Source of the DNA: Desulfatiglandales bacterium
GTDB lineage: Bacteria > Desulfobacterota > DSM-4660 > Desulfatiglandales > Desulfatiglandaceae
Assembly (NCBI GenBank): GCA_963666345.1
Contig: OY762721.1
Coordinates: forward strand, 2,432,001-2,496,000
DNA: 64,000 bases
Direction: 5' to 3'
Below the pieces are notes generated by a model. It was not told the DNA's origin. It saw only the letters and a list, made by a program, of their open reading frames with translations, and searched no databases. Made by a program: the position numbers and the translations under genes. Shown in pieces: positions 1-64,000 of the stretch (positions are counted from its first letter, which is position 1; every line of letters starts with the position of its first letter).

Positions 1-2272
1 CGATCCGGTAGGCTCCTTCGGGCCGGTACTCGTCTATCTTTCGACCGTTCATAAGGACATCCACGTAGACCCCGAGCTGTCTTTCGGTGAGCCCGTTTGC
101 CGCAAGCCTCCTCTTGTCCGGCACGATATTGGCTTCAGGGTAGGAGAATTCAAGGGAGGGCACAGGCCTTATCTGCGCCTTGGGGATGGCCTGCCTGAGC
201 GCCCCGAACAGCATGCCTCCCGCCTGAACGATGTCCTGCAGGCCTTCCCCCGATATATTCACGTCGACGGTACGCCCTTTTCCCAGTTCCGATTCAAAGA
301 TGCCCGGCTGGATGCTGACTCCGAACATGCCCGGTATCGAGTGTATGATCCGGGTCAGTAGCGGGATAAGTTTCCCCACCTCCGTCTCATGTTCTTCGAC
401 ACAGGTGGTCCCGAAAAAGGTGAAGATGTCGGCTGAGAGAAAAAACATGTTTTTTATCCGGGGAAAACCGTCCCTGCCGTCTTCATCCATGTAAGGTTTG
501 AGTTGCCCGTAGATGTTATCCGCCACTTCATGCCTTTTCTGAGAGGAGTAACCCGGCGGTGGTACAAGGATGTTCATGATGATATTCTGGTTTCCCTGGG
601 GCAGGTACTCGGCCTTTGGCATCAGATAGACTGAGGTGGCAATGGAAAATGTCGTAAAGCCTACGACACACACAAGCCGGGTGAAGATGTTTTTCTGGAA
701 AAGAGATGAAACCGCCATGATAATGGATACGAAGAATCCTCCAACGGCTGCGACAGGGCCGCGCCTTCCTGCCTGTTTTATCTCTTTTTTCCCGTACATC
801 AGGTTCATTGTGGTGGGAATGAGGGTGATTGATGCCAGCAGGCTCAAGAGGATCGAAAATGTGATGGCAATGGCTATATCCTTGAAAAGCTGCCCCGCCT
901 CCTCCTTTATGAAGATAACCGGGAGAAACACGGCGACCGTGGTAAAGGTGGAGGCTATTACCGCGCCGTATACCTCTTTTGCCCCGTCATAGGCGGCATC
1001 CCTGATCTTTTTGCCCATTTTTCTGTGCCGGTCTATGTTTTCAAGGACGACTATCGAGTTGTCGAGCAGCATGCCGACCGCGAATGAGATCCCCGCGAGG
1101 CTGACCACGTTGAGATTCCTGTTAAAGAGCATGAGAAATGTGAAGGTGCCTACTGCCGATACAGGAATGGCCAGGGCGGTTGTGAGGGTGCTGCGAAAGC
1201 TTCTAAGGAAAAGGAGAAGCACCAGTATGGCAAGACTTCCTCCGATAAAGACATTATGCTTGACTATGTTTATGGCCTTGAGGATGTAGGGCGCCTCATC
1301 GTAGGACCACTTGATAACGAGGTTTTTTTCGGCAAGCACGTCTCTGTTGAGCCGGTCCACCTCATCTCTGACCCTCTCAACCACTTCAAGCACGTTCGCT
1401 CCGCTCTGGCGCCTTACCGCTATTACGATCGAGTCTGTTCCCCCTTCCATTATTGATACGAACTGCGGTTGGTATCCTATTCGCGTGCTTGCTATATCGC
1501 CAAGCAGGATGCGTTCCGATCCGTCGTCGAACAATACCACGTCAAGGGGGTCTTTAGGTGACTGAAACTTGGCCGCCGTTCTTATCCGGTAATTGGTGCG
1601 GTCTATTCCGAGAAGGCCGGCCGAGGTATCCTCGTTTGCCGCCGCCACCTTGGCAGTCACCTCGTTTATGGTGATGTTGTGCCTGGCCATTTTGACCGGG
1701 TCAAGCACGATCTCAAGCTGCTGCTCCGTGCCGCCGAATACCATCAGGGATGCCACCCCGTCCACCCTTTCCAGGTACTGGCGCACCTCGTTTTCAAAAT
1801 AGGTCTGATATTTGGCCACATCAGCGGGGTTGCCTTCTTTTACCTTCAGGTTCATGAAGATGATCGGCTTGGCATTGGCCCCGGAGGTATTAAGGATAGG
1901 CTTTTCAACGTTGTCGGGGTATTCCCATACCTCATCGAGCTTGTTTGATACCCTGAGGACCGCAGTGTTGATATCGGTTTCAAGACCGAAGGTCAGGGTT
2001 ATCCTTGCAAGGTCATTATAGGAGGAGCTTTCCATCTTGATGAGGTTCTGGAGGCTCTTCAGCTTGTCCTCCTGAACCTCCACCACCTCGCTTTCAATCT
2101 CATTTGGGGTGGCGCCCCGCCAGAAGGTATAGACCTCTATCTTGGGCAGTTCCGTGTCGGGCGCAAGCTGGACAGGCAGGCTTATGAGTCCTATGACCCC
2201 GAAGAGTATGAAAAGCAGGGCCCCTACCGCGACGGTTACCGGTTTGGAGATTGCGTATCTTATCAAGTCCAT
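1..2272 (-). CDS. Efflux RND transporter permease subunit (AcrB/AcrD/AcrF family), 3' end outside the window
   Basis: The reverse strand from ATG at 2272 reads MDLIRYAISKPVTVAVG..., continuing with GATPNEIESEVVEVQE and GISFAVGMLLDNSIVVLENIDRH, the RND TM4 motif. Open to the window edge and downstream of an MFP gene. Confidence 0.92.
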   Translation of the reverse strand, partial: MDLIRYAISKPVTVAVGALLFILFGVIGLISLPVQLAPDTELPKIEVYTFWRGATPNEIESEVVEVQEDKLKSLQNLIKMESSSYNDLARITLTFGLETDINTAVLRVSNKLDEVWEYPDNVEKPILNTSGANAKPIIFMNLKVKEGNPADVAKYQTYFENEVRQYLERVDGVASLMVFGGTEQQLEIVLDPVKMARHNITINEVTAKVAAANEDTSAGLLGIDRTNYRIRTAAKFQSPKDPLDVVLFDDGSERILLGDIASTRIGYQPQFVSIMEGGTDSIVIAVRRQSGANVLEVVERVRDEVDRLNRDVLAEKNLVIKWSYDEAPYILKAINIVKHNVFIGGSLAILVLLLFLRSFRSTLTTALAIPVSAVGTFTFLMLFNRNLNVVSLAGISFAVGMLLDNSIVVLENIDRHRKMGKKIRDAAYDGAKEVYGAVIASTFTTVAVFLPVIFIKEEAGQLFKDIAIAITFSILLSLLASITLIPTTMNLMYGKKEIKQAGRRGPVAAVGGFFVSIIMAVSSLFQKNIFTRLVCVVGFTTFSIATSVYLMPKAEYLPQGNQNIIMNILVPPPGYSSQKRHEVADNIYGQLKPYMDEDGRDGFPRIKNMFFLSADIFTFFGTTCVEEHETEVGKLIPLLTRIIHSIPGMFGVSIQPGIFESELGKGRTVDVNISGEGLQDIVQAGGMLFGALRQAIPKAQIRPVPSLEFSYPEANIVPDKRRLAANGLTERQLGVYVDVLMNGRKIDEYRPEGAYRI

Positions 2273-2286
2273 ATGCCCGTCCTGTC

Positions 2287-3375
2287 CTATTTTTTATCCT
2301 TGTCAGGGACCGTTGCGTCCTTTTCAATGATTTGAACCGGTTGATCAGGCATGAGCCTTGACCCACCGTCTACTATGACCGGCATCCCCTTTACAAACAT
2401 GGGGTCTTCCACTCCCGCAAATTCGCCTACAAAGGCGGATACCTTGATCGGGAGGGGAACAGCCCTTCCCTGTTTTACCGTGAAGACCATCTCCGTTCCC
2501 CTGAAGTTGACCAGGGCGTCCCTGGGCACCAGGGTCATCTTCTTCGGACTGTCCGTTGGCACAAGGACTATGGCGGACATGTTTTCCACGACCATCGGAA
2601 TCCTCGGCAGGCCTATCTTTATCATCACGTTTTTGGTCTTGAGGTCCGCGACCGGTAGAAACCCTCTGATAACTCCCGGCACCTTTTTGGCAAACGCGGT
2701 CAGGGTGACCTCGATCTGTTCGCCCTTTCCGGAAAAGAGCATCAGCTCCTCCGAGACAGGCACCTTTACGCACAGATCGTCAAGCGAGCCGAGGCGGCAG
2801 AGATTCGTGCCGGGAGCTACCCAGTCCCCGATTTCCACGTATTTTTCAAGCGCTATCCCGTCAAAGGGCGCCCTGATGACGCTCTTTGATTTTTTCAGCC
2901 TTGCTATCTCAAGCTGCTTCAAGAGCGCGTCTTTTTCCTTGAAAAGCTCGCTATGACCGAAGACAAGATCGTCATAGGCCTTTTCAGCCGCGGCATTTTC
3001 CTTGTACAGGGTGCTGTACCGCTTGATGTCCTTATCCTTCCTTGCTATCTGAACATCCACCAGCTCGATCCTGGTGAGGGCAAGATCTATCTCCTTTTCA
3101 ATGAAATCGGTATTGAGCCTTGCCAGTATCCGCCCCTTTTTGATCCTGTCTCCCGCCCTCAGGGAAATCGACTTTACAAGCCCCGAGACCTCGGTGGAGA
3201 TCCTGCTCACCCTGTCGAAATAAAGTGTCCCGATTATGGGGGTGTTTTTTGCCACGACCCTTTCCTCCACCGGTGCCACCACGACCCTGGCAGGCGGGGG
3301 TCCGTTTTTCCCCTCCGCCGCCTGCGCGACGCCAGGGGTCAGGAGAAGACAGATCACATATAAGAGATATTTCAT
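2287..3375 (-). CDS. Efflux RND transporter periplasmic adaptor (MFP) subunit
   Basis: Signal peptide, lipoyl-like halves (ISTEVSGLVKSI, IRAPFDGI) flanking a coiled coil, LVPRDAL motif; adjacent to the RND permease. Confidence 0.92.
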   Translation of the reverse strand: MKYLLYVICLLLTPGVAQAAEGKNGPPPARVVVAPVEERVVAKNTPIIGTLYFDRVSRISTEVSGLVKSISLRAGDRIKKGRILARLNTDFIEKEIDLALTRIELVDVQIARKDKDIKRYSTLYKENAAAEKAYDDLVFGHSELFKEKDALLKQLEIARLKKSKSVIRAPFDGIALEKYVEIGDWVAPGTNLCRLGSLDDLCVKVPVSEELMLFSGKGEQIEVTLTAFAKKVPGVIRGFLPVADLKTKNVMIKIGLPRIPMVVENMSAIVLVPTDSPKKMTLVPRDALVNFRGTEMVFTVKQGRAVPLPIKVSAFVGEFAGVEDPMFVKGMPVIVDGGSRLMPDQPVQIIEKDATVPDKDKK

Positions 3376-3729
3376 GGGTTACCTCTTCAGGAATATCGAT
3401 GTTAAAGGCATGATTCAGGGCCGGCTTTCCCGCCATTTTGTGATTCATATCCGTCAGTTTCTTATCCACGAGAATGGATGGCAGGATATATAAAAACTCA
3501 AGAATGATTGATACAGATTTTTAAACCCTGTTTGAATTTTAGTCAAGGCACCCCTGATTTATCAGCGGGGTTTCAGATGCAATTCAAGCTTGTGAAGCCG
3601 GGGACCCGCCGCAAAGCGAAGATAAAGCCCTTTATCAGCAGGGCTGAAGGAGAGCTTGTTAGGTCCGCTGCTTTTGTGCTATATATCCGGCTGACAATTC
3701 AATAAATTTGTATGTTCTCTGGAGGCAAA

Positions 3730-4956
3730 ATGAGTTTTTTCGGCATATTCGGCGGCAGATCGCTTGAGCAAAGAGAGGAAAAAGGGGATTCACTTTTTGA
3801 GGCGGGTGACTACGGCCTTGCCAAGATGGAATATGAGAATCTGGTTGAAAAGATAATCAAGGGCGAGCGGAAAGACCCGGAACTTGAAAAAAGGGTGATT
3901 GAAAAGCTCGACAGGACAAGGGAACTCCTCGCCGTAAGGCACAGGGAAGAAGGCCTTGAGATCATGGAATCAGGTTATTTGGAGGCGGCGGCCGATTCCT
4001 TCAGGCTCGCTCTTGAGCTTACGCACGACCCTGAGATGACAGAGGAGTTAAAGGGGCTTCTTAAAAGGACCTCTGATTTCTCCGATGAGGGCAGTGACGC
4101 CTGTTATATTGACCGGCCGGCTGGCCGAACCGAAGATAAGGACGAGCGAACCGGAGAAGACGACCTTTTCGACGCCCTTTTAAGCGGGCTCCCTGAGCCT
4201 GTCAGGGATGCCTATTACAGCTATGGAGATACCTTCAGAAAAGGGTATCTCGCCCTTAATGAGGCGGACTTCAATCTCGCCGCAGACATGCTTTATGAGG
4301 CAATGGAGGAAAGCGGGCGTCATAGCTATGTGCCGATAGAGCTTGCGGCTGCATATCTCAATCTTGAAAGGTTTGATGAGGCAAGGAAGTTTTCGGAGGA
4401 TTTCGTGAGAAACTTCCCCGAATGGACACAGGGGTATCAGATACTGTGCGAGAGCCTCTGGGCCCTGGGCCGATTCGATGCGGCCCTTGAATGGCTTGAT
4501 TCCAGCCCTGCCGAGGTTGCCGGTTCCCTCCCCATGCTTCTTCTTAAGGGAGATACCCTTGTCAGGGGGAGAAGATTTGATGAGGCTGCCGGGCTTTTTG
4601 AACAGGAGCTTGAGCTAAACGGGTGGCAGCCTGATATGGCACGGGCGCTTGCCATGACCTATGAGGAGCAGGGGGAAAAGGAGGATGCCCGTGATATCTT
4701 TTCAAAACTGCTTGAGTCATGCCGGGCCTGCGGGGCCAAGCAGGACCTGTTTTCAAAAAAGAGGTTCTCGGAACTCAGTTTCGAACTTGGAGATCGTTCA
4801 CCAAACCTGCTCGGGCTCTACCTTTCCCTTGTGCAGGAGGACCCATCCATGCGGGCTCAATATTATCGGAAGATAAGCGCGATATACGAGGCCCAGGGAA
4901 ACAGTGTCGAGGCGGGACGTTTCGCGGATTTCGCCCAAAGGGCAATGAGCGAATAG
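3730..4956 (+). CDS. Tetratricopeptide repeat protein
   Basis: Repeated TPR-like helical motifs (ALGRFDAAL, RGRRFDEAA, EQGEKEDAR); GGAGG RBS before ATG 3730. Confidence 0.8.
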   Translation: MSFFGIFGGRSLEQREEKGDSLFEAGDYGLAKMEYENLVEKIIKGERKDPELEKRVIEKLDRTRELLAVRHREEGLEIMESGYLEAAADSFRLALELTHDPEMTEELKGLLKRTSDFSDEGSDACYIDRPAGRTEDKDERTGEDDLFDALLSGLPEPVRDAYYSYGDTFRKGYLALNEADFNLAADMLYEAMEESGRHSYVPIELAAAYLNLERFDEARKFSEDFVRNFPEWTQGYQILCESLWALGRFDAALEWLDSSPAEVAGSLPMLLLKGDTLVRGRRFDEAAGLFEQELELNGWQPDMARALAMTYEEQGEKEDARDIFSKLLESCRACGAKQDLFSKKRFSELSFELGDRSPNLLGLYLSLVQEDPSMRAQYYRKISAIYEAQGNSVEAGRFADFAQRAMSE

Positions 4957-4971
4957 GATTAAAAAAAGGGT

Positions 4972-5253
4972 CTAAAACAGCTCTTCATCACCTATGTCAT
5001 CCATTTTGATCCATATCCGGTAAAGCTTTTCTCCGCTTCGCTCAAAGCATTTGAATCCGGCGGGGTCCACCTCTTCCACCTCCACCCGGCCAAGCTCCCT
5101 GCACTGGGCAAGCCAGTTTTCAAAATGGGCACCCCCTCCGAAATATGCCTTTTTCCATACGGTCCCGTCTTTATCGACCCGTTCGGTGACAAGCTCTTCC
5201 TCAGCCATTTTCCGGCGGACGTCCTCATTTTCTTCAACGTGATTTTCAGACAT
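4972..5253 (-). CDS. Small hypothetical protein (about 93 aa)
   Basis: Protein-like acidic sequence MSENHVEE...WKKAYFGGGAHFENWL...KLYRIW; divergent from the peroxiredoxin gene. Confidence 0.65.
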   Translation of the reverse strand: MSENHVEENEDVRRKMAEEELVTERVDKDGTVWKKAYFGGGAHFENWLAQCRELGRVEVEEVDPAGFKCFERSGEKLYRIWIKMDDIGDEELF

Positions 5254-5438
5254 GATATGTCTCACAAAAAAGGGTGCACCAGGACGCTGCTCCTTTCCAA
5301 CTCCGATAATCCACCCTATTGTAACAATATAGTTCATAAGTACGCAAGGGCAGGCGATATTCAGATTAGCATTGTACAGGCCGGGCCTTTCGTATAATAT
5401 ATGAACAGATATAACGTCATAGATGAAAGGAGGCAATA

Positions 5439-6158
5439 ATGGCGGAGGAAATGAAAGTCGGCTGCGCGCGACCAACCGGCGGCCCGGTCGGAGAGATTGC
5501 CGAGGAGGAATCCAAAGAGAAAACAGTTACAAAAAAGGAGGTTTCACCAATGATCCAGGTAGGGAAAAAGGCCCCTGATTTCGCGGCTCCGGGATATCAA
5601 AACGGAAAATTTATATCCATAAACCTATCGGAATATCTGGGTAAATGGGTGGTGCTCTGCTTCTACCCGGGTGATTTTACCTTTGTCTGAGCGACCGAGA
5701 TTTCGGCGGTCGCCGAAAAACACCCCGAGTTTCAGAAACTGGGAGTGGAAGTGCTTTCCATGAGCATAGACAGTGTGTTCGTGCATAAGATGTGGAATGA
5801 CAACGAGCTTTCAAAGATGGTTGAAGGGGGAGTTCCTTTTCCAATGCTTTCTGATGCCGGAGGAAAGGTGGGCAAGGTATTCGGTGTCTATGACGAGGAC
5901 GCGGGAGTGGAGACAAGGGGCAGATTCATCATTGATCCTGACGGGGTCATCCAGGGTTATGAGGTGCTCACGCCTCCTGTGGGAAGAAACGTGAATGAAT
6001 CGCTCAGGCAGTTACAGGCCTTTCAGCTTGTAAGAAACAGCAAGGGCACAGAGGCTACCCCTTCCGGCTGGAAACCGGGGAAAATGACCCTCAAGCCCGG
6101 CCCCGATCTTGTAGGCAAGGTGTGGGAAGTCTGGAAGACGGACATGGCCTTCGACTGA
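5439..6158 (+). CDS. prxU: Selenocysteine-containing peroxiredoxin (AhpC/PrxU type)
   Basis: ORFs 5439-5690 and 5745-6158 are in the same frame, joined by TGA at 5688-5690 exactly at the peroxidatic position ([17 protein letters not shown]). N-terminal GCARPTGG extension; hairpin immediately 3' of the TGA. Confidence 0.9.
5691..5713 (+). promoter_or_regulatory. Candidate bacterial SECIS hairpin
   Basis: GCGACCG-AGATTTCGG-CGGTCGC: perfect 7-bp stem starting directly after the in-frame TGA. Confidence 0.7.
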
Positions 6159-6175
6159 AAAAACATATGAGAGAT

Positions 6176-6215
6176 AAAGAGGCTGTCCGGTGCATACCTG
6201 GCAGCCCTTTTTTAT
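6176..6215 (+). terminator. Rho-independent terminator of prxU
   Basis: GGCTGTC...GGCAGCC stem followed by a T run. Confidence 0.7.
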
Positions 6216-6678
6216 TGAAGAATGAGGTCCTTCCGCTTCCTGATTGTCCGGTAATTTACGCTTTTGATCTTGAATAATATCCGGTATTCTGTTATTGCTC
6301 AAAATTGATCGAAGGTATTTTTATGCAGGAAAATATGTAAGTCATGCCTTATTAACCGGAATCAGCCTTCAGCTCTGCATGTTTCATTTGTGTATTAACG
6401 CCCCTTCAAGGAAGGGGGATACCGATGAACTGCTCCCTGTCATACAAAAGACCGCACGCAGCGGCATTTTCAAAAAGCGCATCCTGCGCCCCTAAAATCA
6501 CAAAACAACTGTTTTTATCGATGCACAGAAACATGTGCATTTTGCCTTTCAGAAATCCGCCATGCCCGCAAAGGGATTTGAAAGGCACAGGAGAGCTGAT
6601 CATTAAAAGGTGTATGCGATGCCGTAAACTTACGCGAATGATTGAGGAAATCAATTGCATGACAGGAGATTTTATCAA

Positions 6679-7191
6679 ATGACAGATGTCGTGCCGGTGG
6701 AAAGAATTACGGACAAAATATATCTATTCAGGGGTAAAAAGGTTTTGATGGACAGAGATTTGGCTGCGCTTTATGGAGTGGAAACGGCTCAGTTGAAAAG
6801 AGCTGTAAGGAGGAATATTGAGCGATTTCCTGTTGATTTTATGTTCGAATTGACAAAACAGGAGTTTGAGAATTGGAGATGCCACTTTGGCACCTCCAAT
6901 AGTGAAAAGATGGGGTTGAGATACAGCCCTATGGTTTTTACAGAGCAGGGTGTCGCAATGTTATCGAGCGTCTTGAGAAGCAAACGTGCAATTGAGGTAA
7001 ACATCGCCATCATGCGTGCTTTTGTAAAACTCCGGGAAATGTCGGCAACACATAAAGAATTAGCGCGTAAATTTTATGACTTGGAGCAACACCTCAAAGA
7101 CCATGATGAGCAGATACAGACTATTTTTGAGGCAATTCAACAGTTGTTTGCACCTCCAGAGCAACCCCGGAAAAAATTGGGTTTGAAGTGA
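6679..7191 (+). CDS. ORF6N domain-containing protein
   Basis: IYLFRGKKVLMDRDLAALYGVET...RRNIERFPVDFMFEL...FTEQGVAMLSSVL signature; AGGAG RBS. Confidence 0.9.
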   Translation: MTDVVPVERITDKIYLFRGKKVLMDRDLAALYGVETAQLKRAVRRNIERFPVDFMFELTKQEFENWRCHFGTSNSEKMGLRYSPMVFTEQGVAMLSSVLRSKRAIEVNIAIMRAFVKLREMSATHKELARKFYDLEQHLKDHDEQIQTIFEAIQQLFAPPEQPRKKLGLK

Positions 7192-7393
7192 AGGATAAAA
7201 AAGGCTGCTATGGTAAACGAAGCAGAAAGAAACAACCATGAATCAGTATTTTTTTTGAATTTTTTTAAAATCTCTTTTCCGTGTGACCGTAGCTGTCAAA
7301 ACCATGAGCTAAGATGTAATAAATGTTTGATTTTCTCACTAAAAAGAAATGCCCCATTCCACGGGCTCAATCCGAACGATATTAGCGTTGGGG

Positions 7394-7497
7394 GGAGCTA
7401 CATTTTGGTCGTTCCCATAAAAAAGCGGTTTAAAAGTCCCGTTGTGATTGACACCCCCCCACCACGCCTCCCCCACAGGATGCGCACCCCGGCGGGT
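7394..7497. repeat. 104-bp dispersed element, copy 1 (most diverged)
   Basis: Ungapped match to 10120-10223, 11112-11215 and 12730-12833; core TGATTGACA...CCACAGGATGCGCA...GGCGGGT. Confidence 0.85.
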
Positions 7498-7595
7498 ATT
7501 TTATGTGGAGCCACTCTGCGACCGCTTTTGCCTGCTTCACACATACCGCCTAAAAAAACTATAAAGTACTGATATGGCCAAAATAAACAAATTAT

Positions 7596-7624
7596 TTGAC
7601 AATAATAGAACCAATAAGTACTAT
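7596..7624 (+). promoter_or_regulatory. Sigma70-type promoter, probably giving a leaderless mRNA of the XRE gene
   Basis: TTGACA (7596-7601), 17 bp, TACTAT (7619-7624); ATG at 7632 with no Shine-Dalgarno sequence. Confidence 0.7.
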
Positions 7625-7631
7625 CAAAGAC

Positions 7632-8768
7632 ATGAAACCATCCCTTGATTTCATAGGAAAAAACATACGGTTTCTGCGGCGTCAGAGCAGTTGGACCCTT
7701 GCGCAATTAGCCAAAAGGGTCGGAATGAACGAAGGACCCTTAGGAAGGATAGAGCGGGGGGTCAACGCGCCCTCGGCATCGGTGATATATCGTCTGGCAA
7801 AGGTGTTCGGGGTTTCCGTGAACGCCCTTTTTGCAGAGGCTGAACAGGATCTTCACAATGTTCGTTTCGAGGGAGCGCACGACCCTTTCCTGGTGAGCAT
7901 CGGAAAGGAGGATGCGGTCCTTCCTGCCGGAATTCAGAGGATGACTGGAGATATCATCGCGGGTTTTCAGGCCTTAGAGGATATCTGCAACGCCCGGAAA
8001 CGTGCCGGAATACCCCTTCTTATTCCCTTTGATCCGACCGAGGAGGGCATTTGCGCCCTTTCGGAAACCGTACGGCGCATCATGGAAATCAAGCACGGCA
8101 TAGTGTTCGATTACTTCGAACTATTTGAAAACCAGGGATTCAGGGTGGTTGTCCTTCCTCTGCCTAAAGACATAGACGGCTTTTCCTATTATGACCCCCC
8201 CAATCAGAACGCCTTTTTCTTCCTGAACACCCGCAAGAATCCCGAACGGCAGCTTTTTCACCTTGCGTATGAACTGGGCAGGTTATTCATTTTTACATAT
8301 ACGATGCAGCAGGGAACCGAATTGTTTGACACCCGGGACGAGCAAGGACCCTACGGCCAAAAACCATTTACCGCGCGGCATGGGGCAAACCGTTTTGCGG
8401 CAAATTTTCTCATGCCCCGAAAGACCGTGTTCGATACGGTGAACCAGTTGGGCATTCAAAAAAAACGCTGGTCCTATGAATTGCTGCTCCGGATAAAACA
8501 TCGCTTCGGCGTTTCCGCCGAGACCTTTCTATACCGCTTGAAAGAACTTGAGTTGATTGATCCCGCCTCAGTTGAACCCCTGAAAGAGAAGATCTACGAT
8601 CATTACGATAAAACAACATTCGGCGAACCCGACTTGTCCAGGCGGCTTTTGACCCCCAACGGCAGGTTGTGGGACCTGGTCCTGACTGGAAAAGAAGTGG
8701 CCGAGGGGCGTGATGAAGTCCTGGAAATTGAACAGAGGCTAACAAAGTGGAAGGTGGTAAAAAAATAA
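7632..8768 (+). CDS. XRE-family HTH regulator fused to an ImmA/IrrE (peptidase M78)-like domain with a degenerate zinc motif
   Basis: N-terminal IGKNIRFLRRQSSWTLAQLAKRVGM...IERG HTH; C-terminal ERQLFHLAYELGR and ANRFAANFLMP. Confidence 0.85.
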   Translation: MKPSLDFIGKNIRFLRRQSSWTLAQLAKRVGMNEGPLGRIERGVNAPSASVIYRLAKVFGVSVNALFAEAEQDLHNVRFEGAHDPFLVSIGKEDAVLPAGIQRMTGDIIAGFQALEDICNARKRAGIPLLIPFDPTEEGICALSETVRRIMEIKHGIVFDYFELFENQGFRVVVLPLPKDIDGFSYYDPPNQNAFFFLNTRKNPERQLFHLAYELGRLFIFTYTMQQGTELFDTRDEQGPYGQKPFTARHGANRFAANFLMPRKTVFDTVNQLGIQKKRWSYELLLRIKHRFGVSAETFLYRLKELELIDPASVEPLKEKIYDHYDKTTFGEPDLSRRLLTPNGRLWDLVLTGKEVAEGRDEVLEIEQRLTKWKVVKK

Positions 8769-8788
8769 AGCTGCTTGACACATTAAGT

Positions 8789-8821
8789 ATTGTCAATTAT
8801 TGATTAACAATAATTGACAAT
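8789..8821. promoter_or_regulatory. Perfect inverted repeat, operator-like, upstream of the ATPase gene
   Basis: ATTGTCAATTATTG-ATTAA-CAATAATTGACAAT (14-bp arms), just downstream of TTGACA at 8775-8780. Confidence 0.7.
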
Positions 8822-8838
8822 CAACAAAATGGAGTTGT

Positions 8839-9960
8839 ATGGCTAATCCATTCACATTGCGGGTTATTCCGCCTTTTTATCCTTTTTGCAACCGTACCAT
8901 TGAGCTCCGGCAGCTATGTTCTCATGCGGACAATAAAGCAAATGTTGTGTTATTTTCGCCCAGACGCTACGGAAAAACTTCGCTCGTAAGAAAACTTCAG
9001 TCCGACCTGTCCGAAAAGGGCTTTTTTACGGTTTATGTCGACTTTTTCATGGCAACATCCGAAAGTGAAATCGCCCGGCGTATTTCCCAAAGCATATATT
9101 CTGTTCTGCATGCGCGTGAATCACTTTTGGGCAAAGGCGTTCGTTTTCTAAAGACATTTAAAACCTTCCGTCCCGTGTTTAAGCCATCCCCTGAAAGCGG
9201 TTTTTCATTTTCTGTTGAGCCTGTCTCATCGGCTATATCCGGTATCGACCTCATTGACAATGTGATGGAAGACCTCGGTCAGTTTATTCGCGCTGAATCG
9301 ATAAATGCCCATATTGTCTTTGATGAATTCCAGGAAATCAGTGAATTGAAAAACTCACCCATAGAAGGGATTTTTCGAAGACACATCCAGGAACAACGGG
9401 CATCCTATTTTTTTGTAGGCAGCCGCAGGAGAATTCTTCTCGATATGTTCAACAGAAAAAGCCGGCCGTTTTATCAAAGTGCAATAATGTATCCCTTAAG
9501 ACCTTTACCTGCCAAGGAACTCGTTTTATTTCTGGTTGATAGATTCAAGGAGGGCGGAAAAAGTTGTCCCATCCGGGTCGCTGAAAAAATTTCGGAAAAG
9601 GTGTCCCAATATCCTTACTATGCGCAAGCCCTGGCATATAATGTATTCGAAATTGTCCAAGACATTGTCACGGAAGATGATATTCAGACCGGTTTTAACA
9701 ACATGCTGGCCTCTGAAAGATACGGCTACGAGGCTATGGTTCAGGGACTTACCGGACCCCAGATCGCTCTTTTAAAGGCCCTTGCCGTTGATCCTGTTTC
9801 AAAGATCCTGTCCGCAGAATATATGAATCGCCACAGGCTGTCTGCCGGCGGGATTCAATACGCCCGCAATAAATTGGAAAGTCTGGACTTAATAGAGAGA
9901 CACGACAATATCTGGAAAATAGTCGATCCGGTCTTCGCCTGCTGGCTGGCCGGGTATTGA
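8839..9960 (+). CDS. P-loop ATP-binding protein (archaeal ATPase/ATPase_2-like) with probable C-terminal wHTH
   Basis: NPF...FCNR..EL start, Walker A SPRRYGKTS, Walker B IVFDEFQEI, C-terminal DPVFACWL. Confidence 0.85.
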   Translation: MANPFTLRVIPPFYPFCNRTIELRQLCSHADNKANVVLFSPRRYGKTSLVRKLQSDLSEKGFFTVYVDFFMATSESEIARRISQSIYSVLHARESLLGKGVRFLKTFKTFRPVFKPSPESGFSFSVEPVSSAISGIDLIDNVMEDLGQFIRAESINAHIVFDEFQEISELKNSPIEGIFRRHIQEQRASYFFVGSRRRILLDMFNRKSRPFYQSAIMYPLRPLPAKELVLFLVDRFKEGGKSCPIRVAEKISEKVSQYPYYAQALAYNVFEIVQDIVTEDDIQTGFNNMLASERYGYEAMVQGLTGPQIALLKALAVDPVSKILSAEYMNRHRLSAGGIQYARNKLESLDLIERHDNIWKIVDPVFACWLAGY

Positions 9961-10119
9961 TCCGGACAGATAATCGAACTTCCTCCTGCAAGGCAGAATG
10001 TTGTTGTTTCTGTTGAAAAAAAGCAACCGGAAACCAGCCTGCCAACAATTGAAGAGATCGAAGAGGAACAAAAAAACAGTCCTTAATAAGCGCTTAAGCC
10101 GAACGATATTGCCGTTAAA

Positions 10120-10223
10120 GGAGTAACGTTTTGGTAGCTTCCTTAAAAAACCGGTTTAGATGTCACGTTGTGATTGACAATCCACCCGCCATGCCTCTCC
10201 ACAGGATGCGCAACCCGGCGGGT
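10120..10223. repeat. 104-bp dispersed element, copy 2
   Basis: Core TGATTGACAATCCACCCGCCATGCCTCTCCACAGGATGCGCAACCCGGCGGGT, identical to the copy 3 core. Confidence 0.9.
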
Positions 10224-10324
10224 TTCTGGATATGTTGCTCGCAGAAAAATGGGTGGAAGAGGGACGTGATGAAGTCATGCGGATTGAAGAGAGGCTGAAA
10301 AAGTGGAAGGTGGTCAAAAAATAG
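10214..10324 (+). pseudogene. Relic of the 3' end of the XRE/ImmA-like gene
   Basis: Translates PGGFLDMLLAEKWVEEGRDEVMRIEERLKKWKVVKK*, aligning without gaps to NGRLWDLVLTGKEVAEGRDEVLEIEQRLTKWKVVKK* (8658-8768). Confidence 0.85.
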
Positions 10325-10393
10325 TGAACCTCTGAAATTTCAACACTTCTTCCCGCTGGCGCAAGACAAGCCGGTTTTTGAAAGGGAAAAAAC

Positions 10394-10960
10394 ATGAAAG
10401 ACGCTAAAATAATTGTTCCTGTTGAGAGCGTTGAAAGAACTATTCTGATGATACGAGGCCAAAAGGTGATGATCGACGCTGATCTCGCAAAGCTCTATGG
10501 TGTAACCACCAAGCGACTTAATGAGCAAATCAGGCGTAACAGGGATCGCTTTCCAAATGATTTCATGTTCCAGCTTACTGCTCGTGAAAAAAAAGAGGTG
10601 GTCGCAAATTGCGACCACCTTTCTCAGTTAAAGTTTTCCACTGTGTTTCCTTATGCATTTACGGAACACGGGGCAATTATGGCAGCCAGTGTGCTCAATA
10701 CACGGCGTGCAATAGAGGCCAGCCTCTTTGTTGTCCGTGCATTCGTCAAACTCCGTGAGATGCTGTCAACTCATAAAGAATTGGCTCAAAAGCTTGCGGA
10801 CTTGGAGAGACGCCTTGAAGCTCATGATGATCAGTTCAAGGTTGTCTTTGATGCAATACGCGCACTTATGGTTGAAACCGAAAAACCCAAAAGGAAAATT
10901 GGGTTTGAAGCCAAGGAACCAAAAGGCCGCTATGCCAGAGGAACCAAGAAAAAACATTAA
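10394..10960 (+). CDS. ORF6N domain-containing protein (paralog of 6679-7191)
   Basis: ILMIRGQKVMIDADLAKLYGVTT...RNRDRFPNDFMFQL...PYAFTEHGAIMAASVL. Confidence 0.9.
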   Translation: MKDAKIIVPVESVERTILMIRGQKVMIDADLAKLYGVTTKRLNEQIRRNRDRFPNDFMFQLTAREKKEVVANCDHLSQLKFSTVFPYAFTEHGAIMAASVLNTRRAIEASLFVVRAFVKLREMLSTHKELAQKLADLERRLEAHDDQFKVVFDAIRALMVETEKPKRKIGFEAKEPKGRYARGTKKKH

Positions 10961-11111
10961 TGAATCCGTATTTTAAAACTTGTAGAAATTCCTTTTGTCT
11001 TTGACCGTATCTGTCAAAACCGTGAGTTAAGATGTGACCAATGTTGTGATTTTCTCATCAAAAAGTAACTGCCGTTAATAATGTCTTAAGCCGGACCATA
11101 CTCTCATTGAA

Positions 11112-11215
11112 GGAGTAACGTTTTGGCAACCTCGATAAAAAGCCAATTTAGAAGTCACGTTGTGATTGACAATCCACCCGCCATGCCTCTCCACAGGATG
11201 CGCAACCCGGCGGGT
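11112..11215. repeat. 104-bp dispersed element, copy 3
   Basis: Ungapped match to the other copies; similarity to the copy 1 flank extends upstream to about 10960 (vs about 7240). Confidence 0.9.
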
Positions 11216-11316
11216 TTCTGGATATGTTGCTCGCAGGAAAATGGGTGGAAGAGGGACGTGATGAAGTCCTGCGGATTGAAGAGAGTTTTAAAAAGTGGAA
11301 GGTGGTCAAAAAATAA
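11206..11316 (+). pseudogene. Second relic of the 3' end of the XRE/ImmA-like gene
   Basis: PGGFLDMLLAGKWVEEGRDEVLRIEESFKKWKVVKK*; nearly identical to 10214-10324. Confidence 0.85.
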
Positions 11317-11327
11317 ACGCTGAAGCG

Positions 11328-11383
11328 TAATATTGTATTGCATTACGATTAATAATAAGATAAGTAGTAATGTAATACTATTA
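11328..11383. promoter_or_regulatory. Imperfect AT-rich inverted repeat upstream of the second ATPase
   Basis: TAATATTGTATTGCATTAC ... GTAATGTAATACTATTA. Confidence 0.5.
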
Positions 11384-11438
11384 AATTGGCCTTACTGTTG
11401 TATAGCGTTCCTGTCAACACGGTTATGGAGATTGCAAA

Positions 11439-12674
11439 ATGTTAGATGATATTTTCAGGCTCAGTAGAAACTTTCTGAAAACTTTCAACAAGCCCTACAC
11501 ACGATATTTTCTTCAAAAATATCCGCTTACAAGCAGGTTTTCCATTATCACCGGCCAGCGAGGCGTCGGCAAAACCACGGCAATGATTCAAAAAACATTA
11601 TCAGCGAATGATGATGATATTTTTGCAAAAAAGGCATTATACGTTCCCGTTGACCATTTCATTGTGGCTGGCAGAAGCCTTTATGAAATTGCTGAAGATT
11701 TTTATAATCTTGGCGGTAAAATGATATGTTTTGATGAGATTCATAAATATGACGGCTGGTCAAGTGAGCTGAAGAGTATTTATGACAGCCTGCGGAACCT
11801 GACTATACTCGCTTCAGGCAGCTCTGCCTTGGAGATTCAGAAGGGCAGCCATGATTTGAGCAGAAGAGCTGTAGTCCATCCAATGACAGGACTCTCTTTC
11901 AGAGAATACATCGATTTGGCCGAAGGCATTAAAACTGAATCACTCGTCCTAAAAAGCATATTAGAAGAGCACGAAAAGCTTTCATACGACATTATTGCGG
12001 CCATAGAAGGCAAAAAGAAAAAAATTTTAGCGCTTTTCAAGGATTATCTTCAGTTCGGATATTTTCCCTATTTTACGGAATTTGACGATATTTCATTATA
12101 TCACATAACGTTGGAACAAAGTATCCGTACGACAATAGAAAGTGATTTTTTATCCATATACCCGACATTAAATGGCAGCAGTATAAAAAAAATTAAAAGA
12201 CTCCTTGCTGTTATTTCAGAATCCGCTCCATTTATACCTGATTTGAAACGCCTCAAAAGAATTGTTGAAATTGGAGATGAACGCACTCTTAAAAATTATC
12301 TCAAGTATCTTGAAGACGGAGGGCTAATTTTATCTCTCACAAAAAGTGGAAGTGGGCTTGGCGTCCTGGAAAAACCGGATAAAATATATCTTAATAACCC
12401 GAATCAGATATATGCAATGAGCAGAGAGGGCAAAGAAAATATAGGAACCATACGCGAAACATTTTTTATAAACATGCTTTCAGTTATGCATAAAGTCTCA
12501 ATGCCCAAAAAGGGAGATTTTTATGTTGATAATAAATATACTTTTGAGATAGGGGGCAAAAATAAAAGCTTTAAGCAGATAAAGGACACTAACAATTCTT
12601 TTCTTGCAATTGACGACGTAGAAGCAGGAATCAGCAACAAAATCCCATTATGGTTGTTTGGCTTTTTGTATTAA
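11439..12674 (+). CDS. AAA-family ATPase (AAA_14-like)
   Basis: Walker A GQRGVGKTT, Walker B FDEIHKY, SGSS motif, DLSRR, GLSFREY, C-terminal FEIGGKNK...KIPLWLFGFLY. Confidence 0.88.
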   Translation: MLDDIFRLSRNFLKTFNKPYTRYFLQKYPLTSRFSIITGQRGVGKTTAMIQKTLSANDDDIFAKKALYVPVDHFIVAGRSLYEIAEDFYNLGGKMICFDEIHKYDGWSSELKSIYDSLRNLTILASGSSALEIQKGSHDLSRRAVVHPMTGLSFREYIDLAEGIKTESLVLKSILEEHEKLSYDIIAAIEGKKKKILALFKDYLQFGYFPYFTEFDDISLYHITLEQSIRTTIESDFLSIYPTLNGSSIKKIKRLLAVISESAPFIPDLKRLKRIVEIGDERTLKNYLKYLEDGGLILSLTKSGSGLGVLEKPDKIYLNNPNQIYAMSREGKENIGTIRETFFINMLSVMHKVSMPKKGDFYVDNKYTFEIGGKNKSFKQIKDTNNSFLAIDDVEAGISNKIPLWLFGFLY

Positions 12675-12729
12675 GACAACGGGAAAAGAAGAGGAAGAGG
12701 GGCGTCGGCCCGACGATCTTAGCACCGGG

Positions 12730-12833
12730 GGAGTTTTGTTTTGGTAGTTGCCATTAAAAACCGGTTTAGAAGTCAAATGGTGATTGACAATCAACCCGCC
12801 ACGCCTCTCCACAGGATGCGCACCTCGGCGGGT
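12730..12833. repeat. 104-bp dispersed element, copy 4 (upstream of cas3)
   Basis: Ungapped match to the other copies; contains the perfect palindrome TGATTG-A-CAATCA and an ACCCGCC/GGCGGGT stem followed by a T run. Confidence 0.9.
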
Positions 12834-12874
12834 TTTTGTTTTTGGATATAGGACACTACCTGACCCACATGGCA

Positions 12875-12883
12875 TGTTATAAT
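12875..12883 (+). promoter_or_regulatory. Extended -10 promoter candidate for the cas operon
   Basis: TG-T-TATAAT ending 78 bp upstream of the cas3 ATG. Confidence 0.55.
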
Positions 12884-12960
12884 AGCCCGGAATCAGATTC
12901 CCGCAATTATTCTCTTCAATTTGGCTGCTGACTGAAAGTCTGATTTTAACAGGATAATAG

Positions 12961-15771
12961 ATGAGCGATTTCTTTCCAGATTATTTCAAATATTGGGGCA
13001 AGGCTGACAAGGATGATCCAACCAAGTATCACCTTTTACCCTATCATTGCTTGGATGTGGCGGCGGTAGGTAAAATCCTATTAGAAAAAAAACCTTTTCT
13101 TTTAAAGCAGCTATCTCGATTAAGCTGCATTGAAGAAACAGTTTTGAAAAATATTTTAGTATTTTTCCTGGCATTGCATGATCTGGGTAAATTTTCTGAA
13201 AGCTTTCAGTATGTCAGGCCTGATTTGTTAAAAAAGCTACAAGGCAAAGTAAAAAGTCATAAACAGACTTACTCACGAAAGGATTTTGGTCATGATTCCA
13301 TTGGATTCTTATTGTGGAAAGAACGCGCCTTTAAGCAAGTTATAGGGCAGATAGTTCAACAATATGGTCAGGTTGGGGACGAAAATGATTGGTGGGATCT
13401 GCTTAAATGGTTCATGGAAGCCTCTAACGGGCATCATGGTTTACCCGTTAAACAGGACAATAGAGTATTGGTTGATTATTTTGATGACCTCGATCAGCGT
13501 GCTGCGTCTGAATTTACTAAAGATATAATCGAGTTGTTCTCTTTGGAAGATGTTTTAAGGATAGATTTAGATCAGAATTATGAACGATTATATAGACAGC
13601 TCTCCGTGGCATCATGGTCGTTCACAGGTTTTTATGTTCTCTGTGACTGGATTGGATCTGACGAAAAAATTTTCAAATCCCAGTCAAAGGAACAACCACT
13701 AAAGCAGTACTGGAAAAAAACTGCATTAAAAAGGGCTCAAGAGGCAATAGGTAAAGCAGGTATTTTGCCATGCAAAGCAAACTATGAACTTGATCCATTA
13801 GCAGAGTTGCTTGATTTGCCAGAAAATGCACAACTAACCCCTTTGCAGGCCTTGGTTCACGATATTCAATTGGTTGACAACCCCCAACTCTTCATTATTG
13901 AAGATGAAACCGGGGCGGGAAAAACAGAGGCGAGTTTAATTCTATTGAATCGTTTGATGGCTAAGGGGTTGGCAAATGGTTTCTATTTAGCCTTGCCAAC
14001 CATGGCAACTGCTGATGGTATTTATCCCAGAGTCCAAAAGACCTATGATAGCCTTTACCTTCCACATGAAAAACCTTCTTTAATTTTGTCCCATAGTTCA
14101 GCCAAACTCAGCGATAAGTTCACTGAAACCATTATATGTTCAGCTCGTGCTGTTTCAGAACAGACATATAGCGATGATGCCATGTCGCGTTGTCAGGAAT
14201 GGTTGGTCGATAACCGTAAAAAATCCCTGTTGGCACATGTCGGGGTCGGCACGATTGATCAAGCTTTCTTGGCAGTGCTAAAAGTAAAATATCAATCCTT
14301 ACGTTTAATCGGCTTGGTCGGCAAGGTCTTGGTTATTGATGAAGCTCATGCCTACGACGCATACATGGGAAAAGAACTGGAAGTTCTCCTTCAAGTTCAT
14401 GCCGCCTTAGGTGGAAGCGCCATTGTTATGTCGGCGACACTTCCATTTTTGATACGACAGAAACTAACTGATGCTTTCCTTAAGGGGATAGGTTCAGAAG
14501 CTCTTGAATTAGATAAAAAAGATTTATATCCACTTTTGACTCATATTGCAGATGGTTACAAGAAAGAGTTGGCTTTTGCCTGTAAACAGGGAAATAACAA
14601 AAAAGATGTTCGGATAAAATTCATACATTCTGATCAAGAGGTTGACCAGCTTATCATGCAGAATCTCGAGATGGGCCTGTGTGTTTGCTGGATAAGAAAT
14701 TCAGTCAAAGATGCGAGACAAACTTTTAAACGACTTAAGAGTAATGGTTTGAAGGTAGAGCTTTTCCATGCCCGTTTTACTATAGCTGATCGTTTGGATG
14801 TTCAGGGCCGAATATTAAATACTTTCGGCAAAAAGGGTGGTTTTGAGGAAAGAAAAGGCAGGCTGGTAATCGCCACCCAGGTAGTTGAACAGTCCCTTGA
14901 CCTTGATTTTGATGTTATGATTACCGATTTAGCGCCTATTGATTTGATGTTGCAACGGGCGGGGCGAATGCACCGCCATATTCGGGACAAAATAGGCAAT
15001 TTCAAAACAGATGGTGATGATGAACGAGGCGCGGCAACTCTATATATTCATACGCCTGAATATACCGACAGTCCTCAGTCTGAATGGTTTTCAGCCTTTT
15101 TCCCAAATGCAAAAAAGGTCTATGAAAATCATGCCAGGCTATGGTTGGGTTTAAAACAGCTAAGCCAACTCCCAAAACCAAAACCTACGTTGCCGGAAAA
15201 TATTAGAGATTTGATCGAAAACGTGTATGGCAAGGACTCTGAAATTCCTAAAGAGCTTGAAAAATTTGATATAAACGCATACGGCAATCAAAGTAGCCAG
15301 CGCACCATAGGTGAATTTAACACGATTGATTATGAAATTGGCTATACAATGGATGGGCAAAACTGGGAAGAAGATTTGAAAATGCCAACCCGATTGGGAG
15401 AGGAAACACTTATCCTAATCTTGGCAAAATGGAAAAACGGGGAATTGGTACCGTTTACTCCAGGGGAAAAACAAAGATGGCAAAAAAACGAGATAAGAGT
15501 TCTAAAGAAAAATATAGCTGAAATACCTTTATTTAACGAACACCAAGATGAAGTTGACATGATTAAACAGCGTATGCCGAGTAAGGGTAAATGGATTAAC
15601 TTGCTTCCAATGGTATGGGATGCCGAAAAAGCATTTTGGGCGGCAGAGGTCATTGATGCCAAAGGTCATGCCGACAAAGTTTATTATAGTTCGGAACAAG
15701 GCTTGATTTATGGCTATGAGTTCGAGGCTGTAAGAAATGATGATCAATTAGAAAAGGATGAATTGATATGA
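12961..15771 (+). CDS. cas3: CRISPR-associated helicase/nuclease Cas3
   Basis: YWGKA, YHCLDVA and LHDLGK (HD domain); TGAGKTEA, IDEAHAYD, MSATLP, ATQVVEQSLDLD, QRAGRMHRH (helicase motifs). Confidence 0.97.
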   Translation: MSDFFPDYFKYWGKADKDDPTKYHLLPYHCLDVAAVGKILLEKKPFLLKQLSRLSCIEETVLKNILVFFLALHDLGKFSESFQYVRPDLLKKLQGKVKSHKQTYSRKDFGHDSIGFLLWKERAFKQVIGQIVQQYGQVGDENDWWDLLKWFMEASNGHHGLPVKQDNRVLVDYFDDLDQRAASEFTKDIIELFSLEDVLRIDLDQNYERLYRQLSVASWSFTGFYVLCDWIGSDEKIFKSQSKEQPLKQYWKKTALKRAQEAIGKAGILPCKANYELDPLAELLDLPENAQLTPLQALVHDIQLVDNPQLFIIEDETGAGKTEASLILLNRLMAKGLANGFYLALPTMATADGIYPRVQKTYDSLYLPHEKPSLILSHSSAKLSDKFTETIICSARAVSEQTYSDDAMSRCQEWLVDNRKKSLLAHVGVGTIDQAFLAVLKVKYQSLRLIGLVGKVLVIDEAHAYDAYMGKELEVLLQVHAALGGSAIVMSATLPFLIRQKLTDAFLKGIGSEALELDKKDLYPLLTHIADGYKKELAFACKQGNNKKDVRIKFIHSDQEVDQLIMQNLEMGLCVCWIRNSVKDARQTFKRLKSNGLKVELFHARFTIADRLDVQGRILNTFGKKGGFEERKGRLVIATQVVEQSLDLDFDVMITDLAPIDLMLQRAGRMHRHIRDKIGNFKTDGDDERGAATLYIHTPEYTDSPQSEWFSAFFPNAKKVYENHARLWLGLKQLSQLPKPKPTLPENIRDLIENVYGKDSEIPKELEKFDINAYGNQSSQRTIGEFNTIDYEIGYTMDGQNWEEDLKMPTRLGEETLILILAKWKNGELVPFTPGEKQRWQKNEIRVLKKNIAEIPLFNEHQDEVDMIKQRMPSKGKWINLLPMVWDAEKAFWAAEVIDAKGHADKVYYSSEQGLIYGYEFEAVRNDDQLEKDELI

Positions 15772-17543
15772 AACAATTTAATTTGTTGTTCGATCCGTGG
15801 ATACCTGTAAGAACCCGACATGGTGAGAATAAGCCGATTAAAGCATATGAAGTTGTGCAGAACGATATTGTCGCTCTTGATGCGCCGAGGGCCGATTTTA
15901 ATGCGGCTTTGATGCAGTTTTTAATCGGTCTATTGCAAACGGTTTCTGCACCGGAAAATCCCAGAGCCTGGCGCAAGCTATTTAGTCAGCCGCCTTCTGA
16001 AGATGAATTAAAGACAAAATTTAAAGGAATTGAGAAGGCTTTCTATCTGGATGGTGATGGTTATCGGTTTATGCAGGATGCATTAGCAATAAACACCGGT
16101 GAGATACGCCCTATTGAAGAAATGATATTCGGTGCTCCTGGTGAAAGCGGTAAAGGCAAGAATCAAGATTTCTTTGTAAAGCAAAACAATATAGATGGGC
16201 TTTGTTTTTCTTGCGCTGCAGCGGCATTGTTGACTGCTAATGTTTTTGCAGAAGATGGAGGACGGGGTTATTTTCAATCCATGAGGGGCAATGGTTTTGT
16301 TTCATGTCTTGTCCAATTAGACGAACAGCAATCAGATAAATCTCTATGGAAAAATCTCTGGCTGAACATTGTAGAAGATAATATTGAATCTATCATAGAA
16401 CCAGAAAGGAACTTTTATTGGATTAAAGATTTACCAGACAGACCCTATGTGGAGAGATTGGAAAAAACGAAGCTCAGCATAATTGATTTGAAGGCAAAGA
16501 AGAAAGGGAGTAAAAACGGAACATATAAAAATGAGATAGATGAACAAATAAAACAATTAGAAAAAGAATCTGATAGGATAAAAGAAAAGATAGATGGTTT
16601 AGGTAACAACAAAATCGTTTACCCTGAAAGCGGTACCCTTCAAGCCCACTGGGCATGGATGCGACGATTTTTTTTAAATACGAAAAATACCATTAACGGA
16701 GAATGCAGTATGTGCCGTAGCATGGACGAATTGATAACTGATTTTTATAAAACTGGAAAAGGATACAAATACCCTAAAGAAGAGTGGCAAAATAAACATC
16801 CTTTTTCACCAAGCAAAAAATACCAAAGAGACCATTACAACAAAAATAATTTAAAATATAAGGACAAAATGCTTGTCATAGAAATGACTCAAAACGGTTT
16901 GCCTTACACTCATTGGCAAGATTTTGTGATACAAACTGAAAAGCAAACTCCCGCGAAAGTGATCAACAGACATTTAAGAGAAAGGCATCCGGATGAGCAG
17001 CTTATTATTTGGTCATTTGGTTATGCAATGGATAGTAATTCCCCTAAAGGGTGGTACGAGTCAAAAACTCCCTTTTATTTGCTGAAAGATAAAGAGCAGC
17101 GGGAAATTTTTGAAGTTGAGATTGATAGATATATTCAAGGCGCTAATAAAATTGCCGACAACCGGACCGGTTATTTGCTCTATGCAATTAAAAATGCCTG
17201 GTTTGATGAAAGTAAAGACAAAAATAAAGTTCAAAAAAATTATTTCAACAATAACAAAGCCTCCGAAATCGCAAAATGCTTCTGGAACAATACCGAAAGT
17301 AAATTTTATGAACAGATGAAAGCGCTTTATGCCATTGCCAATCAGCTTACCGATGATAAAAAAGTTGAGTTGCGGCAAGACTGGTATGAGTATATTAAGA
17401 ATGAAGCTAATAAACTGTTTGATCGGTGGGCATTTAGAGCTGGTATTCAGATGAACCCAAGACGCATTGCCAAAGCGCATAATCAGTTAACAACAAATCT
17501 AAACAGTAAATCACTGAAACAGAATATATTGGGTTTGCCATAG
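15768..17543 (+). CDS. cas8e: Type I-E Cascade large subunit Cas8e (CasA/Cse1)
   Basis: FNLLFDPWIPV start, RADFNAALMQFLIGLLQT, RFMQD, LCFSCAAAAL, LWKNLWLN; follows cas3. Confidence 0.92.
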   Translation: MKQFNLLFDPWIPVRTRHGENKPIKAYEVVQNDIVALDAPRADFNAALMQFLIGLLQTVSAPENPRAWRKLFSQPPSEDELKTKFKGIEKAFYLDGDGYRFMQDALAINTGEIRPIEEMIFGAPGESGKGKNQDFFVKQNNIDGLCFSCAAAALLTANVFAEDGGRGYFQSMRGNGFVSCLVQLDEQQSDKSLWKNLWLNIVEDNIESIIEPERNFYWIKDLPDRPYVERLEKTKLSIIDLKAKKKGSKNGTYKNEIDEQIKQLEKESDRIKEKIDGLGNNKIVYPESGTLQAHWAWMRRFFLNTKNTINGECSMCRSMDELITDFYKTGKGYKYPKEEWQNKHPFSPSKKYQRDHYNKNNLKYKDKMLVIEMTQNGLPYTHWQDFVIQTEKQTPAKVINRHLRERHPDEQLIIWSFGYAMDSNSPKGWYESKTPFYLLKDKEQREIFEVEIDRYIQGANKIADNRTGYLLYAIKNAWFDESKDKNKVQKNYFNNNKASEIAKCFWNNTESKFYEQMKALYAIANQLTDDKKVELRQDWYEYIKNEANKLFDRWAFRAGIQMNPRRIAKAHNQLTTNLNSKSLKQNILGLP

Positions 17544-17554
17544 GAGGATAAATA

Positions 17555-18121
17555 ATGAGTGAATCAATAGAACCTAAGATTTTTGGAGAAGGTCATCCCG
17601 CCAGCGTTTTTATCTTAGAATGGTGGGAGAGTTTGAAACAGAATAAAGGTGACAGAGCCGAGTTGAGGCGCTGTAAAAATCTTGAAGAGATTCAAAAGGC
17701 TTCGGCCTATCAGCGTTGCTACTGGCAATTAAAAAAACACTTTACCCCGGAACAACAGATTCCGTCCAGAGAACAGATGGCCATTATTATCGGTTTGGCT
17801 GCTCATATTGAGGACAATGATACAAAACATATAGACAAAAATAGTAATAAGGAAGAGAAATACTATTTTGCCTATCAAATGGCCGCACCAAAGGGTAAAG
17901 AAAAAGATGCCCCACCTAAACTTAGCGAATTGCGTTTCCGCCGCTTACTGAAAATCAAAGACCGGGTAAAATTATACCGTTTTCTCATTCAGGTTATTCG
18001 CATGTTGGAAAAAAAAGTCAATCTGCTGGATTTGTTAAGTATTGCCTATTTTTGGGGCGATAAGGCCAAAACGAATCTGGCTTATAAATATTACGAACAA
18101 GCCAATCTGAAAGCTAAATAA
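17555..18121 (+). CDS. cas11: Type I-E Cascade small subunit Cas11 (CasB/Cse2)
   Basis: WWESL..NKGDRAELRRC, LSELRFRRLL, LAYKYY. Confidence 0.92.
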   Translation: MSESIEPKIFGEGHPASVFILEWWESLKQNKGDRAELRRCKNLEEIQKASAYQRCYWQLKKHFTPEQQIPSREQMAIIIGLAAHIEDNDTKHIDKNSNKEEKYYFAYQMAAPKGKEKDAPPKLSELRFRRLLKIKDRVKLYRFLIQVIRMLEKKVNLLDLLSIAYFWGDKAKTNLAYKYYEQANLKAK

Positions 18122-18132
18122 AGGAGGATACT

Positions 18133-19200
18133 ATGAATGACAATCGTTTTATTCAATTGCACTTACTTGTTTCTTACCCGCCATCTAACCCAAATCGAGA
18201 TGAACTTGGTCAACCCAAAACAGCTATTATGGGCGGAACACAGCGTTCCAGGATTTCTTCGCAAAGTTTGAAAAGAGCCTGGCGTACTTCGGAGATATGG
18301 AAAACTGAAGGCTTGGCTATTGGCACAAGAACAAGAGAGCTGTTTTTATCCAAAGATTATGGCTTATACAATAACTTGTTGGAAAAGCATGGCGAAAAAA
18401 AAGCCGAAGAATATGCAAAAGCAATATTGAATGTCTTTGCTAAAACGGCAAAAGTGAAACAGAAACCTGAAGCTCCGGTCGACGAAAAATTTGTTGGCAA
18501 AGAAATCGTCACCGAGCAGCCTATACACTTTTCTGATACTGAAATCAAAAAAATAAAATCACTTGTCGATAATCTCGACAAAGAAGTAAGTAAAGAGGAA
18601 TTGGAAAGCCTACTTGATGAGAGCCCAAGAGACATTGATCTTGCCATGTTCGGTAGAATGATCGCCAAACGCCCGGACAAAAATAGAGAAGCGGCGGTTC
18701 AAGTTGGACATGCCATTTCCATAAACGAAGTTGAAATCGAGGATGACTTTTTTACCGCTGTTGATGATTTAAATAAACATGGTTCAGCCCACATGGGCGA
18801 ACAGGAGTTTGTTTCAGCAATATATTATGTTTATCTCTGCATAGATACAAAATTGCTATTAAATAATCTAAGTAACGATATAGACCTTGCAAAAAAATCT
18901 CTTGAAGCCTTGGTAAATACTGCTGCTGTGGTTGCCCCTACAGGTAAGCAGAACAGCTATGCTCACCGAGCTCAAGCCTTTTATATTTTGGCGGAAAAGG
19001 GTGACGCGCAACCAAGAAATCTGTCCATAGCTTTCCTTAAAGCTATGCCGGCAGATGATCCGGTAAGGGCGATCGAGCAATTGAATGCTATCAAAGACAA
19101 GTTCAACACCGCTTACACGAAACCGAAAAGTGAAAAAGAAATGAATTTGTTTGGCGAGGGGACTCTAAAAGATATTCTTGATTTTGTTGGAGAAATCTAA
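18133..19200 (+). CDS. cas7: Type I-E Cas7 (CasC/Cse4)
   Basis: FIQLHLLVSYPPSNPNRDELGQPKTAIMGG..RSRISSQSLKRAWR, DLAMFGRM, DDFFTAVDDL, PTGKQNSYA. Confidence 0.96.
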   Translation: MNDNRFIQLHLLVSYPPSNPNRDELGQPKTAIMGGTQRSRISSQSLKRAWRTSEIWKTEGLAIGTRTRELFLSKDYGLYNNLLEKHGEKKAEEYAKAILNVFAKTAKVKQKPEAPVDEKFVGKEIVTEQPIHFSDTEIKKIKSLVDNLDKEVSKEELESLLDESPRDIDLAMFGRMIAKRPDKNREAAVQVGHAISINEVEIEDDFFTAVDDLNKHGSAHMGEQEFVSAIYYVYLCIDTKLLLNNLSNDIDLAKKSLEALVNTAAVVAPTGKQNSYAHRAQAFYILAEKGDAQPRNLSIAFLKAMPADDPVRAIEQLNAIKDKFNTAYTKPKSEKEMNLFGEGTLKDILDFVGEI

Positions 19201-19970
19201 TGAATGACTACCTAATATTCAGATTATATGGTGCTTTGGCATCTTGGGGGGATATAGCGGTGGGCGATATTCGTGCAAGTTACCGCTATCCGTCTAAATC
19301 GGCGGTCATTGGTTTGCTGGCTGCTGCCCTGGGTGTTGAACGGGATGCACATGACAAACAATCTGAGCTGGCCAAACTGATGCTGTCCGTCAGAATAGAT
19401 GCGATGGGCAGTCCAATTGAGGATTATCATACTGTGCAGACACCAAGTGAACAAGCGATTAAGTATGACCGAGCCAAGGAGTGCTGGACGCGTCTTGATG
19501 AAATTGAAGCGATTAAATGGCGTGTGATTCAGTCTCAAAGCAATGCCGAGGCTGGAGCCATCCAATCCAGACGGGCTTATTATTGTGATTCAGTTTACTC
19601 GGTTGCGCTATGCGAAAATATAAAAGATAAGATTTATTGGCAAACCCTTGAAATTTCTAAGCTGCAAGATATTGTTGCTTTTCTGAAAGAACCCCGATTT
19701 GTTTTGTACTTAGGAAGAAAATCATGTCCCTTAGGATTGCCGTTAGAACCACAGGTAATACCAGCAAAGAATTGCAGAGTTGCCTTCCAACAGGCAAAGT
19801 TCGGATTTCCCGGCGAATTGCAAATCATGCTCAAGGAGGCAACGAGCATTCAGTATTACACACAAGAAGATATTGAAAATAGCCAAATGAAACTTGCGCG
19901 GCGAGACCAGCCAGTCAACCGCACAACTTGGCAGTTTACCGAAAGGGATGAATACTATTTCAGCGAATGA
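19200..19970 (+). CDS. cas5: Type I-E Cas5 (CasD)
   Basis: YLIFRLYGALASWG, PSKSAVIGLLAAALG, DYHTVQ, LYLGRKSCP. Confidence 0.95.
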   Translation: MNDYLIFRLYGALASWGDIAVGDIRASYRYPSKSAVIGLLAAALGVERDAHDKQSELAKLMLSVRIDAMGSPIEDYHTVQTPSEQAIKYDRAKECWTRLDEIEAIKWRVIQSQSNAEAGAIQSRRAYYCDSVYSVALCENIKDKIYWQTLEISKLQDIVAFLKEPRFVLYLGRKSCPLGLPLEPQVIPAKNCRVAFQQAKFGFPGELQIMLKEATSIQYYTQEDIENSQMKLARRDQPVNRTTWQFTERDEYYFSE

Positions 19971-19979
19971 GGAAGGGTC

Positions 19980-20654
19980 ATGTATTTACACAAAATTACT
20001 ATCGACAGCGAAGCGTTAAGAAGAGACCGAAAAATATATCAAGATGTTTATTTGTTGCATAAAAAAATATGGGAGCTTGTCAGCCGGAATGAAAACCAGA
20101 AAAGAAATTTTTTATACCGGGTTGAATATGATGCTTATCAGAATATCAAACATATTTATCTACTTGCGCCAAATCAGATTTCATTTCAAAAAAATATAAA
20201 GATTGCGGTTTCACCAAGATACCAGCCTCAGATTGAAACGGGCGAATTCCTTTTTTTTAAGCTTAGAGCAAACCCTATTATCAAAAGAAAAGAAAACGGG
20301 AAAGCTAAGGAATACAGCCTTGTTATGGATGCCAAACATCAATTCAAGAAAAATGGAAAAAACTATCAGGAACGGTTTTATCTGGACGAGCTAATTTATG
20401 ATGTTGGTATGAAATGGCTTATCAGGAAAGGTGAGCAGCACGGATTTTCAGTCAAACAATTCGAAGTCAAAATCGATAATGACCGTGAATATCATGTCAC
20501 ACCCACGGGGAAAGGAAGCTTTATGATCAGAACACTGGATTTTGAGGGTGCCCTTACCGTTGTTGATCCAAGACTCTTTGTTGATGTGCTTTATAAAGGC
20601 GTTGGCTCTGCTAAAGCCTTCGGCTGCGGGCTGATGCTGGTGAGGCGAATATGA
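19980..20654 (+). CDS. cas6e: Type I-E Cas6e (CasE/Cse3)
   Basis: YLLHKKIWEL, FKLRANP, C-terminal G-loop GVGSAKAFGCGLMLV. Confidence 0.95.
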   Translation: MYLHKITIDSEALRRDRKIYQDVYLLHKKIWELVSRNENQKRNFLYRVEYDAYQNIKHIYLLAPNQISFQKNIKIAVSPRYQPQIETGEFLFFKLRANPIIKRKENGKAKEYSLVMDAKHQFKKNGKNYQERFYLDELIYDVGMKWLIRKGEQHGFSVKQFEVKIDNDREYHVTPTGKGSFMIRTLDFEGALTVVDPRLFVDVLYKGVGSAKAFGCGLMLVRRI

Positions 20655-20682
20655 GGCCGGAAAACTGATAGGGAGAATTAGA

Positions 20683-21513
20683 ATGGAGACAGGGATAGCG
20701 GTTTTCAGAGGTAAGGAGATCAGGAAGACAATTCATAACGATAAGTGGTGGTTTTCCGTAGCTGATGTTGTAGAGATCTTGACCGATACTGTAAACAGTT
20801 CTGACTATATTAAAAAAATGCGTAAGCGTGACAGCGAGTTATCTAAAGGGTGGGGACAAATTGTCACCCCCCTTTTGTTGGAAACAACTGGTGGCAAGCA
20901 GAAAGTCAATTGCGCCAACACAGAGGGCATTTTCCGCATAATTCAGTCCATCCCATCCCCCAAGGCTGAGCCTTTCAAGCGGTGGCTGGCAAAGGTCGGT
21001 TATGAACGGGTGCAGGAGATAGGGGATCCCGAGCTGGCAACCAAAAGAACCCGTACTCTGTACAAGGCGAAAGGCTATTCGGACGACTGGATTGAGAAGC
21101 GGATGCGCGGCATCGCCATCAGGGAGGAGCTTACGGACGAGTGGAGAGAGAGGGAGGTAAGGCGCGAGAAGGAATATGCGATACTAACCGCCGAGATCGC
21201 AAAAGCGGCATTTGGTGTTACTCCCGCCGAACACAAAAAACTGAAAGGGCTGATTCGGGAAAACCTGAGGGACCACATGACAGACCTTGAATTGATCTTT
21301 TCCATGCTTGGAGAGGCGGCTACGACTGAGATAACGCGGGCTGATGATGCAAAGGGTTTTCAGGAAAGCAAGAGTGCTGCTCGCAAGGGAGGAGATGTTG
21401 CCGGCAAGGCGAGAGAAGATCTGGAGAAGAAGACCCGCAAGAAGGTTGTCTCTCCCGAGAATTATCTGGACATTCCTCAGAAAAGACGGAAGCAGTTGAA
21501 TGAAAAGGAGTAG
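20683..21513 (+). CDS. BRO-N domain (antirepressor-like) protein
   Basis: FRGKEIRK....KWWFSVADVVEILTD, RIIQSIPSPKAEPFKRWLAKVGYER, ENLRDHMTDLELIF. Confidence 0.88.
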   Translation: METGIAVFRGKEIRKTIHNDKWWFSVADVVEILTDTVNSSDYIKKMRKRDSELSKGWGQIVTPLLLETTGGKQKVNCANTEGIFRIIQSIPSPKAEPFKRWLAKVGYERVQEIGDPELATKRTRTLYKAKGYSDDWIEKRMRGIAIREELTDEWREREVRREKEYAILTAEIAKAAFGVTPAEHKKLKGLIRENLRDHMTDLELIFSMLGEAATTEITRADDAKGFQESKSAARKGGDVAGKAREDLEKKTRKKVVSPENYLDIPQKRRKQLNEKE

Positions 21514-21519
21514 GACCCC

Positions 21520-22116
21520 ATGGTGGTCTATCCGGATGATAAACAAAGCGCAGGACCCCCACAACTCATTCCGCCACATGGCGGTTATCGCGATCTTCAA
21601 TCTTATCAGATGTCCGAGATTGTCTATGACGGCACGGTAGTGTTTTGCGACCGGTTTATTTCAAAGCGGTCGCGTACCCATGATCAGATGGTTCAGGCGG
21701 CGCGGAGCGGAAAGCAGAATATAGCGGAGGGCTGCATGGCTTCAGGCACGTCCAAAAAGACGGAGCTCAAGCTCGTTGGTGTTGCGAGGGCGAGCCTTGA
21801 GGAACTGCTGTTGGATTTTCAGGATTTTTTGCGACAGAAGGGATTGGCCCTTTGGGGAAAGGATCACCCAAAAGCCAGAAAAGTGCGCGGACTTTGCTAC
21901 AAGAAAGATAGGTCTTATAAGACTTATAGGCCCTATATTGAGGAAAGTTCTCCTGAAGTTGCTGCCAATACCATGGTCTGCCTGATCCACCAGACCAATT
22001 ACCTGCTTGATCAACAACTGCGGGTTTTAGAAAAGGACTTTTTAAAGGAGGGTGGTTTAACGGAAAGGATGTACCGCGCCCGTTCACGGGCCCGCGATTG
22101 GAACAGGAATAAATGA
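21520..22116 (+). CDS. Four helix bundle suffix domain-containing protein
   Basis: [69 protein letters not shown]. Confidence 0.88.
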
Positions 22117-22217
22117 CCTATACAGAAGACGATCTTCTTCCCCTTTCGGGCTTACAGCATCTTCTTTTTTGCGAGCGGCAGTGCGCGTTGATAAATATTG
22201 AGTAGTTGTGACTGGAA
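22113..22217 (+). pseudogene. cas4: Cas4 N-terminal relic (type I-C-like)
   Basis: [33 protein letters not shown]; the ATG overlaps the upstream stop, and two nonsense codons sit at the usual Q and W positions. Confidence 0.82.
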
Positions 22218-22279
22218 TTCATGAAAGGTAGAGAAACATTAGAGATTGATAATCAGTCTTGTGAAGGAGAGTTGCCGTT

Positions 22280-23537
<1,258 letters not shown>

Positions 23538-23597
23538 TAATTCGGTAGAATTTTTTACTTCCAATACCTGATGTGAAATTAGCATGTTAGAAGAAGT
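23538..23597 (+). promoter_or_regulatory. CRISPR leader (proximal part)
   Basis: AT-rich stretch between cas2 and repeat 1 with a TTCGGTAGAATTTT motif resembling type I-E leaders. Confidence 0.7.
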
Positions 23598-24844
23598 GTG
23601 TTCCCCACATGCGTGGGGATGAACCGAGAGTTCAAACCGAGGCTAACGGTGAATTTAAGTGTTCCCCACATGCGTGGGGATGAACCGTTAGTTCTGGAAC
23701 TTCTGGTAGCAGTGGAAGTGTTCCCCACATGCGTGGGGATGAACCGTTGACAGAGCAGGAATGGCCCAGGTAGACATGGTGTTCCCCACATGCGTGGGGA
23801 TGAACCGATCACCCTGGAGGTCGAAGAGATATGACCAACGTGTTCCCCACATGCGTGGGGATGAACCGAAGCATGTCGTTTGCATGTTCTGCCTGCCTTA
23901 GTGTTCCCCACATGCGTGGGGATGAACCGGAGGTAGGACATGCTCCTGAACCCCCGCATAAGTGTTCCCCACATGCGTGGGGATGAACCGTAATCGGCAA
24001 CATACACGAACCATAAACCCGCGTGTTCCCCACATGCGTGGGGATGAACCGTTTGAACATCAAAATATTGCCCATCATCCAGTGTGTTCCCCACATGCGT
24101 GGGGATGAACCGAAGCCCCTTTGTGGTTCGTAATGTCTCTAATCGTGTTCCCCACATGCGTGGGGATGAACCGTCCCACTTCGGCTTTGTGAGGGGGACT
24201 GATACGTGTTCCCCACATGCGTGGGGATGAACCGTAATCTGCTATCTCCTGATACGACAATCCTTTGTGTTCCCCACATGCGTGGGGATGAACCGCCGGG
24301 ACCAAAGAGGGCGCCTGGCGTGCGCTAGTGTTCCCCACATGCGTGGGGATGAACCGGATTGATCTTGAGTTTTTTAATAGCCTCGTCAGTGTTCCCCACA
24401 TGCGTGGGGATGAACCGATGATGAACTGCCCCCTTGCACCCCTGAAGAAGTGTTCCCCACATGCGTGGGGATGAACCGCAATACATATCTTGATAAAACA
24501 TGCGGCCAGCGTGTTCCCCACATGCGTGGGGATGAACCGGATATCCCCTACTCAGTTTGGGGAGTTCTTTAGTGTTCCCCACATGCGTGGGGATGAACCG
24601 GTGTGGTGATAGACATGGGCCGGGTAAAGCTTGTGTTCCCCACATGCGTGGGGATGAACCGGGTATTCTCTGCCCTCGTCAGGGTCCTGCTCTGTGTTCC
24701 CCACATGCGTGGGGATGAACCGTCAGATGGAAAATGGGGAGGCAGTCGGGCCGGGTGTTCCCCACATGCGTGGGGATGAACCGCAGGCGTTACATAGATA
24801 TCTGTTCTCTCCCCGGTGTTCCCCACATGCGTGGGGATGAACCG
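23598..24844 (+). CRISPR. Type I-E CRISPR array, leader-proximal part (repeats 1-21)
   Basis: 21 identical 29-bp repeats GTGTTCCCCACATGCGTGGGGATGAACCG; spacers are 32 bp except spacer 2 (30 bp). Confidence 0.99.
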
Positions 24845-24967
24845 AGTACTCCCACCCAGAAGGCTGTCAATAGGCGTTGAAAATTGACCCATCATCGGCG
24901 TCCAAAATTGACCCACCCCTGAGAAAAAAATATGGTTAAATAGTTGAGTAGTTGATCCCTTCTTTAT

Positions 24968-25699
24968 CTATGAAGCTGCGTGTTTCATTCTCCAGCTTTC
25001 GTTACCTGTTTCTATAATTTCACAATGATGAGTCAATCGATCAAGCATGGCCGTAGTCATCTTTTTATCTCCAAAGACTTGGGGCCATTCACCGAAGGTC
25101 AAGTTGGTGGTAATCACTATGGATGTCTGTTCGTAGAGTTTTGATATAAGATGAAAGAGCAGTTGACTGCCGTTTTTGGAAAAAGGCAGATAACCCAGTT
25201 CATCGAGGACCACAAGATCAAATCGAAGTAGTCTTGCTGTGATTTTGCCGGCCAATCCAATCATTTTTTCCTGCTCAAGCTCATTTGCCAGATCCACCAG
25301 GTTATAAAACTTGCACTTCCTGCCATTCCTTATGGCCTGGGCCGCTATAGTTATGGCTAAATGGGTTTTGCCCGTACCGGTGCCACCTACAAAAATCAGG
25401 TTGATATGTTCGGCTATAAAATCACCCTGATAAATAGACCTAATCTGGGCTTCATCAACACAGGCCCCGTTAAAATCAAAGCCATCGATATCTTTAAGGA
25501 CAGGAAACCTGGCCTGTCCCATACGATATCGGATACTCCTTATATATCTTTCGGCAGCTTCAGCCTTGAGCAGTTCCAGGATTACCTTTTCAGGAGTTGA
25601 ATGGGTCTTGCGTCCATTGGAGACAACTTCATCATAAATGGACTGCATACCCCGCAACTTTAGTTTTTCCATATGGTCCATGATATCATTGCGCAGCAT
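24968..25699 (-). CDS. istB: IS21-like element helper ATPase IstB
   Basis: [51 protein letters not shown]. Confidence 0.96.
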
Positions 25700-27203
25700 G
25701 GTATCCCTCCCTTACCAAACGTTCATAGCGGTGGCAGTCTGCTATGGGCTCTTGCTTGAGAATCAGATGGGAGGGGATACCCAAATCAGGCGTGCAATCC
25801 TGATCCTGATCCCTGTTTAAAAGATTGAGAACCACCTCTTTACTTACGGCCCTGATCTCTAGGGCCTCCTTACAGGCTTTACTTACAGCCTCAAGTCCGT
25901 AGAAAGGGACAGCATTTAGAATGGCCACAAACTGACGGTCCCAGTCGGAAAAACGGTTTTGAAGCCCATTAAGGACGCCTTGCACAGGATGAGGAAGTTG
26001 CCAGTCTTTAAAGGGTGCTCCATTACGGAGAGCCCCGGGCTTACGTTCAAGGACCGGGACATAATGCCAGGGATTAAAAATAGTCTTGTTCTTTCCAAAA
26101 TGCCTATCATGCTCTCCTACGATACAACCGTTATTTACTATCACTATCCGATCGGCATATACTCTCATATAGACCGCTTTACCCACCTGGCTGCAATTAA
26201 CGCTGTATCGGTTCCGGTCATAGGTTACAAGTGAGCTGGGGGTAACCCTGGCTGGACGTTGTGCATATCCATCAAAGGGAGGTGGTAGATTTATCAGATA
26301 GGGTCTCTCTTCACTGTAGACCTGCCAAACCGTCTTATCAGATATTGTTGGATGCTTACGGGTCTTTGCCCAGGTGATGCATTGTTCTCTAAGCAGCTCG
26401 TTTAGGTGTGTGAAATCCCTGGCCTTGATTCGGGGAGTGAAAAATCTCCTTCTGACCACACCTACCTGGTTTTCCACCTGACCCTTTTCCCAGCCTGCAG
26501 CAGGGGTGCAGCTTACCGGTTCAAATAAATAATGGGAACACAGTTGGCTGAAGCGGCTGTTGAACTGTCTTTCCCTTCCTCCCAGGATCTTGTTAACCAC
26601 TGTTTTGAGATTGTCATATATGCCTTTACGGCAAACTCCTCCAAAAAACTCAAAGGCCCTGATATGGGCATCAAACACCATCTCCTGGGTCTCTCTGGGG
26701 TAGGCAATACAAAGGAAGTAGCGGCTGTGACATAACCTTATATGTGCGACCTTTGCCTTTACTCTGCTTCCGTCCAGATCTACCCACTCATGACTCCAGT
26801 CAAACTGAAAGGCTTCTGCAGGATCAAATACCAAAGGTATAAATACCTCCTTTGGCAAGCTCCTTTGATCCTGGTGCCATCTTTGAACATATCTCCTTAC
26901 GCTGTCATAGCCACCTTCGTAGCCGTTGAGTTGCAGCTCTTCAAAAAGTATCTGGGCTGTCCTGCGCAGTTTTCTGGGCAGTTTCTCATCTTCTTCCAGA
27001 AAGCCTTTCAGCATGTCTATAAACGGTCCTAGCTTGGGTCTCGGCTGGTTGCTTCGTTCGTACTGAAAAGATGTTTCTCCGCTCCTTATCGCCTTTTTTA
27101 CTGTATTTTTGCTAAGGCGCAGATCCTTCGCTGTCTGACGTATGGATTTGCCATCTCTGAGAACAGCTAATCGTATCTTACGGATTGTTTCCACTGTGAG
27201 CAT
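25686..27203 (-). CDS. istA: IS21-family transposase IstA
   Basis: N-terminal [42 protein letters not shown]. Confidence 0.96.
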
Positions 27204-27335
27204 CCCTTTCCGCCTCCTTCTACCATAGTCACAGCAGAATAGAAGGCTTTCAGGGGTGGGTCAATTTTGGACGCCGATTCGCCCTATAGGTGGGTCATTT
27301 TTGCATGCCGATTCACAGAAGGCTATCAGTAGCGA

Positions 27336-27547
27336 GTGTTCCCCACATGCGTGGGGATGAACCGTGAGTGTATCGGTTATGGTGCAGACTTTATTGGTGT
27401 TCCCCACATGCGTGGGGATGAACCGACAGGAATGGTGCTAAGTGTAGCAAGTGATAGGTGTTCCCCACATGCGTGGGGATGAACCGAGGTACATTTTGTA
27501 CCCCAATAAGCGGGTTATTCGTAGTCCCGCATACGGGGGTCTGATCG
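27336..27547 (+). CRISPR. Same CRISPR array, trailer part (repeats 22-24 plus degenerate terminal repeat)
   Basis: Exact repeats at 27336, 27397 and 27458; degenerate TCGTAGTCCCGCATACGGGGGTCTGATCG at 27519-27547, one spacer length later. Confidence 0.95.
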
Positions 27548-27611
27548 TGTAGTGTTGTTGAAGTTCAAAATGGATTTTTACTGCAAGCCTTGCTGAGTTC
27601 GAAAGCTTAAT

Positions 27612-27659
27612 AAAAAGGCCGGCCATCCTTTAGCTGGATGGTCGGCCTTTGTTTTTTTT
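27612..27659. terminator. Bidirectional intrinsic terminator
   Basis: AAAAAGGCCGGCCATCC-TTTAGCT-GGATGGTCGGCCTTT plus T run, between the array and the convergent gene. Confidence 0.8.
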
Positions 27660-27679
27660 GTTTGATTATGGGCTTTACG

Positions 27680-28990
27680 TTATTCGGCCGGGACCTCAAA
27701 CCTGAATTCGGAAAACGGTTTCTGCTTCTCAGTTGGCCTTCTGTCATGGATCACCTTTACCCTGAATCGACCGGCATCAACGGTCAGACCCATTTCGACC
27801 AACTTATCGTCCGGGGAAAACTCATATTTCACGCTTTTACCGGGGTCAAGTTTGATTTTAGAGGATTCGCGCTTCGGTTTGTCGCGGGACCCCTTGCCCA
27901 GAGTCAGTCTCATCCACCCGGGCTTTTTCTTGGAGCCTTCTTCCGGATCACAGGTAATCTCCACAACCATCTTTTCATAAGGCTTGACGGTCCAGCTCTT
28001 GCCTGAGTGGCTTTTGATGTAATATTCCTGATAAGTTCCCAGCATCAGGGGCGGACGGCCCTCAAGCTTGACCTTGCCCCAGCCCTCGCCCTTTATGATC
28101 CCCATGACGATCTCATCCGCACCCAGTTCTTTGTCGAGGGCCACCTTTTTGGCCTCCTGAAAGCGCAATATGGGGGTGTCACCCACCGGGCGGCCGTCCT
28201 TTAAAAGTGCCGCGTACCACTCAAGCGCCTGTCCGCTCGGTCCGCTTTTGCTCACCTCGATCGTGACCTTGGCGTGCGGGCCGGGGAGCACATGAAATAT
28301 GGAGCCTGCTTCCATAGGACTGTTTACATCATCCTTGCGCGGCCGGTTTTTTTTGTATTCCTTGTACTTGGCCTTCATGGCGGGATCCGATTCCGTCTTT
28401 TTTTCGATCTCCTCACCGGAAGCGGATTTATACCCTTCAGGAATCTTGAACATATCGGCTTTGACCGGCGCTTCCCTGATATTGCGCAGTTCGGTGAATA
28501 TATCGTCCCTGCCTATTGCCTTAAGCTTTATGGTAAAATCCAGTTTCTGCGCCTTCCACAGGCCCATGATATCCGTCTCTTTATAATGGATGATCTGCCT
28601 TGCGCACTCATATCCAAGGACCTTTTCGGTACCGTCTTCCCTGATGGAGTACCGCTTCAGCATGGCCTTTACGCTCTGGAAGGGGTCGTTCATCTGGCTC
28701 ATGGGATGGTCGGAGGCCATCTCCATATACAGCTTGTACCTGGGGACCAGCACCCGGGTCTTATTGGCCCCCTGATCCACGATTACCACCACATCCGGCC
28801 CGGCAGGTTTTTTCAGATCCATACGGTAGAGGCCGTCTTTGACATAGATCCGTCCCGAATTTTCGTTAAGCTGCTCCTTTTGAAACAGATCCGCTGAAAA
28901 CTCACCTGCCCACACATACGCAACTCCAAAAATCAGACTCAAAGCCAAGACAATGCCCATCAATTTCATACGCCGTATTGCTGTATACAT
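27680..28990 (-). CDS. Exported protein with N-terminal DUF4412-like domain
   Basis: Signal peptide, then EFSAD...GRIYVKDGLYRMD, GTEKVLGYEC, ELRNIRE....DMFKIPEGY; unrecognised C-terminal half. Confidence 0.7.
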   Translation of the reverse strand: MYTAIRRMKLMGIVLALSLIFGVAYVWAGEFSADLFQKEQLNENSGRIYVKDGLYRMDLKKPAGPDVVVIVDQGANKTRVLVPRYKLYMEMASDHPMSQMNDPFQSVKAMLKRYSIREDGTEKVLGYECARQIIHYKETDIMGLWKAQKLDFTIKLKAIGRDDIFTELRNIREAPVKADMFKIPEGYKSASGEEIEKKTESDPAMKAKYKEYKKNRPRKDDVNSPMEAGSIFHVLPGPHAKVTIEVSKSGPSGQALEWYAALLKDGRPVGDTPILRFQEAKKVALDKELGADEIVMGIIKGEGWGKVKLEGRPPLMLGTYQEYYIKSHSGKSWTVKPYEKMVVEITCDPEEGSKKKPGWMRLTLGKGSRDKPKRESSKIKLDPGKSVKYEFSPDDKLVEMGLTVDAGRFRVKVIHDRRPTEKQKPFSEFRFEVPAE

Positions 28991-29410
28991 CGTTCCCCCT
29001 TTCGAATTGAACCTGAAGAATGAAAAATCGTTTTAGACAGTATCCCTATCAAGGGATAGGATTGAAAACAGATTTGCAGGCACTGGACAGCCGCTGAAGG
29101 TAACTAACGGTATATAGTAAGATTGCCGGTCCGGCGAAAGGTATCGCTCGAACGCATACAATACTCAAATACAGAATGAAGCCTGCAATGTCAACCTCAT
29201 CGCCTGAAATGGGCTATCATGCCTTGACGGGTCCGTGCCCGGGTGGTCTTATCAGCTTAAATCATGGAGCATAAGGAAGCGATAAAAAGAAAACTGTAAA
29301 AGAATTGATAAAGGCTATATAAAGCAGATCGTTAAATACATGACCTATCGGGTCCTTTAAACCTCTTCCACAACTGGGTTGGAGAAGAGCCATTATAATA
29401 AGGTGATTTC

Positions 29411-30577
29411 ATGTCCAAAACCGGTAATATCAGTAAAAAAGCGATCTTCGCCCTTTTCCTTGTCCATTTCTCGGGAGATCTATATCAATCCTTTATCTAT
29501 CCCCTGTTTCCCATAATCAGGGAAAATTTCGATCTCTCCCTCAGCCAGATAGGGCTTATCACCGCCGTGGTCACGCTTGTGTCTTTCGCAGCCCAGCCGA
29601 TTGTCGGAATCCTTGCGGAGCGTTTTCGACCCGGCCTGTTTATGGTAAGCGGTCTTCTGTTGAGTTGTGTTTTCATACCTCTGATGGGTGTGGTGCCATG
29701 GTTTGAGCTGCTAATCGTCATTACCGGTCTGGGTGCCCTGGGCTCTTCCATGTATCATCCAACCGCGGCGGGAATGGTACATAATTACGCGGGGGACCGG
29801 GTTGCTTTCAGCATGTCCGTGTTCGGGCTGGGCGGAACGATCGCATTTTCACTCGGTCCCCTTATCGTAACCGTATTCGTGGTTACCTTCGGCCTGTCGC
29901 GACTGCCCTTTATGGCTGTTTTCGGACTGGCCGCGGTTGCATGTCTTGTAATACTGAATCCGCTTCATCTTGAAAAATCACGAAAGCATGAAAGATCCTT
30001 CGCAACACTTCGAAAGAGTATGGCAGGGGCCTGGAAAGGCATCCTTCTTCTCTGCGCGCTGGCCTCCATGAGGTCGCTTTTAGATACAACTTTTCGAAGT
30101 TTTTATCCTATACTGTATTCACAGGAAGGGCATGGCCTGGTATCGGTCGGCCTTGTACTTTCCATTTTTGTGCTCGGAGGATCGCTCAGTTCGATTGTAT
30201 TCGGCCATTTAGCCGATGGGAAGGGTTACCGGTTCATATTCTACATCTCTTTCGGCCTGTCCACGCCATGCCTGATCTGGCTGATCAACTCCCATGGGTG
30301 GGCGGTTTATGCCGCTTCATTCATGTCCGGATTTTTTCTTCTTGCGACAATGTTCCCCACGGTCGCGCTGGCGAACCAGCTCGTTCCCGAGGGAAAATCC
30401 CTGGTCTCGAGCCTGACAATGGGACTGGCCAGCGGAATAGGTGGAATCCTTGCCCCGCTGATCGGAAAACTGGCCGGGGATTTCGGGATTCGCACGGTGA
30501 TCGCGGTAGTTTTTTTAATTCCGCTGCTTTGCCTTGCGGTGGTCCACCGGATTCCCGACTACAGGGCAAAGTCGTAA
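29411..30577 (+). CDS. MFS transporter (Fsr-like)
   Basis: About 12 hydrophobic segments, HFSGDLY, QPIVGILAERF, GSSMYHP motifs. Confidence 0.88.
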   Translation: MSKTGNISKKAIFALFLVHFSGDLYQSFIYPLFPIIRENFDLSLSQIGLITAVVTLVSFAAQPIVGILAERFRPGLFMVSGLLLSCVFIPLMGVVPWFELLIVITGLGALGSSMYHPTAAGMVHNYAGDRVAFSMSVFGLGGTIAFSLGPLIVTVFVVTFGLSRLPFMAVFGLAAVACLVILNPLHLEKSRKHERSFATLRKSMAGAWKGILLLCALASMRSLLDTTFRSFYPILYSQEGHGLVSVGLVLSIFVLGGSLSSIVFGHLADGKGYRFIFYISFGLSTPCLIWLINSHGWAVYAASFMSGFFLLATMFPTVALANQLVPEGKSLVSSLTMGLASGIGGILAPLIGKLAGDFGIRTVIAVVFLIPLLCLAVVHRIPDYRAKS

Positions 30578-30730
30578 AGAAGGAACCTTTTATATCCTGA
30601 ATCGATAGGTTCCATGGGGCGGCCGGGTGTGCTGCGGATACGACAGCTGTCAGCAAAGCCCTTTCCAGGTTCAGAAAAGGTTCCACTTGCATGCCTATGA
30701 CGGGAGCAATGGATCGGGACCGGAAGCGGG

Positions 30731-32398
30731 TCAAAATACATAAACGGCAAAAAGCCCGATGATACCGGCAAAACTCACGTAATAGATAAGCGGGATAAAG
30801 GTCTTTCTGATGATAGCCCCCTCGCGTCCCAGCAGTCCAACCGTGGCGCATGCGGCAACCACGTTGTGGACACAGACCATGTTGCCTGCCGCTCCTCCCA
30901 CCGACTGAAGCGCCACAATCATTTCCCTGGCTATGTGAAGATCTGCCGCGACCCGGAACTGGAACAGGGAAAACATCATGTTGCTGACCGTATCGCTTCC
31001 CGCGATAAAGGCTCCCAGAGCGCCGATGGCGCAGGCTATCCCCGGCCACAGCTTTCCAACAAAAGAGGCGGCGCTGTTTGCGAGCACCAGCGGCATGCTG
31101 ATGAAACCATTTGTGTTTACGCCGGAATTTATGAAGATCCTGACCAGCGGGACCGCAAACACCAGGACCGCGCCCGCCTTGAACAGCACGAACAGGGACT
31201 GGCGCCATTCACTGAGCGCTTCGTGTGCTTTCATGCCGAAGATCGGTACGCAGAGCAGAGACACTATTACAAAAAAGAAGCCGGGGATAAAAAAAGGCTG
31301 AAATCCCGCGGAAATATCGGTCCCTAATATATGCGTCCAGGAAAGATTGATTGAACTCAGCCACCCCTTGAAGGGGAGAAAGTTGAGGCGTGTGGCCAGA
31401 AGTAGTATCGAGACCAGGATATACGGAGACCATGCCCTGAGGAGGGTCATGCCCTTCTTCTCGGATCCTATGTCAAAGGATGTCTCCCCCAGCCAGTTTT
31501 TATCCCATTGTGAACGATCTTCAAAATCCCACTCGTCCCGCGGAGTGAATATCTTTTTTTTTGCCAGTATCACCATGATGAAGAGGCCGATCAGTGACCC
31601 TATAAGGGATGGGAACTCGGGGCCGAAAAAATGGGCTGTAAGGGCGTAAGGCAGTGAAAAGGCCGCTCCCGAAGTTATGGCGAATTTCCACACGGCAAGC
31701 CCGTCCCTTATGGATCTGTTTTTGCCGAAAAAGCGGGTCATCAGGCACACCATGATGAGTGGGATGAGTGCCCCGATAATACCGTTTATGATGGCGACCT
31801 TGACTCCGAGTGTATGCAGATACTGGTTGAAGGAGATACCCATGTAGGAAATTTCGGACTGTACCAGGGGCGCGTCCAGCCCGACCCCCAGACCCATGAT
31901 GACGGGGGTGCCGACCGCGCCGAATCCCACACAGGTGCTGTTCGCGATAAGGGCAACCAGAACCGCGGCCATGGCGGGAAAGCCGATAGCCACCAAAAGA
32001 GGCGCCACCACTGCAGCGGGCGTTCCGAACCCGGAGGCGCCTTCTATGAAGCTTCCGAAGAGAAACGCGATGATAATGGCCTGGATGCGGCGGTCGGGTG
32101 AGACCGAAACGAAGTAGCGATTTATGGTGGCCAGGGCCCTGCTTCCCCTCAGGGTATTGAGCAGAAGCACGGCCCCGAATACGATATAGAGAAGAGATGC
32201 CGCGATAATGAGCCCCTGCACGGTGGAGGCGGCTACGTTTGCGAACGGAACCTTCCAATACCAGAGAGCAATGGCGGCGGTTACGAAAAAGGCGATCGGC
32301 ATGGCCCGTAAAGCGGGCATTCTCATGACGACCAGGGCAATGAAAATAACGATGAGCGGTGCTAACGCGCATAGAGTCAACAGCAATTCACCAGACAT
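30731..32398 (-). CDS. L-lactate permease
   Basis: [68 protein letters not shown] before ATG 32398. Confidence 0.92.
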
Positions 32399-32867
32399 AG
32401 GTCTAAATCTCCATGTATCGGGAATGCCAGCATATGCCATGCAAACCTCGAATACATCGCACCCAAGCCTGTTATGATCGGGCCCAGCTCCTGAGGCCTG
32501 CCCACTGTTATTCCCTGAAAAATTATTCGGTATTTTAATTTTGTCCAGAGCTATCCGGGTATGGCGTAAGCAGGAGAAAAATAGAAGAAGCTATCGAAAT
32601 CGAGGGTTTAACGCCAATGCATAAGGATCAAGACCATATCGAACGAAGCTACTATAGGCCTTTGTATTTATTTGTCAACTCAAAAAAAGAATCGTGATTC
32701 AATTACCTGTATGGAGGGATGAAAAGGCGGCTAAAGAATGAAATTTTGAATAAATTGGGCCGACAAATCAGAGAATAATCTGCCGGCCGATTCTCCAAAA
32801 ACCGATGAGCCTGATAGGCGGGAGATCGGCACGCTAATTTTATCTTGGACACTTTCTCCTGACGGCA

Positions 32868-33296
32868 TCAGGATATCTCGACCAGTTGGATATCAAAAAT
32901 CAGTGTGTGCCCGGCAAGCGGATGGTTTGCATCGAGGGTGACGTTTTGTTCATCAACGGCGCTGATTACGGCATTTATCGGGTTTCCATCCTTTCGCGTC
33001 ATCTGAAGCTGCAAACCGACGGAAGGGGTGATGTTTTCAGGAAATCCACTCTTTTTTATTTCCACCACCAATTCTTCACGCCTTGCCCCGTAGGCATGCT
33101 CAGGTGCGATCGAGATACTTTTGGAATCCCCCTGCTTCATCCCGACTACTCCGGTTTCAAACCCCGGGATCATATCGCCTTCTCCCAGCACGAACATGAG
33201 GGGATCACGGTCTTTTGAAGAGTCAAACACCTCCCCGTTTTCCAGCGTGCCGGTGTAGTGTACTTTTACGGTGTCTCCGTTTTTTGCCTGATCCAT
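32868..33296 (-). CDS. FKBP-type peptidyl-prolyl cis-trans isomerase (SlyD/SlpA-like)
   Basis: GDTVKVHYTGTLENGEVFDSS, IPGFETG, VTLDANHPLAG. Confidence 0.93.
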   Translation of the reverse strand: MDQAKNGDTVKVHYTGTLENGEVFDSSKDRDPLMFVLGEGDMIPGFETGVVGMKQGDSKSISIAPEHAYGARREELVVEIKKSGFPENITPSVGLQLQMTRKDGNPINAVISAVDEQNVTLDANHPLAGHTLIFDIQLVEIS

Positions 33297-33790
33297 GATG
33301 CCTCCTTTGTTGAATCGGTTTCCATCCGTAAACGGCCCTTTTGCCCAATGTCTGCGGCAATCCGCCGTCTGACGAAAAGAATTATGTGATAGAATTTATT
33401 CGACTGAAGTAAAGCCAGGCATGGGAAGGCACGTTGGGGCCCCGGTGAAAACAGCCTGTTTGGACTCGGATGTGACTCTAGACGAAATATATTTGGAGCA
33501 CCCTTTTATGTCAACAAAGGTTTTTGAGCCGTTCCTATGTCTCATCGTTAAGGCACTTCGGGCTATTATAGTATGTCTGAAATCAGATTCAGAAAAACGG
33601 GTCGTTCTTATTTCCCGGCTAATTGAAAAGCGGTTGACAGGAAAATGCTCTGGACTCTAAAATCATTTATCGCAGATATTCGATTTTAGAGAGGGATAAA
33701 TGGGAGGCGGTTAAGTAAGCCTTGGAATCGGTATTGATGCAATGAGTTCGGTGGTGGCTTTAGGTAAGAAGCGGGACTCAGGCAGGGAAA

Positions 33791-34729
33791 ATGGAAATAG
33801 AAAAATCGCCTAATTCGAAAAAAAATACGCATGATTTCAAGGTAATGTCGGCCCGGGCCGGCAGATCCGTGACACTGGTCGGGGCGCTGGTCAATTGCTT
33901 ATTGATTCTGCTCAAATTGTTGACAGGCGTATTCGGCCAGAGCCAGGCCCTTATAGCGGATGCGGTTCACTCCCTCTCAGACCTTATTACAGACGCAGTC
34001 GTTCTGTTCGGCCTGAAGGCCGGCCGAAAGGCACCTGACGAGGGACATCAATTCGGGCATGCCCGCATTGAGACCCTGGCCTCCGCAGTCGTAGGGCTGG
34101 CTCTTATATTAACGGCTTTATATCTTGGGATTGAGGCTGCCCTGAATATCTACAGAAAGACTGAATACTACCCCACTGGTCTTGCCCTGGTTGGGGCAGG
34201 TGTTTCCATAGCCCTTAAAGAGGTCCTGTATCATTACACGATACATGCCGGACGGCGGATCAAAAGCCGGCTTGTTGTGGCCAACGCGTGGCACCATCGC
34301 TCGGACGCGCTTTCCTCCGTGGCGGTCTTACTGGGTGTGGCGGGGACGCTGATCAACCCTTCCTGGCACATACTCGACTCCTTTGCCGCCCTTTTGGTGT
34401 CGTTTTTCATAGTAAAAGTCGGCGTTGATGTTCTCAGGGGCAGTCTCCGGGAATTTACAGATACCGCCCCTCCGCCGGAAATACTGGATAAGATCAGAGA
34501 CTGCGCCCGGAGTGTGGATGGGGTATTCGATATGCATGATCTCAGGGTCAGGACCTCGGGCGGTCTTTACCAGATGGAAACTCACATAGTAGTCGACGGC
34601 CGGCTGACCGTGGCTGAGGGGCATAGAATCGCAAAGGTGGTGGAGAGCTGCCTGTATGAAGAAATCGATGATCTTGACCGGGTCATAGTCCACGTGGACC
34701 CGGTAAGCGAGGATGAAAACTCCGAATAA
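33791..34729 (+). CDS. Cation diffusion facilitator family transporter
   Basis: SQALIADAVHSLSD, HQFGHARIE, ANAWHHRSDALSS, HIVVD...VHVDP. Confidence 0.93.
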   Translation: MEIEKSPNSKKNTHDFKVMSARAGRSVTLVGALVNCLLILLKLLTGVFGQSQALIADAVHSLSDLITDAVVLFGLKAGRKAPDEGHQFGHARIETLASAVVGLALILTALYLGIEAALNIYRKTEYYPTGLALVGAGVSIALKEVLYHYTIHAGRRIKSRLVVANAWHHRSDALSSVAVLLGVAGTLINPSWHILDSFAALLVSFFIVKVGVDVLRGSLREFTDTAPPPEILDKIRDCARSVDGVFDMHDLRVRTSGGLYQMETHIVVDGRLTVAEGHRIAKVVESCLYEEIDDLDRVIVHVDPVSEDENSE

Positions 34730-34732
34730 AAT

Positions 34733-34755
34733 ACCCCGCCGGGGAACAGCGGGGT
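34733..34755. terminator. Stem-loop between the CDF gene and the convergent pntB relic
   Basis: ACCCCGC-N9-GCGGGGT; no clear T run. Confidence 0.45.
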
Positions 34756-34800
34756 GTCAATCGATCCATGCCCGGCCTTCAATCATTTTGCCTGCGCAAA

Positions 34801-35201
34801 TTAGGCGGAAATAAGCTTAATAAGGGCCTCTGTACTCTTTTTGGCATCCCCAAAAATCAGGAGTGTCTGTTTTTCCCGGTATAAGGGGTTTTCCACGCCC
34901 GAATATCCCGGATTTTCATCCAGATTGAGTACCAGCACGTGTCTGGCCTGATGGGCCATGAGGATCGGCATGCCTGAGAGGGTGTGCCTTCGGTCTCAAT
35001 GGCCGCCGGGTTGACCACGTCGCATGCGCCGACTATCATTGCCGGATCGGTATCCTTGAACCGCGGGTTGATCTCATCCATCTCGATCAGTTTGTCGTAG
35101 GAGACCTCAGCCTCTGCCGAAAGCACGTTCATGTGGCCGGGCAACCATGCCGTAACCGGGTATGATGATGATACGGTTTGAAGACCTCAGAAGTTCAGCC
35201 G
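34801..35201 (-). pseudogene. pntB: Degraded copy of the pntB 3' end (NADP-binding domain)
   Basis: Near-identical to 53535-54031, with an internal deletion of about 100 bp, a frameshift near 34980 and no 5' part. Confidence 0.92.
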
Positions 35202-35235
35202 TCCGAAAAAACAGAATAGAAAGTATACCTAAGAG

Positions 35236-36432
35236 CTAAACGTTCAAGATCCGGGGCTCAAAGCCTATTTCGGCAAAATTTTGTTTGATTTCGCTTTCAT
35301 ATATGGGGTTCATGACAAGAACAAAATCGGGTCTATAGCGGGTAAGAAAAGTGGGTGGAACAATCCTCTGTCCTGTTCCTGCAATATACATATCCTGCTT
35401 GCGGGGATTAATATCAACCACATACTCGATCTGGTCCCGTACTTTGAGCGTGTTTAATAACGAAACCCCCTTGGATCCTGCTCCCCATATCACCGCCCTT
35501 TGACCTTTATTCGCGATTCGCCCGAGTCTGTCTTGGCATGCCTTAACCCTGCCGGCATATTTTTCCGGAAAAGCCTCTATCTCGCGGGCAATTATATCAG
35601 GGGCCTCCGGCTTGTCCCGGTTAAGATCCGCCCGGCTTTCAGATGGAAATGCCTCAATGGAGAGAAACTGACCTCCAAAGTCCTCGGCGGTTTTGCGGAC
35701 TGAAAAACCGGATTCCAGGAATGCGCGTTTAAGGGAACATCTGCTGAAATATGAGCAGTGTTCATATATGATGTCCCACACGGAGAGATCTTTCAGGATG
35801 AAGAGGCTGTTCGGAACCTCGAAGAATACCTTAATAGAAAGCCTGTTGCCGATTGTTCGACGGATTGTGGCAAGAAAATCCAACGGTTCGTGAATATGTT
35901 CCAGGACCTGTCGGCAGCAAATAAGGTCCGCGTTGTGCCGGGCATATTTTTTCGAATAGAAATCCCGAATAAAAGTGATTTTCTCTGCGGTTTTGTCGAG
36001 GTTCGGCTTCCCTTCGAGGCTCCGGTCAAAACCGGTGCCGCGGTTTGAACCTGATTCGCATAAAAGGGTCAGGAATTCTCCGTTCCCACAGCCTATTTCA
36101 ATAATGTCCTTGTCGCGCAGGTCATAGGTCTCAATCAGTCTGGAAGCCAGGGAAACGGCATATTTTTGAAAACGCGGGGAAAAGTGAAGCGAGTTTTCAT
36201 AATCCCGGGTATATTTCATAAGGGCAGGATCGAATAGAGTATTGAATATGTGCCCGCATTCTCCGCAGAAACCCAGGCGGATATCCCCCCTGGGCGCGTT
36301 AAGGGCCTCATCGCGCGTCGGCCAGAGCAGATTGCAGTGACAGGGCATACGGGATATCTCAATGAAGGCGGTAACATCGGATGAATTGCAGACCGGGCAG
36401 GTGTTTTGAGAATCACGCATGCTGCTTATCAT
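35236..36432 (-). CDS. SAM-dependent methyltransferase, NDP-sugar C-methyltransferase-like
   Basis: CPVC/CGEC zinc site, IIEIGCGNG, QVLEHI, IIYEHCSYF, IWGAGSKG, VVDINPRKQ. Confidence 0.85.
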   Translation of the reverse strand: MISSMRDSQNTCPVCNSSDVTAFIEISRMPCHCNLLWPTRDEALNAPRGDIRLGFCGECGHIFNTLFDPALMKYTRDYENSLHFSPRFQKYAVSLASRLIETYDLRDKDIIEIGCGNGEFLTLLCESGSNRGTGFDRSLEGKPNLDKTAEKITFIRDFYSKKYARHNADLICCRQVLEHIHEPLDFLATIRRTIGNRLSIKVFFEVPNSLFILKDLSVWDIIYEHCSYFSRCSLKRAFLESGFSVRKTAEDFGGQFLSIEAFPSESRADLNRDKPEAPDIIAREIEAFPEKYAGRVKACQDRLGRIANKGQRAVIWGAGSKGVSLLNTLKVRDQIEYVVDINPRKQDMYIAGTGQRIVPPTFLTRYRPDFVLVMNPIYESEIKQNFAEIGFEPRILNV

Positions 36433-36463
36433 TTGATTTTTATCCTCTTGACGGCCTTCACGG

Positions 36464-37666
36464 TCAGGCCGTGATGAGTTCAGGGTCCAGACCCATTCCG
36501 ATAAGGTTCTTCCGGATTTCTTCAAGGTAAACCGGGTTCATAACAATAACAAGGTCCGGTTTATATTTCGGCAGGAAGTCAGGCGTCACGATCTTATGCC
36601 CTGTTCCCGCCGTATATGTGCCGTTTTTATGTGGATTAATATCAACCACATATTGAATTTCCTCATGAATATTGAGGGTTGTCAGAAATGCAACGCCCTT
36701 TGATCCACCTCCCCAGATAACCGATCTCTTACCCTGTTTTTTCATTTGCCTCAATTTTAAATTCCAAACATCAATCTTTTTCAAACAGTTTTCTGAGAAA
36801 CACTCCACATCGTGTTTCATTTCCTCCAAATCGTTTTCCAGCACCGGGGCGGGTGTCTTGATTTCTCTGCCCGGCCTGGCCGCGATCATAAGATATTGAT
36901 CATCATAGTTTCTCCAGAGATCAATTATATCGAAACCACATCTTTCAAAAAGGCGGCGCAGAGAAGCCGTGCTGAAGTAGGAACAGTGCTCATAGTAGAT
37001 ATCCCAGAATGCCGCTTCCCTGAGAATACGGACCGCATCGGGAACCTGGAAAAAGACCAGTCCGTCGGGGTGTCCGCCCAGAGGATGTCGCGCTAGCCTG
37101 AGAAAATCGGCCGTGTTCCTGATATGCTCAAGCGTCATCTTGCAGCAGATAAAATCAGCCCTGTACCCGGCATATTTTTCACTGTAAAAGTCTTTTATGA
37201 AAGCGGTTCGCTCCGAGTCTTTGCCGGGACTCCGGCCGTATACGTAGGCGGGATCAAAACCTATGCCACGATTTTTCCCCAGCTCGCAGAGCAGAGTAAG
37301 AAAGTCACCTTTTCCGCAGCCGATTTCAATAATGTCTTTGTCGTGAAGCCCGAAACGTTCAATCAGACGCAGGGCCAGGTTCAGGTGAAAGCTGTTAAAT
37401 GTGGAAGAGAATGCCTGGTTCTCTTCATAACTTGACGAATACTTTTGTGTGCCTGTGTCAAACGCCACGTTGGAGATAAAGCCGCAGCTTCCACAGAATC
37501 CCAGTTTGATATCACCCCTGGCACAGGCTAAGGCAGCTTCTCGTGTATGCAGGAGCATTACACTGTGCACCGGTACGGCCTTTATCTCGTAAAAGACCGA
37601 CATGCCAGGCGAACCGCAGTTGGGGCATGTGTAATTTGTTGAGACTGTCGAAATGATGTCAGCCAT
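36464..37666 (-). CDS. SAM-dependent methyltransferase, NDP-sugar C-methyltransferase-like (paralog)
   Basis: CPNC/CGSC, IIEIGCGKG, TLEHI, IYYEHCSYF, WGGGSKG. Confidence 0.85.
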   Translation of the reverse strand: MADIISTVSTNYTCPNCGSPGMSVFYEIKAVPVHSVMLLHTREAALACARGDIKLGFCGSCGFISNVAFDTGTQKYSSSYEENQAFSSTFNSFHLNLALRLIERFGLHDKDIIEIGCGKGDFLTLLCELGKNRGIGFDPAYVYGRSPGKDSERTAFIKDFYSEKYAGYRADFICCKMTLEHIRNTADFLRLARHPLGGHPDGLVFFQVPDAVRILREAAFWDIYYEHCSYFSTASLRRLFERCGFDIIDLWRNYDDQYLMIAARPGREIKTPAPVLENDLEEMKHDVECFSENCLKKIDVWNLKLRQMKKQGKRSVIWGGGSKGVAFLTTLNIHEEIQYVVDINPHKNGTYTAGTGHKIVTPDFLPKYKPDLVIVMNPVYLEEIRKNLIGMGLDPELITA

Positions 37667-37669
37667 ATC

Positions 37670-38809
37670 TTATTCCGGTTTCAAAGGCGATTCTTTTTCT
37701 ATAGGCAAAACGGTCACATTCCCGAAGGTCATATCCACATGGTGAGCTACCAGCAGAAAAGAACCCTGGGCAGGATTGGGATTTCCGGCCAGTTTCCGGA
37801 GCATCCAGCCTTTGGGTTCAGCCTCTGAAACATCTTGCCAGAGCTTAAGCCGGTAAAGATTACCGGTGCGGATTGTCTCAACACGCACTTTGAACCAGTA
37901 GGTCCTTTCCGTGTCAAGCAGAAGATCAATGATCTCAGTGGATGTAGAAGGCGGGCTGGTGATGATACGAAGGCCGTTGTCTCTGTTTCGTCTGAACTTG
38001 TACCAGTTTGATCCTCCGATGGGCTCCCAGCCGCAGTGCGGCTGGGAGCAGGTCACTGGTGAATCGGTATGTCCCAACCAGTGCAGGTTTATACCGAAAC
38101 TGGGACCAATGCTTATGGACGATTCATAAGCGGAGGTATCAACGGCATGAATGACAAAAGGTACTGTAACCTCGTAATCTTCCCAGTTCATATCACCGAT
38201 GGCAATTGCCCGGTCATACCCTACATGTTGCGGATGAGTTCTAATACCATTGCCGTCAGCAATCCAAAGCCCATCCAAGATCTGTATGGCCTCCTGTATG
38301 TTGGCGACATGACTCCATTCAATGCGGTACGGCAGGGGCCGGTAATTTTCCCTGTACTCAATCAGAACTGTGAAAACGGCCTGGTTCCTGATTTTATCAG
38401 TTGCCTTGATAAACACCTCATTCAGCCCGCTTTTTAATTCGTCCTTATCTATTTCGATGTTGAAATCACCGGGGGCAATCAGGCGGCGACGATCAGGGCC
38501 TATTGTGAGGCTGTTTTCCTTTCCGCCGTTGAGGGAAAATTTCAGGTTCTCGATGCCGTCCGGATCCGAGACGTTGCCAAGAATATTTATCCATCGTTGC
38601 GGCACACCCGATCTGCCAAAAACCTGGTGGGACCCGTACCAGATATTTAATACCGGATCAGAATTTTTCAAATGTGATGAAAGATCGGTAACGGGATCGC
38701 CTTTCATCGTGCCCGCGCAGGCTGCTGCCGGGAATAGGAGACGAAACAATATGACAAAAGCCGCAGCCAATATCACATAAATTACTATATGCCTTTTTAG
38801 AAATGCCAT
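37670..38809 (-). CDS. Exported beta-rich hypothetical protein (Ig-like plus lectin-like fold suspected)
   Basis: N-terminal hydrophobic segment; Trp/Gly-rich beta-strand pattern (WEDYEVTV, YRLKLW). Confidence 0.6.
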   Translation of the reverse strand: MAFLKRHIVIYVILAAAFVILFRLLFPAAACAGTMKGDPVTDLSSHLKNSDPVLNIWYGSHQVFGRSGVPQRWINILGNVSDPDGIENLKFSLNGGKENSLTIGPDRRRLIAPGDFNIEIDKDELKSGLNEVFIKATDKIRNQAVFTVLIEYRENYRPLPYRIEWSHVANIQEAIQILDGLWIADGNGIRTHPQHVGYDRAIAIGDMNWEDYEVTVPFVIHAVDTSAYESSISIGPSFGINLHWLGHTDSPVTCSQPHCGWEPIGGSNWYKFRRNRDNGLRIITSPPSTSTEIIDLLLDTERTYWFKVRVETIRTGNLYRLKLWQDVSEAEPKGWMLRKLAGNPNPAQGSFLLVAHHVDMTFGNVTVLPIEKESPLKPE

Positions 38810-39669
38810 GATTCACCATATCCGAGCGCCTCCAGAAGATCTCCGGTCTTCCGCCTGAAATAGTTCTCAATAGAACTGTCGAAGTAATTTTTCCAGTCTC
38901 CTGATATACCTTTACGGTAGTGGGAGTGTTGATCTTCAACACCCTGTTTGCGTAGCCCTGAATGTTTCTCAAACCTATGCCTGCCGTACAGGGACAGGAG
39001 CTTATCTTCAGGCATCAGAATATTCAGATAATCGAAGAGCTGTTTCAAAAAGGCAAGATTGTCACGGGACAGATCCTCATATCGAAAGATCCTGATTTTT
39101 TCTGTGTCTTTATCAGCATTGATCCATGACCTTTGCGCTTCAAATGATCCCCACTCATCCAGCCTGTCAATCATGTATTTCATGCCCTCATGAAAATTCA
39201 TTTTCTGCAGGTCTTTCCTAAGATCCGGGATAGGGTCTATCGGTACGTGAGAGAATCTCGCGGAGAAATACCAGGAAACAATGATATCGCGCGGGTCCCT
39301 TAAAATGAAGAATGTTTTATATGCCGATGGTTTCGGGATAGTAAGGTAAGCGGAATAGCCGATGTAGAGATGAACTCCGATTGTCCTTGAGGGCAAAGGT
39401 CCGGAAAAAGAGGCGTAATTTAACCCCAACTGAACGTAGGGCAATACATTGAGACCCGTGTATTTGAGTACTGTCGGGTCACTTAATATGGCACGAAGCC
39501 ATTGACTGGCTGTTTTCTGTGTGCAGCAGTGATAGATATTTTCATAGGGTGATTTTCTTAACACCTTGACGCAATTTGATCGAAAGCGTCTGCACATCTC
39601 ATATAGGCGTATTGCCCCTTTGATGCCTCCAAGTTTGCGTCTGAGTCTGATTGCGACAGAGGTAAACAT
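38797..39669 (-). CDS. Sulfotransferase domain-containing protein
   Basis: 5'-PSB-like QKTASQWL, 3'-PB RDPRDIIVSWYFS, RYEDL, YRKGISGDWKNYF. Confidence 0.9.
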   Translation of the reverse strand: MFTSVAIRLRRKLGGIKGAIRLYEMCRRFRSNCVKVLRKSPYENIYHCCTQKTASQWLRAILSDPTVLKYTGLNVLPYVQLGLNYASFSGPLPSRTIGVHLYIGYSAYLTIPKPSAYKTFFILRDPRDIIVSWYFSARFSHVPIDPIPDLRKDLQKMNFHEGMKYMIDRLDEWGSFEAQRSWINADKDTEKIRIFRYEDLSRDNLAFLKQLFDYLNILMPEDKLLSLYGRHRFEKHSGLRKQGVEDQHSHYRKGISGDWKNYFDSSIENYFRRKTGDLLEALGYGESWHF

Positions 39670-39681
39670 ATGAATCCGCTC

Positions 39682-40914
39682 CTAAACAATCCTGGGCTGA
39701 GGGAGAGGTATGATAAATTTTCCACCCTGTTTCCGGTATTCGGATTGCTCCCGCAGGATCTCTTTCTCAAAATTCCAGGCTAGAAGCAAAACGAAGTCGG
39801 GCATCTTATCTTTCAGCCTTGCAGGCGGAAATATGGGCAGATGATTGCCTCCCATGTAAAGGCCGTGCTTGACGGAGTTCAGGTCAACCACATAATCTAT
39901 CATATCCCTGTCAATTCCTATGTAGCTCAACAGGGTGGTTGCCTTGGCTGCGGCCCCGTAAGCCGCTATGCTCCTGCCTTCCTGTTTCAGACCCCGTAAG
40001 AGTTCCATCAGGGAATCGCGTGTATTGCGGACTCGTTCAGCAAAAGCAAAATAATAAGGCATCCTGTCTATCTGTTTGTCTTTTTCGATTTTTTTCAGCA
40101 GGCGGACGGTTTCACTGACATCCTTCCTGTGTCTCACGTAAAGGCGCAATGAACCGCCATGTATGGAGAGCTGTTTTATGTCGTTTAAAAAGAGATGGTG
40201 CCTTTCAAACAGACGGTCCAGCGCGGTAACGGAAAAATAGCAGAGATGCTGATGGTAAATCGTGTCAAATTCGCATTTTTCCATCAGATCAACTACGTAG
40301 GGCACTTCAATTACCGCGATTCCCGTTTTTTTAAGGATATTCCGAATGCCTTCCACAAAGCCGTTAAGATCCGGGACATGGGCCAGGACGTTGTTGGCGA
40401 TGACAATATCCGCGCGATACCCCTTCTCCCGGAGATTTTTAGAAAATTCTTTGTCAAAAAATCTGCAAAAGGTCTTGATTCCCTTTTCCCGTGCCGCCTC
40501 AGAAGGCCCTCCAGCTGGATCAATACCAAGAACGGGTATGCCCCTGTCCGCAAAATTCTTCAGCATATACCCGTCATTGCTGGCTATTTCGATAACCAGG
40601 CTTTCAGTGTTAAGTTTTTCTGACTTGATCAGGTCCTCCGCGTTTTCTTTTGAATGTTGAAGAAGCGTATTAGAGACGGAAGAGAAATAAGGGTATTTTT
40701 CATCAAAGAGAATTTCCGGGGGCACTGTTTCGGTAATCTGTACCAGTGTGCACGCGGGGCAGAAAACCAGATCCAGGGGAGCGGTAAGTTCGGGTTTGTT
40801 TAATTGTTCCGATGTGAGCAGCCGGTCGGCCAGAGGTGTGCGGCCAAAGGAGATGATTGATTTAAGGCCGGTAAGTCCGCATGAGCGGCAGGTTAGGTCG
40901 GATACGATCGGCAT
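39682..40914 (-). CDS. NDP-hexose C-methyltransferase-like SAM-dependent methyltransferase
   Basis: [65 protein letters not shown]. Confidence 0.9.
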
Positions 40915-40933
40915 ATATTTTTCAGGGTTACCT

Positions 40934-41980
40934 CTAACTCTTGAGAGGCCTTCCCTGTCCTTTCCAGCGCAGAGTGCTGTCCAGAAGGCCTTCATTCAGA
41001 AGCTTCTTGACATGATCAATGCGCTTGTATCGCGGTCCCTCGAAATCTTCCAGACGAATAGATGTTTTCTTATAAGCTTCGTATAGTTGTCTGGCCCCCC
41101 GGCGGGCGTTCCACCTGGGCTTGAATTCGGGAACGAGCGTTGCGAGTTTGCCGCAATCAACTCTATAGCACCTTTTGTCAGGGCCGGCGTCTCCGGCATA
41201 TTCTATCCGGCAGTCAGGTACGGTTTTTTTCACTATCTCGGCCAGTTCTATGATCTGATAGTTCTCCCCTGTATCACCCACATTAATGGCCTGATTGTGA
41301 ACCGTTTCCCGCCGTGCTTTAAGCACTGCCGCAAAGGCGTTTGATATGTCTTCCACATGCACGATCGGACGCCAGGGAGTGCCGTCGCTTTTCAGGTGCA
41401 CATTGCCGGTGGTAAATGCCCAGGCCACCAGATTGTTGAGCACGAGGTCAAAACGTAAATTCGGTGATACGCCGTAAGCGGTGCCGCTTCTAAGAAAGGT
41501 GGGGCTGAAACGGGAGTCGGCCAGCCTTGATATGTCCTGCTCAACCAGTACCTTTGAGCGGGCATAGGGCGTTACCGGACAAAGATCCGTCTCCTCATTC
41601 AGGAATTCATTCCCGGCCGCTCCATAGTTGCTGCAAGAAGATGAAAAAAGGAACCGCTTGACCCCGACTTTTTTTGCCATCCCGGCCAGGCGGACAGCGG
41701 CATGGTAATTGATTTCATAGGTCAATGTCGGATTCAGATTCCCCAGGGGATCATTTGATAAACCTGCCAGATGTACTACCGCTTCAAATCCCTCCAGATC
41801 AGAGGCCTGGATGTCCCGAATGTCTTTTTTTACGTAAGGGATTTCACGGCCGGGTCTTCCAAAGGTGCATTCCTCAAACAGATTACTGTCCAGGCCCTTT
41901 ACCGTATGGCCCTCTTCTAGAAGGATCGGGACCAGAACTGTTCCTATATAACCTTTGTGGCCGGTTACCAGTATGCGCAT
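40934..41980 (-). CDS. NAD-dependent epimerase/dehydratase
   Basis: [42 protein letters not shown]. Confidence 0.92.
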
Positions 41981-41984
41981 GCGG

Positions 41985-42752
41985 TTACTCCCAGGTTTTC
42001 CATGGTGCATTGCCACTTTGCCAGAGTTCTTCCAATAAATACCTGTCGTGGACTGTGTCCATGCATTGCCAGAAACCGGTGTGACGGTATGCCATGAGTT
42101 GTCCTTCTTCGGCCAGCCTTTCCAGCGGCTCTCTCTCCCACTGGGTGTCATCACCACTAATATAGTCAAGCACCAGCGGCTCCAGCACAAAAAAAGCGCC
42201 GTTGATCCAGATATCTTTTAAAAGGGGTTTTTCAGAAAATTTCAGGACTCGATCCCCGTCCAGTTTGACATGGCCGAACCGCTCCGGCGGATGCACCGCG
42301 GTCAGAGTCGCTGCTTTACCGTGAGAACGATGGAAGGCCAGCAGTTCGTTCAGGTTGACATCGGAAAGGCCGTCGCACCAGGTCAGCATAAAGGTCTCGT
42401 TATCCAGATAGGGCTCCAGTCGTTTGATTCGACCGCCGGTCTGGGTTGAGATACCCGTGTCCACCGGTTCGGCACTGCAACCGGGAAGGCTGGTCGCTTG
42501 CGTTTTTTTATCACCGGGCTGTATATCGTCTGAAAGATATGTATCCTTAGAGCAGTAGTCCATATACGTCTTTATCATGCCGCCTTTGTATCCCAGCGCG
42601 ATTACAAAGTCCTTGAAACCGGAATTTGAGTAGTGCTTAAGTATATGCCATATGATGGGCAGCCCTCCGATTTCAACCATGGCCTTGGGCCTATCTTTAG
42701 TCTCTTCGGAGATACGCTTTCCGCGGCCTCCCGCGAGGATGGCTACTTTCAC
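41985..42752 (-). CDS. rfbF: Glucose-1-phosphate cytidylyltransferase
   Basis: ILAGGRGKRISEET..RPKAMVEIGG, TQTGGRIKRL, WINGAFFV, GFWQCMDT, APWKTW. Confidence 0.9.
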   Translation of the reverse strand: MKVAILAGGRGKRISEETKDRPKAMVEIGGLPIIWHILKHYSNSGFKDFVIALGYKGGMIKTYMDYCSKDTYLSDDIQPGDKKTQATSLPGCSAEPVDTGISTQTGGRIKRLEPYLDNETFMLTWCDGLSDVNLNELLAFHRSHGKAATLTAVHPPERFGHVKLDGDRVLKFSEKPLLKDIWINGAFFVLEPLVLDYISGDDTQWEREPLERLAEEGQLMAYRHTGFWQCMDTVHDRYLLEELWQSGNAPWKTWE

Positions 42753-42765
42753 TTTTTTCTCCTAA

Positions 42766-43716
42766 TCACGACCCTTTTATCCCCGGCCCTTTTTCTCCAC
42801 CTGCTAGCCTGAAGAACAGGCTCCAGGATTCCGGTTTGAAAGCTATAACAAGATCCGAGAACAACCTCGCCCAGTTAAAATTGGATCCCACCCAGCGGAC
42901 AAGATGCAGATAGCAGCACCTCCTTTTATAAGGGCTCAGCGGGACACGTTTGACGCATCTTGCATACTCGATCAGAATTTTCCAGTGTGGGAAAACCCTC
43001 TTATCCGGGATATCCGGATCAAACCAGGCGGCACGCAAGTGGTGGGCAGGCATTGCCCTGATGGAGCGCTCAGGGTGATCTCTTGAAAAAAACAGGTAAT
43101 CAGGGATTTCATGAAATTTTCCGATCAGACCCAACTCCGCCCTCAGGACCCTGTCCGAGGCTATGAAGCTTGAAATGAGATGCGTTTTTTCAAGGGCTTT
43201 CGTGCGGATCAGCCCGAAGACCTCAAAGCAGCTCATATCATCTATAACAAGATCCCGGAAACGATCCTGGGGCTTTGGTGAATCCACATGAACCGCGTTT
43301 GCGCGAAGGCTGCCCCGGATTTTTCCGGATTCATCAATAATCCTGCCCCTTGCATAACAAAGGACCACCGAAGGCTCCCGGTTGAGGACGGCAACGCAAT
43401 TTGCCAGGAAATCCGGGGCCATCATATCATCGTGAGCCGCCCACTTAAAGTATTCGCCTGAAGAAAGATGAAAAACGCGGTTGAAGTTTTTTGCCGCGCC
43501 CAGGTTTTTTTTGTTACGAAAGTACTTTATCCGGCGGTCCAGAGCCTGGTAATGCCTGCAGATTTCCCTGGTCCTGTCGGTCGAGGCATTATCGGAAATG
43601 ATCACCTCGAAGTCCGTATATGTCTGGGCAAGGATCGAATCAAGCGCATATTTTATGTACCTTTCGCCATTGAAGACCGGCAGGCCGATACTAACGAACT
43701 GGCTAAGCTTTTTCAT
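42766..43716 (-). CDS. Glycosyltransferase family 2
   Basis: VSIGLPVFNGE, ISDNASTD, YFKWAAHDD. Confidence 0.9.
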   Translation of the reverse strand: MKKLSQFVSIGLPVFNGERYIKYALDSILAQTYTDFEVIISDNASTDRTREICRHYQALDRRIKYFRNKKNLGAAKNFNRVFHLSSGEYFKWAAHDDMMAPDFLANCVAVLNREPSVVLCYARGRIIDESGKIRGSLRANAVHVDSPKPQDRFRDLVIDDMSCFEVFGLIRTKALEKTHLISSFIASDRVLRAELGLIGKFHEIPDYLFFSRDHPERSIRAMPAHHLRAAWFDPDIPDKRVFPHWKILIEYARCVKRVPLSPYKRRCCYLHLVRWVGSNFNWARLFSDLVIAFKPESWSLFFRLAGGEKGPGIKGS

Positions 43717-43799
43717 CTGGTTCTTCTCCAACTTAGTTGTCGAAGAGGGTCCAAGGAGTCAAGGATTCAAGGCCCGCCCTGTCGCGACTCTGTGATAAC

Positions 43800-44240
43800 T
43801 TAACTTATAGGCCAAGCTTCACAATGCTGACAGTTTATTGACGATACAGTAAAATTAATCGGTCTGGGCCAGGGGTTCAAGGGCTTTCTTTCCAGGGATT
43901 TGATCATCGCTTTGAACATTGCCCCGACATCCCCTATTTCCCTTCTTAATCTCTGAAGCCGCTCTTCTTTCAAATAATCCAAGTCAGCTGATATCATGTC
44001 CCGGGTTTCAAATTCACAGTCTGAACCATATGCAATAAAGAAAAATTGCATATACTCTATAGCCATTTTTCTCCCATACCCTTAGGCGGTATCCCTTGAT
44101 ATGAAAACAGCGGATCTTCTGATTCGGGAGGTAAAATAGTATTGCCCATCATTAAAAAGACGTTTCGTTTCTTTATACATATGCAAACAAGGTGTATACG
44201 ATTTTTGCCAAACGTTTAACTACCTATGATCTTTAAGCTT
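43800..44240 (-). pseudogene. Four helix bundle (23S rRNA IVP-like) pseudogene
   Basis: KLKDHR*LNVWQKSY...TSRIRRSAV...TA*GYGRK...IAYGSDCEFET...MIKSLERKPLNP; start codon lost and two in-frame stops. Confidence 0.8.
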
Positions 44241-44382
44241 TTCACTCGAACCCGCGGACCCTTGACCCCTCGAAACCTTCATTTAGACCAACTCTTTTGG
44301 AGATGGTCCTTTCATCTTTATTGTTTGCTTTTTAATGTATTTTTTAAAAAGAAATGAGTATACCTGTAAGAGTTTCCCAAAT

Positions 44383-46587
44383 CTATGGTTTTTTCAAAAC
44401 ATTGGGGTTTCTCGACCCTTTGTTTATAAGTCTCAGGACAAACTCAAGGTTCTCAAGGGCCTTTCTGTATCCCGGCCTTATTTTTGCCGCCTCTGAAAAA
44501 TGCGAAATGGCGCCCTTGAAGTCTCTCCGCTGGGCCAGGGCGATCCCGAGCGTATTATGAAATTCCGCGTCTGCCGGTTTCAGCCTCACCGCCTCTTTAA
44601 GATGCCTCACGGCATCATCGATCCTGCCCTGCCTCCTGAAGGTGCTTCCCAGGTTGTAATGAGCCCTCACATAATCGGGTCTGATGCGCAGGGCCTCTGA
44701 GTAATGCCGGATTGCCTCTTTTGCATTCCCCTGCATATCGAGTGCTATTGCGAGGTTGTTGTGGAATTCCGCGTTTAATGGTTCTATTTTTACCGCCTCT
44801 GAAAAATGCGAAATTGCCTCTTTGATCTTTCCCTGCCTTGCCAGGCCAATTCCAAGATCTTTGTGATATTCTGCGTTAACAGGATCGATCTGTACGGCTT
44901 TGAAGAGATGCCGGATGGCCTCCTCCAGTCTTGCCTGGCGTTTCAGGGCATTTCCCAGGTTATTGTGCACTTTCGCAAGTCCTGGTTTTATCCTCAGGGC
45001 CTCTGAGTAATGCCGGGTTGCCTCCTCCGCGTTTCCCTGCATATCGAGTGCTATTGCGAGGTTGTTGTGAAATTCCGCGTCTGCCGGTTTAATATTGAGC
45101 GCTTCCAGGTAATGTCGGACGGCGTCATCGGGCCTTCCAAGTTTTGCAAAGGCGTTTCCCAGGTTGTTATGAGCGTCCTCATTGCCCGGCCTTATGCGAA
45201 TGGTCTCTGAAAAATGATTGGCCGCCTCCTTGAAGTTACCCTTGCGGAGGAGAAAGCTTCCAAGATTGTAGTGCGCGAGCCAGTTGTCGTTTGTTACCTT
45301 AATGGCCCTGCCAAAGAGGCTAAGGCTGTTTTCCCAGTAGCCCGCCTGCACGAATGAGGAAATCGAGAGCCAGATGAGCATCATAGTTGTGGATATGCAG
45401 AGGACGACTGTCCGGTAGCGCAGCCTTGCCAGAAGATCAGGTACCCCCCATGCAATTATGATAAAAAGACCGATGAGCGGGATATAAGTGTACCTGTCGG
45501 CAATAATCTGCGGTCCTATGTTGAACAATCTGATTACCGGGATTAGGGTCACAATGTACCAGAGCCATCCTACTATAAAATAGGGTCTTTTTCGTGCCTG
45601 GAAGATCGCGAGCACCGAGATGAAAATAAACAGCACAGCGGCACCGGCCGCCTGCCAGGAAGGAATCACCTCTGGATATGGATATGTGACGGCCAGTTTA
45701 TAGGGCCAGAACATCTTTCCTATATAACTCAGATAGGATAACGGTACCCTTACGATGTTATCCCACTCGGGCATTATACTTGAAAGCCGCATGGTAAATG
45801 CCTGAACCGAGAGCATGGCTGAAACCGCCAAAATGGCGGACACGCCCAAAAGGATGAATAAGAGAAGCTTTTCCGCGATCAGCCTGGGTAAGGAAAAGCG
45901 CTTAAACCCGGAAGAGGGAAATTTGCTCTTTTCCAGGTCTTTTTTCCCATCCGTACTCCCCTGCCTTACGCGGTTAAGCGGCCAGTAGTCCATCAGGAAA
46001 AAGACAACAGGGAGCGTCACCACCATGGATTTTGACATGATGCCTGCTGCAAAGAAAAAGAGCACAAGGATATACTTTGAAATCGCCGGACGCCGGCAAT
46101 AAAAGGCATAAGTCCACATGGTGAGCATCCAGAAAAGGGCGCTCAGAACATCCTTGCGGCTCGCAACCCAGGCGACCGGTTCCACATGCAGAGGATGAAT
46201 CGCGAACAGGGCCGCAACAACGGCGCTCCGTAAAACTGCTCCTGTCATAAACCTTAGGACGGAAAACAGCAGCAGGACATTCAGCAGGTGGAGAATCAGG
46301 CTGGTCATGTGATGGCAGCCGGGGTTTAATCCGAACAGGGCGCAGTCGGTCATATGGCTTAGCCATGTCAGGGGATGCCAGTGCCCGTCAAGAATAGTGG
46401 TAAAGGCCCAGATAAGGCCTTCGGCGGTCCATCCGGAAGTGACAAAAGGGTTTTCGGTCACGTAGATATTGTCGTCAAAGTTGACGAAATCGTGAGTGCG
46501 AACTTTCCAGAAGACCGCAAGGGTGATAATGACCAAAAAGAGGCTGATAATGATTTCAGAACGGTATTTTTTCATGATCGAGGCCAT
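44383..46587 (-). CDS. Membrane GT-C-like protein with C-terminal TPR array (TMTC-like)
   Basis: FVNFDDNIYV, WHPLTWLSH, LFAIHPLHVEPVAWVASRKDVL, ADRYTYIP, followed by about 8 TPRs. Confidence 0.85.
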   Translation of the reverse strand: MASIMKKYRSEIIISLFLVIITLAVFWKVRTHDFVNFDDNIYVTENPFVTSGWTAEGLIWAFTTILDGHWHPLTWLSHMTDCALFGLNPGCHHMTSLILHLLNVLLLFSVLRFMTGAVLRSAVVAALFAIHPLHVEPVAWVASRKDVLSALFWMLTMWTYAFYCRRPAISKYILVLFFFAAGIMSKSMVVTLPVVFFLMDYWPLNRVRQGSTDGKKDLEKSKFPSSGFKRFSLPRLIAEKLLLFILLGVSAILAVSAMLSVQAFTMRLSSIMPEWDNIVRVPLSYLSYIGKMFWPYKLAVTYPYPEVIPSWQAAGAAVLFIFISVLAIFQARKRPYFIVGWLWYIVTLIPVIRLFNIGPQIIADRYTYIPLIGLFIIIAWGVPDLLARLRYRTVVLCISTTMMLIWLSISSFVQAGYWENSLSLFGRAIKVTNDNWLAHYNLGSFLLRKGNFKEAANHFSETIRIRPGNEDAHNNLGNAFAKLGRPDDAVRHYLEALNIKPADAEFHNNLAIALDMQGNAEEATRHYSEALRIKPGLAKVHNNLGNALKRQARLEEAIRHLFKAVQIDPVNAEYHKDLGIGLARQGKIKEAISHFSEAVKIEPLNAEFHNNLAIALDMQGNAKEAIRHYSEALRIRPDYVRAHYNLGSTFRRQGRIDDAVRHLKEAVRLKPADAEFHNTLGIALAQRRDFKGAISHFSEAAKIRPGYRKALENLEFVLRLINKGSRNPNVLKKP

Positions 46588-46720
46588 TTGATCCGGCTAT
46601 ACGCCAGGGTTTTCTGATGATGCTTTTATTAGAATTATGCCTTATTTTTAAAGGTCTTTCTACCTTGGAGGCGGCACAGCGGTTGTGGGAAAAACGGATG
46701 GTCAAACTTTTCTGCAAATG

Positions 46721-46751
46721 AAAAGGCAGTGCCGATTGCAGCACCGCCTTT
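46721..46751 (-). terminator. Intrinsic terminator of ELWxxDGT gene (second copy at about 48528-48559)
   Basis: Minus strand AAAGGCGGTGC-TGCAATCG-GCACTGCCTTTT. Confidence 0.65.
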
Positions 46752-46775
46752 GTCTCTATATGTCTTAATCGCTGT

Positions 46776-48164
46776 CTATGGAGTGCTCTTTTTTATAAAG
46801 GCTGGTAGGAATATCTCCCAGGGAAATTCATCAGCTAAACTATATTTCCACAATTGATTGCCTGTTCCATATTGGGGTGAAAAGAAGAGCGTCCCGTTCA
46901 CATCGGTAAGGTATGAGGGATTACTGCCTTCAGTACCTGGTACTATGTCCTTTACCAATGTGGTTGAGGCCTCATCATATGCGGGGCCTTCACACTGCCA
47001 GAGCTCAGATCCGTTAGTGCCGTCATTTGCTTCGAAGAAAAGTGTGCCGTTTACATCGGTAAGGTAACTGGGATAACTATCTCCGCTGGTGTTTATATCC
47101 TTGACCATAGTGGCATCAGTATAGGGGCTTTCACTTTTCCAGAGTTCATAGCCGTTAGTACCGTCATCTGCTCTGAAGAAGAGTGTCCCGTTTACATCGG
47201 TAAGGTAACTGGGATAACTATTTCCGCTGGTGTTTATATCCTTGACCATAGAGGCATCAGTGTACGGGCTTTCACATTTCCAGAGTTCATAGCCGTTAGT
47301 GCCGTCATTTGCCTCGAAGAAAAGCGTGCCGTTTACATCGGTAAGGGAATTGGGAGAACTATTTCCGCTGGTGTTTATATCCTTGACCATAGAGGCATCA
47401 GTGTACGGGCTTTCACATTTCCAGAGTTCATAGCCGTTAGCGCCGTCATTTGCGTTGAAGAAAAGTGTGCCGTTGACAGCGGTAAGGTAAGTGAGATTAC
47501 TATTTCCGCTTGTGTTTATATCCTTGACCATAGAGGCATCGGTGTACGGGCTTTCACACTTCCAGAGTTCATAGCCGTTAGTGCCGTCATCTGCCTGGAA
47601 GAAGAGGGTGCCGTTTACATCGGTAAGGTTACTGGGATAACTATCTCCGCTGGTGTTTATGTCCTTGACCATAGAGGCATCGGTGTACGGGCTTTCGCAT
47701 TTCCAGAGTTCATAGCCGTTAGTGCCGTTGTCTGAGCTGAAGAGGAGCGTACCGTTTACATCGGCAAGGGAAGTGGGATGACTACTTCCGCTGGTGTTTA
47801 TATCCTTGACCATAGAGGCATCGGTGTACGGGCTTTCGCATTTCCAGAGTTCATAGCCGTTAGTGAAGTCATTTGCGTCGAAGAAAAGCGTGCCGTTGAC
47901 ATCGGTAAGATCGTCGGGAGAACTACTACCGCTTGTGTTTATATCCTTGACCATTACGGTGCCGCTCTCAGTCCCGTTGCTTTTCCACAACTCGTTACCG
48001 TATGAAGTTTCATTGTCGCCTCCGGTAAAGAAAAGGGTCCCGTCAACAGCGGTCAAGTTATAAGGGAATATCTCCTTGACCGGCACAGGTTCAGCCGTAT
48101 AAGCGGTCGCGGCGGATATGACAATAATCAGACCGGTTAAAAGACTTGAAATGGGTATTCGCAT
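46776..48164 (-). CDS. ELWxxDGT-type repeat surface protein, copy A
   Basis: Signal peptide; 47-aa repeats KDINTSG.S.P..LTDVNGTLFF.A.DGTNGYELWKCESPYTDASMV; C-terminal FPWEIFLPAFIKK. Confidence 0.9.
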   Translation of the reverse strand: MRIPISSLLTGLIIVISAATAYTAEPVPVKEIFPYNLTAVDGTLFFTGGDNETSYGNELWKSNGTESGTVMVKDINTSGSSSPDDLTDVNGTLFFDANDFTNGYELWKCESPYTDASMVKDINTSGSSHPTSLADVNGTLLFSSDNGTNGYELWKCESPYTDASMVKDINTSGDSYPSNLTDVNGTLFFQADDGTNGYELWKCESPYTDASMVKDINTSGNSNLTYLTAVNGTLFFNANDGANGYELWKCESPYTDASMVKDINTSGNSSPNSLTDVNGTLFFEANDGTNGYELWKCESPYTDASMVKDINTSGNSYPSYLTDVNGTLFFRADDGTNGYELWKSESPYTDATMVKDINTSGDSYPSYLTDVNGTLFFEANDGTNGSELWQCEGPAYDEASTTLVKDIVPGTEGSNPSYLTDVNGTLFFSPQYGTGNQLWKYSLADEFPWEIFLPAFIKKSTP

Positions 48165-48332
48165 TCCCGAGCCTCCTTATCATGATTACAAAGTAGGGTT
48201 CATTCAAACGAGCAGCCCTCAACCCCATTGACGTAAGATTTGAGAATATTATTTGAAAAATTTATCGAAGGGTCAGGCACATTTGGTACTTTCAGCGAAT
48301 AAATCATAAATGAAATGAGCATATTCTGTCAA

Positions 48333-48491
48333 TCAGGAAACAGATCGTCTGTCAGGCGTGTGCTGCTTTTTGAGGTCGACTATCCTGTTATAGAGCCAGC
48401 CGATGAACGCCCCTCCCAGGGTTCCCAAGGCGAAACCGTAGAAAAATCCGATAAAGCTGCCGACAAAGCTGACCCTGTAGCCTATGAAATA
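48333..48491 (-). pseudogene. Truncated 3' copy of the small membrane protein gene
   Basis: YFIGYRVSFVGSFIGFF...RRSVS* matches the 3' half of 50145-50486; the 5' half is missing at the duplication junction. Confidence 0.85.
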
Positions 48492-48582
48492 GTGGGAAAG
48501 GGGAATGGTCAAACTTTTCTGCAAATGAAAAGGCAGTGCCGATTGCAGCACCGCCTTTGTCTCTATATGCCTTAATCGCTGT

Positions 48583-49974
48583 CTATGGAGTGCTCTTTTT
48601 TATAAAGGCTGGTAGGAATATCTCCCAGGGAAATTCATCAGCTAAACTATATTTCCACAACTTATTGCCTGTTCCATAATTGGGTGAAAAGAAGAGCGTC
48701 CCGTTCACATCGGTAAGGTATGAGGGATTACTGCCTCCAGTACCTGTTACTATGTCCTTTACCAATGTGGTTGAGGCCTCATCATATGCGGGGCCTTCAC
48801 ACTGCCAGAGTTCAGACCCGTTAGTGCCGTCATCTGCCTCAAAACAAAGTGTTCCGTTGACATCGGTAAGGTAGTAGGGATAACTACTGCTGCTTCCGGA
48901 GTAGATATCCTTGACCATAGAGGCATCGGTATAGGGACTTTCACTTTTCCAGAGCTCATAGCCGTTAGTGCCGTCATCTGCTCTGAAGAAGAGGGTGCCG
49001 TTGACATCGGTAAGGTTACTGGGAGAACTATTTCCGCTGGTGTTTATATCCTTGACCATAGAGGCATCAGTGTACGGGCTTTCACATTTCCAGAGTTCAT
49101 AGCCGTTAGCGCCGTCATTTGCGTTGAAGAAAAGTGTGCCGTTGACAGCGTTAAGGTAGCTGGGCGAACTACTGCCGCTGGTGTTTATATCCTTGACCAT
49201 AGAGGCATCGGTGTACGGGCTTTCACTTTTCCAGAGTTCATAGCCGTTAGCGCCGTCATTTGCCTTGAAGAAGAGCGTGCCGTTTACGTTGGTAAAGTAG
49301 TCGGGATAACTATCTCCGCTTGTGTTTATATCCTTGACCATAGAGGCATCGGTATACGGGCTTTCACTTTTCCAGAGTTCATAGCCGTTAGTGCCGTCAT
49401 CTGCTCTGAAGAAAAGGGTGCCGTTGACATCGGTAAGATTGTAGGGATAACTACTCCCGCTGGTGTTTATGTCCTTGACCATAGTAGCATCAGTATAGGG
49501 GCTCACACATTTCCAGAGCTCATCCCCGTTAGTGCCGTCATCTGCCTTGAAGAAGAGCGTCCCGTTTACGTTGGTAAGGTAGTCGGGAGAACTACTCCCG
49601 CTGGTGTTTATGTCCTTGACCATAGTGGCATCAGTATAGGGGCTCACACATTTCCAGAGTTCATAACCGTTAGTGCCGTCATTTGCATGGAAGAAAAGTG
49701 TGCCGTTGACATCGGCAAGGTAGCCGGGATAACTACTCCCGCTGGTGTTTATGTCCTTGACCATTACGGTGCCGCTCTCAGTCCCGTTGCTTTTCCACAG
49801 CTCGTTACCGTATGAAGTTTCATAGTTGCCTCCGGTAAAGAAAAGGGTCCCGTCAACAGCGGTCAAGTCATAAGGGTATATCTCCTTGACCAGCACAGGT
49901 TCAGCCGTATAAGCGGTCGCGGCGGATATGACAATAATCAGACCGGTTAAAAGACTTGAAATGGGTATTCGCAT
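48583..49974 (-). CDS. ELWxxDGT-type repeat surface protein, copy B
   Basis: Same termini as copy A, with different residues at the variable repeat positions. Confidence 0.9.
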   Translation of the reverse strand: MRIPISSLLTGLIIVISAATAYTAEPVLVKEIYPYDLTAVDGTLFFTGGNYETSYGNELWKSNGTESGTVMVKDINTSGSSYPGYLADVNGTLFFHANDGTNGYELWKCVSPYTDATMVKDINTSGSSSPDYLTNVNGTLFFKADDGTNGDELWKCVSPYTDATMVKDINTSGSSYPYNLTDVNGTLFFRADDGTNGYELWKSESPYTDASMVKDINTSGDSYPDYFTNVNGTLFFKANDGANGYELWKSESPYTDASMVKDINTSGSSSPSYLNAVNGTLFFNANDGANGYELWKCESPYTDASMVKDINTSGNSSPSNLTDVNGTLFFRADDGTNGYELWKSESPYTDASMVKDIYSGSSSSYPYYLTDVNGTLCFEADDGTNGSELWQCEGPAYDEASTTLVKDIVTGTGGSNPSYLTDVNGTLFFSPNYGTGNKLWKYSLADEFPWEIFLPAFIKKSTP

Positions 49975-50144
49975 TCCCGAGCCTCCTTATCATGATTACA
50001 AGGTAGGGTTCATTCAAAAGAGCAGCCCTCAACCCCATTGACGTAAGATTTGAGAATATTATTTAAAAAAATTTATCGAAGGGGTCAGGCACATTTGGCA
50101 CTTTCAGCGAATAAATCATAAATGAAATGAGCATATTCTGTCAA

Positions 50145-50486
50145 TCAGGAAACAGATCGTCTGTCAGGCGTGTGCTGCTTTTTGAGGTCGACGATCCTGT
50201 TATAGAGCCAGCCGATGAACGCCCCTCCCAGGGTTCCCAAGGCGAAACCGTAGAAAAATCCGATAAAGCTGCCGACAAAGCTGACCCTGTAGCCTATGAA
50301 GTACTGACTAAGCAGTCCCAGATGAGGGCCTACAGGTTCACCCCCCTTGATTACGAGCCAATTTGTGGCCGCAAATATGGCGAATCCGCACAGGAGCCCC
50401 AGAACCAGGCCAAGGGCCTTGGCATTAAACCTTAGAACGCCGCTGAACAGTTTCTCTTCTTCCCGCGCATTTCCATTTTTTTCCAT
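50145..50486 (-). CDS. Small membrane protein, homologous to the C-terminal domain of the upstream oxidoreductase
   Basis: Two hydrophobic segments around WLVIKGGEPVGPHLGLLSQYFIGY; AGGAGG RBS before ATG 50486. Confidence 0.8.
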   Translation of the reverse strand: MEKNGNAREEEKLFSGVLRFNAKALGLVLGLLCGFAIFAATNWLVIKGGEPVGPHLGLLSQYFIGYRVSFVGSFIGFFYGFALGTLGGAFIGWLYNRIVDLKKQHTPDRRSVS

Positions 50487-50515
50487 CTTAAGGCCTCCTG
50501 ACATTGTAAGCCGGT

Positions 50516-52282
50516 CTAGAAATGATCAAAGAAATCTTTAATGGATAAAAGTTCCGCCTTCCTTTTAACCCGATAGATGAAAAAGGCAAGAAACAGGTTC
50601 CTGAGATATGCAAACAGCCAGCCGAACAAGAACCCCCACAGGAACCCGTAGCCGGAGGCGATGAATGCCCCTTTTGCCGTCACTGTGTAGCCTATGAAAT
50701 ACTGGGAAAGAAGCCGTAAATTGGGGCCGACAACGTCACCCCCTTTTATAACCAGCCATATGGTTGCCATAAAAAAAAGCAGCCCTGAGAAAGACCCCGA
50801 AGCAATGGCAAAGGCCGGATTATCTATCCTTGCAAATGTCCTGGCGAGGATTTTTTCGGCTGAACGCGTTTGAGCTTCGGTTTTCTTGCCCTTCTCGACA
50901 TATTCATGATCGTCCGTCACATCCCACAGGTCATGCTTTCCCCCGAAGATGTTTTCCACTGCCAGCATTCCTGTGAGCATGGAGTGGTCCATGTTATTAT
51001 AGCGGTGCATTCCGTTACGGCCGATGGTCTGAAGATTTTTGACGGTTTTAAGAAAGGTTCGAATAATCCGAACCTGTTCATTATACCCTTGGTCATAAAT
51101 CGGATATGCGTTCGGCTGGCGCAGCACAATACCGTCTTCTACCTCTCCGTTATCGGCAAGACCCAGTTTTGTGAGTTCCAGAGATGCGAGTTCAAGTAAC
51201 TGAGAATCTGTCATTGTCCAGGTACTGTCCCCTCTGGAGCAGAAATACTCCATGCCTATGCTTGTCTTATCGGGATCGGGGACCATGGCATCGCTCCAGT
51301 TCTTGAAGTTCTGTATCCGGCCCACTTGCACGTCGGGACTGTGTACGTATATCCACTGGTCAGGAAACATGTCACGCCTGTTTATTATGAGCCCCACGAT
51401 AATGAAGGACCTGTACGTGAGATGGGAACCCGCCTCAAGGACCTCATCCGGGATTGCCGGCTCAAAAAGCCCCGTAAGTTCAGGAAGCGGGATGCTGGAG
51501 ATGAGACTGCCAACCGGCATTTCTACATGCCTTCCGCCGTTCAGAAAGATGACGCTTGTTATAAGGCCGTTTTCATGCCTCAGTTTAACGGCCTTTGAAT
51601 CAAGCCTGATTTCTCCCCCGCCCGCCTGTACAGCCTCCTTAAAACTATCCCACATCATTCCCGACCCATTTCCGGGATACAAGAATTCATCGGTGAGGGA
51701 CCTGTGCCTTTGGCTTCCGAAAAGGGCATTGGACAGGGCTGCTATGAGCGACAGTTTCCTTATGCGCTGTGCGGCCCAGGCGGCATCTATCCTGTCACAG
51801 GGTATGCCCCACACCTTTTCCGTATAAGCCTGAAAAAACATTTTGTGGAGTCGTGAACCGAAGCGGTTGGTGACCCATTGTTCAAAGGTCCTTTCTTCCC
51901 TGCAGGGCCGGACCTGTGCTCTGAAGTAGCTCAAAAGGATAAGGGAACTCTCAATCAATCCCAGGTTCATGAAGGTATTAAGAAAATCAAGCGGGTAATT
52001 GAAAAGGCGGCCGTTGAAATTTATGCGGGAAAGTCTTGGGACCTTTATGAAATTATCGGGGAGGATTTCTTCCCAGAGCCGTTGCACACTGTCAAGCCTT
52101 GTGAAGAAACGGTGGCCGCCGATATCAAAACGATAACCTTTGTATGTCTCTGTCCTGGACAGACCTCCCACTTTGTCTGTTTTCTCCAGCACAAGGGGGC
52201 GGATGCCTCTTACGACCAGTTCATGGGCTGCCGCAAGACCCGCTGGACCGGCGCCGAGGATGACCACAGGTTCCCTTACCAT
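50516..52282 (-). CDS. FAD-dependent oxidoreductase (UDP-galactopyranose mutase/protoporphyrinogen oxidase-like) with C-terminal membrane domain
   Basis: ILGAGPAGLAAA, VGGLSRT...FDIGGHRFF, YTEKVWG, GRNGMHRYNNMDHSM. Confidence 0.88.
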   Translation of the reverse strand: MVREPVVILGAGPAGLAAAHELVVRGIRPLVLEKTDKVGGLSRTETYKGYRFDIGGHRFFTRLDSVQRLWEEILPDNFIKVPRLSRINFNGRLFNYPLDFLNTFMNLGLIESSLILLSYFRAQVRPCREERTFEQWVTNRFGSRLHKMFFQAYTEKVWGIPCDRIDAAWAAQRIRKLSLIAALSNALFGSQRHRSLTDEFLYPGNGSGMMWDSFKEAVQAGGGEIRLDSKAVKLRHENGLITSVIFLNGGRHVEMPVGSLISSIPLPELTGLFEPAIPDEVLEAGSHLTYRSFIIVGLIINRRDMFPDQWIYVHSPDVQVGRIQNFKNWSDAMVPDPDKTSIGMEYFCSRGDSTWTMTDSQLLELASLELTKLGLADNGEVEDGIVLRQPNAYPIYDQGYNEQVRIIRTFLKTVKNLQTIGRNGMHRYNNMDHSMLTGMLAVENIFGGKHDLWDVTDDHEYVEKGKKTEAQTRSAEKILARTFARIDNPAFAIASGSFSGLLFFMATIWLVIKGGDVVGPNLRLLSQYFIGYTVTAKGAFIASGYGFLWGFLFGWLFAYLRNLFLAFFIYRVKRKAELLSIKDFFDHF

Positions 52283-53343
52283 CAGCAAGGCCCCTTCCTT
52301 TCCTTATCGGAATATTTTTTCGTGTCTTTTACCAGGCTTGAAGCTTCTGACCGGTTTCTCTTGAAATAGTGTCTGACAATGGCGGCGGCAAACGCGAGAC
52401 CGCCGTAAAGGTAGTAGAACCAGTGCCACGGTATCGCCTTCAAGGTAAACCACAGCCCGCGTTTTCTGAGGAAAAAGCCGTATAGCGATGAATTGAGCAT
52501 GAGCAGAGAAATGACTAGGGCGCCTGTTGTAAGAAGAAACCCGGGCCACCACACTGTTACTGCTAAGGAAACCATGAGCCCGTATGTCAGCACAACGCCC
52601 GCACGTTCTGAATAGCGAAGATTAAGGTCGCTTTTTGAAAATCGGTCTCTTAGTATCAGTTCCGACCATGGAAGTGCCCTGTCAAGGAAATCCGAGCTTA
52701 ATAATGATTTGGCTCCCCAGTGCTTGAAGTGCTTTACCTGTAAGGATTTAAGGAGCTTGATCCTGTACCCGGCCCTTTTAAGCCGGTAGCCAAGTTCTAT
52801 GTCTTCAATAGATGGCCGCCTGTAGGTCTCATCAAAACCACCCAGCTCCAGAAAAACATCACGGCGGATCGCGCCGCAGGCTCCCCAGAACGTGAAGGCT
52901 TCTTCTAGGCCTTTCTGGTGAACGTGATGATGAAGGAGATTTTTATACTGGGAAAGAAAGTTGGTCTCAGACGGCTCATCATCGTATGATCCGAAAATAG
53001 CGGCTAGGCTATGATCCTCTTGAAACACCCTTAGAATTATTTCAATGGCATCCCGCGGAACGGTCACATCAGCATCGACAAAAAAGAGGATGTCGCTCCC
53101 AGCCGAGCGCGCGCCCAGGTTTCGCGCCTTGGCAGGTCCTCCGGCGACCGATATCCTCAATACCCTGGCTCCGGATTCCTCGGCCGCGCGCCAGGAACCG
53201 TCAGTGTCGCCGTCCGCAACGGCGATGATCTCTTCCGGAGGAGTTTGGAGCGCTTCCAGGCTCGCTAGGCACTTCCGGAAATTTGATCCTCCCCTGTGTA
53301 CCGGTATGATTACTGAAATGGTCGGCTTTCTAGTAAAAGGCAT
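52282..53343 (-). CDS. Glycosyltransferase family 2 with C-terminal TM helices
   Basis: ISVIIPV, GPAKARNLG, FVDADV, GGFDE...IEDIELGYRL. Confidence 0.9.
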   Translation of the reverse strand: MPFTRKPTISVIIPVHRGGSNFRKCLASLEALQTPPEEIIAVADGDTDGSWRAAEESGARVLRISVAGGPAKARNLGARSAGSDILFFVDADVTVPRDAIEIILRVFQEDHSLAAIFGSYDDEPSETNFLSQYKNLLHHHVHQKGLEEAFTFWGACGAIRRDVFLELGGFDETYRRPSIEDIELGYRLKRAGYRIKLLKSLQVKHFKHWGAKSLLSSDFLDRALPWSELILRDRFSKSDLNLRYSERAGVVLTYGLMVSLAVTVWWPGFLLTTGALVISLLMLNSSLYGFFLRKRGLWFTLKAIPWHWFYYLYGGLAFAAAIVRHYFKRNRSEASSLVKDTKKYSDKERKGPC

Positions 53344-53534
53344 AATCCAATAAAATTACTGAACACCGAAAAAGATACTCGTTTTTGCCAATGTGCCGGG
53401 TCGAGTTGCGATTATCTACAAGTTGTTAGACTTTTGCAAACTATAACTTCTTCAGCAATTCAAACAGATATCCTTGGTCATTAGGAACATCTCCACGAGG
53501 GTTCGAGCGAATTGTAGATATCTGTGAGATCCTC

Positions 53535-55490
53535 TTATGCGGAAATAAGCTCAATAAGGGCCTTTGTACTCTTTTTGGCATCCCCCGGAATCAGAAGGGT
53601 CTGTTTTTCCCGGTATAAGGGGTTTTCCACGCCCGAATATCCCGGATTTTCATCCAGATTGAGTACCAGCACGTGTCTGGCCTGATGGGCCATAAGGATC
53701 GGCATGCCTGAGATGGGGGTGCCTTCGGTCTCAATGGCTGCCGGATTGACCACGTCGCATGCGCCGACTATCATTGCCAGATCGGTATCCTTGAACCGCG
53801 GGTTGATCTCATCCATCTCGATCAGTTTGTCGTAGGAGACTTCCGCCTCTGCCAGAAGTACGTTCATGTGCCCCGGCATCCTGCCCGCCACAGGGTGTAT
53901 GGCGAATCTGACCTCTTTTCCCATCTGTTCAAGCATTCGGGCAAGCTGCGCCACGTTGAACTGTGCCCCGGCAAGGGCCATGCCGTAACCGGGTATGATG
54001 ATGATACGGTTTGAAGATTTCAGAAGTTCAGCCGCCCCGGCAAGGGGATCCTTGTTGTCCTCTTCGGGAACCTGCGAGCCGCTTTCGGTTGCAGCGGTTT
54101 CGTCAAATAGCGCCGACAGGATCCGGCCCACCGTATCCTTTGCGTTTCCTAAAAGCATGATTGCCCCGGCCTGACGGTACAGGGGATTTTCCACGCCCGA
54201 ATATCCCGGATTTTCATCCAGATTGAGTACCAGCACATGTCTGGCCTGATGCGCCATGAGGATCGGCATGCCTGAGATGGGGGTGCCTTCGGTCTCAATG
54301 GCCGCCGGGTTGACCACGTCGCATGCGCCGACGATCATTGCCAGATCGGTATCCTTGAACCGCGGGTTGATCTCATCCATCTCGATCAGTTTGTCGTAAG
54401 AGACTTCCGCCTCTGCCAGAAGTACGTTCATGTGGCCGGGCATCCTGCCTGCCACAGGGTGTATGGCGAATGCGACCTCTTTTCCCATCTGTTCAAGCAT
54501 TCGGGCAAGCTGCGCCACGTTGAACTGTGCCCTGGCAAGGGCCATGCCGTAACCGGGTATGATGATCACCGATCGGGCCTGACTTACTGCCCGAACAGCC
54601 GCGGCAAAAGGGTCTTCTTCGGCCGGCGGGATCATGGCCGGTTGCGCTGTGTGCCGGGGTGCTTTCTCCTGTTTCTCCGCTCCTTCAACAGGTTTTGAGT
54701 GAACGGGAATGAATACCCTGATGAGATTTCGGTTCATGGCCCGGCACATGACCAGCGTCAGAATGGAGCCTGAGGCAGCTACGGTCGCGCCGCAGGCGAT
54801 CAGAAGCCTGTTTTGTATAATGATGCCGCAAAGGGCCGCTGCCAGCCCTGCCGTGGCATTTAAAAAAGAAATGAGCACCGGCATATCGGCCCCTCCGATC
54901 CTTATGGAAAAGACAATGCCCAGGAGCATGGAAAAACAGATCAGGAGGATCAGCAGGGAAGATGTACCGCTGAAAGAGGGGATCGCCGCCATTATCCCGA
55001 TCGCGACAATCAAAAGGAGGTTGCCCTGAATGAGTCGGTCGTGTTTCGGCAGGACAGTCGGTGTCTGTTTTAGTTTGTTTGCAAGTTTTCCGCAGGCGAT
55101 CATGCTTCCGCTGAAGGTGGCCGCTCCCACCACAAGACCCATAATCCCTGCCACGGTTCCCACTTCGGAAATCTCCGCAGTGTGGCGGGATAATTCAAGG
55201 AAAGAGACCAGGAAGGCTGCAACACCCCCTGCTCCGTGCTGAAAGGCCACCATGGCGGGGATCTGGATCATGCTGACCCGCATGGCCACAATCCACCCCA
55301 AAGCCGAACCGATTGCCAGGGCGGCTATAACGATCCCCGGGTCCAGGATGTCGTTGCGGTAAAGGACCAGAAACAGGGCGCACAAAAGGGCGAACGCGGC
55401 GGTGAGATTTCCCGCCCGCGCCCCCTTGGGGGCGCGGAACATTCGTATACCGATAATGAGAATGAAGATAACGATCAGATCGATGATCAT
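53535..55490 (-). CDS. pntB: NAD(P)+ transhydrogenase subunit beta with duplicated domain III
   Basis: TFSGSMIACGKL and IGGADMPVLISFLN, then two copies of IIPGYGMALA.AQ...FAIHPVAGRMPGHMNVLLAEA...GACDVVNPAA...GYSGVENPLY. Confidence 0.95.
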   Translation of the reverse strand: MIIDLIVIFILIIGIRMFRAPKGARAGNLTAAFALLCALFLVLYRNDILDPGIVIAALAIGSALGWIVAMRVSMIQIPAMVAFQHGAGGVAAFLVSFLELSRHTAEISEVGTVAGIMGLVVGAATFSGSMIACGKLANKLKQTPTVLPKHDRLIQGNLLLIVAIGIMAAIPSFSGTSSLLILLICFSMLLGIVFSIRIGGADMPVLISFLNATAGLAAALCGIIIQNRLLIACGATVAASGSILTLVMCRAMNRNLIRVFIPVHSKPVEGAEKQEKAPRHTAQPAMIPPAEEDPFAAAVRAVSQARSVIIIPGYGMALARAQFNVAQLARMLEQMGKEVAFAIHPVAGRMPGHMNVLLAEAEVSYDKLIEMDEINPRFKDTDLAMIVGACDVVNPAAIETEGTPISGMPILMAHQARHVLVLNLDENPGYSGVENPLYRQAGAIMLLGNAKDTVGRILSALFDETAATESGSQVPEEDNKDPLAGAAELLKSSNRIIIIPGYGMALAGAQFNVAQLARMLEQMGKEVRFAIHPVAGRMPGHMNVLLAEAEVSYDKLIEMDEINPRFKDTDLAMIVGACDVVNPAAIETEGTPISGMPILMAHQARHVLVLNLDENPGYSGVENPLYREKQTLLIPGDAKKSTKALIELISA

Positions 55491-55546
55491 ATTTATCCTT
55501 TCAGGTTGTATCCGGCCTTGACCCGGAGTTTAAAATGAGCCGGATT

Positions 55547-55858
55547 TCAGGCCTCCTTTTTGATCTCAGGGCCTTTGTCCTGTTTTGCTTTAAACAGGCG
55601 CACCATGCGATCCGTGATCACGAAACCCCCTACCAGGTTGAACGCGGCCATAACAAGGGCTACGGCGCCTATGATCTTGTCGCCCGTGGTGGTCACGACC
55701 GAAAAAAGGAGGAGCGCCCCCAGAATGGTCACGGCCGATATGGCGTTGGTCATGGACATGAGAGGGGTGTGCAGCAACGGCGGAACCCTGGAGATAAGGA
55801 GATACCCTATGATAAAGGCGAATAAAAAAACCGAAAGCATTAGAAAAAGATCGATCAT
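55547..55858 (-). CDS. pntAB: NAD(P) transhydrogenase subunit alpha, membrane part
   Basis: VPPLLHTPLMSMTNAIS, NLVGGFVITDRM. Confidence 0.93.
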   Translation of the reverse strand: MIDLFLMLSVFLFAFIIGYLLISRVPPLLHTPLMSMTNAISAVTILGALLLFSVVTTTGDKIIGAVALVMAAFNLVGGFVITDRMVRLFKAKQDKGPEIKKEA

Positions 55859-55892
55859 GACGCAATCCTCTTAAATGTTGGAAACATCCTTT

Positions 55893-57053
55893 CTAAATTT
55901 CGCCCATTGCCTTGAGCGCGCCTTCAAACAGGATTTTGCCCTGGTATGTAACGAGAGAGGCCTTGGTGATTTCATCTTCCAGATCCATTGCATCAGGGCC
56001 TTTCTTGAAGAGGTTCTCCACATAATAGTACATGTTGTTGGCATACAGCCAGCTTGCGTGGACCGGCAGCCTGCCGGGTATGTTCTGCATTCCGCATACA
56101 TAGACGCCATGTTTTGTGTATTCATTGCCCGGTTGAGTTATCTCACAGTTTCCGCCCTGGTCGACTGATACGTCGATAATGACGGACCCGGGTTTCATGG
56201 CGGCAACCATCTCATCGGTGATCAGGACCGGGGCAAGTTCTCCCGGTACCAGGGCGCTCAGAATCAGGACGTCCGTTTCAGGCATCAGCGGGGTGAGGGC
56301 GGCTCGTTCCCTGTCAATCCACTCCCGGCTCAAGGCCCTGGCATATCCGCCTTTCCCGTGGGCCAGATCTTCAGGGACATCGAATCCCGGGATTTTGGCA
56401 CCCAGGGTTTCGGCCTGTCTTCGGGCCTCCTCACGAATGTCGACCGCCTTTACCACTCCGCCCAGGCGCTTGCCCGTGGCCAGGGCCTGGAGACCTACGA
56501 CGCCCGCGCCGATCACGAGAAAACCGGCCGGCTTGACCATGCCAATGGCCGTGCCGATCATGGGAATGAACTTGGGAAGGTTGTTGGCCGCGATAATGAC
56601 CGATTTATAACCGGTGAGCGTGCTCATGGAGGTCAGCGCGTCCATCCTCTGGGCCCGGGAGATACGGGGGATTCCGTCCATGGTAAAGGATGTGATGTTC
56701 TTGTCCCTGAGTTTGCGGATGATTTCATGGCTGCCGGGTGCTGCCGGGTGGAGAAAGGTGATAAGAGTTTTCCCCTCCGGGATCATATCCGCCTCATGCC
56801 GGCCTGTTTGTTCATTGAGACAGGGCTGTTTCACCTTAAGGATTATGCCCGCAGTGTTGAAAAGCGTTTCAGGATCCGGCGCTATCTTTGCTCCGGCCTT
56901 CTCGTATGCTTCATCCGTACAATAGATGCCTTCGCCTGCCGTTGATTCAACCACAACGTCAAATCCGAGTGCGACATATTTTTCGACCGTCTCAGGCGTT
57001 GCAGCTACCCTCTTTTCTTTCGGCATTACTTCCTTGGGAATTCCTATAATCAT
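55893..57053 (-). CDS. pntAA: NAD(P) transhydrogenase subunit alpha, NAD-binding part
   Basis: IGIPKE..PKEKRVAATPETV, PRISRAQRMDALTSM, VIGAGVVGLQA, MKPGSVIIDVSVDQGGNCE. Confidence 0.93.
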   Translation of the reverse strand: MIIGIPKEVMPKEKRVAATPETVEKYVALGFDVVVESTAGEGIYCTDEAYEKAGAKIAPDPETLFNTAGIILKVKQPCLNEQTGRHEADMIPEGKTLITFLHPAAPGSHEIIRKLRDKNITSFTMDGIPRISRAQRMDALTSMSTLTGYKSVIIAANNLPKFIPMIGTAIGMVKPAGFLVIGAGVVGLQALATGKRLGGVVKAVDIREEARRQAETLGAKIPGFDVPEDLAHGKGGYARALSREWIDRERAALTPLMPETDVLILSALVPGELAPVLITDEMVAAMKPGSVIIDVSVDQGGNCEITQPGNEYTKHGVYVCGMQNIPGRLPVHASWLYANNMYYYVENLFKKGPDAMDLEDEITKASLVTYQGKILFEGALKAMGEI

Positions 57054-57123
57054 TTTTTGCCTCCGTTCTATGTTAGAGATAGACTACCCAAGCCCGGAAG
57101 GTCCCGGGTCCGGGAAATAGTTT

Positions 57124-57576
57124 TCAAGGTTGTTCCGGGTAAAGTATCCATTTACCTTTGGCCTTCATCACCATAAAGGAATCGGTGGAACGGATTCCCC
57201 CCACCTGCGGAAGGGCGTCCGCAAGAAAATCATAGAGCCCGGGCATGCCACCCGTTGTCACCACCTCGACCATGATATCGTAGTTACCGGTTACCACGGC
57301 CGCCCAGTGAATCTGGTTCAGTTCGGATATCTGATCGAGCTTTTCATCCAGTTCCTGATGCCTTTCAAGGCATATCCCCACAATGGCAACAGTGAGTTCC
57401 TTGCTTTTAAACGCGTTGACAAGGCCTGCCACGCGCAGGACCCCGGAGCGGAAAAGGGCGTCAAGACGGGCGCGGACAGTGGGCGGGGTAATATCGAGAC
57501 TCTCTGCAATTTTTCCCACGGGCATCCGTCCGTCCCGGGTAAGGAGATTGATCAGACCCTTGTCCAGGGGATCCAT
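57124..57576 (-). CDS. Lrp/AsnC family transcriptional regulator
   Basis: MDPLDKGLINLLTRDGRMP...IAESLDITPPTVRARL; VTGNYDI. Confidence 0.92.
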   Translation of the reverse strand: MDPLDKGLINLLTRDGRMPVGKIAESLDITPPTVRARLDALFRSGVLRVAGLVNAFKSKELTVAIVGICLERHQELDEKLDQISELNQIHWAAVVTGNYDIMVEVVTTGGMPGLYDFLADALPQVGGIRSTDSFMVMKAKGKWILYPEQP

Positions 57577-57875
57577 CTCTCTTTCTTTCTCTTTCAACGG
57601 CAGCCTCCAAAGCAAAAAATAAGGGTCTATTATTTCTAATAGCATAAATAGCAGTAGAAAAATATTCTGATAAGAAGAATGTAATGTCAAGAAGTTTTTA
57701 TTGCCAGGCCGGAATGATTGTCAACAGGTGAGATAAGTTAATTTAAGCAGGGGTAAGCCGTAGAGGCCTCCTGTTTTGTAATGCCATGTGAATTAAGAAG
57801 CGGTTGCGCCGGTTTGGCGAGCAATAATTCCGCTGCCGGTCAGGGGGGCAAAAACTTGGTGCCTTTTCCAGGCTG

Positions 57876-58023
57876 GTGTTCGTCCATAAATCAGGATTTA
57901 TGGACGAACGCTGTCAGCAATCGGCTGTCAGTAAAACATTCGTAATATCAACTTATCGGCTGCCTGCCGATAGCTGACGACTGAAAGCGGTATCCTGAAG
58001 TGATAAATTTCCGGATGGGTACT
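57876..58023. repeat. Palindromic, MITE/REP-like intergenic element
   Basis: Perfect 15-bp inverted repeat at 57878-57909 plus degenerate GCTGTCAG / CTGAC short repeats. Confidence 0.45.
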
Positions 58024-58064
58024 GGGCTAATGGAAATGGCCTGCTGTTGAGCTGTATTTAGGGG

Positions 58065-58811
58065 TCAGCGGAATCTGCCGCTAAAGTTCATCCTGTTATG
58101 TTCCCTCTGCTTTCTTACCATCTCTTCCATCTGCCGTATTGTCAGGTTTCCGTTTATTACAAAATATTCACCTATGGATGGCTGAACAAGGCGTTGCTTC
58201 CCAAGGAGCGCCATAAGTTTATAAGGAGTCAGGTAACCCATTCGAATCGCGCATTCCCCGAATTTTTCCCTGTGGCTTCGGCTCATCAGAATTTTATGGA
58301 TATCCTTGCTGGAAAGCATCCCCCATTCAAAGGCTGTTTGGCCGAGAAGGGGCCTTTGTCGTCTCTGCCATATGATTGAATCTATAAAGGCGTTCCAGGA
58401 AATAGCGCCGGAATAGTATAAAAACTGCCCAATCAGAAGTTTTCTTCCCGGGATTTTTCCTGAAAAAAAATGATCCGAGTTCCTTTTGTCCGGTCTTTGT
58501 TTTGAAAAGGTGGTCTTGCGGTTTTTCCTAATAACAGATTCCCTTTTTGGTATTGCCGCCCCCGGGTTGTTTATGACTGAACAGAGTTTTTCATATGCCA
58601 GGTTTACTCTTATAAAATGATCATTTAGTTCGGACCTGTCCGTGCCGATGGCTTCCGCCCTGTCGGGGTGCGTCTCAAGGGCCTTTTTCCGATAAGCGGC
58701 CTTAAGGCCCGAAGGCTGGATGTATTTCAGAAAATCAGGAGAAAAAACTGTTCTGGGGCCGAAAAGGACACCGCACGCATCGAAAAGCTCGGCTGTCGTG
58801 ACTGTCTGCAT
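58065..58811 (-). CDS. J-domain (DnaJ N-terminal) protein with C-terminal MshEN-like motifs
   Basis: LKAAYRKKALETHPDR...FIRVNLAYEKL; four GxxxxxxGxL-type motifs in the C-terminal half. Confidence 0.82.
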   Translation of the reverse strand: MQTVTTAELFDACGVLFGPRTVFSPDFLKYIQPSGLKAAYRKKALETHPDRAEAIGTDRSELNDHFIRVNLAYEKLCSVINNPGAAIPKRESVIRKNRKTTFSKQRPDKRNSDHFFSGKIPGRKLLIGQFLYYSGAISWNAFIDSIIWQRRQRPLLGQTAFEWGMLSSKDIHKILMSRSHREKFGECAIRMGYLTPYKLMALLGKQRLVQPSIGEYFVINGNLTIRQMEEMVRKQREHNRMNFSGRFR

Positions 58812-59297
58812 CGGTTTTCCTTTCATTGAAAAATGCGGTAAGACATCAATATCGGCAAATGATTCCGATTTGCCGTTTTGCTTATAGAGTAAGAACTTGA
58901 GGGTCCGTAAATAGCCTGTTTTGTCCGAAAGGGTTGCCCTTTTGTTATGTCCGTTACAGGCGACAAACGGCTGATGTAAACAATTAGGCAACTTCCGTGA
59001 TTATGGAAGAAGCTCCTATGCTGTTAATCGGAAATGAGTAAAATAACTTTAGACAAAAAAATATTCAGGGCAATAGTTACCCCCCCCCCCAATTATCATA
59101 AACATCATATATACCAAAGGCGTGTTATCCCTGCACCATCAAGAGGAAATGTGCGATCTATATGTACGGCTCAGTCGTCGCTCCTTGCTTGTATCCGACA
59201 CCTCGCCCGTGCCCAGGTTCCCGATCCATTGATTTTCATGTCGATAAAACAAGACGGTGGATTCGAGCTTATCGGATAGGATTGAATATTACATTTG

Positions 59298-59332
59298 AAA
59301 AAAAGGGGGTGCGGTCGAAACCGCAGCCCCCT
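59298..59332 (-). terminator. Intrinsic terminator of the MCP gene
   Basis: Minus strand AGGGGGCTGCGGT-TTCG-ACCGCACCCCC followed by a T run. Confidence 0.8.
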
Positions 59333-59378
59333 GTCCTGCTGCTGAAGCAGGCAGTCTAAAACCCCTCGGCCCCTCAAG

Positions 59379-61283
59379 TTAAAAGTCCTTGAAATCTTCG
59401 TCTTCAAGCGGGATGAGCTGCTTAGGATCCGTCTCCACTTTCCGTGCAGTGGCCGGTTCCATAAGCCTCTTTGCCTTTCCGGCACCTGCCCGGCCCTTTT
59501 TTACTCCGGCAGTCCGGTTAACTGCGCGGCCCCTTTTTCCGTCAACAATCGCAACAAGGTCATTGACAAATCCCTTCATCTGCTCGGCCTGGGCGTTCAT
59601 CTCCTCCGAGGCACTGGCAGACTCCTCCGCGTTGGCCGCGTTCTGCTGCACCACCTTGTCCATCTCGGCAACCGCCGTATTGACCTGCCCAATGCCCTGT
59701 GCCTGCTCGTTTGAGGCGGCCGCGATCTCAGCCACCAGCTCACCCACCTTTGCCGTACTCTCGGCCACCTGGCCGAACGCCTCGTTGGTCCTGCCGACAA
59801 GGGTTGTGCCGTCATTTACCTTCTTTACCGTGCCTTCGATAAGTTCCGCCGTGTTTTTGGCCGCATCGGCCGAGCGCATGGCAAGGTTTCTGACCTCTTC
59901 GGCCACAACCGCGAATCCGGCCCCCGCCTCTCCTGCGCGGGCAGCCTCAACTGCGGCGTTCAGGGCCAGGAGGTTTGTCTGAAAGGCGATCTCATCGATC
60001 GTCTTGATGATCTTTGAGGTCTCCTCGCTTGCCTTTGAGATCTCATCCATGGACATGGTAAGCTCCGACATCGACTCATCGGCCTGGGCGACCACCTTGT
60101 TGGCATCCTTCATGAGACCGTCCGCCTGAGCCGCGTTTCCCGCATTCTGCTTGGTCATGGAGGACATCTCCTCAAGGGAGGAGGATGTCTCCTCGATACT
60201 TGCCGCCTGCTCGCTTGCCCCTTCGGCCAGAGACTGGCTTGAAGAGGACACCTGCCCTGAGGCCGCCGCCACCTGGTCCGCACCTTCGTTCAGACCTTCA
60301 ACCGTACGTATTATCGGGTTGGTGATGCTGCGGGCAAAGAACAGGACTCCGAGGATCGTAAAGGCCAGAAAGATAGCGCCGACAAGCAGGATGAAATTTC
60401 GAATGGCGTGGGCTGCGCTTAAAAATTCATCGGAAGGCTGCGTAAGCCCTATGCTCCAATTCGTAAGTTTCGCAGGGGCGTATCCGGCAATTTTCGTTAT
60501 CCCTTCAAAGGCATACGATTCGACTCCGGTTTGCTGGGCCATCATCTTGCCGATAATTCCTTCCATACCTTTCAACTTTGCAAAATTGGTGCTGAGCACG
60601 TGTTTTTCATCGGGATGGGCAATGCATAAACCGGTCTTATCAATCATGAATGCATATCCTGTCTTACCGACTTTTACCGATGTTATCTTGTCTGAAAGAA
60701 AATCCAGTTTCATTATATTTGTCACTGTACCGAGAAACCGGCCATCTTTTGAAAGAATCGGTGCACATACCGGAACAGTCGGTTTTCCTGTTATCCTGGA
60801 TTTTACGGGGGTGGAAACGTTGGCTGTTCCCATTTTTGCCTTGTTGAAATATTCCCGGTTCGCTATGGAAATGCCTTTATACTGCCCGCCGTTTCCATCC
60901 GCAAATACGGTTCCCTTAACATCGGACACCACGATGGATTCATAATCGGTGCCTCGGTGTTTCATGGCTCGAACGAGCATGGAGGTCAGGTCTTCGATCT
61001 CAGGCGCGGTTTCCTGATCACCCCCTTCAGCCACCGTAGCTGAAGCCGCCAGGGTGGCATTTCCCATGGCAAGCTCTTTGGCAAGCTTTACTTCCTCCTG
61101 AAGAACCAGTTGTGTCATATTAGCCAAATCCCTGGCCAGATTAATCGCCTGTTCTTTTGCAAGGGATTCAAGTGCCCTGGATGCCTTAATGTTTGTAAAT
61201 ATCCCTATGACCAGTATAGGGATCAACACGACCAGAATTCCGCCTGTAATAAGTTTGAAGTTGAGAGATCTATTTTTAAACAT
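59379..61283 (-). CDS. Methyl-accepting chemotaxis protein with Cache sensor domain
   Basis: Two TM segments, Cache motifs ([18 protein letters not shown]), [37 protein letters not shown]. Confidence 0.96.
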
Positions 61284-61341
61284 TGATACTTCTCCTTATG
61301 AACTGCTTAGGTGTTTTCAGTTTATGCGTGAAAGCGAGTTG

Positions 61342-61854
61342 TCAGGCGGCCTTTTCAAGCTGTTGGATTTCATCAACACTCAGTACCCGATCGATATCGA
61401 GCAGTATCTTTACCCCGCCGTCCATCTTGGCCATGCCCAGGATGTAGTCTGTATTCAGCTTTGTACCGAAGGTGGGAGTGTCTTCGATATCATCCGCCCT
61501 GATGTTCAGCACCTCTGATACCGCATCCACCACTATGCCGATCATGACCACACCCGAGTCTCCCTCAACCTCAACTACTATGATGCAGGTGCGTTCGGTA
61601 TAATCGATTACCTCCATCTTGAATCTCAATCTCAGATCTATCACAGGGATTACCTTGCCCCTGAGGTTGATTACCCCTTTTACGAACCCGGGCGTCCTGG
61701 GTACCGTGGTAATAGGCATCATCCCTATGATCTCCTTGATCTTGAGGATGCCGATGCCGTACTCCTCTTCCGCCATGCTGAAGGTGAGATATTTCCCCTC
61801 TCTGTCTGCCATGGACTTAACGGCCTGATCCATTATTTCTGTTGATTCAGCCAT
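61342..61854 (-). CDS. cheW: Chemotaxis protein CheW
   Basis: KYLTF..EEYGI.I..IKEII, VKGVINLRGKVIPVIDLR, GIVVDAVSEVL. Confidence 0.96.
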   Translation of the reverse strand: MAESTEIMDQAVKSMADREGKYLTFSMAEEEYGIGILKIKEIIGMMPITTVPRTPGFVKGVINLRGKVIPVIDLRLRFKMEVIDYTERTCIIVVEVEGDSGVVMIGIVVDAVSEVLNIRADDIEDTPTFGTKLNTDYILGMAKMDGGVKILLDIDRVLSVDEIQQLEKAA

Positions 61855-62393
61855 CTGTTTTAATCCCTCCTCTCAATGTTTGCTCAGCCTATTTAAAAAG
61901 TAGAAAAACGAGGCTTCATGTTTTGGTTTGCTTATGTGAATAAAAAAGGTCCCTCCGGTTGATAATCAGGACTGTTAATTTTATCGGAAATCTGTCAGAT
62001 AACTTTAGTAATATTGATAGAAATTCCGGAGAATTTTTACAGATGACATGTTCAGGCGGACGCATAAGGGGTTGTGCCGGGAAAATCGGGCGGACAAAAA
62101 CAGGTGATGTCGGTTGGTTACAAAAAATATTGAGGGATTTTGAAAAAGGGAAGGGGGGCTGTTTAAATAGATAGAATCTCTGTTCAACCTTTGTTCATGA
62201 ATTATCTTCTCTGAAAGGTCAGGCAAATTTCACCTGATTGCGATCTGACAGGAGTCGTTTTGGCGGTTTATGGTAACCTTGGAACAGTACCGGATGGACC
62301 AACTTTTTGTTGACATGGGCGGACCGTCATAATAGAAATTGTACAAACAGGGCACGAAACCCTATAACACGCATAAAGACATTAAAAATTAAC

Positions 62394-62447
62394 AAAAGCC
62401 ACGAAGGTGATTTTCCATGAACAGGGGATACCTCCGTGGCTTTTTTT
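62394..62447 (+). terminator. Terminator-like hairpin in the leader of the FmdE genes (possible attenuator)
   Basis: AAAAGCCACG-A-AGGT...ACCT-C-CGTGGC followed by a T run, 220 bp upstream of ATG 62668 with no same-strand gene before it. Confidence 0.6.
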
Positions 62448-62667
62448 ATTCTCCGAGATGAGGGTTCCGGCTAAACGATCAAAAATAAAACCGGGCATGC
62501 CTGATTTCAGAGTGGCCAAATAATCGGGAATGAAAGCTGAGCAGGTCAACATGGAGCAGTATAAGGCAAGGATGGCGGCCGGAAAGGCGGTTTATGATTT
62601 AAGGCCTGTTTGAATGTAATCCGAATGCGTTCGTGAACGTAGATAACTTATTATACAAGGAGAAACA

Positions 62668-63279
62668 ATGAGCAATAAGACGATAAACAAAGAGCTCATT
62701 GAAAAGACGATCCGTTTTCATGGCCACTGGTGCCCCGGGCTTGCCGTAGGCATCCGTGCTTCGGAGTGGGCCTTGAAGGAAATGGGGAGTGCCCGGGATG
62801 AAGAGATCGTGGCAGTGGTGGAAACCGATATGTGCGCGGTGGATGCGGTGCAGTATCTTACCGGTTGCACTTTCGGCAAGGGCAATTTGATCCATAAGGA
62901 CTATGGCAAGAATGCCTTCACTTTCTACCGGCGGAAGGACGGCAAGGCGGCACGCTTGGTCGCTCGACCGGACATTTACGGGGGGGCCGGGGTAACCCTT
63001 GGCAAACTTCATGGTAAGATGCTGGACAAAGGACTTGATCAGGAAGAGCAGAAACTCTGGCGAGAAACCAGGACCGGCATTTCCAGCCAGGTAATGAAAT
63101 CCGAGCTGATTGACCTTTTTGAGATCAAGGCACCTGTTGACCCTGTTCCGAAAATGGCCCGGATACTGTCTCCCATGGTGTGCGAATCGTGCGGGGAGAC
63201 CGTCATGGAGACCCGCACACGTCATTTCGGAGGGCGGCTTTTGTGCATCCCCTGTTTTGACATCAGGGAAAGACGTTAG
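62668..63279 (+). CDS. FmdE family protein with C-terminal zinc finger
   Basis: FHGHWCPGLAVG, ETDMCAVDAVQYLTGCTFGKGNL, CESCGE...CIPC. Confidence 0.9.
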   Translation: MSNKTINKELIEKTIRFHGHWCPGLAVGIRASEWALKEMGSARDEEIVAVVETDMCAVDAVQYLTGCTFGKGNLIHKDYGKNAFTFYRRKDGKAARLVARPDIYGGAGVTLGKLHGKMLDKGLDQEEQKLWRETRTGISSQVMKSELIDLFEIKAPVDPVPKMARILSPMVCESCGETVMETRTRHFGGRLLCIPCFDIRERR

Positions 63280-63431
63280 TTTCAGGAATTGATCGACTGT
63301 TTATGCTTAATAAAGTGCTAAAAATGAGGGGCAGGAAGCCGCTTATGACGAAATTTCATCTTGATCGGGCTCTGCATTTTCAGAAGAAAAGAGTATGTCC
63401 ACGAGCTTGAACGATGTTTAGGAGGCTTATC

Positions 63432-64000
63432 ATGCTAAAAATGAAACGAATGTCCATTTTTTTCTTGATCCTCGCACTTTTGATCGCTCCCGCTGCCTGG
63501 GCCGGGGACGATCCGGCCTGGCTTGAAACGGGCCGGAAAACACTCACCCGGGCCATGTCTCAAATTGGTCTTTCCAAAGCCGATCCCAATCTGCTTGTGT
63601 TGACGAACGCAGGCTATGGAAACGTCGCCGGAAAAAGCACCGAAGCCTTTCTCGATATAACCATGCAGGAGACAGGATGCAGCCCGGGGGCCCGTTCTTT
63701 TCTGCCGGTACACACAGGTGTCCGGGAACCGCTTTGGTGCTCGGTTTACCGAAAGGATACTGGCGGGCTGGTTTTCCTCAAGTGGACAGGAAAGGGCTTT
63801 GAATTGCAGATGATTGATGCGTCCCCGGCCAATATCCTGACCCCTGATGGTTGGAAAGAGGCCGGTTCAGGCCTTATCGGCGGGAGGCTTTTTTCCGTGG
63901 CAAGCCTTTGCGTTACCTGCGCGGTGGATCCTCCGTGGGCACTGCTTACGGCTGCCTTATTCCATGATCATTTCTGTCCCGGTGTCAATTCAGGATATAT
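63432..64000 (+). CDS. Exported FmdE-domain protein, 3' end outside the window
   Basis: GGAGG RBS, signal peptide MLKMKRMSIFFLILALLIAPAAWA, LLVLTNAGYG, FHDHFCPGVNSGY at the window edge. Confidence 0.8.
   Translation, partial: MLKMKRMSIFFLILALLIAPAAWAGDDPAWLETGRKTLTRAMSQIGLSKADPNLLVLTNAGYGNVAGKSTEAFLDITMQETGCSPGARSFLPVHTGVREPLWCSVYRKDTGGLVFLKWTGKGFELQMIDASPANILTPDGWKEAGSGLIGGRLFSVASLCVTCAVDPPWALLTAALFHDHFCPGVNSGY

Follow-up and report, generated by a model that had tools for sequence, protein, structure and literature searches.

The window analysed here is a 64,000-nucleotide stretch of a Desulfatiglandales bacterium genome (contig OY762721.1, positions 2,432,001 to 2,496,000), and positions 6679-15771 within it hold an array of genes that ends at cas3. 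The gene order and labels of a preliminary description of this DNA hold: ORF6N, XRE plus Peptidase_M78, ATPase_2, ORF6N, AAA_14 and cas3, all on the plus strand. The two ORF6N genes (6679..7191, PF10543 E 1e-33; 10394..10960, PF10543 E 2.9e-30) are 46% identical by blastp. Between them lie the XRE/ImmA-IrrE gene (7632..8768), preceded by a promoter-like site, TTGACA-17-TACTAT, at 7596-7624, and ATPase-1 (the ATPase_2 gene; 8839..9960). ATPase-2 (the AAA_14 gene; 11439..12674; 37% G+C) has no significant similarity to ATPase-1, and is followed by cas3 (12961..15771), the first gene of a type I-E operon that runs to cas2 (12961-23537, plus strand). PADLOC labels the defence-type cargo as PDC-S05 (the first ORF6N gene), PDC-S01 (ATPase-2) and RmrA-like.

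Broken gene ends, also on the plus strand, are interspersed with these genes. A fragment at 10017..10069, possibly a YhcG/DUF1016 tail, recurs after ORF6N in two relatives (G026 and G015). Two XRE 3′ tails (family D11) lie after the second and third copies of the repeat described below, as had been noted before; the first (10216..10325) is joined to the repeat's stem at a short shared sequence, and the second (11208..11317) is approximately 96% identical to it.

The repeat itself occurs as four ungapped 104-bp copies starting at 7394, 10120, 11112 and 12730, exactly as previously reported, with pairwise identities of 75-95/104. Homology between the copies extends some 50 bases 5′ of these 104. 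BLASTN, nhmmer, Rfam model RF03085 and a purpose-built covariance model all returned a total of four copies in the 4.16-Mb single-contig genome, all within 5.5 kb, so the element is not the genome-wide REP/MITE with many dispersed copies that had been named among the possible refutations. An exact-pattern scan found one locus among genome contigs, four among metagenomes (two of them the same contig, near-identical to the window) and none among viral contigs, and no RNA holder appeared among the sequencing runs listed. On sequence comparison, each repeat is a pair of predicted small-RNA remnants placed back to back, an abiF RNA on the plus strand and an NYN-associated RNA on the minus strand, and three of the four copies look decayed.

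The preliminary description recognised no named RNA family in the element, and this was wrong for the 3′ stem, which is abiF RNA (Rfam RF03085), the antitoxin leader of AbiF nucleases. Model RF03085 matches all four stems; judged by the gathering score of 37 bits that sets membership, copy 4 lies above it (41.8 bits), and copies 2 and 3 (35.7 bits each) and copy 1 (27.1 bits) lie below. Each stem follows an orphan −35 box: copy 1 at 7448..7497 (box 7448-7453, degenerate stem 7458-7497), copy 2 at 10174..10223 (stem 10185-10223), copy 3 at 11166..11215 (stem 11177-11215) and copy 4 at 12784..12838 (stem 12795-12833, with a U-tract). The U-tract is lost from copies 2 and 3, and copy 1 has broken pairs. 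The earlier proposal of a structured RNA was right in kind for this stem, but the GATTG-A-CAATC palindrome is the −35 box of abiF RNA and not a conserved operator; it is not conserved in G006, G110, G128 or G086.

About 31 bases of the abiF promoter (spacer, −10 and start), kept by a close strain and by relatives, are missing from all four copies. The hexamer-to-stem distance is 36 bases in G006, G128, G086 and the close strain L021, but 4-5 bases in G026, G135 and each of the window's copies. Of the features of an AbiF type III toxin-antitoxin system, neither a downstream Abi_2 gene nor the RNA's own promoter is present. No Abi_2 (PF07751) gene was found in the locus or genome with Pfam, a relative's protein or a six-sequence HMM that detects abiF fragments in G119 and G144. 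The intact arrangement is seen in relative G006, where promoter, RNA, abiF and cas3 follow one another with the Abi_2 gene directly downstream of the RNA, and the stem of copy 4 is 97% identical to this toxin-linked stem. Among 401 genomes of the phylum, none of the 11 abiF genes had cas3 within 1.5 kb, as judged by eye from ORF starts.

Such RNAs are described as antitoxins in RCd22-AbiF of C. difficile phi027, a type III toxin-antitoxin system whose RNA terminates in cis and neutralises AbiF in trans (10.1101/2025.04.15.648962), and in the AbiF type III system PbAbiF-AbiFr (PMC12737573, PMC13064643). The window shares with them the 37-39-base stem family followed by a U-tract and, in intact relatives, a sigma-70-type promoter before the RNA. 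It differs in that abiF is missing and the promoter deleted, in that its motifs are single and dispersed between cargo genes whereas the known ones are tandem within one RNA, and in its linkage to a type I cas3.

The 5′ half was at first thought to be the tail of a protein-coding gene, a candidate rejected when the suspected frame showed no purifying selection (pN/pS 0.94) and the other frames gave values of 0.61-1.11 without a clear winner; its substitutions preserve pairing, which also counts against a protein tail. Read on the minus strand, it is, as far as sequence can tell, a decayed copy of a putative promoter-hairpin-terminator RNA found beside NYN nuclease genes. Copy 1 (7339..7426) has a hairpin and terminator and, like copies 2 (10066..10152) and 3 (11058..11144), is assigned by its match to the model (R1) and by fold and promoter scores; copy 4 (12676..12762) is truncated, with the 3′ arm of its terminator missing. 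The window copies have lost most of their pairing: their fold energies are −10 to −19 kcal/mol, whereas NYN-linked copies fold at −29 to −33. No NYN partner gene was found in this genome.

Outside the window the RNA is better preserved. Its alignment has 95.9% of cells paired and 22 double changes (0/500 shuffles), and promoter scores reach 9-10 of 12 in all six of the NYN-linked loci scored. A conserved structured RNA with promoter and terminator adjoins a nuclease gene in these loci, as in a type III-like toxin-antitoxin system. Across 151 genomes, each of the four new matches to the model adjoins an NYN gene, and the same adjacency was seen in two of three phylum NYN hits and one of three plasmid loci examined; the RNA also occurs beside an NYN gene on a Thermus plasmid, and in G114 the order is cas3-RNA-NYN. 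No viral relatives of the NYN protein were found. Between Desulfobacterota and the Thermus plasmid the arrangement varies, with the RNA upstream of the gene in some cases and divergent from it in others, so that action in trans is conceivable. Rfam returned nothing at E<=1 in eight loci with the NYN-type RNA; since the same run overlooked the decayed abiF stem of G086, it can lose short motifs.

Promoter-like sequences elsewhere in the array include two copies of a segment A (7284..7315 and 11002..11033, plus strand), each a predicted activator-dependent promoter with the pattern TGTCAA, ten bases, TAnnnT, which is found in 25 of 28 distinct sites. The spacing is that of the PafBC-type hybrid promoter, given as tGTCgg(N10)tA(N3)T (PMC8635444), and a full-length WYL-domain frame of 345 aa is present in the genome; segment A differs in belonging to another phylum and in its longer upstream motif. 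An extended −10-like site read from the sequence, TGn-TATAAT at 12875..12883 (plus strand), lies downstream of the last stem and is a possible cas3 promoter. A promoter and terminator scan gave no excess over shuffles, and called neither the abiF stems nor the 12875-12883 site.

Another candidate, a crRNA-like guide, was rejected: no PAM-flanked target was found in the nine loci or copies tried, and the element contains no I-E repeat remnant. The 22 CRISPR spacers compared do not match the locus (best 20/32). CreTA and CreR are described as CRISPR-linked toxin-antitoxin modules or crRNA-like regulators (10.1101/2024.10.29.618823, PMC12737573), and G006 resembles them in that its type I cas operon begins with a toxin module; it also has a repeat-spacer-repeat unit with a seed that matches its own promoter behind a TTC PAM. 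The window element differs in having no seed target beyond self-matches.

Comparison with a close strain and relatives shows that the locus is in flux, and supports the gain, loss and reordering of modules anticipated for it. In the close strain L021 (97.8%), ATPase-1 and copy 2 are both missing, and the crossover falls within the XRE tail (10216..10325); this could be either a loss in L021 or a gain in this genome. L021 also changes to another allele at ~12774, inside copy 4, and ends in a different cas3. Among contigs of public sequencing runs, the long form occurs in X3 and X5, a third downstream haplotype absent from this genome in X1, X3 and X4, and two other gene orders in X5; the data from L021 and from runs X3-X5 are possibly not independent. 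The window's cas3 is uncovered in X3 and X6, which proves nothing alone. No excised-circle joints of this strain were seen in the run contigs, which drop rare variants. Relatives carry the same pieces before a type I cas3 with other cargo, and one keeps RNA-abiF-cas3. The points at which homology ends vary from one pair of copies or relatives to the next.

Taken together, these observations suggest that the repeats are probably orphan antitoxin-RNA leaders, left by deleted nuclease genes in a variable defence slot before cas3, and copied and shuffled by homologous recombination. The ancestral slot would have held RNA-guarded nucleases, as in G006 and G114. Deletion of the nuclease first would be harmless, and the RNA and promoter could remain for that reason. 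The conserved spacer, XRE tail and segment A would then supply homology for incoming or sister versions of the island, and recombination could stack or drop single genes and swap the cas operon. Copy 4, with its U-tract, would still terminate transcription and insulate cas3 from upstream cargo. Defence hotspots reshuffled by recombination are a general concept, and the window shares with them a variable defence-type cargo in a fixed slot; what differs is the source of the shared homology, which here lies within the slot itself, in gene tails and in RNA leaders left behind.

A relic alone does not predict everything, however. In toxin-less copies the stems are conserved above their flanks, with a mean of 89% against 73% for the adjacent 70 bases and the stem higher in 12 of 15 pairs, in a set of loci partly picked by the stem itself; nor would pure decay lead one to expect the 97% identity of copy 4 to the stem of G006. 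In other genomes, four of eight orphan stems immediately precede cas3 or a fragment of it, and one of the two mapped strain switches falls inside the element; both count against the reading given above. It is possible, if rather unlikely, that the orphan abiF RNA is kept on purpose. It could be a leader or attenuator of the cas operon, cas3 having taken over the promoter that once served abiF, or it could protect in trans, as an antitoxin, against AbiF that arrives on mobile elements. Copies 1 and 3 would then be transcribed from the segment A promoters in this genome. The stems of G128, G110, G026 and copy 4 pass the Rfam gathering score, the distance in G128 from a long-promoter stem to the start of cas3 is 46 bases, and both the cis termination and the trans neutralisation described for C. 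difficile would fit. Against retention stand the −10/start region missing from all four window copies, the lost U-tracts and broken pairs, the decaying stems of G135 and G086 (0.86 and 0.83 relative to G006), the orphan leaders before unrelated genes in G148 and G231, and the extended −10-like site that cas3 here has of its own.

The preliminary description offered two readings, a structured RNA or operator that would co-regulate these genes with cas, and an integron-like platform, in which the element would be a recombination site, attC-like or used by some other trans-acting recombinase, that stacks single-gene cassettes before cas3. Integron cassette arrays and CALIN are defined by attC sites, with R″/R′ cores and a long bottom-strand hairpin, and by IntI. 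The array resembles them in its one co-oriented gene per intergenic repeat and its strain-variable order, with one switch inside copy 4. The statement that no integrase lies in the window is correct for tyrosine integrases, but an intact integron integrase (TIGR02249, 472 bits, open frame at C1:1359039) does occur, not adjacent but ~1.08 Mb away. Nevertheless, this reading is very improbable and already largely refuted. Neither strand of any copy contains RYYYAAC or GTTRRRY cores, in a heuristic also silent near the genome's own intI and hence without a positive control, and no long stable bottom-strand hairpin was found, with z of +0.7 to −1.4 against shuffles in the six of eight strands folded. 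Each half is accounted for as an RNA gene with a promoter, and the units carry broken gene tails and genes with their own promoters, unlike precise cassettes. Crossovers do not share one fixed point: junctions are scattered over the XRE tail, ~12774, 10172 and other points in relatives, and of the two mapped strain switches one lies inside the element and the other outside it, in the XRE tail.

A single ancient tandem duplication of a fixed block that then decayed without continuing exchange is very improbable, and the strain variants refute it as a full account. The ORF6N paralogues are only 46% identical, the two ATPases are unrelated, the copies are mosaics with different homology limits, and content and order differ among strains and relatives. 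The idea survives only for copies 2 and 3, whose 140-base stem-plus-XRE-tail block (~96%) and shared deletion junction point to one local duplication or conversion.

AbiF is the proposed ancestor of Cas13. The 3′ stem is already known, and the NYN-associated RNA is uncatalogued, without an Rfam match. Search listings returned no paper that places abiF RNA ahead of cas3 or describes a bacterial small RNA linked to NYN genes, and the main text of an RNA-motif survey (PMC5737381) names neither; its supplement and the primary AbiF/Cas13 paper, which lay outside the search, may describe either link. It is conceivable, though tentatively so, that the 5′ half comes from an undescribed RNA-guarded family in which an NYN/LabA ribonuclease would be checked in trans by a hairpin-terminator RNA of ~75 bases. 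Together with AbiF, this family would form a set of RNA antitoxin-nuclease guards with which type I cas operons begin, and the antitoxin leaders left behind would serve both as anti-addiction decoys and as a platform for shuffling without a recombinase. The function of the RNA in the window may possibly be retained.

The finding of an unknown cassette site does not hold as written, and both RNAs are mostly decayed in this window, but three testable points replace it. First, in one relative AbiF is the opening gene of a type I cas operon, and its RNA leader is left before cas3 in several genera. Second, leftover leaders can supply the homology that allows strains to exchange defence genes and entire cas operons independently of a recombinase. 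Finally, the best lead is the pairing of NYN nucleases with an uncatalogued RNA that shows covariation, a candidate for a new RNA-protein toxin-antitoxin family.

The four ungapped 104-bp copies at 7394, 10120, 11112 and 12730 were confirmed, with pairwise identities of 75–95 of 104 positions, and they are the only copies in the entire genome (4.16 Mb, one contig, 96.7% complete), so that a genome-wide REP/MITE is not borne out. The cargo gene labels of the preliminary description (ORF6N-1, XRE/ImmA, ATPase-1, ORF6N-2 and ATPase-2) were upheld, as was the terminus at cas3 (12961–15771), here the first gene of a type I-E operon. ORF6N-1 and ORF6N-2 are 46% identical; comparison of the two ATPases gave no significant similarity. 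Long imperfect inverted repeats lie 5′ of each ATPase gene (8775–8825 and 11325–11385) and are possibly autoregulatory operators.

By its Rfam matches, the 3′ stem of the element is an RNA already known, abiF. It had been thought to belong to no named family, yet RF03085 matches all four stems, at 41.8, 35.7, 35.7 and 27.1 bits (gathering score, 37 bits). A report on C. difficile (10.1101/2025.04.15.648962) describes the abiF motif as an Abi_2 toxin's leader RNA, which stops most transcription early and counteracts the toxin in cis as well as in trans. Abi_2 (PF07751) matches occur in eight of 209 genomes of the order, as whole frames in six and fragments in two, and an abiF-type stem lies immediately 5′ of the frame in all six whole-frame genomes (judged by eye; cmscan called three of these stems at E ≤ 1). 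In the window's genome, no Abi_2 match was obtained with PF07751, with the protein of a relative or with an HMM built from six sequences, the last of which does detect the fragments in relatives G119 and G144.

The GATTG-A-CAATC palindrome is absent from relatives G006, G110, G128 and G086, and comparison with G006 identifies it as a remnant of the abiF RNA promoter. There, where abiF is retained, TTGACA is followed by 17 bases, a -10, AACAACA and the stem. This long form, with 36 bases from hexamer to stem, is shared by G128, by G086 and, at copy 4, by the close strain L021; the additional bases at copy 4 also occur in contigs from public sequencing runs X3 and X5. The distance is only 4–5 bases in all four window copies, and also in G026 and G135, so the window copies lack the spacer, -10 and start. 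Among them only copy 4, which may act as a terminator, has a clean U-tract after the stem, while in copies 2 and 3 a short shared sequence joins the stem to the final 35 codons of an XRE gene. Contig 24 of run X6, from a related organism, has an abiF-like start resembling that of G006 immediately after an abiF stem.

The 5′ half of the element is, judging from sequence, a second RNA, on the minus strand. A first idea, that it was a protein tail, was ruled out by a pN/pS of 0.94. An RNA model trained on 14 homologues and run on 151 genomes of the order picked up four further loci, all adjoining a gene for a NYN-family nuclease (PF01936; one frameshifted), and training loci in G114 and G047 also neighbour NYN genes. 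From the protein side, the RNA was present at two of three NYN matches in 301 phylum genomes and at one of three plasmid loci (Thermus) fetched from 134 records; the RNA-less matches are distant homologues (32–36% identity), that in G015 judged by eye only. NYN-linked copies (L107, L108, L109, L110, L111, L061, L115, L116 and L118) consist of TTGACT, 17 bases, a -10, a 9-pair hairpin and then a terminator, with promoter scores of 9–10 of 12 in all six loci scored. Across 11 sequences, 95.9% of cells were paired with 22 two-sided changes, in an alignment of related, non-independent rows of which two end before the terminator's 3′ arm and one is out of register there; none of 500 shuffles equalled this signal, and slid controls gave 38–49%. 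In three genomes the RNA is situated upstream of NYN and in six the two are divergent, an arrangement suggesting that the RNA acts in trans. No Rfam match was found for it. The window copies (7339–7426 and its counterparts) match the model in decayed form, folding at −10 to −19 kcal/mol versus −29 to −33 in NYN-linked copies, with promoter scores of 3–6 (copy 3, an exception, has a different hexamer pair). Such a NYN gene was not found in the window's genome, nor by the same query in eight genomes carrying parts of the element (completeness 82–96%).

Pieces of the element also occur near type I cas3 in relatives, where the cargo differs (RhuM, Fic, Panacea/HTH, DUF4062, HigBA, ORF6N and XRE/ImmA). 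Among the eight stems without a toxin in other genomes, four lie directly before cas3, at 170 bases in G110, 46 in G128 and 167 in G135, and in G086 before a cas3-like start read by eye; the others lie 2.1 kb ahead of cas3 (G015), at a contig end (G026) or ahead of unrelated genes (G148 and G231). The order RNA-abiF-cas3 is retained in G006, and in G119 a fragment of abiF lies 4.8 kb ahead of cas3. Elsewhere in the phylum abiF adjoined cas3 in none of 11 cases (by eye), so the link is local to this group. In other Desulfobacterota (L091, L095, L097, L099, L012 and L014), abiF often lies within or beside restriction-modification-like genes (by eye, from ORF starts). G006 also carries (L050:10400–10800) a type I-C repeat-spacer-degenerate repeat 5′ of promoter, abiF RNA, abiF and cas3; its seed matches its own promoter at 10 of 11 positions (mismatch at position 6) behind a TTC PAM, and this CreR-like unit would head both the AbiF module and the cas operon.

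Several further features were observed. Segment A, a predicted activator-dependent promoter (7284–7315 and 11002–11033; also in many family genomes, L064–L083), reads TGACC-N6-TGTCAA-N10-TAnnnT, with spacing like that of PafBC at 25 of 28 distinct sites, and defence-type genes often follow it; WYL-domain matches lie at C1:3578908 and C1:3876647, and the sites are possibly a WYL-activated regulon. An IS21 (istA/istB, 24968–27203) interrupts and splits the type I-E CRISPR array, and a Bro-N gene (PADLOC PDC-S13) and a 23S_rRNA_IVP-like gene lie between cas6 and cas1 (20683–22116). An AhpC/peroxiredoxin frame (5550–6158) has a single in-frame stop, TGA at 5688–5690 in a TP-GDFT-FV context, where a catalytic residue is expected and selenocysteine is possible. 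A duplicated stretch of ~1.8 kb with two 141-base tandem repeat blocks occupies 46685–50306.

A comparison of strains for cassette gain, loss or reordering, with breakpoints within the element, had been proposed; variants do exist, but only one of two L021 junctions falls there. In L021 (97.8% identical), ATPase-1 and copy 2 are absent and the true XRE end abuts ORF6N-2, with informative sites placing the crossover in the XRE tail, ~70 bases past the element. Only four mismatches occur over 11400–12773; from ~12774 L021 diverges and carries a different cas3, a switch inside copy 4. Contigs of X1, X3 and X4 have a third sequence after 12846, absent from this genome, and those of X5 two further gene orders at ~85% identity; L021 and X3–X5 possibly come from common source data. 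The limits of homology vary in each pairing of copies and relatives.

It is reasonably probable that the array occupies a former nuclease slot, whose relic leaders now provide homology for island recombination. The ancestral slot would have housed RNA-guarded nucleases; their genes would then have been deleted, while the leaders persisted and later decayed. Leftover leaders would supply homology for recombination, presumably RecA-dependent, between island versions, stacking or dropping genes and swapping cas operons. That the stems are functionally retained, as a cas leader or decoy antitoxin, seems unlikely but carries weight because they are kept better than their flanks (89% versus 73%, in 12 of 15 pairs, at loci subject to selection bias), the main result against pure decay. 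A site-specific, integron-like platform is highly improbable: an intact integron integrase gene lies 1.08 Mb away (C1:1359039–1359980), with no site near it by a simple attC heuristic, and one strain switch falls inside the element, but the copies have no attC cores and ordinary DNA folding, junctions are scattered, and gene tails are broken.

Literature searches, whose coverage left out one survey supplement and the primary AbiF paper, found neither a fourfold promoter-less orphan abiF leader before cas3 nor a NYN-type partner. The uncatalogued NYN-linked RNA is a candidate RNA antitoxin or attenuator, and its pairing with NYN is the most worthwhile lead to emerge.
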